Assembly: GCA_951406725.2 (NCBI GenBank)
Contig: OX597816.1
Span: 159,960,001 to 160,024,000 of the forward strand
Length of the DNA stretch: 64,000 nucleotides
Origin: Octopus vulgaris
Taxonomy: Eukaryota
Reading direction: 5' to 3'
A program made the translations under genes and the position numbers. Positions within the stretch are counted from its first letter, which is position 1; each line of letters begins with the position of its first letter. Below the pieces are notes generated by a model. The model made no database searches. It saw only the letters and a program-made list of their open reading frames with translations, and was not told where the DNA came from. Of the stretch, positions 1 to 64,000 are shown in pieces.

Positions 1-528
1 CTCTAGTTTATGAAAGAAATACAAAAATCCTTGTATAGAATTGTGTGTTTCACAGTTCTAGCAATGCAGTGTTTGGCTGTTGTGTGCATGCCCATATGTC
101 CAAGATACGAAGCTTCACACTAGGGAGAGAGAGCACTGTCATTCATACAGTGCTGGTGAAAGGTAGTGTTTCTTTTTCACTTCATGTGTGTTGCTTAAAA
201 ACGTGTTTATATTCTTGAATGTGATAGAATTAGATTATTATCCTGCTTCCAGCAACAGTGTTGCTGCTAGGATTTGAAAATTAGGGCAGATTTTCATCCC
301 TTATTTTGTAATTTAGGGGGGATTTTTGAAAAACAAGGGGGAATTCACAGCAGTGTTCAGTGCACAAATTAAACACACTACTCAACAGTGGCTAAAACAC
401 GAACTGATCAAGTTTATGTATAAATATTCTTTTTATATGTTTGTTTTTTTTTTCACGCAATATTAAAACAATGGCTAAAAATTTTCTGAAGCAGCACCTC
501 CACTAATTTTATCTATGAGACACCAATG
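1..528 (-). mobile_element. hAT-type MITE, inverted copy of 2326-3019, cut by the window edge
   Basis: Reverse complement aligns by eye to 2326-2875; ends in TIR-like ATCTATGAGACACCAATG. Confidence 0.8.
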
Positions 529-727
529 CTGATTACTAGAAATTGGAGCTTTTTAATTATAATGTGCGTGTGTGTTGTGTGTGTAATATCACGGGTAATT
601 TGGTAATTTTTGAAGCTTGGTGAATTATGTTTACTCTCAACATTGTCACTGAAGTATTTCTTGCAGCAAGATGAGACCATTATTACAATCTCAAAGCCCT
701 TTGTTAGAGAGAAACAAATATTACAAT

Positions 728-730
<3 letters not shown>

Positions 731-816
<86 letters not shown>
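731..816. repeat. (TA)n(GA)n compound microsatellite
   Basis: Directly visible. Confidence 0.95.
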
Positions 817-817
<1 letters not shown>

Positions 818-959
818 CCTCTGGAGATATGGTGTGATTGAGAAGACCTGGCAAGTAAAGTGAGATCACAGCTGTAGCTAATACCAGTGTCACATTACCA
901 GCCTATTTAAAAAGTACCTTTGAATCATCAGGTGACTTACTGTGCTTGAGGAGACATAT

Positions 960-1418
960 TGTGTCAAGTAAAATCAAATTACAATCAAAAATGGAAATTG
1001 TAGTTGTGGTCGATGCCTGTGCTGCCTGAGTGGCTCTCATGCTGGTGGAATGCAATAAGCACCATTCATGCGTGGGGGGTTGTTGCCAGTGCTGCCTGAC
1101 TGGCTCCCCGTGTCAGTGACACATACAATGCACCATCTGAACACGTGGTCGATGCCAGCCCCACCGCTCTGACTGGCTCCTGTGCCGGTAACACCATCCA
1201 AGCATGACTGGCTCCTGTGCTAGTGGCACATAAACAGCACCCACTACACTCTTGGAGTGGTCGGCGTTAGGAAAGGCATTTAGCTGTAGAAACATTGCCA
1301 GATCAGATTGGAGCCTAATACATCCCCCTAGCTTGCCAGTCCCCAGTCAAACTGTTCAACCCATGCCAGCATGGAAAACGGACGTTAAACGATGGTGATG
1401 ATGATTATGATGATGATG
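960..1418 (+). mobile_element. RTE LINE 3' UTR fragment with tandem units and (GAT)n tail
   Basis: Matches the 3' end of the RTE at 45552-47207 (TTAGGAAAGGCAT...ACGGACGTTAAACGATG). Confidence 0.8.
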
Positions 1419-2325
1419 AGCATTACACACTCATATTCTCACTGCTATGAGACAGAAAACTTTAAAACAGCGATTTCTTTTTTCCTCCCACAAAAGCTTT
1501 ATTCAAAGTGGAATTTTTGTTTTCCTATGACCTAGAAAATTTGATAAAAGATTTTTACTGAAGCAGGCCACTACCGGTTGTCTTGTGCTGTGGTATTTAT
1601 TTGTAAACTATTAGTTTACAAATCAGCCATTAGTTCATCTGCCTGTAAAAATAATTACCACAGCATCTAAACGCTTTACAAATCCACATATTTCTATGAT
1701 CCCTATCAAAGCATCTAAGAGGAATTTTGTTGGTGGGGTTTATAGTTTCTTTTGGCCCCATTTCTCTTCTGTAGCTGCTGACCTTCAGGATGCCTTTTTT
1801 TTTCACTTTTCACTTGTTTCAGTCATTGGGCTGTGGCTCTGCTGGGGCATCACTTTGTTTAGTTGAGCAAATCAACTCTGCTATGTCTGAGTCTGATACT
1901 CAGGCCATCAGTCTCTTTTGCTGAACTGCTAAGTTATAGGGACGTAAACAAATCAACATAGGTTGTCATGTGAGGGTGAGGAGCAAATACAATGTATGCA
2001 CACACGCATACACAGAGAGGCTTCCTCACAATTTCCATCTCAGATACACTCATAAGGCATTATTTGGCCTGGAGCTATAGTAGAAAACACTTACCCACAA
2101 TGCCAAGCAGTGGGACTGAACCCAAGATCACATGGTTGCAAAGCATGCTTTTTTAACAAAATCCCAAGTAATTCTTAGTTCCAAGTAGAAGTTACCCTTT
2201 GTGCCAACTTCTTAAAGTGTACAGGTATATAATAAATATACCCATGGTGTTAATCACAATAAGATGGATCACACGTTTTGTAAGGAAGTAAATTGTAAAT
2301 ATTATCAGGAAATATATCTTCTCAT

Positions 2326-3019
2326 CAGTGGTGGTTCATAGATAAAATTAGTGGGGATGCTGCTTCAGAAAATATTTAGCCGTTGTTTTTAATATTGTGT
2401 AAAAGAAAACAAACATATAAAAAGAATATTTTTACATAAACTTGAGCTGTTTGCATTTTAGCCACTGTTGGATTGTGTGATTAATTTGTTCACCAAACAC
2501 TGCTGCGAATTCCCCCTTGTTTTTCAAAAATCCCCCCTAAATTACAAAATAAAGGGTGAAAATCTTCCCTATTTTTCAAATCCTGGCAGCAACACTATTA
2601 CTGGAAGCAGTATAATAATCTAATACTACACTTGATTGCATTCAAGAATATAAACATAATTTTAAGTGCAACACATGCCGAGTCAAAAAGAAACACTCCC
2701 TTCCACCAGCATACCAGGGTCAGCACTGAATGAACCACAGTGCTCTCTCTTCCTAGTGTGCGGCTTCGTATCTTGGACATGCGAGCATGCTCACAACAGC
2801 CAAACACTGCGTTGCTGGAACTGTGAAGCGCACAATTCTATACAAGAATTTTTGTATTTTTTTCATAAACTAGGAAATGGCTACTGCCATTAATCTTAAG
2901 AAGTATATAATGTACAAGTATAAAGAAAAGAGGACTCGTTATATTGAATGTTATCGATAATTTTGAGTAGAAATAGGGGGTGCTGCAATTCTGCAGTGCC
3001 TATATATGAGCTGCTGCTG
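2326..3019 (+). mobile_element. Non-autonomous hAT-type DNA transposon (MITE)
   Basis: Imperfect TIRs CAGTGGTGGTTCATA / TATGAGCTGCTGCTG; perfect 8-bp TSD CTTCTCAT at 2318-2325 and 3020-3027. Confidence 0.85.
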
Positions 3020-3793
3020 CTTCTCATACACCTTGATTCTTATGATTATTTCGCAGTTATTAGAATATCAACTTTTTCACACCTGTCTTGAAATGGAGGG
3101 TAAGTTTATTTGGAATTTTTCCTCTCCATTTTGTTTACGTTTTGACATTTTGTATACTGTTAAAGTAAGTCCTTTTGAGTCTCCCTTTTGTAACTACTTA
3201 ACCATGAAGTCATTGTATAACTTGTTTGTCTTTCAGTTGACTAATGGTGCAGAATTATATCTTACCATGAAGTATAAAACAATGAAAAAAGAAAGATTTA
3301 TACCTGTGATGGAAATAGGAGTATGCAGGAAATGGCATTTCCCTACTTCCTAGCTCACAGGATTATAATGTCAATATTTGACTCCTTTCCAGGATTATAA
3401 TGTCAATATTTGACTCCTTTCCAACCTCAACCTCACACACCTTAATGGTTCTCCTAGTTCCTAAAATCTATTTCCATCACTGGTTTAGACCATATAAATA
3501 GTCTCACTTCAAACACACCCTCTTCAGTTTAATTCAAATTACACATAACACATAATTGCAACAACAAAAAAAAGTTTCTGATTTAGGCACAAGGCCAGCA
3601 ATTTTTAGGAGAGGTCCAAGTTGATATCATTTGATCCCAGTACGTGACTGACACCTTATTTTATCAATCATAGAGGGATAAAAAACAAAGGCTGGGTTTG
3701 CCCTTTGGTTATCCAAAGCACTCAGCACTACCTGAGTTTGATTCTTACCAAAGCTTCCCAAAATATCTGAAACCTACTATATATATATATATG

Positions 3794-4110
3794 TGGAGGC
3801 GCAATGGCCCAGTGGTTAGGGCAGCGGACTTGTGGTCGGAGGATCGCGATTTCAATTCCCAGACCAGGCATTGTGTGTGTTTATTGAGTGAAAACACTTA
3901 AAAGCTCCATGAGGCTCCGGCAGGGGATGGTGGTGACCCCTTTTGTACTCTTTCGTCCTAACATTCTCTCACTCTTTCTTCCTGTTTTTTGAGTAACACT
4001 GTGATGGACTGGCGTCCCATCCAGCTGGGGGGAACACATATACCACAGAAACCGGGAAACCTGATCCATGAGCCTGGCTAGGCTTGAAAAGGGTGCATAA
4101 ATAAAAAAAA
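3794..4110 (+). mobile_element. tRNA-derived SINE, family C (V-domain-like); further copies at 34072-34378 and 18136-18270
   Basis: tRNA-like head GGCCCAGTGGTTAGGGCAGCGG...TTCAATTCCC; GTGATGGACTGGCGTCCCATCCAG motif; A-rich tail; three similar copies in the window. Confidence 0.75.
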
Positions 4111-5713
4111 TAAACTATATATATGGCTGTCATTCATATAGATTTCATACTATTCATGTTGCATGTTATTCAATGCTGTAAGACTTGAGATATGAAATGG
4201 AGGAGAAAGGCAAAGTCTGAACAGACAATTGTTTGTAATGGTGATAAATGGTCCAGGTATTTGCCAGTTGTACTGCTTGACTGCCTATTAGCTATCCACA
4301 TTGCAAGATGCAAGACAGCACAGTTAAAAGGAATCTGAAGGGAGGACTGTTGGATCTCTGTTTCGTGTGAATGGAACAGTACATATTTCATTTTCCTACC
4401 ATTCATCCTTCCTGGAACCACACCTGTTTCACACAGTCTCAGTATCATCTTTTACCTCACTGAATGCCTCCTTCACCTGTACACAATAACTCCCTTTTTC
4501 CTTTCCTTCTGTTCATCTCCCATTGTTTCCACTCCTATATACATCTGACTTCGTCCCCAGCACTTTGCATCTCTTACACACACAACCCCTACACACTTCA
4601 CATTATCTTTGCTGCCATCTATTATCTCTCTGATCCTCTCCTACTTCCTCCACTTACTCCTCCAACTGATATTCATGACTGACCATACTGCCATCCATGG
4701 CCACCACTCTCTACATTCCTCTTATTCAATCTTCTGTACCACTTATATTCACCTCCCTGTAATTTGAGGCTATACCTTGACACATATTCACCACTCACTT
4801 CTCCAACTGAGCCATTTATCTCTCCTATGCAAGACACCTGCTCTTATCCCTCTATCAGACTTGAACCACCTCCTTCAATACTACAGCCCTCAGTTGAGGA
4901 GTCTTGTCTTGCAAATTACTTAGGTACCTCACTAGTGCTGTTGCCACATAAAAAGCACCCAGTTCACTCTGTAAAGTGATCGGTTTTAGGAAAGGCATCC
5001 AGTCATAGAAACCATGCCAAAGCAGACTTTGGAACTTCATGCAACCCTCTGGTTCACCAGCTCTGGTTGAACTATCTAATCCATACAAGCATGGAGAACA
5101 GATGTTAATTGATGAGTATGTCTAACATGTCCATAGAGACAATAAGCCTTATTCAAAAGCACCTTTATATGCCTTCTTACAAAACTGTTAAAGGATTTCT
5201 GCAGTAATTTGTCAGCACAGATTCACTCCTTCATGGCAATTTTGTTGGTCTTGGTCCTTAGTTGTTTGTTAAACTGAATATTTCTTATCAAGGTGTCTCT
5301 CTGTGAATACCTCATACAGCTAATTTATCTGTGTCTATTGTATGACTGAGTAAAGACATTGTCAACTGTGTCACTCTGTCTCTTTAACCTTCACTTTGCA
5401 GGAACCAAAAAAAGTAGGTTCCAAGCTTGTGAACTGAGTTAACTCAGTTTAAATATGTTGTTACTTTCTGGAATTCTCCACATTTCATATGATACAGGAT
5501 GCACATTTTATTTCTACTGGCTAATTCAGTATCTACACATTAGTATGTAAATAATTAAACCAGTACAGTGAGGGTTAACTGAACATTTTAGAGTGATTTA
5601 TTATTCAAGCATGTCCAGCAAGCTGCTGTGTGATTTGATGTCACATTGTATTATCATGCACTAACTAGCTGCATGGTTTTCTACCTGGTAAGTAGGATAA
5701 TTGATTTACTAGC

Positions 5714-8700
5714 ATCATCATCATCGTTTAGCGTCCGCTTTCCATGCTGGCATGGGTTGGACGGTTCAACTGGGGTCTGGGAAGCCAGAAGGCTGCACCA
5801 GGCCCAGTTTGATCTGGCAATGTTTTTACGGCTGGATGCCCTTCCTAGCGCCAACCACTCCATGAGTATAGTGGGTGCTTTTTACGTGCCACCGGCACAG
5901 GTGCCAGGCGAGTCTGGCAAACGGCCACGATCAGATGGTGCTTTTTATGTGCCACCGGCATGGGGGCCAGGCGAGGCTGGCAACGACCACGAACGGATGG
6001 TGCCTTTTACGTGCCACCGGCACGAGGCCAGTTGGGGCGGCGCTGGCAATGGCCACGAATGGATAGTGCTTTTTACGTGCCACCGGCATGAGGTCAGTCG
6101 GGGCGGCGCTGGCAACGGTCACGTTCGGATGGTCCTCTTACATTCCACCGGCACTGGTAACTCAGCTGCAATTTCCATTGATCGATTTCGATTCTGATTC
6201 TAACTTGCCTCAACAGGTCTTCACAAGTAGAGTTTTGTGTCCCAAGAAGGGAAGGTATGCATAAGTGGGCTGGCTACATCCCATGTAGAGGGCCACAGGT
6301 TATGGTCTCACGTGTCCTGCCGGGTCTTCTCACGCACAGCATACTTCCAGCGGTCTTGGTCTCTAGTCATTTCCTCAGTGAGACCTAAAGTTCGAAGGTC
6401 GTGCTTCACCACCTCGTCCCAGGTTTTCCTGGGTCTGCCTCTTCCACAGGTTCCCTCAACCACTAGGATGTGGCACTTTTTCACACAACTATCTTCATCC
6501 ATTCTCGCCACATGTCTATACCAGCGCAAACGTCTCCCTTGCACACCACATCTGATGCTTCTTAGGTCCAGCTTTTCTCTCAAGGTACTTACACTCTGTT
6601 GAGTATGAATACTGACATTACACATCCATCGGAGCATACTGGCTTCATTTCTTGCGAGCTTACGCATATCCTCAGCAGTCATGGCCCATGTTTCACTGCC
6701 ATGTAGCATGGCTGTTCGTACACACGCGTCATACAGTCTGCCTTTTACTCTGAGCGAGAGGCCTTTTGTCACCAGCAGAGGTAAGAGCTCTCTGAACTTT
6801 GCCCAAGCTATTCTTACTCTAGCAGTTACACTTTCAGCACACCCGCCCCCGCTGTTGAATAAGGTTGCTGAATAAAGAAAATGAAGAATGGGATAAAGAG
6901 AGTCTGCCGAATGTTGACCCAACAGAGGGACCAGCTATCCGAGTTGACAGTTCCTTGGTAGTTAAGGCAATTAGAAGCATGAAGACAGGGAAAGCCCCAG
7001 GCCCATCAGGAATCACTGCAGAGATGCTCAAAATATCTGGTAACGGAAGCTATCAACTATTTCTAGTTTTTCTCCCTGGAAAGTGACAGAGGTTGGTCTC
7101 AGAGCACTTTCAATGTTTATTGTTCCTGAGCATCTGCCACATACAAAAACCATCTTCCTAGTTAGCCTTCCTTTGACATTGCTGCACCTCTTATGTGTCC
7201 ATAGCTTACACTTGGTGCATCTTATAGAGTTTCTACCTACACCTTTTTTACAGATCGAGCAGCGCCATCTACCTGAAGGAATTTGTGATTTGTCTACCTT
7301 CCTACTTATTAGTACTTTGGTTTTAGCTAGATTGACTCTAAGGCCCTTCGATTCTAATCCTTGCTTCCACACCTGAAACTTCTCCTCCAGTTCTGATAGT
7401 GACTCAGCAATTAGAGCAAGGTCATCAGCATAGAGGAGCTCTCAAGGGCATCCTGTCTTGAATTCCTCCGTTATTGCCTGGAGGACTATGATAAATAGGA
7501 GGGGGCTGAGGACTGAGCCTTGGTGGACCCCTACCTCTACCCGGAATTCTTCACTGTACTCGTTGCCAACCCTCACCTTACTAGCAGCGTCCCTGTACAT
7601 GGCTCGCACAGCTCTCACTAACCTTTCATCTATCCCTAGTTTCCTCATTGACCACCAGATAAGGGATCGGGGGACCCTGTCGAAGGCTTTCTCCATGTCA
7701 ACAAAAGCCAGGTACAGGGGCTTATCTTTGGCTAGGTATTTCTCCTGCAGCTGCCTTACCAGGAATATAGCATCAGTGGTACTTTTCCCTGGCACGAACC
7801 CAAACTGCATCTCATCTAAACTAACTCTCTCTAATTAGTTGGGCTATGACCCTCTCCATAACCTTCATCACCTGATCCAACAGCTTGATACCTCTGTAAT
7901 TATTTGTATCTAGGGTGTCACCTTTACCTTTGTAGCAGTTGACTATTATGCTGCTACACCAGTCATTGGGTATGACTCCTTCGTGTATCACCTGATTAAC
8001 TATACGGGTGACTAGGCTATAGCCGACACTACCAGATATTTTGAGCATCTCTGCAGTGATTCCTGATGGGCCTGGGGCTTTCCCTGTCTTCATGCTTCTA
8101 ATTGCCTTAACTACCAAGGAACTGTGAACTCGGATAGCTGGTCCCTCTGTTGGGTCAACATTCGGCAGACTCTCTTTATCCCATTCATTTTCTTTATTCA
8201 GCAACCTTTCATAGTGGCGTCTCCAAACCTCTCTCTTTGCATCCTCATTTAGCGCAAGTGAATCATCTTCCATGCAAACACACTTCTCTCCTACCACATC
8301 ACAATTCTCTCTCACACACTGTCTTGCAACGCGAAACACCTCCAGTCTTTGGTCCTCACGGCGCAGAACATTGGCAAATTTTTCTTATCTGCTTCCCCTC
8401 TGGCTCGATAGACCTGTCTCCTAGCTTCCCTTTTGGCAGTCTGATATAATTCCCTGCTACCACCATTCTTCCAGTCCTTCCAAGTCTGTCTCTTTTCTCT
8501 AATAGCCCTGTCTACAACACTGTTCCACCACCACGTTACCTTGGGACGAGAGGGGACTTTGCACCAGCCACAGATCTGGTCAGTGACTCTCAGCAGGTTG
8601 TCCCTTAGAAACGTCCAGTTGCCTTCTACCCCATGTGATACTCTCTCCCCTTCTACTTCATCAAAGGCTTCAAGTAGCATGTCCCTAAATCTCTGTCCAT

Positions 8701-9290
8701 TCGCAGGATCTTTAAGCTTCCAGATCCTTCTTCTCCATGTTGGTCGTCTTCTGGTTGTCCTCCTAGTCCTGATCCTAAAGTCACTAACTACCAGTCTATG
8801 TTGTGGGGTACATTCTTCGCCTGGGAAGGTTTTGGCATTCATAAGCAGCCATCTCTCCCTTTGCCTGGCAAGGATGTAGCCAATTTGGCTGGTATGTTGG
8901 CCCGATTGGTAGGTGACTAAGTGGTTGGTAGGTTTCCTGAAGTTAGTGTTGCAAATCATAAGATTATTTGCATTGCAGAACTCCAGCAGCCTGGTTCCCT
9001 CATCGTTGCGGGAACCATAGCCATAGCCTCCATGTGCGCCATGGAAGCCCCCAGCATGTCGTCCAACGTGACCATTGAAGTCACCAGCCACAAAGAGAAG
9101 GTCTCTGTCGTTCGTCAACGAGGTAGTCTGCAGTAGAGTGTCATAGAATCGGTCTTTCTGTCCATCGGGTAGCCCTGACTGAGGAGCATAGGCCGATATA
9201 ATGGTTGCTAAACTATGATGAAGCACTAATCTAATCTTAAGTATTCTGTCACATACTCTGATTACCTCAATTACTTTATCTACCCATTTC
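5714..9290 (-). mobile_element. 5'-truncated, disrupted RTE-clade LINE (AP endonuclease + RT + PHD-like finger + 3' UTR array + (GAT)n tail)
   Basis: ORF pieces 8312-9304 (SAYAPQ, GDFNGHVG, PQHRLV), 7821-8339 (KAPGPSG, NYRGIKLL), 7442-7810 (QFGF, AFVDMEKAFDRV, GVHQGSVLSPLLF), LLYADD near 7421-7438, and 6308-6850 (RLRWYRHV, GRGRPRKTW); frameshifts and stops. Confidence 0.93.
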
Positions 9291-9632
9291 TGGGTAGATA
9301 ACATACATGTTATAAGATATTTATGTGTCCAAATTATATGTCACAGATGTATCATGTATCAGATTTTATAGAAATTAATAGAATCTTCCCTTTTTATGTT
9401 AACTGCTTCAGGAATTTTATTAAGAAACGACTAAAATAGATACTAGTTAGGTTTATTAATACCAAAGTGCAATTTATTGACTGGGGAAAATAACCATGTG
9501 TTTGAAAAATTTTAAATACAGGATTCATTGTAACTTTTTCCAGTTATCATGTTAAACAATAACTAAAACCAGTCAGGGAAAATACATGTGTGTATGTGTG
9601 TGTGTTAATAAATAAAATCACTCAGGAAATAT

Positions 9633-10048
9633 ATCGTACGACAGGCACCCATGCTAACCCCCTTTGCTTGCGAAGACATGTTGGGGCAAGCGAAATCGAA
9701 ATCGAATTGAACCAGCCAGGATCCCTGGTCTGGTGGTACGTAAAAAGCACTATCCGACTCGTGGCCGATGCCAGCACCGCCTCGACTGGCTTCCGTGCCG
9801 GTGGCACATAAAATACACCAATCCGACCGTGGCCATTGCCAGCCTCGCCTGGCACCTGTGCAGGTGGCACGTAAAAAGCACCACTACACTCACGGAGTGG
9901 TTGGCGTTAGGAAGGGCATCCAGCTGTAGAAACATTGCCAGATAAGACTGGAGCCTGGTGCAGCCTTCTGGCTTCCCAGATCCCCGGTCGAACCGTCCAA
10001 CCCATGCTAGCATGGAGAACGGACGTTAAACGATGATGATGATGATGA
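9633..10048 (+). mobile_element. RTE 3' UTR fragment (young-looking, CpGs intact)
   Basis: Tandem units plus GGAAGGGCATCCAGCTG...ACGGACGTTAAAC(GAT)n. Confidence 0.85.
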
Positions 10049-10097
10049 TATAGCATAAAGGTTTCAGATCTTGTTAACACATGGTTGTAGATATTTA

Positions 10098-10409
10098 AGA
10101 AATAATAATATGTAAAACCGCACAGGAAGTTTGTGTAATAAAATGTATGCTAATATTAAGATCATAATGAAAGAGTTGTATTATAACATTAGATAATAAA
10201 CTGGTAGTACTGGTTTCACGTCTTATGCTAATCAAGCCTCCAAGGTCTTAGAATGACTGAAATCTAAGTCCTTGGATGTTTGATAAGCATAAGATGCGAA
10301 ACCGGTACTACCAGTTTATTATATAATGCAACTCTTTGTTTCATTATGATTTTAATATTAGCATAAATTTTATTATACAAACCTCCTGTACATTTTTATA
10401 TATTTTTCT
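10098..10409. repeat. About 310-bp imperfect palindrome carrying hammerhead-like motifs (Penelope-like terminal repeat relic)
   Basis: Arms reverse-complementary about a centre near 10255; hammerhead-like motif in each arm. Confidence 0.75.
10280..10307 (+). ncRNA. Minimal hammerhead ribozyme core, U3:A8 variant (candidate)
   Basis: TTGATAA-GCAT-AAG-ATGC-GAAA-CCGG-TA; stem I weak. Confidence 0.5.
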
Positions 10410-10410
10410 T

Positions 10411-11250
10411 TCAGAGGAGCTTCAGACCTTGGACATAGAAGTAGCTGGAAATTCCTACGGGACAGCTTACTGAGTGCCACAGACCAAGTCTTTGAATGGT
10501 GCAAAGTCCTTTCCAGACCTAGAGTAACATGGTGGTGGAATAATACGATAGACAAAGCCGTTAGATCAAAGAAACAGGCCTGAAAAGCCTGGAAGAGTGG
10601 CAGTACCAGGGAACTGTACCAGATAGCCAGAAGGGAGGCTGGGTGACAGGTATACATAGCCTAGGGAGAAGCAGAAAAGAAGAAGTTTGCAAATGTCCAG
10701 CGAAGTGAGGACAAAAGAACTGAAGTATTTCGGATTGCAAGACAGTGTGTGAGAGAAAATTGTGATGTCACAGGAGAGAAATGTGTCCGCATGGATGATG
10801 GTGCACTTGCTTTTAATGATTTGGAAAAGAAAGAGGCTTGGAGAAGCCATTGTGAAAGACTGCTGAACATGGAGAATGAAAGGGAGGAGGAGAGCCTGCC
10901 AAATGTTGACTCAGTAGAGGGACCAGCTATCCAAATAGACAGCACTCTGGTAGATAAAGCAATTAGGGTTATGAAACCAGGAAAAGCCCCTGGCCCATCA
11001 GGAATCACTGCTGAGATGCTTAAAACATCTGGTGGTGTGGGCTATGGCTTAGTCAACCATATTGTAAACCAGGTAGTTCATGATGGAGTCATACTCAATG
11101 ACTGGCATAGTAGCACCATAGTCAACTGCTACAAGGGTAAAGGTGATGCTTTAGATGGGGTATCAAACTGCTAGATCAGGTGATGAAAGTCATGGAGAGG
11201 GTCATAGCCCAACTAATTAGGGAGAGAATCTGCTTAGGTGAGATTCAGTT
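10411..11250 (+). mobile_element. Internal RTE LINE fragment, decayed
   Basis: ORF 10749-11174 (ESLPNVD, KAPGPSGITAEMLK, VNCYKGKGD) is paralogous to 7821-8339. Confidence 0.9.
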
Positions 11251-11251
11251 G

Positions 11252-12421
11252 TGGTCCTCATGGATCATTTCAACTTTTCTTATTAATAACTGCATTCTCT
11301 CTTTCTAAGTAAACTGATTTCTGACTGTTCAAAGAAGGCATCAGAACTAACAACTTGCAACTACTCTTAGAAATGTACAAAATTTTCATTATGGTATTAT
11401 GAAGTATCTGCAGATAAAAGGGTTTAGCTTCCAACAACATTCATGCTGACATGATTGCTAGATTAAGGGATGATGCTCCAGTTTTATCAACAGTGCAAAA
11501 GTTGGCAGCTGAATTTAGGAGAGTCTTTAAGATGACCCAAAGTCTAGATGTCCTGCAACTGCACCCACTGAAGAAAGCATCGATTGTGCTCACCACATGC
11601 TGATGGATGATGGGTGATTTATTATAAGTGAAATAGCCAATACTATCAGCATATCCCATGAGAGAGTTGAGAATATTCTACACAATGAACTTGGCATGAC
11701 AAAAGTTTCCGCTCAGCCAGTGCTACATCTGATGCTAGATCGAAAGGCTGACCACATCATAAGAAAATCTGAGGCAGATTCAGCTGATTTCTTTGAACAT
11801 TTCCTAACCCAGGATGTGTGTTGGATTGATCACTTCAAGTCAGAGACAAAAAGATAATCCATGCAGTGGAAACACCCCTCCTCACCTGCTCTAAAGAAGG
11901 TCAAGATCATTTCATCTGCAGGGAAGGTGATGGCCTCAGTTTTTTGGATTTGAAAAGGAATTATGTTTATTCAAAAGGGCCACATCATTAATAGAGTACT
12001 ATACCAAGTTGGTGAGGCAATTACGAAAGAGTGTCAAGATCAAATGCCCAGGGAAACTGGTGAAATCTCCATCAAACAAGCCCTTTTTTTCAGTGACTGT
12101 TGTGCATGTCTGGCTTTGAAGTAGTTAATCCCCACCCCCTATTCTCCAGATTTGGCCCATCTGACTATCGTCTGTTCCCCGACATGAAAAAACACTTGAA
12201 TGTGAACCAGTATTGCAGTGATGTTGATGTCATATTTGCTGTTGATGACTTTTTTTGGACCAAAAGGATGAAAGCTTCTTCACCAATGGGATCCAATCAC
12301 TGCAACACCGATGGAAGAAGTGTGTGGACTGCAAGGAGGACTATGTTGAGAAATAGATATCATTTGGTCATGTTCCATGAGAGTACTTTGGTTGGCTTAT
12401 GAACTTTTCATCCGACCCTCA
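11252..12421 (+). mobile_element. Decayed mariner transposon
   Basis: Remnant transposase motifs WKHPSSP...SAGKVMASVFW and SPDLAPSDYRLFPDMKK; right TIR-like end AACTTTTCATCCGACCCTCA|TA. Confidence 0.8.
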
Positions 12422-12699
12422 TATGTTGTATGTGTGTGTGTGTGTATAAATAACTTGAAATCATAGAATATAGAATATACTACGTGTGTCAGTTATTAGC
12501 TAACCCTAACTGCAGCCTTCAGAAATTTCATGCTTTCTAAAATTTTCCAACACTACTCCTGACTATTTAACCTTTTCTCCTTATGGTTCTTTTACTGTTC
12601 ACTTTTCTTCTTTTCATTACTTATTGATACTTTTTGTCTCTTCTTTTAACCTTTTCCAATGAATTGTAGTGTGCCTGAGCATTGTCTATACTAAGCTCA

Positions 12700-15516
12700 T
12701 CATACATGAATAGCAAAATCACAACATTTGTTTCTGCACTGGACAACAGCTTTAAGTTGATGACTTTACACTTACATATCATTATATAAGATTATTCTTT
12801 AGAATTACAAAATAATTAAATATTTTTCAACAACATCTGTGTGTGGAATGAATGCTTGATCACATTTAGTATAATCCTGGTAACAACCAAGTATTAGTGA
12901 GGCTGCATTGTGCTCTACAAGGCTTAAGACTCTTCAATACCCTCTATGCTATCTTTATTCACATTGTTCTCTGCTAATATTTTCTAAACGAGAGACAGGA
13001 AATGAATTAAAGGAGAGCTAAGAGCATAAAGCTAAAGTTTTGTTCTTGATTACAATTCCTCATCCGTCATCTTTAATCTATATTGGAGTCAATAAAATAA
13101 GGACTAGTAACACACTGGGATCAGTTCAATCAACTGTACTCTCTCCCTTGGCAAATGTTAACTAGTGCATTGTCAAAATTAATGTTGTCCATTGTGGGTA
13201 GCCAGCAGAGTAAATCCTTGGAATTAAGAGGATAATTTTTTTTTCCCGCTTAGAGTTGCGGAAACATTTTTTCATGCTAAGAGTTGCTGAAGCATGGAAC
13301 AAACTGCCAGCATCAGTTGTTAGTTGTTGGAGCATTGCATCCTTCAAAACTTCCATGCTTCCTGAGATTCGTCAACACTACACCTGATTTTCTGCCCTCC
13401 ATTCACACGCAAGCATGTATCTGACTCATACACTGTTTGCTTTCCAGACATTTGTACATTACTGCATATGCTTTATACGCACTTTTGACAAGTTGTGGTG
13501 CACCTGAGCACTGTATACAATAATTTCATTATTATTATTTAATCATATTTAATTTATCCCTCTCAGTTGTCACTTCAAATCTTATCAGAGTCAACTTTAC
13601 TTTTCATCCCCCTCAGGTTGATCAGTTATATACGGAAATTGTGCCCCAAATATTATTTAAGCTGTAAATCAACTTTTATGTCTTTCACAATGTAATGTGA
13701 GGAAGGGTGAGAAAAATGGTATTTCTTGTCTGATATATTGTATATGCTCTAGTGTTGTGTCGTTTCACTGGTGAAAGCAGGTTTGATTCCGGAACTGGGT
13801 GACATGTGCAATTCCTTCAGCTCAACACTTCATTTCATACTGCCTTAGTTTATTCAGCTGAAAGTGTGTACCATAGAGTGTTGGTGCTGCCCTCTTTCTC
13901 ATCAGCTGTCACATAAATGTTCCAAGAGGATGTTTATGTATGCTTGTAAATACAGACACAGCATCTGGCAAAGGCATGATTCCTACTAATAGGTCAAAGT
14001 TGCTTGTGAATGAAGGCAATGTATTTATCTTGTATCATTTAATAACAAGCCATTTTCCTATCAATCTATCTGATAGCTGTGTAGCATAGAGGAAAGTATA
14101 TCATCAGTCATACATGAATAGCAAAATCACAACATTTGTTTCTGCACTGGACAACAGCTTTAAGTTGATGACTTTACACTTACATATCATTATATAAGAT
14201 TATTCTTTAGAATTACAAAATAATTAAATATTTTTCAACAACATCTGTGTGTGGAATGAATGCTTGATCACATTTAGTATAATCCTGGTAACAACCAAGT
14301 ATTAGTGAGGTTGCATTGTGCTCTACAAGACTTAAGACTCTTCAATACCCTCTATGCTATCTTTATTCTCATTGTTCTCTGTTAATATTTTCTAAATGAG
14401 AGACAGGAAATGAATTAAAGGAGGGCCAAGAGCATAAAGCTAAAGTTTTGTTCTTGATTACAATTCCTCATCCGTCATCTTTATCTTTCATCTATATTGG
14501 AGTCAATAAAATAAGGCTAGTAACATACTGGGGTCAGTTCAATCAACTATACTCTCTCCCTTGACAAATGTTAACCTAGTGCACTGTCAAAATTAATGTT
14601 GTCCATTGTGGGTAGCCAGCAGAGTAAATCCTTGGAATTAAGAGGATAATTTTTTTTTCCCGCTAAGAGTTGCGGAAACATTTTTTCATGCTAAGAGTTG
14701 CTGAAGCATGGAACAAACTGCCAGCATCAGTTGTTAGTTATTGGAGCACTGCATCCTTCAAAACTTCCATGCTTCCTGAGATTCGGCAACACTACACCTA
14801 ATTTTCTCCCCTCCATATACATGCAAGCATGTATCTGACTCATACACTGTTCACTTCCCAGACATTTGTACATTACTGCATATGCTTTATACGCACTTTT
14901 TACAAGTTGTGGTGCACCTGAGCACTATATACAATAATTTCATTATTATTATTTAATCATATTTAATTTATCCCTCTCAGTTGTCACTTCAAATCTTATC
15001 AGAGTCAACTTTACTTTTCATCCCCCTCAGGTTGATCAGTTATATACGGAAATTGTGCCCCAAATATTATTTAAGCTGTAAATCAACTTTTATGTCTTTC
15101 ACAATGTAATGTGAGGAAGGGTGAGAAAAATGGTATCTCTTGTCTGATATATTGTATATGCTCTAGTGTTGTGTCATTTCACTGGTGAAAGCAGGTTTGA
15201 TTCCGGAACTGGGTGACATGTGCAATTCCTTCAGCTCAACACTTCATTTCATACTGCCTTAGTTTATTCAGCTGAAAGTGTGTACCATAGAGTGTTGGTG
15301 CTGCCCTCTTTCTCATCAGCTGTCACATAAATGTTCCAAGAGGATGTTTATGTATGCTTGTAAATACAGACACAGCATCTGGCAAGGGCATGATTCCTAC
15401 TAATAGGTCAAAGCTGCTTGTGAATGAAGGCAATGTATTTATCTTGTATCATTTAATAACAAGCCATTTTCCTATCAATCTCTATCTGATAGCTGTGTAG
15501 CATAGAGGAAAGTATA
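12700..15516 (+). repeat. Tandem duplication of a ~1.4-kb unit (12700-14101 and 14108-15516)
   Basis: Near-identical copies from TCATACATGAATAGCAAAATC to GAGGAAAGTATAT. Confidence 0.95.
13252..13539 (+). mobile_element. CR1/L2-type LINE 3' end; duplicate at 14665-14952, inverted scrap at 20996-21033
   Basis: Translates RKHFFMLRVAEAWNKLPASVV...SFK, a typical CR1/L2 ORF2 C-terminus; (ATT)n tail. Confidence 0.8.
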
Positions 15517-15570
15517 TAATGTTCAGTGTAAAGCATGGGAAGAAAGTTCAAACTCAGTTAATTTTAAGTA

Positions 15571-15711
15571 TAAGGTTGTCCCAAAAGTTCGTAGAAAGTC
15601 TTGGAAAATAATGGTCTTTATTTTGAGGAATAATTTTTGTTGTTTTTGTTAGTACTTGGCGAGTAAAAATTCAATTTTCGCAAGTGTTTACAAACTTTTG
15701 GGACAACCTAA
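15571..15711. mobile_element. Tiny mariner-type MITE
   Basis: TIRs AGGTTGTCCCAAAAGTTCGTA / TACAAACTTTTGGGACAACCT flanked by TA. Confidence 0.75.
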
Positions 15712-16288
15712 TATTATCGTAATTATATATATGTAAAGATTTTTATTTGTTTAAATTTATATATATCGTCACATCAGCATTACTATGGGTATGCAGGAAA
15801 AACTTTAAACTAGAAAACCCTACTGAAGGCTGTTACAACATACCATTAAGTTTCATTTAAAGTGGGGGTAAATTGTGATTTCAAATAAAGATGCTGTGAG
15901 TAAATGGAGAGTTTAAGTTTCACCTGCGAAGTGGACTATTACTTGCCTCTGTTAGTGTGTTTACTTCCCCATAGCTTAGTGATTCAGCAAAAATAATCAA
16001 TAAAATAAGTTACGTGGTTTAAGAAAAAAAATGAAGTACTGGGGTCTATTCATTTGACTACAAATCCCTCAAGGTGGTGCACCAGCATGGCCGCACCTTA
16101 TAATTGAAATAAGTAAAAAGAATAAAGAATTTTAAATGTACAGCTTCCTTCTAAGCTAATGCCAGGAATAGGTAACTCAGTTGATCGGTGGACTGAGTTA
16201 CCTGCTCATGTTTGACTAAATCCTCATCAAAGAAACTAACGGGATGTCCATTTTTCATTACACACGCTGTAATATACAGCCTACATTA

Positions 16289-16700
16289 GGCGATGAGCTG
16301 GCAGAAACGTTAGCACACCGGGCGAAATGTGTAGCCGTATTTCATCTACCATTACGTTCTGAGTTCAAATTCTGGCGAGGTTGGCTTTGCCTTTCATCCT
16401 TTCGGGGTTGATAAACAAGTACCAGTTACGCACTGGATCAATATAATCGACTGAATCCATTTGTCTGTCCTTGTTTGTCCCCTCTGTGTTTAGCCCTCTG
16501 TGGGTAGTAAAGAAATAGGTATTTCGTCTGCCGTTACGTTCTGAGTTCAAATTCCGCCAAGGTCGGCTTTGCCTTTCATCCTTTCGGGGTCGATTAAATA
16601 AGTACCAGTTACACACTAGAGTCGATGTAATCGACTTAATCCCTTTGTCAGTCCTTGATTGTCCCCTCTATGTGTAGCCCTCTGTGGGCAATAAAGAAAT
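16289..16700 (+). mobile_element. tRNA-derived SINE, family A (Meta-domain-like), with duplicated 3' half
   Basis: GAGCTGGCAGAAACGTTAGCAC...GAGTTCAAATTC...GCCTTTCATCCTTTCGGGGTCGAT...AAGTACCAG; other copies at 24654, 25108, 28606, 28838, 29062, 30743(-), 38439, 38674, 52488 and 60985(-). Confidence 0.85.
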
Positions 16701-16756
16701 AAATATACTGCTTATATTAAAGCAGTGAGCTGGTAGAATCGTTAGCACGCTGGGCA

Positions 16757-17262
16757 GCGAAATTTTTTCCCTCGAGTGTTCCGGACCACAGTAATGAACT
16801 CATTTGCATACCGCCAATCAGAGCTCACCTTGACCTTGTTGTCAAATTAACTAACACACTCTATCAAGTAAACTCTAGACGAAGAATGTTTTTGTAAGTC
16901 GACCGATTGCCAAGTTATACCTATTATCGGATTTTGCTAAGGTTGCATATGGTAAAGATGTGGATGGGGAAAAATGTGGATAGGGAGTGTTGTGCCAGAA
17001 ACCCTCTCCCCTTACTGTTTCACAAAGTGAACAACACAAATAATTACGCAGAGGCAGCCATGGTAAAAACAAGAACAGGATCAAGAAGCATTCTTAAAAA
17101 TGAAAAAAAACAAAACAAGGTCATTCCTCACCCAAGTGACCTTATCTTATCGCCCAACACTTATTATGTGTTCGTAAATTAGTTTGATAGTTGAGCACTG
17201 ATTGGATGTATGCAAATGAGTTCATAACTGGGGTCCGGAACTTTCGTGGGAAAAAATATCGC
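16757..17262. mobile_element. Mutator(MULE)-like MITE inserted into a family A SINE
   Basis: About 70-bp TIRs GCGAAATTTTTTCCC... / ...GGGAAAAAATATCGC; 9-bp TSD CGCTGGGCA (16748-16756 and 17263-17271); the SINE resumes in register after it. Confidence 0.85.
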
Positions 17263-19206
17263 CGCTGGGCATAATGCTTAGTGGCATTTCGTCTGTCTTT
17301 GCGTTCAGAGTTCAAATTCCGCCGAGGTCGATTTTGCCTTTCATCCTTTCGGGGTCGATAAATTAAGCACCAGTTGCATACTGGAGTCGATCTTATCGAC
17401 TGGCCCCCTCCCCCAAAATTTCGGGCCTTGTGTCTAGAGTAGAAAAGAATATAGTCTACATATACATCCAGTAATTACGCAGCCTCCAGATACTTCATCA
17501 TCTAGCCATTGAGGGTGCCTCCACCTCTGAGGTTCTCTATAGAAAATTTCAAGTAACCACCATCAACTAAACACAATTCATGCGTATTATAAACCTGACC
17601 CTAAAATTACCATTGGACACTGTACAGTAATTAGATTCATTCATAATTATTTCCCTTTTGGACATTGTATAGTAATTAGATTCATTCATAATTATTTCCC
17701 TTGTTTTCACTCTCGATGCTTAATTTACACTCCCAGAAAAAGTATACTTTTCTTAAGTGCATTAAAACTGCTGTTTATCTTATATTTTTTACTTGTTTCA
17801 GTTGTTGAACTGCGGACATGCTGGGGCACCACCTTAAAGGGTTTAGTCGAACACATTGATCCCAATACTTATTTTATTAAAGCTTGGTAATTATTCTATT
17901 AGTTTCTTTTGCTGAACTGCTAAGTTATGGGAACTAACACATACAATGAATCTCCTCCACAGCTGTTTCTTTCCATCATCTAGCACAGTGGTTCACTATC
18001 ATTTATTGCTTATGGACCCTGATTTCTTCCTGTTTTACTCAAGGAGTGGGGTAACCTCACAACCATTCAATGTCTAAAAACTCCTACACATACACAAACA
18101 TATGTATACATATACAGCCTACGATAAATGAGTATGGAGATGTAATGGCCTAGTGGTTAGGGCAGCAGACTTGTGGTCGTGGGATTGCAGTTTCAATTCC
18201 CAGACTGGGCATTGTGAGTGTTTATTGAGCGAAAACACTGAAGCCCCACGAGGCTCCGGCAGGGGGTGATGAAAGATATGTATATATAGGCACAGGAGTG
18301 GCTGTGTGGTAAGTAGCTTGCTTACCACCCACATGGTTCAAGGCTCAGTCCCACTGCATGGCAGCTTGGGCATGTGTCTTTTACTATAGCCTCAGGCCGA
18401 CCAAATCCTTGAGTGGATTTGATAGACAGAAACTGAAAGAAGCCCGTATACATATATAATGTTCCTTTCAAACATTGAGGCAATGACCGAGACCATTGGT
18501 ATATGTCGTGCTTCAGAAGACCCATCAAGCTGAGCAAAATTGCAGTCGTGGCAGATACGGGTCTCGTGCAAATTGGCACCTGTGCTGGTGGCACATAAAA
18601 GCACCTCGGTGTCACATAAATGGCATCCATGCCGGTTTCACATAAAATCACACATTACATTCTCGGAGTGGTTGGCATTAGGAAGGACATCCAGTCGTAG
18701 CAAACCATACCAAATCAGACTTGAGTCTGGTGGTGTGCCAGCCCGGTCAAACCGTCCAACCCATGGACAACAGACGTAAAATGATGATGATATATATCAC
18801 CATCATTTAATGTCCATTTCCCATGCAGGCATGGGTTGACAGGGGGCTGGCTATGCAGAAGACTGCACTAAACTTCACTGTCTGTTTTGGCAGAGTTTTT
18901 ACAGCCGGATACTCTTCCTAACACCAACCAGCACACATGGATGTCTCCTTGTCTTGACATTGTATGGCATTTGTAAACAAGTATCACTGTCATTCAAGCT
19001 GTATCTACCATTTAGAATATTCTAAATGGCAGACACAGCAATAGGAAGGGTGTCCAACCCACAGAATATCTGCCTCAAAGAGTTTTGTCAGACTAATGCA
19101 AGCGTGAAGAATTGGATGATAAAATGATGATGAAGTTAGAGGGATGGTAGCCATAACTGGTGGAGAAAAAGAAAATCTTTACATATGAAGGCAGTTTCAA
19201 AATTGT

Positions 19207-19212
19207 TTTAAT
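19207..19212 (-). terminator. Candidate ATAD3 polyadenylation signal (ATTAAA)
   Basis: ATTAAA on the minus strand about 130 nt after the stop; no transcript evidence. Confidence 0.25.
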
Positions 19213-19340
19213 TTCCAATAATATTCTATCAATTTGTAAAATTCTAATCTTTGAAACAATGATTATGTACAACTCATACAAGAATCATCACTCTGAGAGT
19301 AAGACTTTTTAAGTGCGAGTCTAATCATGGTCTATTATAA

Positions 19341-19649
19341 TCAGCTTGTAGATGGTGGTGGTGGTGGCGGCGGCGGTGTTGGTGGCGGTGATGGTGGTGG
19401 TGATGACAGCGATGCTGTTGTTGATGATGGTGATGATGATGCTGATGATGGAGATGGTGGCTGTGTTGAAGGAGAAGCCTCGCTCTTCAGAACTGAACTG
19501 ATTAAACTATCTTGGGGTTGAAGGAAGAGACTGGTTTGCTTATCATCTTGCCACAATACTTTCTGGCTATGTTGTCTAATAGCGTTATCTACGATACTAT
19601 CAATCATTTGTTCTGTCAGCACACCATCATCAGAGGCATAGGCTGTGGC
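19341..19649 (-). CDS. ATAD3: ATAD3 terminal exon 15 (309 nt including TGA)
   Basis: TTTTTCAG|[17 protein letters not shown]...QHSQKVLWQ, then Ser/Pro-rich tail and stop at 19341-19343. Confidence 0.92.
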
Positions 19650-22600
19650 CTGAAAAACAAAAAGGAAACATAGTTTTAATAACACAGCAAAACTCATTAA
19701 TTATCAAGAAATTAAAACATCAAGAAAGTAGAACCAGCATTTATCCTAAGACAAGGAAGGAGCAACACAAATGGCCACACAGCTAAACTAAATATTTTAT
19801 CTTAATTACTTTAGGTACGAGCATAGCTGTGTTTTTAATAAGTTTGTTTTCCAGCCATGTGGTTTTAAGTTCAATCCCACTCGTGGCACCTTGGGTAAGT
19901 GTCTTCTAATATAGCCTCGGACTAATGAAAACCTTGTGAGTGGATTTAAAAGATAGAAACTGAAAGAGGCCTGTCTGTGTGTCTCTCTCTCTCACTCACT
20001 CACATTCACACACATGTGTATAACACAGACACGGATGTTTGGTAAGAAGTTTGCCTTCCAACCATATGATTTTGGGTTCAGTCCCACTACATGGCTCTTT
20101 GGGCAAAGTGTTTTCTAATATAGTCGTGAAGTGAAGTCTTGTACTGGGATTTAGTTGACTGAAACTGGAAGAAGCCTGTTGTGTGTATAAGTGTGTGTTT
20201 TACTATCACTCTGCCTTGATGTCATGTGATAGTTGTAAGCAGTGTTTCTAATCTTCTGAGACATGTCTAATCATGGGGAGATATTACTTTGCTTGGAAAC
20301 AGATGGGGTTAGTAACAGGATGGGCCTCTGGTCATAAAAAAATCTGCCCCAATAAACTTCATATGATAAGTCGTACACAGCACTTGTCAATGTTGAAAAC
20401 TACTGAATGCTTTGTGGCATTTTGATAATAATAATGACTCTTGTGGCTTCTGATAATGACTCTTGTGGCTTCTGATCTTAACTGATTGGAAGTGTTATCA
20501 CGTACATTGTTTTTTTTTGGTATAAAAGATGGGCTACAACAAATATTCTGCTCAATACCACAGATCTGCTTGTCAGTTGTTTGACCGTAACCAGTTGAGT
20601 TACGGTCCCTTAGTGGCTGACGATATGTGCATCTCTGATCACGAGCAGAAGTAGTGGGGGAGCATCAAAGCCATGTGTTGAGAGGGATTCTTTGGGGTTT
20701 GAATAATTCACCCCTGGAAACATGAGTGTTTTGTTCAACATCCTTAAACAACCCTTATTCAGGGACCTTTTGAGTGGAATGGGTTACTCGACCAGAAGAA
20801 AATTCTAACTGGGCTCCACCTGCAAGGTTATGTGCTGTTTATCTTGATATAGGATCACCATGTCGTGCACATATGGTTGTGATGCATGTGCCTGGTGTAC
20901 CCTTATCAGATGGGTAGTCATGATGGGTATACTGGGCTTCGTATATTTTACCCCAGTGTCACTTTGATGGCATGGACTACTCTCTCACTCAATAATAATG
21001 AAATTATTGTATACAGTGCTCAGGTGCACCACATTTTGTCTAGCATGCTAACAAGCCTGCCAGCTTGTTATCTTAATAATAATAATCCTATACTTGGAAA
21101 AAAAGGTATTGATTTGGGTCAAGAACAATGCCCTCATTCAGTCTATGTCTGCACAGAAAGTGAATGTGAAACAAACAAATAAAAGAATAAAAGCTGCAAT
21201 GAAAATTTTCCCAACTAACCTGCCAGGCAACACCTAATTTAGCTATTTCTCTTCCGGAAAGACCATCAGTACGTACTGCAATTTCTGAACATTTTACACC
21301 ATAATCAAACTGTGCTACCTTTAAACGTCTGCAACAAAAGAAACAAAAAAAAAATCAATTGAATAAAATGACAATTTCTTACATAAGCAGAAGGCCAGAT
21401 ATTTGGAGACAAGGGTTACTTGATTAACTTTTTGGTATTGTGATTATTCTGTCAAATGTTATGCTTAGCTGTGGAGGGAAACTGTGGATGAGGTAGATGC
21501 AGGAAAACATGGGATGAAGTAGTGAAGTATCTGGTCAGTTTGAACATAAAACAGGCAGAGTACTTTTGACCGGATTAAAAGCTAAAGGGTAATCTTTGAA
21601 CATTGGGCCTCATGGAGTGACTGAGACCTCTGGCGATATGCTGTGCATGAGAAGATGATATTTCTTTTTTTTATTTTACATCAAAATAAAAATCAAATGG
21701 AAATTGTAGTTGTGATACCCGTGCCGGTGGTATGTAAAAAGCACCATCCAAATGTGGCCGATGCCAGCGCTGCCTGCCTGGTGTCCGTGTCGGTGACACG
21801 TAAAAAGCACCAACCGATTATGACCATTGCCAGCTTCCCCTGGCACCTGTGCCAGTGGCACGTAAAAAGCACTGACAACACTCACTGAGTGGTTGGCATG
21901 AGGAAGGGCATCCAGCTGTAGAAACACTGCCAGATCAGACTGGAACCTGGCGCAGGCTCCCGGCTTCCCAGACCCCAGTTGAACCGTCCAACCCATGCTA
22001 GCATGGAAAACGGACATTAAACGATGATGATGATGAGAAAACTGGTTAGACCAAGTGAAATCGTAGTTGGTAGCTATGCCGGTGTCATGTAAATGGCACC
22101 CATGAATCATAGTCATGGTTGTTATCAGTGCCATATAAATGGCACCCATGGTTGTAGCTGGTGCCATGTACATGGCACCTATGAATTATAGTCATGCTCG
22201 TTACCAGTGTCATGTAAAAGCACCCATTACACTCCTGGAGTGGTTAGTGTTAGGAAGGGCATCCAGCTTTACAAACCACGCCAAATCAGACTGGAACCTG
22301 GTGCGGCTCTCCAGCTCATATCAAACTGCCTAACCCATGCCAGCATGAAAAGTGGACGTTAAATTATGATGGTGATCTTATTATTTATGTTTCAGAATGA
22401 TATTGTAGAGTATGTATGAAAAGCCAGATCTGGCCAGTTTGAACATAAAACTGATAGAATAGTTTAAACCAGATATGGCTGGTTTAAATGCTAAAGGGTT
22501 AAATCAACTCCAGTGTTTGACTGATCTGCTAGAATTAGCATCCAAATTCTTCCCAATCTACATCCGACTATCTTACGAAAGAAAATACATATTGAATGAT

Positions 22601-25600
22601 ATAGTCCAACATGTGTGTGAGTGTGCTACCCTTGTCTTGACATGGCACACTAACTGTAAATAAATATTACAGTGAAGCAGAATCATTCATCTGCAATCCT
22701 CCATGTAAACAGCTCTGGCTATTGTTCTGTTTTAGTTCATCTGCTTAGAAACAGGTGAGGGTTAGTGATAGAAAGAGCACCCGGCCACACAAAATCTGCC
22801 TCAACAAATTTCATCTCACCCATCCTAGCATGGAAAAGATGTTAAAACAATGAAGTCAAAACATGAAACTGGTCAAGGCTTGGTGGATTGCTTCCAACAC
22901 CACTCCTCATGATCCATTCAGGTCAGTCACAATACCAACTTTCTGTCTTTGGATTACTCTCTTCTTAGTAACCATGGGAACAAAAATTTATTTATAAATT
23001 AGGGATATCATATCCCCATGGCATTAACAATTGTTTATACTTTACACCTGCCCCCAGTACTCCTACTGACATGCACCCCCACCTCCCACATCAACTCTAC
23101 AGTTGCTATCTTTTTAGCTTCCACTCCCCTTTACCCAGAAACCACAGGCCTACATCTCCACTTCCTTCTGTGACTGTACAACAGCACACACAATTCTTCT
23201 TTCTTCTCTTTCTCAATAAATAGTCTGACTTTTAACGATCTGAATTATTCTTTTCCTTACAACTACATATATTTTTGAATAACCACAACTTTTCTAAAGA
23301 AATTTGTGAATAGAGTATTAAGCCTTTGACATATACACATTCATTTGTGTTTGTGTATGTCATATGCTTAACCATGTTCATGTGAGTTGGACAGACACAC
23401 AATACCGTTAACTTATTCACTGCTTCATTCCTATAACGTGTTTCCCCTAACACCCAAAGTGCTGATTTTCAAACAGCATATCTCCAACCGATCGTGGGCG
23501 ATAAAGCACCATCCGAATGTTGCCAGCGTCGCCTTGGCTGGCTTCCGTGCCGCTGGCACGTTAAAAGCTCCAACTGATCGTGGCTGATGCCCCCCCCCCA
23601 CTGGCACCTGTGCAGGTGGCACATATGGACAGACACACAATACAGTTAACTTATTCACTGCTTCAATCCTATAACGTGTTTCTCCTAACACCCAAAGTGC
23701 TGATTTTCAAACAGCATTTAAAATCTAACCTCATTACATATCAAAATCTCTCTTCGACACATCTCTCAATACCTTTGGTACCTGGTACTTTTCTCAGATC
23801 TAGTGTCAGTCTTTCTCCTAAGTACACTCTATATATCAAACAAATTATATTTAACTCATCATTCATCTCCAATCTCTCTAAATTCTGAGCCACACCCACA
23901 CACAAATACATACCTCTTGCCTTCTGTGGCTGGTTTCAACACAAACTCATCAAAGTATTGTCTAACCATACGTTCCCTCTCAGACAATGTGGGTAAGACA
24001 AATTCTACCATTTCGTCAAGACGATCGTTAATGGCCCAATCAAATTGTTCAGGTTGATTACTGGATAAGACTAACATAAACCTGAAAAATAAAAATACGA
24101 CTCATATTAGAATAATTAAAAATTATAAATAGACTCATCTAGAAATGCCTCAAAATCATAATAGCATGAAGGTTTCTGATCTGAAAGTCAAGAAACTGAG
24201 AAACAGTGACTGTGAGTTGTATAAACCTCTGAATGATTCAACAGTTCAGTTCTACCTCACTACCCATATTTTTTTCCTGCAGATACAGGTCAGGCATCAC
24301 TCTCATCAATATCACCAGACTAGGAGGGCCACAAAGGTCAGAACACTGAATCTCTTCCCTTTACTATTTTAGTGGTTGTGGTTACCAAAGTATTTTATCA
24401 GCAGTAAATAATCAATATTGCCACTGATTCTGTCACATGCCCTTTGTATCTGCTTTCATTTAAATACAATAGGTAAATAAAAATCGAATTTATACTTTAT
24501 TAAATACTAATACATAAAATTTTATTCTGGAAATTACAAAGAAAAATAACCTCTCTCTCTTTCTATCTTGTGTGTGTGTGTGTGCAATATGGATGTTGAT
24601 ATTTCACCTGTCACTGAGTGAAGTGTTGATAATGTTTATGTTATTTTTTACTAAGGTGGCGAGCTGGCAGAGTTGTTAGCATGCTGGGCGAAATGCATAA
24701 CCGTATTTCATCTGCCGCTACGTTCTGAGTTCAAATTCCGCCAAGGTCGACTTTGCCTTTCATCCTTTCGGGGTCAATAAATTAAGCATCAGTTACGCAC
24801 TAGGGTCGATGTAATTGGCTTAATCCATGTCCATGTTGTCCCCTCTATGTTTAGCCCCTTGTGGGTAGTAAAGAAATAAGATAATGTTTATGTTATGATC
24901 TGTGATTTCAAACACCTGTGGAATTTTAAAATCTTTTACCTGTTAAACAGGCGTGGTATGGCAAAAAGGAAAAGCATCTGACTGCAAGATCCTGCCCAAG
25001 CTATGATAGCACAGAAAAATGGATGTTTGAACACATTCCCATGGGGGACAAAGGATGCATGCAGTAGCAAATTAAATGAAACAAGTATCACTTGTTGTTA
25101 GTTTAATGGTGCCAGCTGGCAGAAACGTTAGCACGCCGGGCGAAATGCTTAGCGGTATTTCGTCTGCCGCTACGTTCTGAGTTCAAATTCCGCCGAGGTC
25201 GACTCTGCCTTTCATCCTTTCAGGGTCAATGAATTAAGTACCAGTTACGCACTGGGGTCGATATAATCGACTTAATCCGTTTGTCTGTCCTTGTTTGTCC
25301 TCTCTGTGTTTAGCTCCTTGTGGGTAGCAAAGAAATAGGTGGTCAAGTTTTGTTATTTTAGTATGAACAATAAGCCTGTACATATCTGCTATGTGCTCTT
25401 GGGAAAGATGCCTAAGGCAGTGGCTCAGTGCATGTGTCTGTAAAGTACCACACAGGGGTATAGGCATTGCTGTAGGCAACAAGAGATGGTACTATATTGT
25501 TGGTAAAGATATTCTTAGCTTGTATGGATGAATTCAAAACACAATCAAGGACAATTCCAGGGTAAATGGCTCTTGGTGATGCCTCACAGAAAAATTTAAT

Positions 25601-28600
25601 ATCAATTTATGGTGCAAAAATAAAGAAAAGAACCACTTACTTATTTGATTGCTCTCCAGTTCGGTACAAAAAGGCATTTAGTGTTGCTCTGAGATCCTCA
25701 CTAATTTGTTCCTAGATTTAATAAAAAATTCAGATAATTAGAACAGTGAACAAGAAGTTTTTATGCTCAATGTTCAATCTAAGAAATAGAATTAAAAAAT
25801 GGTACTTAAAAGATAGTCACTAGAATGTTAGGGAGATTACTGTTAGTCTGCATTAAAAAGAGATAATTCAAATCAGGAAAGACATAATGAATAATGTAGA
25901 TCTACATATAGTAAGTTTGAAAAATAAAAATAAATGGGATGGCTATGTCTGGAATAACTCTGATCATAGATCTTCACTATCAAATTTATTTAAAATGACA
26001 AGCAAAAATCTGATATCAGCCAGAGTATATAACATGCAGAATTATGCACATCCCACATGTTTCAAATCCTATATAGGTTAGTTGGTGTCTAACTTAACCT
26101 TCATTCTTATTATTAACTTTGGATTAAAACATTTGATTCTTACCCGATTCCTTTTTTTCAGAAATGCATCAGATTCATCCACGAATAACAGTAACCTACA
26201 AATAAACAGTAAAGGAATAAACTTGAGTTTAAAAGTCTTCGGCAACTGAGGATATATTTTAGCTGATAAAATCAAGAGTGAGTATATGTATTGGGTTGTC
26301 CGGAAAGTTCATGCCGATTTTTAAAGGAAAGAAAAAGGTCAATAAGTACTTAATAAATAATTACATTTTCAATCAACCAAATATGAACCATTTTGTTGCA
26401 CAATGCGTCTCCATCTTTCCTTTAACTTGAAAATACCCTCTTCCCAGAATTGAGGTGGTTTCATGGCAGAGAATTTATCAAGGTATCTTTTTACATCATC
26501 CAAGGAATTGAAATTTTTACCATTAAGACTATTCTTCAGAGACCTAAATAAGTGGAAATCTGAAGGAGTAATATCTAGTGAATATGGAGGGTGGGATAAC
26601 ACATTCCAGCCGAGCTGCAGCAATTTTTGTCTGGTTCCAAAAGCATCAAGTGCTGAAAATGAACTTTCTTCTCTTCCATTTTAAAGGGTTACAGACTTAA
26701 CACAGGTTATAGGAACATAAACCTTCTTCCATGAAAAGATAGCTTAAACTATGCTCTAAATGGAGGTATAGTCAAATCCTATTTTATGGACTCAACCATG
26801 TTCTAAAATAAGTCGAAAGGTAAGCTACTATAAATCGGCATGAACTTTCCAGACAACCCAATATATTATACAAATTACACACACACACAGATATATGTAC
26901 GATGAATTTCTTTCTGTTTCCATGTACCAAATCCACTCACAAGGCTTTGGTTGGTCTGAGGCTATAGAAGACTATGGCCCAAGGTTCCTACAGTGGGACT
27001 GAACCTGGAACCAAGTGGTTGGGAAGCAAACTTCTTACCACACAGTTACACCTCTGCCTATATATATGAATTTTTTTTTTCTTGCATCCTAGGACTCAAA
27101 GAACTGGTTACCCAGTTATCATGGCTTATAAATAACCAAGATTACAACATTTCCCTTGAAAGTGACGCAAGTTCATTGTAGGATTCAAGGCCTGCAATTT
27201 TGAGGGAAGGGGACAAGTTGATTACATCAATCCCAGTGCTTGGCTCATCATCATCATTTAACATCTGTTTTACATGCTGGCATGGGTTGGACAGTTTGAC
27301 TGGGGTCTGGAGAGCCAGCGGCTGCACCAGGCTCCAATCTGATCTGGCAATGTTTCTACAGCTGGATGACTGGCATTTTATTTTATTGATCCAAAAGTGA
27401 AGTAAGGCAAAGTCGACTGTAGCAGGATTTGAACTCAGAACATAAAAAGCCAGAAGAAATGCTGCTAAACATTTTATCCAAAGTGTCAGTGTTTCTGTCA
27501 GCTTGCCACTTTATATGTGTGTGTATATTCATGTACATATTTGGCTCTATTAAGGACCCCATAACTTACTCTGGGTTGCAGTTAATGTCAATTTGAAAAG
27601 CTTATTTTATGATGAAGGCATTTGCTATGGTAATCAACTTGTGTTGATCCCAGTCATTAAATTGTTGGATAGAATGTCTCACAAAATTTGTTCTGACTCA
27701 ACAATCTGGGTTCAAATTCTACCAAGGTCAACCTTTTAGAGTCAATTTGGCAAATTGGCAGAACTGTAAGAATATTGAGCCAGATGCCTAGCTGTATAAG
27801 TTTTGTCTCATTGTGTTCCGAGTTCAAATCCTACCATGGATTACTTGGGTAGCAGACTTCATCCATCGACCAGTTTAACACTACCCCTCACCCCGGGCAC
27901 CAGTGCAGTTCCCTTTGCTACATACACTTCAAGCCAAGTCTATTTTGAGGCTGCCCTGCTCCTTCCCTATCAACTAATCTTGGAGACCCTGTATTGGGTC
28001 ATGGCCATACTACCCTCCCTCTTGTCTAAATGATGTTTTCTTCAGCCAGAAAGTATTTAACATAAAAGTTGTAGTCCTAAGTATTACATAAACTGTACCT
28101 TTTTAGACGTTTCAAAAATCATTTTTGTACACAATAATTGTCAGTGTTGAAAAATATCAAATGGTTTAGACAATATCAGGAAAGATATTTTTTTATGGTG
28201 TTACAGTTTTGTGAACCTGTCAGTCATATCCTTGACTGAACTTGTTGTCCATTCACTTAGACTGCTGAAACCACTGGACAAGTCATATATGTTATTATTT
28301 CCAACTACTACTGTCCTAAAAATTCTACATTTCATATCCACAGGAAGTAGTTAATGGGAAATAAATCCAGCAATACTTGAACTGAGTTTACGTACGAGAA
28401 AATTTTCAGGAGGATGTTAAGAATGACTAACCATAATTATTGAGGTTGCTAATAGGCTAATAAAGAGGCAATAGGGTTAAAAGAAAAAGAAATTCCTATG
28501 GCTTATTAAATCACAATTGTTTTCCATAATCCATTATTTCATACCTTGTATATGAACATATTAACATGTCTAACATTACTATTGTTATTATTATTATTTT

Positions 28601-30068
28601 GGTTAAGGTGGTGAGCTGGCAGAATTGTTAGCATGCCAGGCAAAATGCTTAGCAGCACTTTGTCTGTCTGCACATTCTGAGTTCAAATTCCGCTGGGGCC
28701 CACTTTACCTTTCATCCTTTCAGGGGTCAAAAAATTAAGTACCAGTAAAACACTGGGGTCAATGTAACCAACTAGTCCCCTCCTCAGCAAAATTTCAGGC
28801 CTTGTGCCTTTTACTAGAAAGGAATATAATTATTATTATGGTGGTGATCTGACAGAATCTTTAGCATGCTGGGCAAAATGCTTAGTAGCATTTCATCTGT
28901 TTTTATGTTCTGAGTTCAAATTCTGCCAAGGTGAACTTTGCCTTTCATCCTTTCGGAGTCAATAAATTAAGTACCAGTGAAACATTGAGGTTGATGTAAT
29001 CAACTAGTCCTCTCCACCAAAATTTCAGGCATTGTGCCTTTAGTAAAAAGGATTATTATTATGGTGGCAAGCTGGGCAAAATGTTTAGGTGCCTTTCACC
29101 CATCTTTACATTCTGAGCTCAAATTCTGCTGGGGTCAACTTTACCTTTCCCCTTTTTGGGGTCAATAAAGTACCAGTTAAACACTGGGGTTGATGTAATC
29201 GACTTAGTTCCTTCCTGAAAGTGTTGGTCTTGTACCAAAATTTGAAACTTATTATAAAAGTTAAAAAGATAAATATTTAGAAAGTCCAAAAAATTACCCC
29301 CTTCTGCTGGTTTTAGCCCAGTCAAACACTTTATGCATAGCTGTGACACCTTCTCGACCCATAGGAGCCACATCACCTCCAGTCATGATGGCATAGTCCA
29401 TTCCAGAATGTTCGGCAAGACTCTGAAATACAAAATGATACCCATTTTAAGACATTTGTCTTTAATAGTTCTAGATCCGTTTTCTCATGCTAGAATATAC
29501 AGAATGATGTGTTTGGAAAATGCCAATGCTGTCAGGATAATTGTTTTTACAAAACTTTGATTGGTTGGCTTTTGACATAAGCAGAGATATGTTGCAAATA
29601 AAACTTTACTTCAGCCTAAGTAATGAACAAAGGTTCTAACTTTAATGGTAAATGTACTTTATGCATACACACACACACATATATATATAAATCTTTAGTT
29701 AAATATATTCAATGAGAATATTATATACTGAATTTATATTGAGTGCTCAATTATAAAACTTTACTATTAAAGTATGTATATATTTAATACAAGTGATTAT
29801 ATACATATATATTTTTTAATAATATATTATTATTAATATTAGGAAATCAATATCAAAATCAGAAAGATATACACATATGAAAATAATTGTATTAAAAATA
29901 TATAAATAAATAAAAACGTATTTATACTTATACATATTTACATATATTTTTATACATATTTATATTTATATATTTTTAATACAACAATTATTTTCATACG
30001 TGTATATCTTTCTGAGGATTTTTGATATTGATTTCCTAATATTAATAACAATATATAATTTAAGAATA

Positions 30069-30110
<42 letters not shown>

Positions 30111-33100
30111 TACATAATCATTGTTCTTTAACGTCCATTTTCCATGATGGCATGGGTTGAGTGGTTCAACAGAAGTCAACAAGTTGAAGGATTGCATCAA
30201 GCTGCAATGTGTGTGTGTGGTGTAATATTTCTCATTGTCATTTAAACACGAACAACACTGTCACTAGTCATGTCATCACAGAAGATTGTGAAGAAACAAC
30301 ACTGCTTGTATGACAATTGTTCCTTTACAATTCGTGCACATCAAAACCAGGATATAAAATCACATACACACACTCACATATGTAACACATAAACACCCAG
30401 ACACATTTTGTAGCCTTACAAACTGCATGGAGACCTTACTAGTGTTGGTGGCATGAAGAAGCACCCAGTAAATGCTGAAAAATATTAGCATTAAAGAGAT
30501 ACAGCCAGAGACCATGCCAAAGCAAATATTGGTGCACAGGACAGTTCTTGGACCCAATGGATCCTGTCAAACTGTCCAACCCATATCAACACAGAACATG
30601 GATCTCAAATGATGATGATATATGATTGCTCTCTTTCAGTTTCCATTTGTCAAATTCACGCACAAAGCTTTGGTCAATCTGAGGCTAGATTAGAAAAACA
30701 TTTGCCCAAAGGTGAGGTGAAGTGGAACTGAACATAAAACATTCTTTTCTACTCTAGGCACAAGGCCCGAAATTTTGGAGGAGTTGGGGACAGTCAGTTA
30801 GATCAACCCCAGTATGCAACTGGTACTTTATTTATCGACCCCGAAAGGATGAACGGCAAAGTTGACCTTGGCGGAATATGAACTCAGAATGTAAAGACAG
30901 ATGAAATACCACTAAGCATTTCACCTGGCATGCTAACATTTCTGCCAGCTCACCATAAAACATTAGAAGGAAACTTGTTAACCAAACAGCCAGGCTTACA
31001 TTATTTTATTTTATTTTTGCCAGAGCAGCTAACTGACTTCCATGCCGGTGGCACTTAAAAAGCACCATTTGAGTGTGATCATTACCAGCGTCGCCTTACT
31101 GGCACGTGAAAAAACATTCGAGCGAGGTCATTGCCAGTGCCGCTGGACAGGCTCCTGTGCAGGTGGCATGTGAAAAAACACCATTTGAGTGTGGCCGTAG
31201 CCAGTACCGCCTGACTGGCCCTTGTGCCGGTGGCACGTAAAAGCACCCACTACACTCATAAAGTGGTTGGCGTTAGGAAGGGCATCCAACTGTAGAAACT
31301 CTGTCATATCAGATTGGTGCCTGGTGTAGTCATCTGGTTCACCAGTCCTCAGTCAAATCATCCAACCCATGCTAGCATGGAAAGCAGACGTTAAACGATG
31401 ATAATTATGATGATGATTTTCACTTTTCAAAAGAATTTAATCTCAAAATCTAAATGACTCAAGTTAAACACTAAAATACTTAATCTGCTAATCTACCACT
31501 CAATATTAAGTGTTAATCTATAACTAATCTCTCTCTATATAAACGGCAGTTTGTCTGTGCGTGTTTCTGTTTGCTTGTACCCTCACCCTGACCACGGCTT
31601 TCAACCGATTCTGATGAAACTTGACACACACATAGCCCAATGTTATAATTCAAAACTAACGCAGCGAAAATTTTGAAAAGTTCCCCCAGTTCTGAAAAAA
31701 ATCGATAAATTCGACATGGGGTCGAGAATCAGAAACACAAACCACAAACTGTCTAGGGGACGCAACTCCACCTTTTTCAAATCTCAAAAAAAAATTTACC
31801 ATCATTTTTTTCCATTTTTTTGCTATAACTCTCTAAAAATGCTTTATAGTTATTTCCCTTACAAACCTGAGCAACGCCGGTCTATAACTAATATTCTGTA
31901 AGCTTTTCTAAGAATACAAATTTAATATACACAAAGCATTATTCAAAACAAGAAAATCAAACAGAACAAAAAGCTATTACCTTAGCAAACATTGTTTTTC
32001 CAGTTCCTGGAGGGCCATACATAAGCAAGTTCCGATAATAACCTTTATTCTTTTTTGTGTGCTTAGTGGCAATGGCAATGTCTCGCAGTCGTCTTTCTAA
32101 ATCGGGCTGTTAAAGAATAATAAAAGGGTGATCATAATCATAATCTAACCATTTTGATAAACCCCCATCCCTGTTTTAAAGTGATTTTAAGTTAAAGCCT
32201 TCCATTAAAATCTCATAATTTATGCAGCAAAATAATGACAAGTTGTCTTAGTAAATTATTACGAACAAAAGCTGTGTATTTCAACAGAAATAAGGTAATG
32301 ACACAGCAAAACAACACTTAACCCTTTAGTATTCACATTATTCTGCCTAAAGTATTGCTTATTCATTCTCATTGTTTTGAATTAATCCTGTATTATTTTG
32401 TAGCTTTGAGAGTTTGATGAGGTAACTGTTAATTCTTAGAATGACATTGTAGGGTTTGTGTGAGAGGCCAGATCTGGCCAGTTTGAACATAAAACATTGG
32501 GAATATTTTGGCCAGATAAGGCCGGTTTAAATGCTAAAGGGTTAATAACAGCCAGGACATAGTAAAAAAAAAAACTATCAAAAAATATATGTTGCACTAA
32601 TAAAAAACTAGTGTAAATCTGGGTTCTTTAAGCCTTTTGATACCAACCTGGCTGAAACCGCCTCTGGCTCTGTAGTACAAATGTCTTGTTTTCATAAGTT
32701 TGGAATTAAAATTTTCCACCAAACCTTAGTCACAATTTATGTTCCTAACACTAGCTTAATTCTTTGTTATATTTAAAATAAATACAGTAATGAGAGGGTT
32801 AACTGTTAAATGGCCATCATTTAGTGAGGGTTGTTAATTTCCATGTCTTGGGGGGAATGAGGATATTGATGTTTGACCAAGTCACAAAATTCATTGTAAA
32901 ATTTTTTAATAACCACTATTAGTTTCTTCAGTCTGTGATTTTTACTAATTACTATAATTTAGTGCCGTTGGAGTCTCAGTCAGAACAACCTTGTCGGAGA
33001 TAATAATTCATTGTAGAACTGAAATAGCTAAAAGACTGAATCATTAGCTTATATGATTTTGAGCTTAAATCCACTGAAAATGTTTGTGTATTTATACCTT

Positions 33101-36100
33101 TCTGCAATGTATATTCACCTAGTATGATACATAGATAGTTGCTTCAATTTAATAGTGTTTCAGTTGCATTCATCAAGTTTTCTTCAGTTTGGCAAGCATT
33201 CTGCAATATCAGTGAATGGATTATTTACTGCTTCTTATATATTGAGGTGCAAATTTCATTTAAGCAATGTGACAGATGGATATATTATTGACAAGTTCCA
33301 AGAAAAGCGAAACATCTGATATTCCCATGAGTCACTGCTGCAATGATATTCATTTTCTGTTGATATAGCATTTTTAGCACAATATATCTATGAAAAGATT
33401 TTCTCTCACACAAAATCCACAGCAGCAAACCAGTCTATAGTATATATACATTTAGTATGATACAGAGATTGTCATAAAATTTCATCATAAGTACATGTTC
33501 AGCTAGATATCAGGTCCAGGTAGCAAATTGTTTGAGACTGTTACATAAAAAAAAAAAGCTAGAGTTTTGTCTAGAGAAATATTTACTCCGCATCATGTTA
33601 ATATCACACAAAGACACACATGAAACAGAAAAGCACTGGCTTCTTTTTGCATCTTATATGCACTGGAAATATCTACACTTTACATATAATATTTTCATGA
33701 GGAAATTCTCAGTCTTTGAGAAACAAAAGACAGAAGAAGACAAGTTGATTCACTTACCTGTAATACAATACCTTTTAAGGAATCCTCTGCTTTGCTGGCA
33801 ATACGCTTGTAAGTCTGGAAAAGAAAGGCAGGGAAATAAAGAAGTTTTCCTAACATTCAGTTATCTGCTTTATGTTCTTCAACATTTATAAATATTTTTC
33901 TAATAATTGAAAATTGAATGAATAAAATAACACGAATCTGAAATTCCTCAGATTAAAGATGAATGATTTTTGGTTGTTGGAGATGAAATGGTTCAAGAAA
34001 CAAAAACAAATAAGAAAGGAACGTAAATAACACAATAGAAAGATTATTAAAAATATGTATATCGTTAATTGTGGAGGTGCACTGGCCCAGTGGGTAGGGC
34101 AGCGGACTCGCAGTCGGAGGATCGTGGTTTCGATTCCCTTACCGGGCGTTGTGCTTATTGAGCGAAAACACCTAAAAGCTTCACGAGGCTCTGGTAGGGG
34201 GTGGTGGCGACCCCTGTTATACTCTTTCGCCCCAACTTTCACTCTTTCTTCCTGTTTCTTGAGTAACGCTGTGATGGAATGGCGTCCCGTCCAGCTGGGG
34301 GGAACACATACGCCACAGAAATGGGGAAACTGGGCCCATGAGCCTGGCTAGGCTTGAAAAGGGCACAGAAGAAGAAGATACGGTTAATTAAAGGACACTA
34401 ACTGATAAGGATCCTTACCTTAACGGGATGTTTTACAGTTTCTGTTAATGAAAATCGAGATGTTTCTCGAATCAGTGATGGCTTCCCTAACCTAGCTTGT
34501 ATGTAATTAGCTGCTACATTGGTACCATATTTTGCTGTGTATACTCCAATAGCCAACATTGTCAAACCAGCTACCTAGAAATAGAGATATGCATTCATTT
34601 AAAATTAATATTGTAACGAAGACATCAACAGATATAAAGAGTAGAATTCATTTTTAAGCATAAAAAAAAAAATGATAATCCTTAACTGAGTGGTGCACGT
34701 CGTATTCTCGAACAAGTTATTTCATTTCACACTGGTTCAGTTTATTCAGCTATGAATACCAGCTTAGTGGTACTGATGTAGTTATCTCTCCCTCAAGCAA
34801 TGTAAAAAAATGGGTATATCATTGACAACTTCCAAGAAAGGTGAAACATCTGATATTCCATATGAATCACTGCTGCAATGACATTCATTTTGTGTTGATA
34901 TAGCATTTTTAGCACAATATATCTATGAAAAGATTTTCTCTCACACAAAATCCACAGCAGCAAACCATTCTATGGCATATATGTCTGCTTGTGTCTACAT
35001 GAGCAAATGAAACAATTTGCAAAAGTATTGTACATGTTGTCAAATCATACTCATTTGTGTGTGACAGTTGGCTACACTTAAGACGAGCCATACTAAATCT
35101 CTATGTCCCTCTCCTCTCCTCTCACACTTATTCTCTCATCTCAGACCCTGCACTAAGCTACCTCATTCTTTCTCATCATAATTATAACTCTCTGAAATAT
35201 CCTCCCATCAAATTTTATCTGAAGACATTAACCCTATAACTGGCTAAACTGAACATAACATTGACCTCATTAACTGGGAAGAGAAAGTGTAAAGGTTACA
35301 ACCACTGCTCTTACTTCTCTAACAAACCTTTTTACAAAAGCAAATGATACAAAGCTTTATAAGCTTACATTTGCTTGATTTATCTATATCTTCTGTTGAA
35401 AAGCCCTCAAATTCAGTTTCACTGTTTGATAGCATGAAACTTATCCATTTTAAAAGTTGAAAAAAAAAAAAATCGCCAAAGAAAAACACGGAAAAAATTT
35501 TCTCCCAAAATTCAAACAGTTCAGATATCACATCAATGTCAGATACTGTAACTTGACTATTAACAAAATGAAATCATGTGTTTTCACAAATGTATTAATG
35601 AGATTTGTGCTTAAATTCACATTTAAACATAAATGGGTTCACTTGGCTGGCTTCAGCCAAGTCCATCATTTGAGCCAAAAAAATTTTTCAGTTGGCTGCA
35701 GCTGGGTTGGTAACAAAAGGGTTAAAGCAGTGAATGATATATAAACTGTGGTTCTTATTTGTAGCCAGGTGAACTGGGTTACTTCGAAGTTAAGTGTTCT
35801 GACCATAAACAAAACTCTGTAGTGGTGACAGGATATAAATCAGTGAATCCTTGGTTAGTTGACCACTTCTCTATCCATAGACTCAGTTCAATATATGCCT
35901 CTGTTTAAATACTATGTTGTGGTTGGTGGTGGTATTAAGAAGATAATCTGAAAATATTTCTTATGCAAGCCCTTAACTAATTGACTTTTTGTCTCAGTCA
36001 CAAAAGAAAGAAACAAAACAAATACATTTGAGAAAGAAAATGTAAAAAACAAAAAAAATGTCCTTACTGTAGCAGAAACTCTGTCCCAATCTTTAATAAA

Positions 36101-39100
36101 AGCCATGAAACCAGTTCCAAGAACATCACCAGCAGTTCTTTGTTGAAAAACAGAAAGAGAGAAATGTGTTACAAAATATTGCTTTTAGTAATAGAAACAT
36201 TCCAATAAAGCAAAAAGGTGCATGATTACTATCAAGATTTAACATCCACTTTTCCATGCTTGCATGGATCAGATGGGATTTGTAACATTCCTGTTACCAA
36301 CTCTCACTTGTTTCCAAGCAAGGTAATATTTCCCTGTGGTCAGACATATTCTCACAGAATATTGGAAATAAATTACAGTGACACTTGCTTACAACTATTC
36401 ACACAATGCCAAGACAAGGAGGCACAAACACAAACATAAACACACATAACAGGCTTGTCTAAGAAATCCACTCCCAAGGCTTAGGTTGACCTGGAGCAAT
36501 AATAGAAGACACTTGCCCAAGGTGCCAATCAGTGGCATTAAACCCAGAACTATGTGGTTCTGTGTGGTAAGAAGCAGACTTCTTACCACACAGCCACATC
36601 TGCTCCTGCATGCATATTTCTACTAGGTTTTTCATTCCACAGGTCACAGAAACTGTAGAGCAATCAGATATCCCCATTTTGTTCACACAAAGCCACAGGG
36701 TGCCAGCATTTGTGCACATTCATATGCACAATCATCAGCATTAAATGTCTGACTTCTATACTGACAGGATCCAACAAGGTAGAGGTCTGCATCAAACTCC
36801 AGTGTCTATTTGACATGGTTTCTCTGGCTAGATGCTCTTCCTAGTACCAACCATTTTATTGAGTAACTAGAGTACCTGTGACCCACTGAGTCACTGATTT
36901 GTTCATGCTATAAAACATTGAAGCTGATTTCAATATTACACTGAAATGAAAGTTAACTTCATGATGATTCAATTAAATATTTCAATTCGTTCATGTCATC
37001 ATAGGTCTGGTTTACAAGTTCATACTTTATTGATTATTTACTGCATCTAATACAAAATAGAACTTCAAGGATAAGCTTGAACTTCAGTAACAACATTTAT
37101 TTATGGCATATGTGCACACTTCTAAAATGTTAATGGAAACAATTTTCACAGTATTATATATTCCATTTCAGGTTGTGTTATTTTTGGAGTATTTTCCTAT
37201 TATGCGCCATTTTGGTTATTTTTGAAGGTACCTCCCAAAAAACATATTTTGGGAATCTGTGGTCCGACTAACATGAAACTTGTTTTATTTCATTTGTATT
37301 CACATTTCAGGAGTACCTTACTTTCAGAGCATTTTTCCATTATGTGCCGGTTTGGCTGTATTAAATTAGACAAGCGTGCAAGCAAGCAGCCACAGAGTTT
37401 TAGTAGTATTTAAACGAGCTTCACACAGTTTCTAATAAGCACATTCACTCACAGGCCTTATAATACCTTAGATGTAAAGATACTTAGTCTTGTTATATTG
37501 TATGTATATAAAACTGTATAGTTTTGCTATGTTATATGTTATGTTTTATATACAAGTAGGTGTGGCAATAGGCTCAGCCATGGCTGTGTAGTAAGAAGCT
37601 TGCTTCTCAACCGCACTGCTCCAGGTTCAGTCCCTGGCATCTTGTGCGAGTGTCTTCTATTATAGACCTGGGCGGACCAAAACCTTGTGGATGGATTTGG
37701 GAGACAGAAACTGAAAGAAGCCCATTATATATTTTTGTGAGTGTGTGACTGTCTCCTTGCTTCGACACTGCATGATAGTTGTAAATGAGTGTCACTGCAA
37801 TACAAGCGGTGTTGTTTATATTGAATATTCTGTGAAAATATGTCTGGTCATTGGGAAATATCTCACTTGAAAAACAGGTGAAGGTTGGCAACAGGGAGAG
37901 CATCCAGCTATAGAAAATCTACTTCAACAAATTTCATCTGACCCATGCAAAAGTGGATGTGATGGTGATGATGCTGACCATGTGTGAAATAATAATAAAT
38001 ACCAACTTACAAACACATAAACAGAAACTTACTCAATAGATTTCAGTATAGTTTCTCGATGCTCAGCTCCTTTCAGCTTGATCTCTTTCTGAATGAGATC
38101 CCAGTTTTCTCGATCTACTTTGGCCTTTTCTTGGATCTTGGCCCTCAACCTCATCATTTTGTGTTTGTGAAGGACATCAGCTTCATGCTCAACAGTGGCT
38201 GAAGAAAATAGTTATAAAATGAACAGGAATTTTGAAATTTAAAATGGAGGAGTAAGAAAAAATGTACATAAAAGAAAATATTGTGTGTACAGCTACAGGA
38301 ATAATGATAGTCGAGTGGGTTGTAGCTATGTACATATGTAAACATGTAGAAACCCCTTTATACATACAGGTATGATACACACATTTGTACTTTTTATGCA
38401 GCTGTTTTTTTTACACAAACACACATTCATTATTATTAAGGTGGCAAGCTGCCAGAATTGTTAGCATACCAGCTGCAATGTTCTGAGTTCAAATTCTGTC
38501 GAGGTCCACTTTGCCTTTCATCCTTTTGGGGTCGATTAAATAAGTACCAATTACACACTGGGGTTAATGTAACCAAACTTAATCCCTTCCCCCAAATTTG
38601 AGGCCTTGTGCTTCCAGTAGAAAGGATTATTATTATTGTTATTGTTATTATTATTATTATTATCAATAATAAAGCAGCAAGCTGGCATAATTGTTAGCAC
38701 ACTGGGTGAAATGCTTAGCAGCATTTTGTCCGTCCTTACATTCAAAGATCAAAGTCTGCCATTGTCAACTTTGCCTTTCCTATTTTTGGGGTCGATAAAA
38801 TAAGCACCAGTTGAGCACTAAGTTTGATGTAATCAACTTACCTCTCTCCCAAAATTGCTGGCCCTCTGCCAAAATTTGAAACCATTATCACCTCCACCTT
38901 AGTGAAGCTACGATATTGGTTTTACTTAACTCAACAGGTCTTCTCAAACATATCATATCACCCGACGCATCAGAGGTACTCTTAAACTGAACCAGACATG
39001 TGTGGCTGTGATCTCATTTTAGTTGCTGGCCCCTCTCAGTCACATCACATCTCCAAAGGTCTTGGTCTCCTGTCATTGCCTGAGCCTCACAGAGGCAATG

Positions 39101-42100
39101 ACAGGAGACCGAGACCCTTGGAGACAAGCTGTGATTGAGAAGACCCGGCAACTAATGCGAGATCGCAGCCACGCATGCCTGGCCCAGTCTAAGAGTACTC
39201 CTGATATGTGTATATATGTATATATATATATCTGCATGTGTGTGTGTGTGCAGTCATTTACTGAATTATAAATTAAATTTCATGTATTAAATTAGTATCT
39301 TTATGAGTTGGAAATCATTTACTTTTTATAACAAATAATTTGTGTTTTTAGGTTTAGTCTTGGTCAGTACCACCTGAAAAACCTACCCAAAGGCTACGTC
39401 TCACCAACACATGTATACAATATTAGTTACCTTTCTTAAGTGCTTCCTGTCTGGCTGTAGACTCTTCTTGTTTTTTCAGATTTTCTTCATTCATTCTTGC
39501 CTGAGAATAGATTAGAAAAGAATGTTCTAATACATACACACACACATATATATATCATCATCGTTTAATGTCTATTTTCCATGCATGCATGGGTAGGACA
39601 GTTGACAGGAGCTGGCCAGGTAGAAAAACTACCCTAGGCTAATGTGTCTGCTTTGGCAGGGATTTAATGGCTGGATGCCCTTCCTGACACCAACCACTCT
39701 GCAGTGTGTATGTGTTTGTCTTGACATTATATGATGGTTGTAAGCAAGTATCACCATCATACAAATGATGTTCCAGTCTCCTGTGGAAAACATGTCCGGC
39801 CATGGGGAAATATTACCTTGCTTGGAAGTAGGTGAGGGTTGGTGACAGGAAGGGCATCCAGCCATAAAGAATCTGCTGCAACGAATTCTGTTTGACCTAT
39901 GCAATGACAGAAAAGGTGGACATTAAATAATGGTAAAGATGATAACATTGTCATCGTCATTGTTTTAATATCAAATCTGAAAGGGTCAAAGCAAGGTCAA
40001 CTTTGGCTGATTTGAATTCAGAACTTAAAGATGGACAAAATGATGCTAAGCAATCTGCCCAGCATGCTAACGATGCTGCCAGTTCACCACCTTTTTATAT
40101 AATTAATGACTTGTAGGCATACAGTATTTCGTTATGCAACCACAATATATTATATCATTATCATCGTTTAACGTCTGTTTTCCATCCTGGCATGGGTTAG
40201 AGAGCCAGAAGGCTGCACCAGGCTCAATTTGATCTGGCAAAGTTTCTACAGCTGGATGCCCTTCCTAGCGCAAATCACTCTGAGAGTGTAGTGGGTGATT
40301 TTTATGTGCCACCAGCACGGGAGGCAGTCAGACAGGCCTGGCATTGAACACGTTTGGATAGTGCTTTTTACATGCCACTGGCACGGGGACCAGTCATGGG
40401 GTACTGGCATCAGCCATGATTGAATGGTACTTTTTACATGCAACCAGCATGGGAGCCAGTCAGGTGGCACTGGCAATGGCCGATTTAAATGCTAAAGTTA
40501 TTTTCATTACATTCATGAGTATTTTTTAAATTACTTGAAATAAAGAGGATGTATTTCAATGAAGTACAGAGTAACAAAAGGATTAAAGGAGATTAACAGT
40601 TTACCTGCTGAGCTAGCTGTTCATCATAACGTTTACGAGCTAACTGATCCTGGTATTGTGCTCTTTGCTGATACTGACGAGTTTCTTCAGCCATTGATTT
40701 TCTCTTTTCTTCTTGTATAACTCTCTGTTCTTCAATCTTCTGTTGGGCAACGTGAGCTTCATATTCCTGAGAAAAAAAAAATTATTGAAATAAGAAGAAA
40801 AAAAACAAACCATTCAACTATGTGACATGAACAATAACATTTTTCTCAATTGGGTGATTATTAGATTCTAGCTATTGTCAGAGCTGTTAAACCTCTGAAC
40901 AACTATGATCAAATGTTTTCCAACCATGGCCATCCAATCTCTTTCTAAATCAGAGACTACATTCTCTGATGTATTGTTTTTTATTATCATTTTTAAGTGA
41001 GCTGGGAGTAATGTGTGGGAAATTTGGCTGTTATTTCTGGCAAGCTAGATCACTTAGCAGCTTCCTTGACTCAAATTAATTGTAACAGGTGATAATGCAT
41101 TCCAAACAAGCAACTTCAAGGGCAAAAAAAAAAAAGTAGCAAAAAAATTACATTGTGGATTACATAAATATACATTATAGAGGATGGACAGGTGTCGTTA
41201 CCTTTGTTGTCAGGTGTTCTGGTGGAATTTTGAACCCAACCCTTTATTTGATTAATAGTACTCTGTTCTCATTCTTAAGGTAAGGTGTTCATTTTTGCTG
41301 ATGTTATTTTTTCTGTTGATATTATTTCACCAAGTCCTTGCCTGGGATTGAACTTAGAATCCAACAGTTAGTAGCCCATACAGGCATATATGCATAGTGA
41401 TAGTACCAGTTCTACATTCTTTACCAGTAACACTACCAACACATAGCCACCTGACTAAAATCCTTCGACAGATTTGTATTATTCTTTTGTGTCCCAGGTA
41501 GTACTCCAGAAATCCTTCTTCAATAGAATTTTTTTCCTTCATATTCTATTATTTCTATTTGTTGTGTCTTGTGGTCATTGTTGTATCCTGTGTGTTTCCG
41601 AATTCTTCCTTGTATCTCTCTTTACTCTTTTACTTGTTTCAGTCATTTGACTGCGGCCATACTGGAGCACCGCCTTTAGTACTTATTCTTTGTAAGCCCA
41701 GTACTCATTCTATCGGTCTCTTTTTTGCCGAACCGCTAAGTGACGGGGACGTAAACACACCAGCATCGGTTGTCAAGCAATGCTAGGGGAACAAACACAG
41801 ACACACAAACACACACATACATATATTTATATACTAGCAGTATCGCCCGGCGTTGTTCGGGTTTGTAAGGGAAATAACTATAAAGCATTTTTAGAGAGTT
41901 ATGGAAAAAAAATGGTAAATTTTTTTTTAGTTAAAAAGGTCGAGTTGCGTCCCTTAGACAGTCTGTGGTTTGTGTTTCTGATTCTCGACCCCATGTCGAA
42001 TTTATCGATTTTTTTCAGAACTGGGGGAACTTTTCAAAATTTTCGCTGCGTTAGTTTTGAATTATGACATTGGGCTATGTGTGTGTCAAGTTTCATCAGA

Positions 42101-45100
42101 ATCGGTTGAAAGCCGTGGTCAGGGTGAGGGTACAACCTAACAGACACACAGAAACACACACAGACAAACTGCTGTTTATATATAGAGAGATACATATATA
42201 CGACAGGCTTCTTTCAGTTTCCGTCTACCAAATCCACTCACAAGGCATTGGTTGGCCCGGGGCTATAGCAGAAGACACTTGCCCAAGATGCCACGCAGTG
42301 GGACTGAACCCGGAACCTTGTGGTTGGTTAGCAAGCTACTTACCACACAGCCACTCCTGCGCCTATCCCGCATGTTTTTGAATTCTTGTCACCGAATTTT
42401 TCCCTTTTGTATTCAGCAGTCATTGTTGTATCCTGTGTGTTTTCAACTTCTCATTGTTACATGTTATATCCTGCGTGTGTTCGAAACCTCTTTGCCACTG
42501 TTGTATCTTATGTTAGCAGTTTCGAACATTCCTTGTCACCACTGTTATGACTTCATTGCATGTTTTGCATGTTCTGATTTCAATTTCAGGGAAAGCACTA
42601 AGATGAATTCACGAAAATCAAGTGAAAAATGTCATGGCACAAGACACCTGAAGAAGGCTGGAGCATACAACAGTTGAAATGTAGTGGAAACAACAATCAA
42701 GATGAAGACAACAGTCTGACCAAATTAAATTCACTTCTTTAAATTTCCACCTCTGTTTCATTCTTTACTATAAGGATTTTACTTTTCAAAATATGTTTAC
42801 ATGGAATTCACCCCATGGCCAGACATATTTTCACAGAAGATTGGAAATAAGGGACACACCTTCTATGATGGTGACACTTATTTTCATTTGTCACACAATG
42901 TCAAAACAATGAGACACTAACACACACATACCTATATATATATAGTGAGACGTGGGCCCTGAATGTAGAGGGCATGCAAAGGTCAGAAAGGAATGAGGCT
43001 GGTATGCTCTGCTGGATGTGTAAGGTAAATGTACATGTTCGACAGAGTGCTAGTGTTCTGAGACAGAAGTTGGGCATAAGAGAGAAGACTGTGCTGGTTT
43101 GGTCATGTGATGCAGAAGGACACCAACAGCTCTATAAAGAAGTGTCAATCTCACACAGTAGACAGAACATGTGGAAGTGGGAGACCCAGAAAGACATGGG
43201 ATGAAGTACTGAAGGATGAACTCAGGATGCTGAACCTTTCAGGTGAGATGACAAAGGACCGAGATGTTTGGCGTCTTGCTGTACTCAAGAAGACCCATAC
43301 TCCACAGCAGAAGTGCTAAGACTGGTCCCTCTGGTAGCGAAAAGCACTTGTGGTGGTGTCACATAAAAGTACCTGTGTGGCACCACATAAAAGCACCCAG
43401 CTGTAAAAAACATGCCAAATCAGACAGGAGTCTGGTGCAGTTCCCTGACCCTGGTCAAACTGTCCAACCCATGCTAGCATAGACAACGGACATTAAACGA
43501 TGATAGCCAGCGCCGCCTCGACTGGCTTCTGTGTCGGTGGCACGTAAAAAGCACCATCTGAATCGGGGCCGAAGCTAGTGCCGCCTCGACTGGCTTCCGT
43601 GCAGGTGGCACGTAAAATGTACCAATCCGACCGTGGCCGATGCCAGCCTCGCCTGGCACCAGTGCAGGTGGCACGTAAAAAGCACCCACTACACTCACGG
43701 AGTGGTTGGCGTTAGGAAGGGCATCCAGCAGTAGAAACATTGCCAGATAAGACCGGAGCGTGGTGCAGCCTTCTGGCTTCCCAGATCCCCGGTTGAACCG
43801 TCCAACCCATGCTAGCATGTAGAACGGACGTTAAACGATGATGATGATGATGATGATATATAAACACACACACACATGAGTGAGTGGACAAATGAAAGAG
43901 GGGAGCGCTCAACACATTTAGAAGGAGTTACATGTATTATTTAATAGTTTGATTTGGTTCTGTGCTACTTCATGTTTTGCAGGCTCCTAATGGGAGCCCA
44001 ACTCCTTTAGGCTATGGAATACCAACCTGAAAGAGTTGGGCTCACGTTAAGAGCCTGTGAAACTTGAAGAACTATTTTAAATAATATATGGGGCTGAATC
44101 TGAGACCGCATATTTGGGAAACAAGCTTCTAACCGCACAACCAAGCCTGCACCCAGTATGTACTGTCCAGCTTCTCCAGCACACATCAAAATCATCATTT
44201 AACATATGACTCCTATATTGGCATGAGTTGGAAGTCAGCATCAAGCTCCAATGTCTGTTTTCGCATGGTTTTGATGACTGGATGCCCATTCTAATGCCAA
44301 CATCACAGAGCATGCTTGGTGATTAAAAAAAAATTTTTTTTGTGGTACCAGCACTGGTGAGGTCACCAAGAAACATGCAGAGCAAGACAAGTCTGTTCAA
44401 TGAAATGCGAGGGATTCCCTTTCTTGGTTGGCCTGATCTGTGTTTTGTTTGTAAATTAAAAGTAGACACAAAACAGTTGCTCTACATTTGGTTTATGAAA
44501 CTCAAAAGAGCCTCTAGTTGGTCACCGAAACTGTTAAAAATAGTAACCAAATTTCCCTCAAAACATACTTTACCATCTTTGAAAAATAAAAAAAGATGAC
44601 ACATTGGGTAATGTAGTCCTAGATATACAAACAGATGTGATAGTCATAGTTGAAATGCCTTTTAAACTTAAGTATGCTGGCTCAGCACTGACCTAGGGCT
44701 AGACAACATCAGAACGCATTCAATCTTCTCTAATAATAACATTAACTAAAAACATACAGCTGTACCATACATTCACCTTTGCTACACAAATAAAGCAATT
44801 TTCAGCTTTAGCACAGGAGTGAAGTAACATAACTATTGGGTTGTCTGGAAAGTTTGTGCCGATTTTTAAAGGAAAGAAAAAGGTCACTAAATATTTGCCA
44901 TTACATTTTTAATCAACCAAATATGAACCATTTTGTTGCACAATGCGTTTCCATCTTTCCTTTAACTTAAAAATACCCTCTTCCCAGAATTGTGGTGGTT
45001 TCATGGCAAACAATTCATCAAGGTATCTTTTTACGTCATCCAAGGAATTGAAATTTTTACCATTAAGACTATTCTTCAGAGACCTAAATAAGTAGAAATC

Positions 45101-48100
45101 TGAAGGAGCAATATCTAGTGAATATGGAGGGTGGGGTAACACATCCCAGCCGAGCTGCAGCAATTTTTGTCTGGTTCTAAAAGCATCAAGTGCTGAAAAT
45201 GAACTTTCTCATCTTACATTTTAAAGGGTTACAGAATTAACACAGGTTATAGGAACATAAACCTTCTTCTACAAAAAGATAGCTTAAACTGTGCTCTAAA
45301 TGGAGGTGTAGTCAAATCCTATGTTATGGACTCAACCATGTTCTAAAGTAAGTTGAAATGTAAGCTGCTATAAATCGGTACAAACTTTCTGGACAACCCA
45401 ATATTATAGAAGCAATGGGTATACCTTCATTTCTTTCTGGTACTTTGCTTGCAACGTTGCTTCTTGCATTTTAGTCAAATCCAAAGCTTCCCTTGAGAAT
45501 TCTAGAAAAATAAAAACAGGTATAGATATAAAAACCAAAAATATATTATGTACTGGCTCTCATAGCAGAATCACCACCGGAACTAGAAAAGAAATTTCGG
45601 GTGTGGAAGCAAGGGTTAGAATCAAAGGGCCTTAGAGTAAATGTAGCAAAGACCAAAGTTATAGTAAGCAGAAAGGCGAACTCAGCACACACCCCCTCGG
45701 GCAGGTGGCCCTGCTCGATCTGTAGGAAAGGTGTAGGCAGAAACTCCATAATATGTACCCAGTGTAAGCTATGGACGCATAAGAGGTGCAGCAACATCAA
45801 AGGGAAATTAATTGATAAGATAGCTTTCATGTACGGCAGATGCACAAGGACAATAGACACCACAGATACTCAGAAAACAGATTCCATCACACTCCAGGGG
45901 AAGAAAATAGAAGTAGTTGATAGTTTCCGCTACCTGGGTGACCAAGTTAGTAGTGGAGGTGGATGCTCAAAGAGTGACACCACTAGAATACGAATAGCCT
46001 GGGCAAAGTTTAGAAAGCTCCTACCCCTACTGGCGACAAAGGGTCTCTCGCTCAGAGTGAAAGGTAGATTGTATGATGCATGTGTGCGAACTGCCATGCT
46101 TCACGGTAGTGAAACATGGGCTGTGACTGCAGAGGACATGTGTAGACTTGAAAGAAAGGAAGCTAGCATGATCTGCTGGATGTGTAATGTCAGTGTGAGT
46201 GCACGACAGAGGGTAAGCACCCTGAGAGAAATGCTGGACATAAGAAGCATCAGATGTGGTGTGCAAGAGCGACGCTTGCGATGGTATGGTCATGTACTGC
46301 GGATGGATGAGGAGAGATGTGTGAAGAAGTGCCGCTCCCAAACAGTTGAAGGTATCAGGAGGAGAGGAAGACATGGGATGAGGTAGTCAAGCATGACCTC
46401 AGAGCGGTGGGCCTCTCAGAGGCAATGACGAAGGACTGAGATCTCTGGAGATATGCTGTGACTGCAAAGACCCGGGCTGCTTCCTGCACCAGTCCCGCAT
46501 AGCCCCTGCCCATTCAGAGTAACTTGGATTCCAGAACATCCCGCTGTGCTTGAGGAGACCTATTGAGTCAAGTACATGAACATCGAAATAAATATCAATG
46601 GAAACAGTAGTTGTGATACCTGTGCCGGTGGCACATAAAAAGCACCATCTGAACGTGGCCGATGCCAGCGCCGCCTCGACTGGCTTCTGTGTCGGTGGCA
46701 CATAAAAAGCACCATCCAAACGTGGCCGATGCCAGCGCCGCCTCGACTGGCTTCTGTGTCGGTGGCACATAAAAAGCACCATCCAAACGTGGCCGATGCC
46801 AGCGCCGCCTCAACTGGCTTCTGTGCCGGTGGCACATAAAAAGCACCATCCAAACGTGGCCGATGCCAGCTCCGCCTCAACTGGCTTCTGTGCCGGTGGC
46901 ACATAAAAAGCACCATCCAAACGTGGCTGATGCCAGCTCCGCCGTGACTGGCTTCCGTGCCGGTGGCACGTTAAAAGCACCAACCGATCGTGGCCGATGC
47001 CAGACTCCCCTGGCACCTGTGCTGGTGGCACATAAAAAGCACCCACTACACTCGTGGAGTGGTTGGTGTTAGGAAGGGCATCCAGCTGTAGAAATACTGC
47101 CAGATCAGACTGGAGCCTGGTGCAGCCCCTGGCTTCCCAGACCCCGGCTGAACCGTCCAACCCAAGCTAGCGCAGAAAACGGACGTTAAATGATGATGAT
47201 GATGATAATGTAATAACATGTCATTGGATGACAAAACGTGAAATACTTGAAGACAAAATGATACTAAATGGCTACAGACTGTTCATGTTATGGAGTAACT
47301 AAATGCTCTGACAACCTAAATACAATATTGAATCTGTTATCTGGCTTTCAGAAATTTGGGAATGCTGTGCAGAACTGTGCAATACCCTGTATTGAGTAAA
47401 CAGACCCTGTTTTTGAAGGTGGTTAATTTTGCATATGGAGTGTTAAAAATAGTTTTGTTCTTTACTTTTTCATGTGAATTGACATATCTTGCTTTTCTGT
47501 ATAAATTTGTATCTGTTAAATAAAATCATGTTTTTCATTTTTCTTCATTTAATTTCCATTCAATAAACATTATACTATATAATATGATATATTACAAGAA
47601 TTTTAATTGGATTAATATCAGATCCTGTTTTAGAAGTGTATTAATCTGAGTCTGTTAAATACTAGTTAGCTTTTTACTTTGCATAGTTTATTTTCTATAT
47701 TTTAAGTATACATTTAGACCATTTCCAGAAAACTAGAAAATCCAGAATTCTGGTACACTTCAGGTCCCAAGGTTGCCAGATAAATGGTCTAAGACATTAT
47801 AATGTTATAAGATCTAAACATAACATGATAGCTATTATGTAGACCCTCCTTTGCTCAATTTTAACAATGCATCTGTACATTTGTGTATAGGCTGGAGAAT
47901 CATTTTTTGAGAAAGACAAAGCAGCTGCTCATATATACAAGTCTCTACTTGCCACACCTTTGAAGTTAATCTAACGGAATGGTTTTCAACCATTTTTTAC
48001 CTACAGACCCCTTTGATTAGTACCTTTATTCTGGTGGCCCCCATAACCGTGTGAGGTTTACTCTTTACTTGTTTCAGTCATTTGACTGCGGCCATGCTGA

Positions 48101-51100
48101 AGCACCGCCTTTAGTCAAGCAAATTGACCTCAGGACTTATTCTCTGTAAACCCTGGTACTTATTCTATTGGTCTCTTTTGCCGAACCACTAAGTTGTGGG
48201 GACGTAAACACACCAGCATCAGTTGTCAAGCGATGTTGGGGGTACAAACAGACACACAAACATACACATATACAAAGGGTTCTTTCAGTTTCCACCTACC
48301 AAATCCATTCACAAGGCTTTGGTCAGCCCAAGGCTATAGTAGAAGACACATGCCCAAGGTACCATGTGGTTGGTAAGCAAGCTACTTACCACACAGCCAC
48401 ATCTGCGCCTATGAGACTCATTTAAAAACTAGTTTTGTAAAAGGGGTCTCAAAATGCCTATTTTGTCTTTCACATATTCACTTATGTAGATTTGCAACAG
48501 AACTCTTTGAGAGAACATGTTAAACTATGTAAAATGTTAGAGAGAGAAACCTAGATGTTTCTTACAATAAATGTGCCTAAAGCAAAATTTTCTGCGTGGA
48601 CCCTTAAAATACTACTGTGGATCCTCAATTTACAATTTTGCTAGCATTGACCCCCTAAAAATGTTGTATGAACCTCCAGGAGCCATATGGACTCTAGCTG
48701 AGAATACTGATCTGAAGGAAAGGTTATTGTCATGGGCCGATACAATTTGACACCACTGTCATTGCAGGAGTAAGGCTTCTCACTTGGTGCTCTAATTGTT
48801 CTGACAATCTAATGCCTAGGATTGGGACTTTTTTTTTTATCCATTCTAAGGGGATAAAAAGCAAAGTTGACCTCAGCTGGATATGATGTATGTTTTCTTT
48901 TCTACAGCTTTCAGTTTATCTTACTAAATACAGTAGATCCTGCTTTATACATCCACTGATAATAAATCCACCCACTTAATGTATCCATAATGGGTTGGGA
49001 CGGAATTTTTACACATAAAATCTCTTGTTTAATAAATCCAATTGTCACTGCTTCTTCCTAAAGTGTCAACAAGTAGCAGCAAAATAGGCGTTTCCCCAGA
49101 CAGATTTATAAATCAGGGTCTACTGTACCAATTCATATTGCAGTGAGTTGGGCACGATTCACACGAGAAAAGGATTTAATATTTGTGTGTTTGTCTCAAC
49201 TTGTAAGTAAACAATGCCTACAAGATCTGCATTCTATTCTCTGTGCCCTTATTTCATCCTAACTGTTGTTAACAGATGAAGAGGTATATTGGGTTATAGA
49301 ATCAAGTTTAATGCTGCAATTTTTCTGAATTAAGTTTGTAGCAGTTGACTTTCTGTTTTAACATTTTCGAAAAATTGATAAAATAAATATTAGTAAAATA
49401 CTCTACTCGTAACTTTACAAAAATCTTTATCACAACTGTTGCTAGGTACTCAAATTTTTTTTTAGAACTACCGCCAAGAGTTACATGAAATCGTTCATTC
49501 ATTGATTTTGTTGTAGTGTGTTTTACAGTTTAGTCCACGAATGTGAGGGATGTACTTAAAATGTGATGTGACCCTTTTATAATCCTAACTGTAAATGTAA
49601 AATCCATTCCATCAGAAACCCTACACTTGAAATGTCCCATCCATTTCGTTTTAGATTTTTACTTCATCTTTAAGGAAAGTAAAACTAAACGCATATCAGA
49701 CGAGCCTTAATCCAAGTTCCGGAAAGTCTGCTGTTCGCAGCAGAACATCGAAACACTGTGTACAAGACGAATGCTTTGACAGATTATTACATTATTGAAT
49801 CCAAATTCTAGTAGTTTAGAATCCGATAACTGTTCTCTTATTAAGACAGTAGGATGTGATTTGAAGAAATGTTACTACAATCAATTCCGAAGTAGTAATT
49901 GGAGGTACTTTTGTCTGTCTGCATCAGCTGTTAGTATTTTGTAAATTACTAAAATAGCAATTTTTAAAAATTTCAATGTGAATAGAAGATCAGACATCTA
50001 TATTTGATTCTAAAAAAATACTTAATGATTTGATAATACATTTAGGTTATTAAGCTAAATCATATATTCATAATAACATTCCTCAAATAATTAGAATTTA
50101 TAAATTGTCCTAAAAACATAATTTACCAGCTGAAGAGAATTACATTTTAAACAAGGACATCGAAATATATATAATTCTATAATTAAAGAAAGAAATAATA
50201 CGATCGATCTTTTTCGAGAAACAGTTCAATAGTTTTGGTTTCAAAGTCCCAAATCACAAACATGTTTTCTAAACGACACATGAACCGGTGCCGGTTTAAT
50301 GCTTGTAGTTATGTAAGTTTCCACACAAAAGTCATTAACAAGTATTTATATATTTTTCTATCTTTAAAAGAAAAAAAAAACCCTAAAAAACTGTAATATA
50401 TTTACATAAATTCTTTGTATTTAAAATTCAAATAATATATAGATATTAGTAATAAGCGATTCCGATAGAGAAAATAACATGAGACGTTCAACTTGTAGCC
50501 AAGGTCACAAAAAGAAAAAAAACGACGAATTTATGACATAATTCAGATAGTTGGCTTTCGATCTGGTATATTTCTAGTAATAATAAGTAACGTGCTATGT
50601 ACCATTCAGAAATATTGAATATTTTATATATAATGAGATACTGAGAATATAATATGATTAGCATGTACTTATTGAAGGGCACGAAAAGCTGGGAATTAGC
50701 TTTCTAGACTAAAAGGGTCGAATGAAACTAGTTTGAGGGTCATCATTATAACATTGTCTATGAATCAGATACATGTCGACTATATTTATTTTTCATATTA
50801 TTTCGTTTACATTTAATTCAAAATAACAAAAATTTGTTAATTAAATATAACCTTGTCCAATCACACACACATATCCATCACTCTTCATAATATATTTTCA
50901 TATATCAATTGTTAATCAATATCATAAATGATGAAAGAAACAATAGCAAATATGATTGTAGTATTTCAAGAAAAGGCATAAATATTTTTCTTACTTGAGG
51001 ATTCCAGGTCTTTGGCTGCTTTTGCTGCTCTTTCCAAAGCAGCTGAATCGAACCGGTAGGCTTCCATTTTTGAATTCAAAGAACTTGCAGAATCATCGTC

Positions 51101-51205
51101 ACCTTTGCCACCAGAACCTCCTGAAGAAGAAGGTGGCATTGGTAAAGGGAACTGGGGTGCTTCCCCAATATGTTGATCTTTCTTTATTCCAAATAACCAA
51201 GACAT
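19341..51205 (-). CDS. ATAD3: ATPase family AAA domain-containing protein 3 (mitochondrial), whole 15-exon gene span; spliced CDS 1929 nt, 642 aa
   Basis: 15 exons joined by eye, all GT-AG with compatible phases. N-term [23 protein letters not shown], coiled coil, [26 protein letters not shown], Walker A GPPGTGKT, Walker [36 protein letters not shown]. Confidence 0.97.
21220..21328 (-). CDS. ATAD3: ATAD3 exon 14 (109 nt)
   Basis: TTGCAG|[36 protein letters not shown]|GTTAG. Confidence 0.95.
21600..22375 (+). mobile_element. Two consecutive RTE 3' UTR fragments in ATAD3 intron 13
   Basis: Tandem units; (GAT)n tails near 22023-22036 and 22366-22376. Confidence 0.8.
23914..24081 (-). CDS. ATAD3: ATAD3 exon 13 (168 nt)
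   Basis: TTTTCAG|[27 protein letters not shown]...VLKPATEGK(R)|GTAT. Confidence 0.96.
25641..25711 (-). CDS. ATAD3: ATAD3 exon 12 (71 nt)
   Basis: TCTAG|[23 protein letters not shown](K)|GTAAG. Confidence 0.95.
26144..26195 (-). CDS. ATAD3: ATAD3 exon 11 (52 nt, Walker B)
   Basis: TTTGTAG|[17 protein letters not shown]|GTAAG. Confidence 0.95.
26291..26861 (-). mobile_element. Mariner internal-deletion derivative
   Basis: TIRs TTGGGTTGTCCGGAAAGTTCATGCCGATTT; TA TSD; C-terminal transposase [23 protein letters not shown]. Confidence 0.92.
29298..29422 (-). CDS. ATAD3: ATAD3 exon 10 (125 nt)
   Basis: TTTCAG|[41 protein letters not shown](G)|GTAA. Confidence 0.96.
29798..30080. repeat. AT-rich fold-back (imperfect palindrome) in ATAD3 intron 9
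   Basis: TATTAATATTAGGAAATCAATATCAAAATC...AGAAAGATATACAC is mirrored by GTGTATATCTTTCT...GATATTGATTTCCTAATATTAATA. Confidence 0.8.
31020..31416 (+). mobile_element. RTE 3' UTR fragment with four tandem modules
   Basis: GTGGCAC-TAAAAGCACC modules and (GAT)n tail. Confidence 0.8.
31528..31880 (+). mobile_element. Non-autonomous Helitron, 3' end clipped
   Basis: Reverse complement of 41834-42190; 5' TC; subterminal hairpin CCTGAGCAACGCCGG; terminal CTAG missing. Confidence 0.8.
31981..32106 (-). CDS. ATAD3: ATAD3 exon 9 (126 nt, Walker A)
   Basis: AACAG|[42 protein letters not shown]|GTAA. Confidence 0.96.
32322..32541. mobile_element. piggyBac-type MITE
   Basis: TTAA|CCCTTTAGTATT ... AATGCTAAAGGG|TTAA; partial copies at 21430-21592 and 22380-22502. 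Confidence 0.8.
33758..33814 (-). CDS. ATAD3: ATAD3 exon 8 (57 nt)
   Basis: TTTTCCAG|[19 protein letters not shown]|GTAAG. Confidence 0.92.
34419..34574 (-). CDS. ATAD3: ATAD3 exon 7 (156 nt, transmembrane segment)
   Basis: TTTCTAG|[17 protein letters not shown]...[26 protein letters not shown]|GTAAG. Confidence 0.95.
36068..36137 (-). CDS. ATAD3: ATAD3 exon 6 (70 nt)
   Basis: CAAAG|(E)[23 protein letters not shown]|GTAAG. Confidence 0.93.
38033..38198 (-). CDS. ATAD3: ATAD3 exon 5 (166 nt)
   Basis: TTCTTCAG|(A)[14 protein letters not shown]...[29 protein letters not shown]|GTAAG. Confidence 0.94.
39431..39500 (-). CDS. ATAD3: ATAD3 exon 4 (70 nt)
   Basis: TTCTCAG|[23 protein letters not shown]|GTAAC. 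Confidence 0.93.
40605..40766 (-). CDS. ATAD3: ATAD3 exon 3 (162 nt)
   Basis: TTCTCAG|[10 protein letters not shown]...[20 protein letters not shown]|GTAA. Confidence 0.95.
41622..42364 (-). mobile_element. tRNA-derived SINE, family B (CORE-like), interrupted by the Helitron
   Basis: Head GGCGCAGGAGTGGCTGTGTGGTAAG...GGTTCAGTCCC, then CTTGGGCAAGTGTCTT; other copies at 1805(-), 18288, 19813, 26895(-), 36450(-), 37570, 48063(-), 53265(-) and 54190(-). Confidence 0.85.
41834..42190 (-). mobile_element. Complete non-autonomous Helitron nested in a family B SINE
   Basis: On the minus strand A|TC...CCCGAACAACGCCGGG hairpin-CGATACTG-CTAG|T; inserted between A and T with no TSD. Confidence 0.88.
42645..42686 (+). 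ncRNA. Decayed minimal hammerhead ribozyme motif
   Basis: CAC-CTGAAGA-A-GGCTG-loop-CAGTT-GAAA-TG-TA-GTG. Confidence 0.5.
42945..43855 (+). mobile_element. RTE 3' fragments (old ORF end, then a younger 3' UTR copy from 43500)
   Basis: [18 protein letters not shown]...DRDVWR; tandem units; (GAT)n tail at 43837-43856. Confidence 0.85.
44836..45401 (-). mobile_element. Mariner internal-deletion derivative (same family as 26291-26861)
   Basis: Same TIRs, [21 protein letters not shown] and the same deletion junction. Confidence 0.92.
45425..45501 (-). CDS. ATAD3: ATAD3 exon 2 (77 nt)
   Basis: TTTTTCTAG|(K)[25 protein letters not shown]|GTAT. Confidence 0.93.
45552..47207 (+). mobile_element. 5'-truncated RTE LINE with PHD-like finger, 7-module 3' array and (GAT)n tail; antisense in ATAD3 intron 1
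   Basis: ORF 45601-46386 ([47 protein letters not shown]). Confidence 0.93.
46621..47045 (+). repeat. 67-bp tandem array in the RTE 3' UTR
   Basis: Module starts at 46621, 46688, 46755, 46822, 46889, 46956 and 47018. Confidence 0.95.
48931..49125. mobile_element. pogo/Tigger-type MITE
   Basis: TA|CAGTAGATCCTGCTTTATA ... TATAAATCAGGGTCTACTG|TA. Confidence 0.75.
50995..51205 (-). CDS. ATAD3: ATAD3 coding exon 1 (211 nt)
   Basis: ATG at 51205; MSWLFGIKK...[21 protein letters not shown]; donor A|GTAAG, phase 1. Confidence 0.95.
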
Positions 51206-51360
51206 TGTGACATTAATATCTCAACTTAACACAAGTAAAATCGCCGGAGAAACCCCCTTAGTCTAATCACCAACGTGGTTTCTCACATGTGCTCTGATCG
51301 GCGACTAAACTGGGCGGTCGTTTTATTGGAGTGAGCTCCCTTGAATTCACTCGCTTCCGA
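51206..51360 (-). promoter_or_regulatory. Probable ATAD3 5' UTR / proximal promoter
   Basis: Locally CpG-richer segment just upstream of the ATG; GC box GGGCGG at 51312-51317 and CCAAT (minus strand) at 51325-51329. Confidence 0.45.
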
Positions 51361-52487
51361 GTACGTACACACACACGCACGCACATTCACGGACGCACGG
51401 ACGCACACACACTCAAACAGACTTGTTCACACACATATACAAAGATAACGCGACGCATATACATATGTGTACGAAAATACACCTAGACAAAGACAGCGGA
51501 CGTAAACACACCTACATAGACACATACGAATTAAACTATATATATATATTCGTATAAATTAACAACAGGATCTTAATTTGTTTTTAAATATTGTTTCAGA
51601 CATCATTCATTATCCTTGTTCAAAGAACATAATTTACAAAAGTAAACAATAAAAAAATTGAAAAAAACAAAACAAAAAAAAAACCGAAAAACAAACAAAA
51701 ACAACACAAAACAAATACGATAGTGAGGGAGGGGCAGAAATGATTACTGGGGCAAAATGAGTAATTTCTTATTTCTCTTCATTTTCTCCCTATCTGTTTG
51801 GAACCATTACATTGCAAGTATTGCATCATCATTTTGTATGGTTGCATCATCTTTGGGAATAAAAGTATAGCCAGCATAATTGTTACCGAAGGTGAGAGTT
51901 TGAAACAGTTAGGTGACAGGTATTCTTTTTTCAAGAAATTTTTCCTCAACTTTGATCCAATTGTAATTGAAGTGACCAATAAAATATTTTTGGTGCTCAA
52001 CAATAAATAGTCTTTTCTCTGTTGAATTCCAAGTCAGTTTTTTTTTTCTCATACTAATGTCTAATTTGGAGTTTTTCAATTTTCAAAAAAATGATGTCTA
52101 AACTGGGCCAAAAAAAGGAATGACTAATTTCAATAATTTCTTCTCCTTAACGGCATGGCACTTAAATAATAGGGAAGAGAGCCACTCCTGCAGCTCATAA
52201 AGAAACTTTAGAGAATATTTTATGTTGAGATTTTAGATTTAGTCGAATTTCTTTAATTTCATATCGTGTGCCATTTTTCCATGACTTTCTTTCATTTGTT
52301 CCAGATATTTAAAATTTTCGTTACATTTCTGATCTTTCTGAAATCTAAGAATGAATTCTTTCAAATTTACCTTATATTATCTTACTCATTTTACCCCACC
52401 TAAATTTGTCTTTTGCATGCTCAAAGAGAACGGAGATAATTTTCTGAAATAGCGTTCTGAATATGATATAGAGTTTTTAATGCATAA

Positions 52488-52902
52488 GGTGGCGAGCTGG
52501 CAGAAACGTTAGCACGCCGGGCGAAATGCTTAGCGGTATTTCGTCTGCCGCTACGTTCTGAGTTCAAATTCCGCTGAGGTCAACTTTGCCTTTCATCCTT
52601 TTGGGGTCGATTAAATAAGTACCAGTTATGCACTGGGGTTGATATAATCGACTTAATCCCTTTGTCTGTCCTTGTTTGTCCACTCTATGTTTAGCCCCTT
52701 GTGGGTAGTAAAGAAATAGGTATTTCGTCTGCCGTTACGTTCTGAGTTCAAATTCCGCCGAGGTTGATTTTGCCTTTCGTCCTTTCGGGGCCGATTAAAT
52801 AAGTACCAGTTATGCACTGGGGTCGATATAATCGACTTAATCCGTTTGTCTGTCCTTGTTTGTCCACTCTATGTTTAGCCCCTTGTGGGTAGTAAAGAAA
52901 TA
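52488..52902 (+). mobile_element. Family A SINE with duplicated 3' half, upstream of ATAD3
   Basis: Same head+body+body structure as 16289-16700; GATATAGAGTTTTTAATGCAT repeated on both flanks (about 52465-52485 and 52903-52923) as a probable TSD. Confidence 0.88.
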
Positions 52903-55892
52903 GATATAGAGTTTTTAATGCATTTTGAGAAGGTTTCAAAGTCAAAAATGCAGTAACTATTATTGTGTCCCAGTTACCAATAATGAAATTAGAACCATGC
53001 ACACCCTCTCAATTATGTATCTGGTAGTATTCAACTCTAAAAGATTTGAGACATTCGCAAAACACTCGTAGGGTTACTGTGGGTGATTTGGAGGCGAAAC
53101 ATTAAAACAACCAAGCACTTTCCTGAACATCATAGTGTGAGATAGAGCATTCACGAAGTCAAAGAATTTCTCGTTACCGGTCTAGCGGTACCTCTCAAAT
53201 GCCATAAGCTGAGAAATGTAATCTACCGAAAGATTACAGTATTGCAGTTTCTGTTGTGCTGTCTCTCTTTTTTACTTGTTTTAGTCATTTGACTGCGGCC
53301 ATGCTGGAGCACCGCCTTTAGTCGAGCAAATCGACCCCAGGACTTATTCTTTGGAAGCCTAGTACTTATACTATCGGTCTCTTTTGCCGAACAGCTAAGT
53401 TACGGGGACGTAAACACACCACCATCGGTTGTCAAGCAATGCTGGGTGGGGGGACACAGACACACAAACATATACACATACACAAATATATACATATACA
53501 TGACAGGCTTCTTCCAGTTTCCGTCTACCAAATCCACTCACAAGGCTTTGGTTGGTCTGAGGCTATAGTAGAAGACACATGCCCAAGGTGCCATGCAGTG
53601 GGACTGAACCCAGAACCATGTGGTTGGTAAGCAAGCTACTTACCACACAGACACTCCTGCGCCTATTACATTATTACATTTTGGCACATCTACACAAGTG
53701 TGCTCCCCATCACCGACTTGGTTTTCTCATAACTTCCAGTAAAATGGCTATTTTTTTAATGAAATTTTCTATTAATATGCTTTCATTTAGTGTAGATTCC
53801 GATGTTATCAGAATTATTTTTTTGTGAAAAACTTTTTCTGGGGCTGAGGAGATGAGTTTCGGAAAAGTCACTCGAGGCGACTTTGTTTCTTCATAACTTT
53901 CAGAAAAATGGGCATTTTTTAATGAAATTTTCTACAAATACCTTTCAGAGTGTGTAAATCGGAATTTAGCCTGTTTACCACGTCTACTCACAAGGCTTTG
54001 GTCGGCCCGAGATGATAGTAGAAGTCATTGCCTGAGGTCCCATGTGATTAGGAAGAAGCTCCTTTATTTTATGATATTGGCTATGGAAGCTGTACATAGA
54101 GGGGACAACACAAGGTGGGGACAAAAAAAAAAAACGAATTAAATATAATGAGAAATGGAATGAAGCCGTTCGGCCCTACACACATATATACATGACGGGC
54201 TTCTTTCAGTTTCCGTCTACCAAATCCACTCACGAGGCTTTGGTCGGCCTGAGGCTATAGCAGAAGGCACATGCCCAAGGTTTCACGCAGTGGGACTGAA
54301 CCCAGAATCATGTGGTTGGGAAGCAAGCTTCTTAACCCACAGCCACACCTGTGCCTAATTGAAAAAAGAAGGAAAATAGTGGGTTCGTACACACACATAC
54401 TGGCGCACATCACATTTGTGTAGGTATGCCTACATTTCTTTATTTCTCTCTTCTTCCCCTCACAAACACCAAATCTTCTAGTTAAAGCGTTTCATTGAAC
54501 TTCGGCATGTTGACTTTTAAGATAGGCGCAAAACTAAAATCGTACAATTTTGCATTCAAGTCCTTGACTGGAACCTTACTTTTATTGACCTCAGTGGGAA
54601 TCAAAGCAACGTTGACCCAGATTTTAAAGAAGGATAAATAAAGGTATAAGATAAAATACAACTATGAAATTCGACACTTCTTATCTCGTCCAACTCAGTT
54701 TAAGAGAGGAGCACCTCACAGTGGTCACTCAACCTGCTAGAAATAGCAGCTAAATCTCTCAAATCATCACTTCTGTCTTGGAGGAAGAAAAGAATACACA
54801 TTGGATAATAGAATCCGTTTTGAGGAGGATAAAAATAACTCGATTTAAAACAATTGGGGAGATTTTCATATTGAAACCACATCGATCTGGTTTGGCTGTT
54901 GGAACTGGATTTCCATTTGGCAATAGCCACTGCTTCCTATGTTTATTGTTGACATAGGCTATTCATTTCTCATCAGCTATTACAAGTGAAACCACCCTTT
55001 AATTGAAAACACATTGAAAAGTTTCATCGATCAAATTGTTTGTTTTTGAAAAACAACAACAAAAAACAAAACAAAAAAATACCGGGATTTTTATTAGCCT
55101 CGTTTACTAAACCACTAAGTTCAAGGACGCAAACAAACCAATACTGGTTGTCAAGCAATGGTAGAAGGAAAACACAAAATGTTACGTATTGAGCGAGGGA
55201 AGTCGCTAATGAAAATGTCAACACTTTAATAATTGGACTGAGTCATTAATCCAAAGACTGTGAAATGTCTCTGGTACAGTAAGTCTGTGCATGAACATCT
55301 TCATGTCCAAGGTTTTATTCAGATGCGTAACAAACGAACTCATACTATGAGCACACAATGTTCAATAAAGTTATCTGTGACTGAAGAAAAAGGTTCTGAA
55401 TATCTTGCCATGTTCCATGATGACAGTGAGAAAATAGGAAGAATTCAAACTACAAAAATTACTTTCAGACAAGCACTAGGCGTAGAATACCATAGCGAGT
55501 TGCTGGTAGGGCAGAATATCGAATAGGTGTGCTTGACTTTCTCTCCGAAAATGACCTTGTCGTGACTAAGGGAAGACAAAAATTCAATCGGAATACGCTC
55601 TTAAAGAGGGTATATGATTCTAATGCCCTCCTGTGTGACGTTTAGCAGTTACGCCTTGTATGCTAGCAAAGGATGTTCTAGAACACTCGACAGAGGAGAT
55701 AACTGTAGTTGACTCCCAACGAATATTTTGCGGGCTACGAACCTGCTTCAAATAGCGTTGCCTACACGAACATTCATTCATTCATACATACATACATACA
55801 TACATACATACATACATACATACATACATACATACATACATACGTACATACATACATACATACATACATGCATGCATGCACATATATATGTG

Positions 55893-55929
<37 letters not shown>

Positions 55930-56097
55930 TCTCCCACCCTTCCCTAGTCTTCTCTCTTTCCTCTTCACCGTTCCCTCTCACTCCTCCTCCTCGACTCTCT
56001 TGTCGCTTAGACATGTCGGAAGAGAATCTATCTTTCTGCTCACTATCTTCCTAAAGACAACACGTGCTTGGAATTTCTTTGAGTAATGTATATATAT

Positions 56098-56418
56098 ACA
56101 TTACTCAAAGAAATTCCAACTTTGATTTTTACATTTTATTTACAATCTTATAATGATATAAGAAAATATAATATATTGAAATAATAGAATAATGAATGTC
56201 TATTCAGATTTTGTAATTTACAACTGTTGTAAATTATAAAACATAATTGCCACCATTACTACATGAACCTGAAGATTGCATAGTTTAATGCATGAAAGTA
56301 CTAGTTCAATCAGAATGGATATTTAATATTCTATCATTTCATTATATCATATTATCTTATATTATTATAAGATTGTAAATAAAATGTGAAAATCAAAGTT
56401 CGAATTTCTTTGAGTAAT
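56098..56418. repeat. Fold-back element with a central hammerhead-like motif
   Basis: ATTACTCAAAGAAATTCCAACTTTGATTTTTACATTTTATTTACAATCTTATAAT mirrored at 56365-56418; motif at 56264-56308. Confidence 0.8.
56264..56308 (+). ncRNA. Minimal type I hammerhead ribozyme motif (10.1-11.1 mismatch)
   Basis: TGAAC-CTGAAGA-T-TGCAT-loop-ATGCA-T-GAAA-GTAC-TA-GTTCA. Confidence 0.6.
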
Positions 56419-56450
56419 ATATTCTTTTATACACAATCATACACACCAGC

Positions 56451-56524
<74 letters not shown>

Positions 56525-56529
<5 letters not shown>

Positions 56530-56845
56530 CAGTGTACATTTCAACACATCAGAAATGACCATAACAGGACATCTGACTCACTAGAAAGTGTAGTTAAACT
56601 AAAAACCACTAATTGTTGTAATTCTGAAAGGGAATGAAAAATAAAAACATTTACCCTATTTTCCTGGACTATGCATAGTTTCAAGCAATCTTTTGCAATA
56701 AAATAAAATAATAGGGTAAATGTTTTTATTTTTTATTCCCTTTCAGGATTACAACTATTAGTGGTTTGTAGTTTAACTACTCTTTCTAGCGAGTCAGATT
56801 TCCTGTTATGGCCATCTCTTATGTGTTTAAATGTACACTGTATTT
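56525..56845. repeat. Fold-back element; loop holds the 3' half of a hammerhead (minus strand)
   Basis: About 135-bp arms AAATACAGTGTACATTT... / ...AAATGTACACTGTATTT; minus-strand loop GCAA-AAGA-TTGC-TT-GAAA-CTATGCATAG-TC-CAGG. Confidence 0.8.
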
Positions 56846-56944
56846 TTATATGAATAATATATAGTCTATTGACTAATTTTTCTTCTAGCTAGATCACTGG
56901 TACCAAAGAATTTTTCTAAAATGTTTTTTCTACCCTAAGATTTA

Positions 56945-57000
<56 letters not shown>

Positions 57001-57130
57001 GCGTGTGTGTGTGTATATATATGCATGTATGTGTGTATATATATATATATATGTTTGTATGTATATGTGCGTGCATACATATATATATGTAGAAAAATAT
57101 ATACACGTGTGTATGTGTGTGTGTCTCTCT

Positions 57131-57220
<90 letters not shown>

Positions 57221-57615
57221 ATATATATATTGTTTGTAGAAAAACATAAATTTGGAGAAGCACACTCAAAGATGTAGAGCAGGTAATATTATAATATATA
57301 TTGGTAAAAACAGTAAGATAACAAAAGAAAGAAAGAGACCTCAATATTATGTAAATAGAGGAATTTATCTGTAAATATAATATGTGACAATATGTAAAAT
57401 GTAATATGTGAGGGTGGATGAATGTATGCGTACGCATGTGGGTGTTCGGACGCACATGTGTAGGTATGAACAGGCACGCTTACGCGTATACTATGAACTT
57501 TTTACCCCCTTTCCTTAATTAGCGGTCATTTAAATAGCGCTTTTGCCTAAATAGCGGTCAATAACACAATAATTTCCCTTTGTATAACGGTCATTTTTCA
57601 TAGTGTTTTTCCGAT

Positions 57616-57687
57616 GGCCGGATGACTGAAGAGATGGTGGAGTGGATTTCCACCTCGGCATCCGAAACTCAGAGTTTTATCTTGGCT
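57616..57687 (+). ncRNA. Type I hammerhead ribozyme candidate
   Basis: Stem I GGCC-GGATGA / TTATCT-T-GGCT; core CTGAAGA 57626-57632; stem II GATG-GTGGAG...TTCCAC-CATC; GAAA 57664-57667; stem III ACTC-A-GAGT; GUU site. Confidence 0.7.
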
Positions 57688-57737
57688 ACCGAATAATTGT
57701 CGCATACTACATTTACAGATATACATACATACATACA

Positions 57738-57809
<72 letters not shown>

Positions 57810-57883
57810 TATATATATATACACACACATACACATACATACGTACATACATATATATATATGTGTGTGTATATGTGTATATA

Positions 57884-57946
<63 letters not shown>

Positions 57947-58387
57947 GTGTGTGTGTGTAGTGGACTTCGTTTAGGCTTAGAATAGATTCGAACCTGAATC
58001 GGCAAATTTCCCATATTTCAACAACACTTTTCTCACTGCTCCTTATGTTTAGTGTTGACATAGGCTATCCATTTCTCATTACCTGTTACAAGTGAATTAA
58101 AAAAATGTGTTTGTTTATTCCTGATTAGGAAATTGTTGCAACTTCTTGAATGCCTGACTCTAATCTCGGTGCACAACTTAGGAGGTACGCACTTCCTTCG
58201 TCTAAACAGTTTCCCAATCTACATGAGAAAACCTTACACAATGGACCAGAGTTCATTAAGCCTTCAGGATAATTAAGCCCCGGTAATTGAATCAGATCCT
58301 CTTGTAGTATATAAGATTATTTTCTTGAAAATCCAGCACTTTTTGGTACCCCTAATTTAAACATACGTACATACATACATACATACA

Positions 58388-59564
58388 CCAAGTGTTGAAG
58401 TGCATCCCTTGACCAAGTTTGCATACATGAGGCTGATAACATCATGACTTGGAAGGCAGCTCTTGAGCAACACTCTTTGTCTGATAACCTAGAACACATG
58501 CCCAAAGAAGTTGCACGACTCTACCTGTATCATCAGATGAACGGATAAGCCTATATGAGCAGAAGAATATGCATGGATATGTAAGTAGAAAGCTCTGTGA
58601 TAATAGTAACATCGATCATCAAAGCAGTTTATTATCAACTAGTAGCCGGATTACTATCTTCCACTTTGAAACGTATGCGTTTGCAATCCAGGAACAGGAA
58701 ATATCAACCAAGTACCTGATGCACATAAGGGATAGAGATGCAGGAAAATCAATAAAATGTGACAACCGATGCAGACTTTGTAGAGTTCACACTGAAGATA
58801 TCGCCCACATCATAAGCAGTTGTCCGAAAATGTCACCACGGTATTATCTGCTGATGAGACATGATGTTGTAGCTAGGACAGTCTATAAGGAAATCCGTTG
58901 GAAGGATAAACCCGAGGACAAAGAAATAAGAATCCACAATATTGTAGAAGCCATAGCCACTCATAATAAAATTGTCCCAGTGAAGACCTCAATAAAATGT
59001 AAGCACAACAGACCTGATATAATGATTTGAGATAGAGAAGAGAAACTGTGCACAGTTGTGGAAATTTGCTGCCCAGCAGATGTTAACATAAAGCTGAATG
59101 TCAGTGAAAAAGAGAACACCTATGCTGAACTATTGAGAAATCTGCAGTTACTCTATTCAGATTGCAAGTCCAGGTTTACACCTGTAAATATTGGGACACT
59201 GGGATGTATAACACACCACCTAAATACCAATCTTGAGAAATTAGGCTTCTCAAAGCCAGAAAGGAGAGAGCTGATTGGAAGATTACAGATCCAATCTATC
59301 ACTGGAACTGTAAAAAATCTGTAAAACTTTTCTGAAGTTTATCATTTAAGTATGAATAGACATATGAGTATGTCCAGATATGCAAGTATATGCATAAGAA
59401 TACATACATAAAGCAAGACATATAAATCTGCACATATACATACATACACGCATGCAAAAATACCCTGTTGTTGATGATGGAATTGCAATGAAGGAGCCTT
59501 GGATCTAGGTTAGAAACCGGCTCTTTTTCTATTAGCAAGAAATCTTGAAATAAAACTGAATAAT
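58388..59564 (+). mobile_element. 3' part of a non-LTR retrotransposon with restriction-like endonuclease (R4/Dong-like), decayed
   Basis: CRLC...HIISSC CCHC knuckle, RHD motif, NRPDIMI*DRE...VEICCP (PD-(D/E)xK type), then a 3' UTR. Confidence 0.85.
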
Positions 59565-59666
59565 CACATACATGCATACATACATACATACACACACACA
59601 TATACATACATACATACATACATACATACATACATACATACATGCATACATACATACATGCATGCA

Positions 59667-60011
59667 TGCAAGTCCAGGTTTATACCTGTAAATATTGGTG
59701 TCCTAGGATATGTAACACACTGCCTAAATACCACTGGAACTATAAAAATCTGTAAAACTTTCCAGAAGTTTATCATTTAAATATATATGAGCATGTCTAG
59801 ATATGCAGCCATATACATAAGAATACATACATAAATCATACAAATCTGCACATACATACATACATACATACATACATACATGCATACATACATACATACA
59901 TACAAATGTACCCTGTTGTTGATATTGATATTCCAATGAGGAGCTTTGGATCTTGGTTAGAAACCGGCTCTATCTCTATTGGCAAGAAATCTTGAAATAA
60001 AACTGAATAAT
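59667..60011 (+). mobile_element. Second, internally deleted 3' end of the same RLE element
   Basis: Parallels 59163-59564; same terminus AAATCTTGAAATAAAACTGAATAAT. Confidence 0.85.
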
Positions 60012-60803
60012 GACATACATACAGTAATCCCTCGACTATCGTCGGTGTTACGTTCCAGAACCCACCATATTAGGTGAAAATCCGCGAATTAGAAACTGTA
60101 CTGTAAAGTATATATTTTATTATTTTTATAATTTGTATATATTTATTTTATTAGAAATGCAAAACACCACGGAAGAATCAATGTAAGCTTAAGTAATAAA
60201 CTGCGATATGGCAAAGGATACATACATACATACATACATACATACATACATACATACATACATACATACATACAAACGTACATATATAGGTAGGTATATA
60301 CAAATAGACACATATACATACATAGACGCATACATACAGACGCAATACATACAAGCACATACATATTTATATATACATACGTACACGAGTATTTATATAT
60401 ACATACGCACATTGACATACATACCTATACACGTATGTAAATACATACATATGCACATGCACACATACACATATGCATACAAAACACACACATTAAAATT
60501 TATAGCACAAATAATATTCAGGGGCAGAAGCATTAAGGAAAACTGAGGGTGTAATTATAAGAGTTACTTCCCTTAATACAATTACCTCCCTTACATTGGT
60601 AGCGCAAAAAAAAAAAAAATATCCACCTAATAATTATTTTTCACAATCGAACTGTACTCAATCCATTCTCTTTTTTAATCGTACCTCCTGACACTGGCAT
60701 AGATATCCAAGTTGAGACCCTTGTGATATACTTAGAAATATTACAGTATCGACAAATATTACAGAAATTCACTGAACGTGGAATGCTGTCTTCATTGGTG
60801 TGT

Positions 60804-60851
<48 letters not shown>

Positions 60852-60935
60852 ATGTGTGTCCGTGTATGCGCTCGCTCGAGTGAGTGAGTGTGCATGTGTT
60901 TGTAAGCATTAAAGCTTGTTTTTTATGTAATATTA

Positions 60936-62407
60936 TTAGGTTTCATATGAAATACCGTATTTGAAAGGTAACAATAAAATGTTTCTTATTTCTTTTATTG
61001 CCCACAAGGGGCTAAACATAATGAGGACAAACAACGACAGACAAAGGGATTAAGTCGATTACATCGACCCCAGTGCGTAACTGGTACTTATTTAATTGAC
61101 CCCGAAAGGATGAAAGGACAAGTCGACCTCGGCGGAATTTGAACTCAGAACGTAACGGCAGACGAAATACCGCTAAGCATTTCGCCCGGCGTGCTAACGT
61201 TTCTGCCAGCTCGCCGCCTTTATGTTTCAGAAGTGTTAGAGAACTGATTTATTTAATCAAAGCATGATCCATGTTCATTTATGACATTTACCCAACGTTT
61301 CTCTGTGTAATATATTCCATCTTAAAAAAAAATTCATCTTTGCTGTGATAAACTGTCCGAATGCTTCAATTACCTCTTATCTATTTAAGAATATTTTATT
61401 GCTTATGAAAAGCTGAAAATGCTTAAATAAGTGATGACCAGTAGGAGAGATGTTAGGGGAATAGGGAGAATGTTGCAAAATCTCATAATTCAGGATTTGC
61501 AACTTTTGGACCGTAGCTTGAGGAGTGTGAGGACGTGCATTGTCGTAGAGCGAAATTGGGTCATCTCTATTAACTAGTGTGGGTTGCTTCTTTTCCAAAT
61601 TCTCATGCGTACAATCAATTTTCTGGCAATACGATGTTGCTGTTACCGTTTTACCTTGTTGCAAAAATGAATAATGAATAACTCACTTCGCAGACCACAA
61701 ACATTTTAGAGTGCAATGGTAGGTTTTGGTAGAGTTTAGGTAACCCTCCTGCATCTAATCACTGTCCTGTTCTGTTGTTAAAAAGTATCCATTTCTCATC
61801 ACAGGTAATGATTTGATGCAAAAATGGTCTTTTTCCAGTCGAGAAAGCAATAAAGAGCACACTTCGAGGCGTCTGTTTTTTTTTTTAAATCTTGTTCAGT
61901 TGATGTGGAACAAACCTATCCATTTTCTTGACTTTTCCAATTTTTACGGGTGTCCAAAAACAGTTGTGCGAGATATTTGGAATTCTGACGAAAGTTTACG
62001 AACCTTTGTGCTCGGATTTGGTTCAAACAAAGCATTTAATCCATCATGCCGAATAACTGATTTTGGTCTACCCCTTGGTTTATTTTCAAGGCTATAATCT
62101 CCTGAACGAGAGCTTTGGAACCATCTTTGAACAATTCTGATGTCGACAAAACCATTAACAAAGGTCCGCTTGATATTCCGTAGAGCTTCTGCGGCAGAGT
62201 GACCCAGTTTGTATTCATACGAGAAAATCACTTAACATAGTTTGGTTGTTATCATTTTCATAAGGTCTGTGGGTTCGAATTTTGTGTACCAATATTGCTG
62301 GGAAAGAAAAAGAGTCAAGGTTAAATGCAAGGTATACATAATTGAGTTTTTAAATGACTGAAATAACAAGTAATTAAAAATGCGGCATTTCATGTGAAAC
62401 AACCCAA
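60936..62407 (-). mobile_element. Near full-length decayed mariner with a SINE insertion at 60985-61219
   Basis: Imperfect TIRs with TA ends; YEYKLGHSAAEA...VQRWF...GRPK; YDNARPH, HSPYSPNISP. Confidence 0.88.
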
Positions 62408-63054
62408 TAAAAGCTGTCTTACATTAAATTGAAAGATTACGCAATAACATGTATATGTATGTATGTAAAAATTATAATATGGGTGCTGAATGATTTCAAC
62501 ACCAATCTCCTAGAAATAGACCCCAAATGATCCATGAGCCACTTAGATTATTACTCCAGTACACATGGTTGTAAGCAAAGAAAAGAGACAGCGATGATTT
62601 ATAAAATAATTATTAAATCAGAAACCACTGTTGCAAATATAAAACTGTAATTTTTAAAAATATCTTTTAGTAGGAAAGGCAGGACCAATTCGCCAGCATT
62701 CACGCATGTGCAAGCGTGCACGCACATGCACAATGCATGCATACATACATGAATATATATATATATATACATGCATACGTATATACAGATATGCATTTAT
62801 CCATCCATTCATCCATTCGTCCATCCATCCATACACCCATATAAATACATGCGTGCATATATGCATGCATGCATCCATCCATCCATCCATCCATACATAC
62901 AAACATACATGCATGCCTACATGCACACTTGTATGTATTGCTGACCTTGTGCCAAAATTTGAAACTAATACATACAACACGTTTCTTTTCAGGTTTTCTT
63001 TCGAACCCTTTTCATATTGCAGCTTTCGGCGGTTTTATTTGCATCAAGCATTAA

Positions 63055-63585
63055 GTATGGCTCAGCACTAGCACAGAAAGGCTCGGCACTGCATGGTTCA
63101 CCACTACATTACTCAACAATACATGGATAGGCACTGCACGGATCAGCACTGAATAGCTCAACACTGCATTGCTCAACACCGCATGGATCAGCAGAGCAAG
63201 GCTCAACACTGCGTGAATCAGCACTGCGTGGATCAGCACTGCATGGATCAGCACTGCATAGCTCAACACTGCATGGATCAACACAGCATGGGTCAGCATT
63301 ACATAGTTCAACACAGCAAGGCTCAAGACGGCATGGTTGAACACTGCATAGCTCAACACTGCATTGCTCAGCACTGCAAGGATCATCATTGCTTGGTTCA
63401 TCAAAGCAAGGCTCAGCACTGCATGGATCAGCACTGCATGGATCAGCACTGCATGGATCAGCACTGCATGAATCAGCACTGAAAGTTTCAGCACTGTATG
63501 GATTAGCGCTGCATGGATCAGGTTTGCAAGGCTCACCACTGCATGGATCAGCACTGTATGGATCAGCATTGCATGGATCAGCACT
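63055..63585. repeat. 15-bp minisatellite (consensus CAGCACTGCATGGAT), about 35 units
   Basis: Directly visible; explains the repetitive ORFs (QHCMD, HGSAL, LIHAV)n. Confidence 0.92.
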
Positions 63586-64000
63586 TCCGTTTCTGAATCC
63601 CTGCTGACTTCATAATATTATTGATTTTATTTAGAACTTTATAATTTAATCTCATTCGCAATCGGTGAGCAATAGCATTGTTGGTTACACTATTCCAACG
63701 GAACATAAGAAATATCATAAAGGAGTTCCTCCTAAAAATACTAATATTTTGGTTATTCATTTGTGAATAAATATGGAATTTCCATAGTTATTCATTTATG
63801 CATATCTATTCCAGGCCCACTTTATAATGTATTGCACGAGGTGACCGTTTCTGTGATTAGATCTGCCAATGATCGCATTATCATGCGTGTATCGGACAAC
63901 ACTATCCTCTTGGTATGGATCTTTGTCAAATATTTTAACCCTATTTTTAACAGGGGTATGGGTCTGAAGTTACTTACAGCGTCCGCCTTCCGCAAATCCT

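Follow-up and report, generated by a model that had tools for sequence, protein, structure and literature searches.

Within the window, the 64,000-nucleotide stretch of Octopus vulgaris DNA analysed here, a tandem array at 46621-47045 separates the stop codon of a 5′-truncated LINE open reading frame (ORF) from a tail of ~145 nt that ends in (ATG)n (Table 1). An earlier note on this DNA had described a 67-bp repeat with seven modules at this place, and all seven cores are indeed present, starting at 46627, 46694, 46761, 46828, 46895, 46962 and 47024, i.e. at spacings of 67, 67, 67, 67, 67 and 62 bp. The first five modules are A units of 67 bp; a B unit of 62 bp follows, and a C module closes the array, which Tandem Repeats Finder reports as 46620-47043 (period 67, 6.4 copies, 91% matches, score 659). 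At up to three mismatches, the 20-nt core GGTGGCACRTAAAAAGCACC matches the window 27 times versus 0.01 matches expected (100 shuffles), and at up to five mismatches it matches 34 times.

Each A unit combines the potential for a UGUGCC-GGU-GGCACA hairpin with an A-rich stretch, a GCACC and a GCCAG...CTGGC hairpin, both arms of the latter being found in every A and B unit, as had been claimed. The final spacing of 61-63 bp, which corresponds to the B unit, is common to most of the plus-strand arrays listed. The tail has a hairpin of its own (CACTC-GTG-GAGTG, 47049-47061), a conserved box, TTAGGAAGGGCATCCAGC, that occurs 96 times in the sampled DNA, and a terminal stem formed by CGTCC (47154-47158) and GGACG (47181-47185), followed by TTAAA. 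Open frames cross the array on both strands because the repeat is free of stops, and a coding role was rejected.

Table 1. Features of the array-bearing LINE copy and of two further copies in the window.
Feature	Position	Strand	Basis or remark
LINE ORF, C-terminal 284 codons to stop codon, 5′-truncated	45532..46386	+	Open reading frame
3′ UTR leader, stop codon to array	46387..46620	+	Same leader before the arrays of loci L126 and L128
Five 67-bp A-type units (amplified unit type)	46621..46955	+	Repeat period; private variants common to adjacent units
B-type unit of 62 bp with core GGTGGCACGTTAAAAGCACC and a short hairpin, GCCAG-ACTCCC-CTGGC	46956..47017	+	
C-type terminal module, abuts tail directly	47018..47043	+	Module type retained in single-module families
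Shared 3′ tail	47044..47189	+	
(ATG)n terminal microsatellite, element 3′ end	47190..47207	+	Like ends in other copies and relatives
Second family copy: end of ORF, leader, array of five modules of which one is degenerate, tail, (GAT)n	5700..6934	-	
5′-truncated copy: three modules (A-B-C), tail, (GAT)n	43506..43850	+	

An RTE-type LINE and its copies

The placement of the array in the 3′ UTR of an RTE-type LINE is borne out by the ORF domains of the family and by the (ATG)n end. A family copy elsewhere in the genome (L126:1228-4362, minus strand) carries a single ORF of 1,045 aa with Exo_endo_phos (35-190), RVT_1 (564-764, E 2e-28) and a PHD-like finger (780-823). The truncated ORF in the window shares 89-94% identity with 136 further copies in the genome, in some of which the open frame extends to as much as 1,096 aa. 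In addition, 348 relatives were found at E≤1e-10, the best 120 of which show 41-53% identity and mostly lie on contigs of 3-4.6 kb. The 3′ UTR of the family reads leader, A(n)-B-C modules, shared tail and (ATG/GAT)n, this microsatellite rather than poly(A) forming the 3′ end in the window as well as at other loci; related RTEs end in (ATG)n, (TG)n or (TTG)n. The assignment to the RTE clade is based on this architecture, on element size and on a published description: that of an octopus RTE element whose ORF measures 3,327 nt and whose 3′ UTR of ~600 nt consists mostly of ‘microsatellite’ (Petrosino et al. 2022, PMC9115989). From its description, this RTE-2_OV, a LINE of the RTE clade from the octopus brain transcriptome, would be identical with the present family; the published description, unlike the present analysis, specifies neither the structure of the units nor module types nor a fold. 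Among the papers listed by literature searches, none has a title or opening of the abstract that deals with such a 67-bp array or with a pseudoknot in the 3′ UTR of a cephalopod RTE, although supplements may hold consensus sequences. As far as their accessible parts go, Kojima (2018, PMC5786205) deals with RTE 5′ parts in SINEs and not with the array, and PMC13282606 offers repeat statistics only.

Other copies with varying module numbers had likewise been noted, and those in the window hold two to five modules each. The second copy has four modules at 5874-6084(-) plus its degenerate one near 6135, and three modules each are found at 1044-1241, 9732-9882, 21726-21873, 40294-40445(-) and 43536-43686; partial module copies lie at 23552 and at 31047/31229. 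The last of the three-module copies adjoins the 3′ end (43000-43505) of a different RTE subfamily, the modules of which repeat every 24 bp. A scan of the window found no tRNA, so that no tRNA head has been identified for the single-module family.

Copy number and turnover of the units

Module number varies between copies of the element, from two to seven in the 11 ORF-selected copies that span leader to tail, and up to 44 or more units at loci selected by their arrays. The 864 kb of sampled DNA contain 130 modules in 78 arrays, of which 45 have one module, 19 have two, 12 have three, and one each has four and seven, the last being the present array. Elements with one to three modules are hence the commonest in this sample, a distribution that rests on 464 kb, since neither module nor tail occurs in the 200-kb samples from C1 (50.0 Mb) and C17 (30.0 Mb), two of the four samples of that size.

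Amplification is limited to the A unit. Among loci picked by their likeness to the present array, with a few arrays counted twice owing to the overlap of L017 and L027, units differ less within than between arrays in 35 of 40 arrays, and adjacent units differ less than all units of the same array do in 26 of 35. What these distances show is local duplication of neighbouring units, which may take place in genomic DNA or during reverse transcription; the expansion and contraction during retrotransposition proposed in the earlier note goes beyond them. In sequencing runs filed under four organism labels, contigs are joined over stretches of the array 210-341 nt long, with joins of 266-268 and 333-341 nt equalling four and five units, and the majority letters of the cores are identical in runs under all four labels.

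Copy-variable tandem repeats in the untranslated regions of transposons are familiar from the 3′ UTR repeats of Ogre elements, the VNTR of SVA and the monomers of mouse L1, and they can seed satellites. The present array resembles them in its head-to-tail units, copy-number differences, local homogenisation and occasional long blocks. It differs from them in that the 3′ UTR of this RTE has three paralogous modules, one of which is the repeated unit, and in that a lone module also occurs in single-module families with which the element shares its tail.

The long blocks are satellite-like, extending over 3.4 kb or more on C3 (near 172.07 Mb) and 2.4 kb on C16, with a further block of 63-bp period on C1 near 217.64 Mb. 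They would fit an array whose role is at the level of DNA, be it as chromatin element or as seed of satellites, and for which the location in a LINE is incidental. Yet the majority of arrays are short and embedded in elements that are recognisable and have a leader and a tail, and the long blocks show no sign of function, making this reading the most improbable of those weighed here.

Pairing potential of the module

The earlier note had proposed that each module forms an H-type pseudoknot, multimerised for reverse transcriptase (RT) recognition or loading, nuclease blocking or catalysis, in which stem S1 (YGUGC/GCACR) is followed by a 1-nt loop L1, stem S2 (GGUG/CACC) and an A-rich loop L3. 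Several features agree with this proposal. The stem and loop sizes are physically feasible, complementarity is kept in 59,679 exact cores, GGUG/CACC is kept across families and, as the note had stated, L1 varies, the base preceding GGTG being C, T, A or G across copies. Energetically, stack sums reach -9.8 kcal/mol for S1 and -7.6 kcal/mol for S2, and with the typical pseudoknot penalty of about +9.6 the structure would come near the -8.0 kcal/mol of the nested 6-bp hairpin (S1 alone, -5.4; S2 alone, -4.6). Tandem pseudoknots also precede the tRNA-like end of tobamovirus RNAs, and luteovirus-type RNAs have small H-type pseudoknots; the modules resemble these on paper in their stem and loop sizes, their A-rich third loop and their location in the 3′ UTR of a poly(A)-less RNA. 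Unlike the viral examples, the stems of the present modules have neither covariation support nor an Rfam match, and S2 stays within chance expectation.

Indeed, in 20,000 composition-matched random draws, an S2-like match (a Watson-Crick helix of at least 4 bp that pairs the 5-nt loop with the 25 nt after it) arises in 0.25-0.30 of cases, and in 0.76-0.85 if G.U pairs are allowed. In exact genome-wide counts of core positions 1 and 20, the canonical G/C combination (59,679 copies) is accompanied by 10,571 copies of the S2-breaking A/C type (AGTG..CACC), 1,960 of G/T and 645 of A/T. The S2-broken copies include whole arrays, for instance five AGTG..CACC units at 66-bp spacing on C1. If S2 were maintained by compensation, double changes should exceed those of slid control pairs, but no such excess is seen: the true/slid ratio is 1.04 for S2 pair 1:20 (645/1,960 versus 492/1,560 for the slid control A1/T19), 1.01 for S2 pair 2:19 (46/1,560 versus 57/1,960) and 0.80 for S1 pair x4:c6 (47/1,202 versus 11/226). 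These counts have power only for compensation fixed in active lineages and are blind to any other, because most genomic copies are dead and decay neutrally.

A set of 57 tail-anchored modules gives the same picture, with 84.2% of cells pairing versus 83.7% after shuffling, 91 of 500 shuffles doing as well, and the slid controls -1 and +3 having as many or more double-changed pairs. The AGTG...CACT variants that the note had read as covariation are present at 21854-21873(+) and 40360-40379(-), but the non-pairing AGTG/CATC is equally frequent. For S1, the note's own caveat that CpG decay could mimic covariation holds: both S1 Y/R sites are CpG, as is the step from an L1 C to G1, and the Y/R states of the three unit types (U-A, C-G and U.G) would be pairing-compatible by chance with a probability of about three in eight.

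Folding likewise lends the pseudoknot no support. Nested folding of the module yields the small hairpin only (z-scores -1.4 to +0.8), and RNAalifold finds just three pairs (-1.82 kcal/mol) in the 57 tail-anchored sequences, the lack of a consensus fold being due to an alignment of decayed copies from several families that is too noisy. Rfam returns no match in the whole window at the gathering score and, at E≤5, three chance-level matches in 46390-47210 (E 4.2-4.7), none of them relevant. Moreover, S1 is reduced to 3 bp in the GGTGCCAC family, CACC has a nested downstream partner available in GUGG, and relatives without arrays exist. Taken together, we regard a functional, multimerised pseudoknot as very unlikely.

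Probable recognition site at the 3′ end and possible roles of the module

A role of the array as RT recognition element, also suggested earlier, was rejected: the array is present in none of 22 inspected 3′ ends of related RTEs from other organisms (out of 79 loci), the 3′ UTRs of which are short. Several of these array-less relatives share a stem, GTTAAACG and a microsatellite, the terminal motif being common to the present element and the distant RTE relatives L159, L169 and L172, so that RT recognition is more likely to take place at the terminal stem and microsatellite, judging from this sequence comparison. In ‘stringent’ LINEs and their partner SINEs, such as those of the eel UnaL2 type, stem-loops in the 3′ tail are recognised by the reverse transcriptase. 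The present element is similar in that a conserved terminal stem, CGTCC/GGACG, lies just before the microsatellite and in that its tail is common to many shorter elements, whereas it differs from UnaL2-type tails in that the candidate recognition stem lies ~110 nt downstream of an array that related RTEs do not have.

We consider the array to be, more likely than not, a variable-copy minisatellite that an RTE-type LINE carries in its 3′ UTR and that most likely changes its length by local duplication and loss, rather than a multimerised pseudoknot. Tandem duplication and loss would affect one unit type, A. Each module would fold at most into the GC-rich UGUGCC-GGU-GGCACA hairpin (about -8 kcal/mol) and the GCCAG/CUGGC hairpin, the two being joined via an A-rich single strand, and extra copies of the module would probably be near-neutral passengers. 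The site recognised by the enzyme would likely reside outside the array, in the terminal stem, GTTAAACG and the microsatellite.

Function without a pseudoknot is conceivable if the conserved CAYRUAAAAAG strand, displayed or flanked by the small hairpin, is a protein-binding site, to which extra copies would add further sites. Candidate binders on such an RNA without a poly(A) tail would be the element's own protein or a factor of the poly(A)-binding type. In favour of this option, the cores of all three unit types, and of LINE and single-module families alike, are near-identical, whereas the spacers differ; the agreement of majority letters extends across the four organism labels, and the element ends in a microsatellite, not in poly(A). 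However, core conservation can be explained by common descent and array homogenisation, families with a single module are commonest in the sampled DNA, and related RTEs do without any module, leaving this option unlikely, if less so than the pseudoknot.

A bolder version would make the module a working RNA element of a poly(A)-less LINE, in which a hairpin or pseudoknot presents CAYRUAAAAAG as a docking site and module number tunes RNA stability or the rate of retrotransposition. The strand may then mimic poly(A) or provide a pad onto which the element's own protein loads, and such a role would account for the presence of one module or more beside the tail in most of the module-bearing families sampled. 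We give this version little credence; an action of the module on RNA stability or RT loading, should it exist, would provide a handle on RNA control by poly(A)-less RTE elements.

As it stands, the evidence points to an ordinary, fast-changing minisatellite on a mobile element, which is also a possible seed of satellite DNA. With about 60,000 exact 20-mers in a 2.8-Gb animal genome, the module is so abundant that knowing its identity helps repeat annotation, and the case guards against taking neutral decay, above all CpG decay, for RNA covariation.

Two observations sit less comfortably with the minisatellite reading. The module's position adjoining the tail, retained in most of those module-bearing families, could reflect function rather than descent. 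In addition, GGUG/CACC pairing potential has been retained even across diverged families; it is extended to GGUGC/GCACC in the single-module family, and an 8-bp hairpin, GGUGYCAU-GNRA-AUGGCACC, is found at 22081 and 22127. Pairing that is both kept and lengthened across families suggests that some helix closing the A-rich segment may matter.

The array and its host element

The tandem array at 46621..47045 is best read as an ordinary transposon-borne minisatellite of a small hairpin-bearing module. That the array is real, as the earlier note had it, is borne out by Tandem Repeats Finder (TRF; 46620-47043, period 67, 6.4 copies, 91% matches) and by the seven modules recognised through sequence reading and a scan with the 20-nt core GGTGGCACRTAAAAAGCACC, which matches the window 27 times at ≤3 mismatches against 0.01 expected. 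The other copies named in the window exist as well, with two to five modules each.

Also confirmed are its host, an RTE-type LINE whose 3′ UTR contains it, and its variable copy number. Upstream of the array, a 284-codon open frame (stop at 46386) matches 136 other places in the species' own 2.8-Gb genome at 89–94% identity; in some of these the open frame extends to as much as 1,096 aa. The ORF of L126, a full-length family member, is 1,045 aa long and encodes an AP-type endonuclease, a reverse transcriptase and a PHD-like finger; behind it come the same leader, then five modules, the tail and (GAT)n. Database relatives number 348 at E<=1e-10, the best 120 of which are 41–53% identical and lie mostly on contigs of 3–4.6 kb. 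Element architecture and microsatellite end fit the RTE clade. Petrosino et al. (2022; PMC9115989) describe an RTE element from octopus that has a zinc finger, an ORF of 3,327 nt and a 3′ UTR of ~600 nt that is mostly ‘microsatellite’—probably an array of the present kind, seen in passing.

Elsewhere in the window, a 5′-truncated three-module copy begins right where a copy from another RTE subfamily has its 3′ end, which means that one insertion is nested in the other or abuts it. The 5′-truncated LINE copy that carries the seven-module array has a 99-aa open frame just upstream; by eye, its translation resembles the C-terminal portion of a transposase of mariner/Tc1 type.

Coordinates of modules, related loci and neighbouring repeats (window positions unless a contig of the same genome, G000:C#, is given)
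Feature	Location	Description
Module cores, starts	46627, 46694, 46761, 46828, 46895, 46962, 47024	scan with 20-nt core
A units		five at the array, 67 bp each
B unit		sixth module, 62 bp; core with GTTAAAAG; GCCAG/CTGGC hairpin shorter
C module		seventh, directly continuous with the tail
Satellite-like block	G000:C3:172070893-172074305	at least 3.4 kb, same module
Satellite-like block	G000:C16:58581412-58583806	2.4 kb, same module
Satellite-like block	G000:C1:217643044-217644380	63-bp period, GGTGGTAC variant
L123	G000:C13:42770800-42776800	sister subfamily
L125	G000:C16:32939700-32945900	sister subfamily
Different RTE subfamily, 3′ end	43000-43505 (+)	related tail; modules of 24-bp period (TRF 43340-43397, 2.4 copies)
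Related family	22081-22250 (+), 18587-18660 (+)	tandem modules ahead of the same tail
99-aa open frame	44909-45208 (-)	
184-bp unit	52535-52907	two copies, 94% identity
15-bp tandem repeat	63086-63585	GCACTGCATGGATCA, 33 copies, 74% matches

Turnover and spread of the modules

Units were compared across 40 arrays with at least three A units (259 units), from loci picked because they resembled the array itself or the associated ORF and including two that overlap (L017 and L027). Differences per 67 nt averaged 4.8 within arrays versus 6.2 between them; units were closer within than between in 35 of the 40 arrays, and adjacent units were closer still in 26 of 35. In the array itself, units 2-3 share GTGTC, units 3-4 CTCAACTGG and units 4-5 AGCTCCGCC. 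This likeness within arrays and between neighbours is the signature of local duplication; the duplications may arise either at the level of the chromosome or in RNA or cDNA of the source element. Contigs from sequencing runs under four organism labels, identical in the majority letters of the core, join across 210–341 nt of array, including joins of 266–268 nt (four units) and 333–341 nt (five units).

Copy number was surveyed in 864 kb, made up of the window together with 200 kb to its left and three further stretches of 200 kb from elsewhere, at a detection threshold that undercounts degenerate modules. The 130 modules fell into 78 arrays of one (45), two (19), three (12), four (1) and seven modules (1, the present array). 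All 130, with 96 tail boxes, came from the 464 kb on C3 and C8, and no module or tail box was found in the 200-kb samples C1:50000001-50200000 and C17:30000001-30200000; across these five stretches, the spread of the family is very uneven. Eleven ORF-selected copies spanning leader to tail carry two to seven modules, and loci selected by array reach 44 or more units. Since the final spacing is 61–63 bp in most of the plus-strand arrays listed among the latter, A is the unit that multiplies. The sister-subfamily loci L123 and L125 have B+C or C only; their ORF has lost the usual stop, continues across the leader and reaches the module region, where it terminates within or just before a module.

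The proposed pseudoknot

The earlier note had proposed an H-type pseudoknot of two helices, S1 (YGUGC/GCACR) and S2 (GGUG/CACC), with a single-nucleotide loop (L1) before GGUG. Neither chance estimates, energy, Rfam nor genome-wide counts lend it support. A Watson-Crick match of at least 4 bp between a 5-nt loop and the 25 nt that follow occurs in 25–30% of composition-matched random sequences, which makes the S2 complement weak evidence for a pseudoknot, and the CACC strand has another, nested downstream partner, GUGG. The nested minimum-energy fold of the module is a hairpin, UGUGCC-GGU-GGCACA (−8.0 kcal/mol); S1 alone gives −5.4 and S2 alone −4.6 (stack sums −9.8 and −7.6). With a typical pseudoknot penalty added, knot and hairpin would be about equal, so that energy does not settle the choice. 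Fold z-scores for modules, one unit and the whole 3′ UTR range from −1.4 to +0.8.

L1 does vary among copies, and two AGTG...CACT modules are present (21854 and 40360(-)), yet reading the latter as S2 compensation gains no support over background. Counted as exact patterns across the whole genome, core positions 1/20 are G/C in 59,679 copies, A/C in 10,571, G/T in 1,960 and A/T in 645, the A/T class being 1.86 times the product expectation. Non-pairing A1/T19 (492 copies; T19 singles 1,560) is nearly as enriched, at 1.78 times its own expectation, which identifies the A/T excess as background, most simply a product of older copies with more changes of all kinds. Relative to slid controls (offset, non-pairing position combinations), the ratios are 1.04 for S2 pair 1:20 (645/1,960 versus 492/1,560), 1.01 for S2 pair 2:19 (46/1,560 versus 57/1,960) and 0.80 for S1 pair x4:c6 (47/1,202 versus 11/226). 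The A/C form, which breaks S2, is abundant and makes up whole arrays.

Among 57 tail-anchored modules, 84.2% of cells are paired versus 83.7% after shuffling (91 of 500 shuffles equal or better), with a covariation score of 0.128 versus 0.124. Eight double-changed pairs, a number reached by 3 of 500 shuffles, are equalled or exceeded in slid controls at −1 and +3. The warning that CpG decay could mimic S1 covariation was apt: both S1 Y/R sites are CpG sites, as is G1 when preceded by C at L1. Because most copies are dead, count tests could reveal only compensation fixed in active lineages; they thus give the pseudoknot no support, short of disproving it. The functions proposed on its basis are not supported either. 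An RNA-level role has a modest probability, and would then belong to the module itself rather than to its multiplicity.

GGUG/CACC potential is kept across diverged families and is in places longer: the GGTGCCAC family, which has a single module and has the tail in common with this family, shows GGUGC/GCACC with S1 down to 3 bp, and 8-bp hairpins GGUGYCAU-GNRA-AUGGCACC occur at 22081 and 22127. Few family-level differences underlie this comparison, which gives only a hint that any helix conserved in the wider group may be a plain hairpin closing an A-rich segment, not the S1+S2 knot. In the related family in the window, each module is a simple 8-bp hairpin capped by a loop of GNRA type (GGTGTCAT-GTAA-ATGGCACC and AGTGCCAT-ATAA-ATGGCACC).

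The terminal stem

For stringent LINEs, the model is recognition by the reverse transcriptase at a 3′ terminal stem. From metagenome contigs, 79 loci with related RTE ORFs were fetched; none of the 22 inspected 3′ ends carries an array of the 67-bp type. These relatives have short 3′ UTRs that terminate in (ATG)n, (TG)n, (TTG)n or similar repeats. Three (L159, L169 and L172) have parts of the terminal motif in common with the present element (GTCCAACCCGTGCTAGCGCGG ... ACGGACGTTAAACGATGATG), and several others a stem, CCGTTAAACGG or CCGTAAAACGG, and a microsatellite; the counterpart in the window is a CGTCC/GGACG stem at 47154-47185, ~110 nt past the array. With the terminal motif held in common and the array missing from these relatives, the array is likely a lineage-specific addition, and by analogy the reverse transcriptase likely recognises the terminal stem rather than the array.

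Sequence like the duplicated 184-bp unit of the window lies in reverse orientation in the 3′ flank of L123, and this unit is probably a separate, abundant SINE.

Follow-up and report, generated by a model that had tools for sequence, protein, structure and literature searches.

The window, which is the whole stretch of 64,000 nucleotides of Octopus vulgaris DNA that was analysed (assembly GCA_951406725.2, contig OX597816.1, positions 159,960,001 to 160,024,000), contains three inverted-repeat elements within 1.7 kb. Elements 1, 2 and 3 belong to families here called F1, F2 and F3, and the tracts between them consist of (TA)n, (TG)n, (TC)n and (TACA)n. An earlier note made from the letters of this DNA had described the elements with their arms, three stem III words and the (TA)n and (TACA)n tracts, and all of these were recovered at their places. 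The positions given for the elements were correct, but the limits of two were too narrow, as element 1 reaches 56447 and element 2 reaches 56951 when their tails are counted. Likewise, the inverted repeat of element 3 is present but spans only 26 nt within the window copy, the left arm being mostly F3 tail, and among the stem III words, presented as self-complementary, ACTCAGAGT is so save for its central base. The elements share no significant similarity, the best BLASTN pieces being shorter than 20 nt. The features are as follows (PLE, Penelope-like element; pLTR, pseudo-LTR).

56068 to 56087, plus strand: 20-nt stub of an F1 3' end, followed by a 12-nt TA-type spacer; word identical to 56399–56418 (family D10)
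56100 to 56210, minus strand: element 1, tail-less inverted F1 3' end (scored as such in L001), with 89% identity to the sense arm
56216 to 56418, plus strand: element 1, sense 5'-truncated F1 pLTR; 78% identical to the pLTR behind the 775-aa frame of L169
56265 to 56307, plus strand: minimal type I hammerhead of F1 (predicted)
56419 to 56447, plus strand: F1 tail of ~30 nt, on this arm only
56452 to 56529, no strand: (TA)n target tract separating element 1 from element 2
56525 to 56712, minus strand: element 2, sense F2 copy (unit positions 307–497) without tail, 5'-truncated inside stem II
56662 to 56682, minus strand: 3' half of the F2 hammerhead, with GAAA, 12-nt palindromic stem III (56668–56679), GUC site and 3' strand of stem I
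56707 to 56951, plus strand: element 2, inverted F2 end including a tail of ~105–120 nt (56830–56951)
56950 to 57230, no strand: spacer of (TA)n, (TG)n and (TC)n separating element 2 from element 3
57293 to 57391, minus strand: element 3, inverted F3 3' end including a tail of ~65 nt; in L067 the end with its tail is 94% identical; word test (L059)
57408 to 57721, plus strand: element 3, sense 5'-truncated F3 3' end without tail; Hydra motifs in relatives
57617 to 57686, plus strand: type I hammerhead of F3 (predicted)
57719 to 57946, no strand: (TACA)n/(TA)n tract at the right end

In each element a 5'-truncated copy is joined to a second, inverted version of its end; the 3' ends face outward, both outer ends lie in (TA)n, and each window copy folds as a long hairpin. 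A first look at the genome (2.8 Gb in 227 contigs) gave 1582 candidates for F1, 2456 for F2 and 2604 for F3, figures that are not copy numbers, and 40 candidates were scored per family. The copies of each family share their 3' end and are cut at differing 5' positions. Judged by sequence, elements 1 to 3 are 3' ends, each from a different abundant repeat family, and the three families are unrelated. The 20-nt F1 stub to the left of element 1 is joined to a fragment of another abundant repeat (55930–56067; 582 candidates) that starts at a (TA)n tract; tblastn gave no PLE match in 12 loci of this family, that of 55975.

Complete type I hammerheads are predicted on the plus strand at 56269 and 57626, and element 2 carries only half of one, on the minus strand, as had been proposed. 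A strict descriptor gave one match in the 64-kb window (56269) against a mean of 0.03 and a maximum of 1 in 100 dinucleotide shuffles. A looser descriptor, run without shuffle control, gave two matches, adding 57626. Of the 112 matches that Rfam gave for the window at E<=10, none was to a hammerhead family, all being microsatellite-driven miRNA matches, and tblastn of two PLE proteins against the window returned nothing.

The F1 hammerhead has a stem I of 4–5 bp, CUGAAGA at 56269–56275, a stem II with a U-U at its base, GAAA and the palindromic stem III AGUACU at 56297–56302, with a predicted cut after 56303; its folding equals that of shuffled sequences (z 0.08). A same-strand PLE remnant upstream was detected in 4/30 F1 loci (tblastn with the two PLE proteins). 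In L169 two tandem 775-aa frames lie 4270 bp apart and each is followed by the F1 hammerhead region. The 775-aa protein matches GIY-YIG above the Pfam cut-off (E 3e-5, 24.8 bits against 22.6) and RVT_1 just under it (E 2e-6, 27.9 bits against 29.6), and carries the motifs GLKF, DKG, CX4CxxC and CCHH. F1 thus ends a single RT frame with C-terminal GIY-YIG, as in EN+ PLEs, in sense with the hammerhead end; the GxKF/Y, DKG, CX2-5CxxC linker and CCHH motifs are those of the Neptune/Nematis type (PMC8557442, PMC3846280). With these, in the parts of the two papers that describe them, F1 also shares partial tandems, an inverted 5'-truncated arm, a ~30-nt tail at one end (single in 9/9 two-armed F1 loci), a hammerhead in the pLTR and (TA)n targets. 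It differs in the CCGAAGA core of its youngest copies, and the motifs leave Neptune and Nematis undivided. Element 1 is classed as the pLTR of an autonomous PLE with Neptune-type motifs in its relatives, the clade being assigned by motif. Two decayed F1 fragments had no match in Pfam, and an RVT_1 match at L018:157-603 was set aside, as it lies mostly in another, non-PLE RT fragment adjoining an F1 remnant. The Neptune-type unit of L169 also has a 266-aa frame (5200–5997) for which Pfam gave nothing; this frame overlaps the beginning of the 775-aa one, to which it may add an upstream portion through frameshifting or splicing.

The F3 hammerhead contains CUGAAGA at 57626–57632, a long stem II, one extra base before GAAA (57664–57667) and the stem III ACUC-A-GAGU at 57667–57675, with a predicted cut after 57676. 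The hammerhead region of the window copy is 83% identical to that of L144. Same-strand PLE remnants were found upstream in 10/30 F3 loci (tblastn). In L144 the order is (TA)n, inverted pLTR, direct pLTR with tail, a 717-aa frame, pLTR and (TA)n, and L145 is a tandem of 2.59-kb units that are 99.9% identical. The 717-aa protein has RWK, DKT, CxCX5C, CxxC and CxH and is devoid of GxKF and CCHH, which corresponds to the definition of the Hydra clade in PMC8557442; the unit below 3 kb, the hammerhead and the insertion into (TA)n agree with this clade too. F3 is set apart by its ~65-nt tail, the extra base between stem II and GAAA and CCGAAGA in its youngest subfamily. Against Pfam, the whole 717-aa protein gave no family, and a fragment of it gave GIY-YIG at E 0.011, below the cut-off. 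An assignment to 'Nematis' was given up for Hydra after the motif test. Element 3 is classed as the pLTR of an autonomous PLE of Hydra type, the clade again being assigned by motif.

Longer copies of both F1 and F3 run upstream into decayed coding sequence, so that the link of these ends to RT and GIY-YIG frames is directly observed. Searched with the F1 and F3 coding fragments, the genome yielded numerous copies that retain long open frames. The two PLEs each gave more than 100 such places, which score almost alike and are often arranged in tandem or as inverted pairs. Both PLE families look recently active. Retrozymes are devoid of a protein-coding body, whereas F1 and F3 are ends of RT-EN elements.

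Family F2 is of a different make. Its set comprised 88 loci from three queries, or 80 after removal of eight duplicates; these 80 are all top-scoring among thousands of places and were taken with 1.5 kb of flank. F2 copies tile a head-to-tail unit, the sequence after the end being the sequence before the hammerhead, and in the longest copies the tail of the previous unit precedes the hammerhead. Spacings between cut sites were 478, 464, 486, 468 and 477 nt in five of the eight loci picked for this test. The unit has a GC content of 36% and a longest ATG frame of 77 aa, and subfamilies that are ~78% identical keep one unit of ~480 nt. The tandem arrangement of retrozymes was seen in L102 and on the minus strand of L201, and among the 80 loci no array went beyond a dimer plus partial units. 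In the window, the arms of element 2 are 147 nt long and 90% complementary, the inverted arm corresponding to unit positions 356–497 plus tail. CUGANGA is absent from element 2: the core lies at unit position 281 and the copy starts at 307. Because the copy begins 3' of the core, element 2 cannot form a complete hammerhead. A reading of element 2 as a Tc1-type MITE, prompted by a CAGT end, was dropped since the arms map onto the tandem unit.

A pattern search gave 69 complete F2 hammerhead segments, 53 of which were aligned after second arms and misplaced segments had been left out; as the pattern demands the core, core conservation is partly by construction. In the alignment 92.2% of the cells of the hammerhead structure were paired (32–43% in slid controls), and 9 of 23 pairs had changed on both sides, compared with 3.6 in shuffles. 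One stem I pair is C-G in 26 sequences and U-A in 25, a compensation that represents one inherited event between subfamilies. The monomer from cut to cut has a branched fold (-118 kcal/mol, z -2.8, 63% paired). Among public runs, no RNA run was listed for the F2 dimer; F2 fragments were present in contigs of four runs (three guessed to be RNA, one of unknown kind), contigs that show no ends, strand or circles.

With head-to-tail units of 464–486 nt, low GC and no ORF, F2 has the DNA anatomy of the animal non-LTR retrozymes (PMC7229834; bioRxiv 10.64898/2026.07.22.740005), in which an ORF-less, low-GC unit likewise bears one type I hammerhead and dimers carry two complete ribozymes. Its unit lies slightly above the 150–450 bp of the former source and within the 51–972 bp of the latter. 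It differs from retrozymes in consisting mostly of dispersed truncated copies, with no long arrays among the 80 loci, and in showing the tail and inverted arm of PLEs, which the parts of the two papers covered here do not report for retrozymes. By its DNA, F2 is classed as a non-LTR-retrozyme-type element. It likely borrows PLE enzymes; non-LTR retrozymes have been proposed to be non-autonomous PLE derivatives (bioRxiv 10.64898/2026.07.22.740005).

F2 might instead be the pLTR of a rare autonomous PLE that was missed in the sample, or a passive deletion derivative that never makes circles. This would agree with arrays that are at most dimers plus partial units, with a sample restricted to top matches and with a tail that follows the pLTR rule described below. 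However, no same-strand PLE remnant was found upstream by tblastn in any of the 80 F2 loci with their 1.5-kb flanks (opposite-strand remnants occurred in three), whereas F1 and F3 together had a same-strand frame in 14/60. The preceding unit's tail in the longest copies and the single unit length kept by diverged subfamilies speak against it as well, and this alternative is considered unlikely, although it retains some weight.

To the palindromes the earlier note had given a central role: the elements were thought to form one diverse class of small non-coding ribozyme retro-elements that would fold into rod-like RNAs and possibly be processed to circles, as retrozymes are. What stood was that the sequences are abundant, hammerhead-bearing retroelement sequences favouring simple repeats, and that F2 has retrozyme anatomy; the folding of each window copy as a long hairpin also fits. 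They are not one class, however, since two of the three are truncated ends of protein-coding PLEs, so that the proposal is refuted for F1 and F3, which run into RT-EN frames. Nor is the rod a property of the families. Two-armed loci, scored as outward-facing end pairs with diagnostic words, made up only 9/30 for F1, 29/80 for F2 and 9/30 for F3, most copies being single-armed, and the junction varies by copy; moreover, the F2 monomer is branched and not a rod. A new class with a circularising rod RNA therefore seems most improbable.

The tail was present on exactly one arm in 47/47 two-armed loci, whereas its frequency over all ends was 44–51%. Sixteen of the F2 pairs came from a tail-bearing query, and without them 31/31 pairs were one-tailed, the three window copies included. 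From this one tail per two-armed insertion it follows that the palindromes likely formed at insertion and do not reflect a family RNA of rod shape. For PLEs, inverted pLTRs of which a single one bears the tail have been described (PMC3846280, PMC8557442). If the arms had instead arisen after insertion, by fold-back repair or by deletion between opposed neighbours in a TA tract, independent neighbours would have had tails at random, and yet all 31 unbiased pairs were discordant; a fold-back copy would have given identical ends on both arms. Microsatellites do collect many independent insertions, and of the 80 F2 5' junctions 24 adjoin unclassified DNA, as this explanation would allow (the others being 40 inverted F2 arms, 14 microsatellites, one inverted F3-type arm in L038 and one mis-called), but it has very little probability left. 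Ordinary MITEs, that is TIR DNA transposons inserting at TA with chance hammerhead words, would have long inverted arms between TA flanks as seen here, but the fixed length and equal terminal inverted repeats of MITEs are replaced by variable truncation, unequal ends with a tail on one arm only and a single-armed majority, and with RT frames upstream and compensatory changes in the hammerhead this reading can be dismissed.

Some F2 copies are chimeric. In L038 (1100–1684), an insertion flanked by (TA)n and (GT)n, the tail-bearing inverted end of a Hydra-type PLE directly abuts a tail-less sense F2 copy, and the one-tail rule is thus kept across two families. In L194 F2 is joined to an inverted PLE RT fragment, and in L051 to the inverted end of another hammerhead family via a short duplicated linker. 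The partners are three different ones, hence these junctions are a lead and assign no driver to F2.

The three elements are thus very probably three insertions in one simple-repeat field, two of them truncated PLE ends and one a truncated, protein-free hammerhead repeat of 480 bases, all likely inserted by Penelope-type enzymes. At an AT-rich target, such enzymes would cleave the two strands and use each cut end to copy the element RNA. For another PLE, in vitro work in PMC11167929 shows that the protein cleaves and extends the two strands of AT-rich DNA and that reverse transcription starts at two nearby sites, the interval between them being the tail. Each arm would then represent one primed cDNA, one per start site, and two cDNAs joined at their truncated 5' ends would give the palindrome at the moment of insertion. 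The outer ends mostly adjoin microsatellites, which accounts for clustering without a common origin; each element would prefer (TA)n and leave (TA)n on both sides. The window copies themselves are likely dead stumps.

Elements 1 and 3 and the F2 family have the CUGANGA, GAAA, UH and three helices of type I hammerheads. They resemble the minimal PLE hammerheads (PMC4209133) in a short stem I, a long stem II and a palindromic 15-16 region suited to dimers. F2 departs from these in that its stem III is a 12-nt palindrome that could also form within a monomer, as 4 bp capped by a tetraloop, and its stem II measures 45–65 nt. For PLE hammerheads the same source, in the part used here, reports palindromic stem III, dimer cleavage and low in vitro activity, as well as solo hammerheads and opposite-strand pairs 100–700 bp apart in truncated PLEs. 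In the dimer model given there, two ribozymes of a tandem transcript would pair through the palindromic stem III and cut it into units; F2 dimers could in this way release a monomer of 464–486 nt able to circularise. Tandem type I hammerhead units giving circles are the non-LTR retrozymes of PMC7229834. The PLE hammerhead was reported to cut only with protein and to be dispensable for insertion in vitro (PMC11167929), and 8/9 retrozyme dimers tested did not cleave (bioRxiv 10.64898/2026.07.22.740005).

The core differs between old and young copies. CTGAAGA was found in 29 old copies of F1 and 30 of F3, CCGAAGA in 0 and 1, respectively. In the loci from the protein search, a few places being counted twice, CCGAAGA versus CTGAAGA numbered 21 versus 6 for F1 and 24 versus 1 for F3. 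The youngest subfamilies of both PLE clades hence carry CCGAAGA, i.e. U4C (L169, L144, L145, loci L120–L173), and CCGA cores occur in two further families too. The near-uniform CTGA of old copies told against CpG decay of CCGA as the origin of their cores, and this idea was given up. In vitro, U4C reduces activity, yet it is viable in a viroid (PMC3088659).

Elsewhere in the window, the motifs at 10280 and 42645 that had also been pointed out proved to be real members of two further repeat families. The first lies in a two-armed insertion of a fourth family (10054–10412) with a likely hammerhead that has TTGATAA (U3-A8 core), stem III ACCGGT and a poor stem I; its stem II reads GCAT/ATGC versus GCGT/ACGC in relatives, and PLE tblastn matches were present in 4/15 loci, scored as presence in the locus only. 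The U3-A8 core is among the variants reported in PMC4209133, in the part consulted. The second (42638–42730) belongs to a fifth hammerhead-like family, for which there were 666 candidates; this copy is old and decayed, with neither inverted arm nor (TA)n at the site and without a PLE frame in 12 loci (tblastn). A 15-bp tandem repeat of ~33 copies with a coding-like period occupies 63086–63585, and a GC-rich hairpin of ~80–100 nt at 39037–39134 gave weak miRNA-model matches below the gathering score. At 52535 lies what we take to be a SINE.

The earlier note knew of no description of these families, and this holds insofar as the literature found on hammerheads with Penelope-like elements and octopus or cephalopods contains no description of F1–F3, which Repbase, Dfam, the published octopus library or the supplements of PMC8557442 may nevertheless hold. 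Published work already covers the class itself as well as its palindromic stem III, inverted arm, tail and preference for (TA)n (PMC4209133, PMC8557442, PMC3846280, PMC11167929). The annotation of PLEs in Octopus vulgaris counts 31 families with recent activity (PMC13282606). F1–F3 are an ordinary case of a known class, and in such a genome hammerhead-bearing PLE stumps are to be expected in TA repeats.

A bolder reading, which is possible but less likely than not, is that F2 represents a true animal retrozyme whose insertion depends on PLE two-strand priming, with a Hydra PLE as its driver and arms derived from two RNAs as in chimeras like L038, and that U4C was gained independently in two PLE clades. 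If so, the one-tail fingerprint of F2 (29/29 two-armed loci) would be direct genomic evidence for retrozyme insertion by PLE two-strand priming, and L038-like chimeras would show that the arms were copied from two separate RNA molecules and would name a Hydra PLE as the driver. U4C in the youngest subfamilies would then look like a preference of active elements for a weaker ribozyme. In this genome near-identical tandem PLEs with open frames (99.9% between units) stand beside an ORF-less hammerhead unit that obeys their insertion rule. This is a useful system, in which the movement of retrozymes by PLE proteins and the origin of the inverted arm and the one-sided tail become testable.
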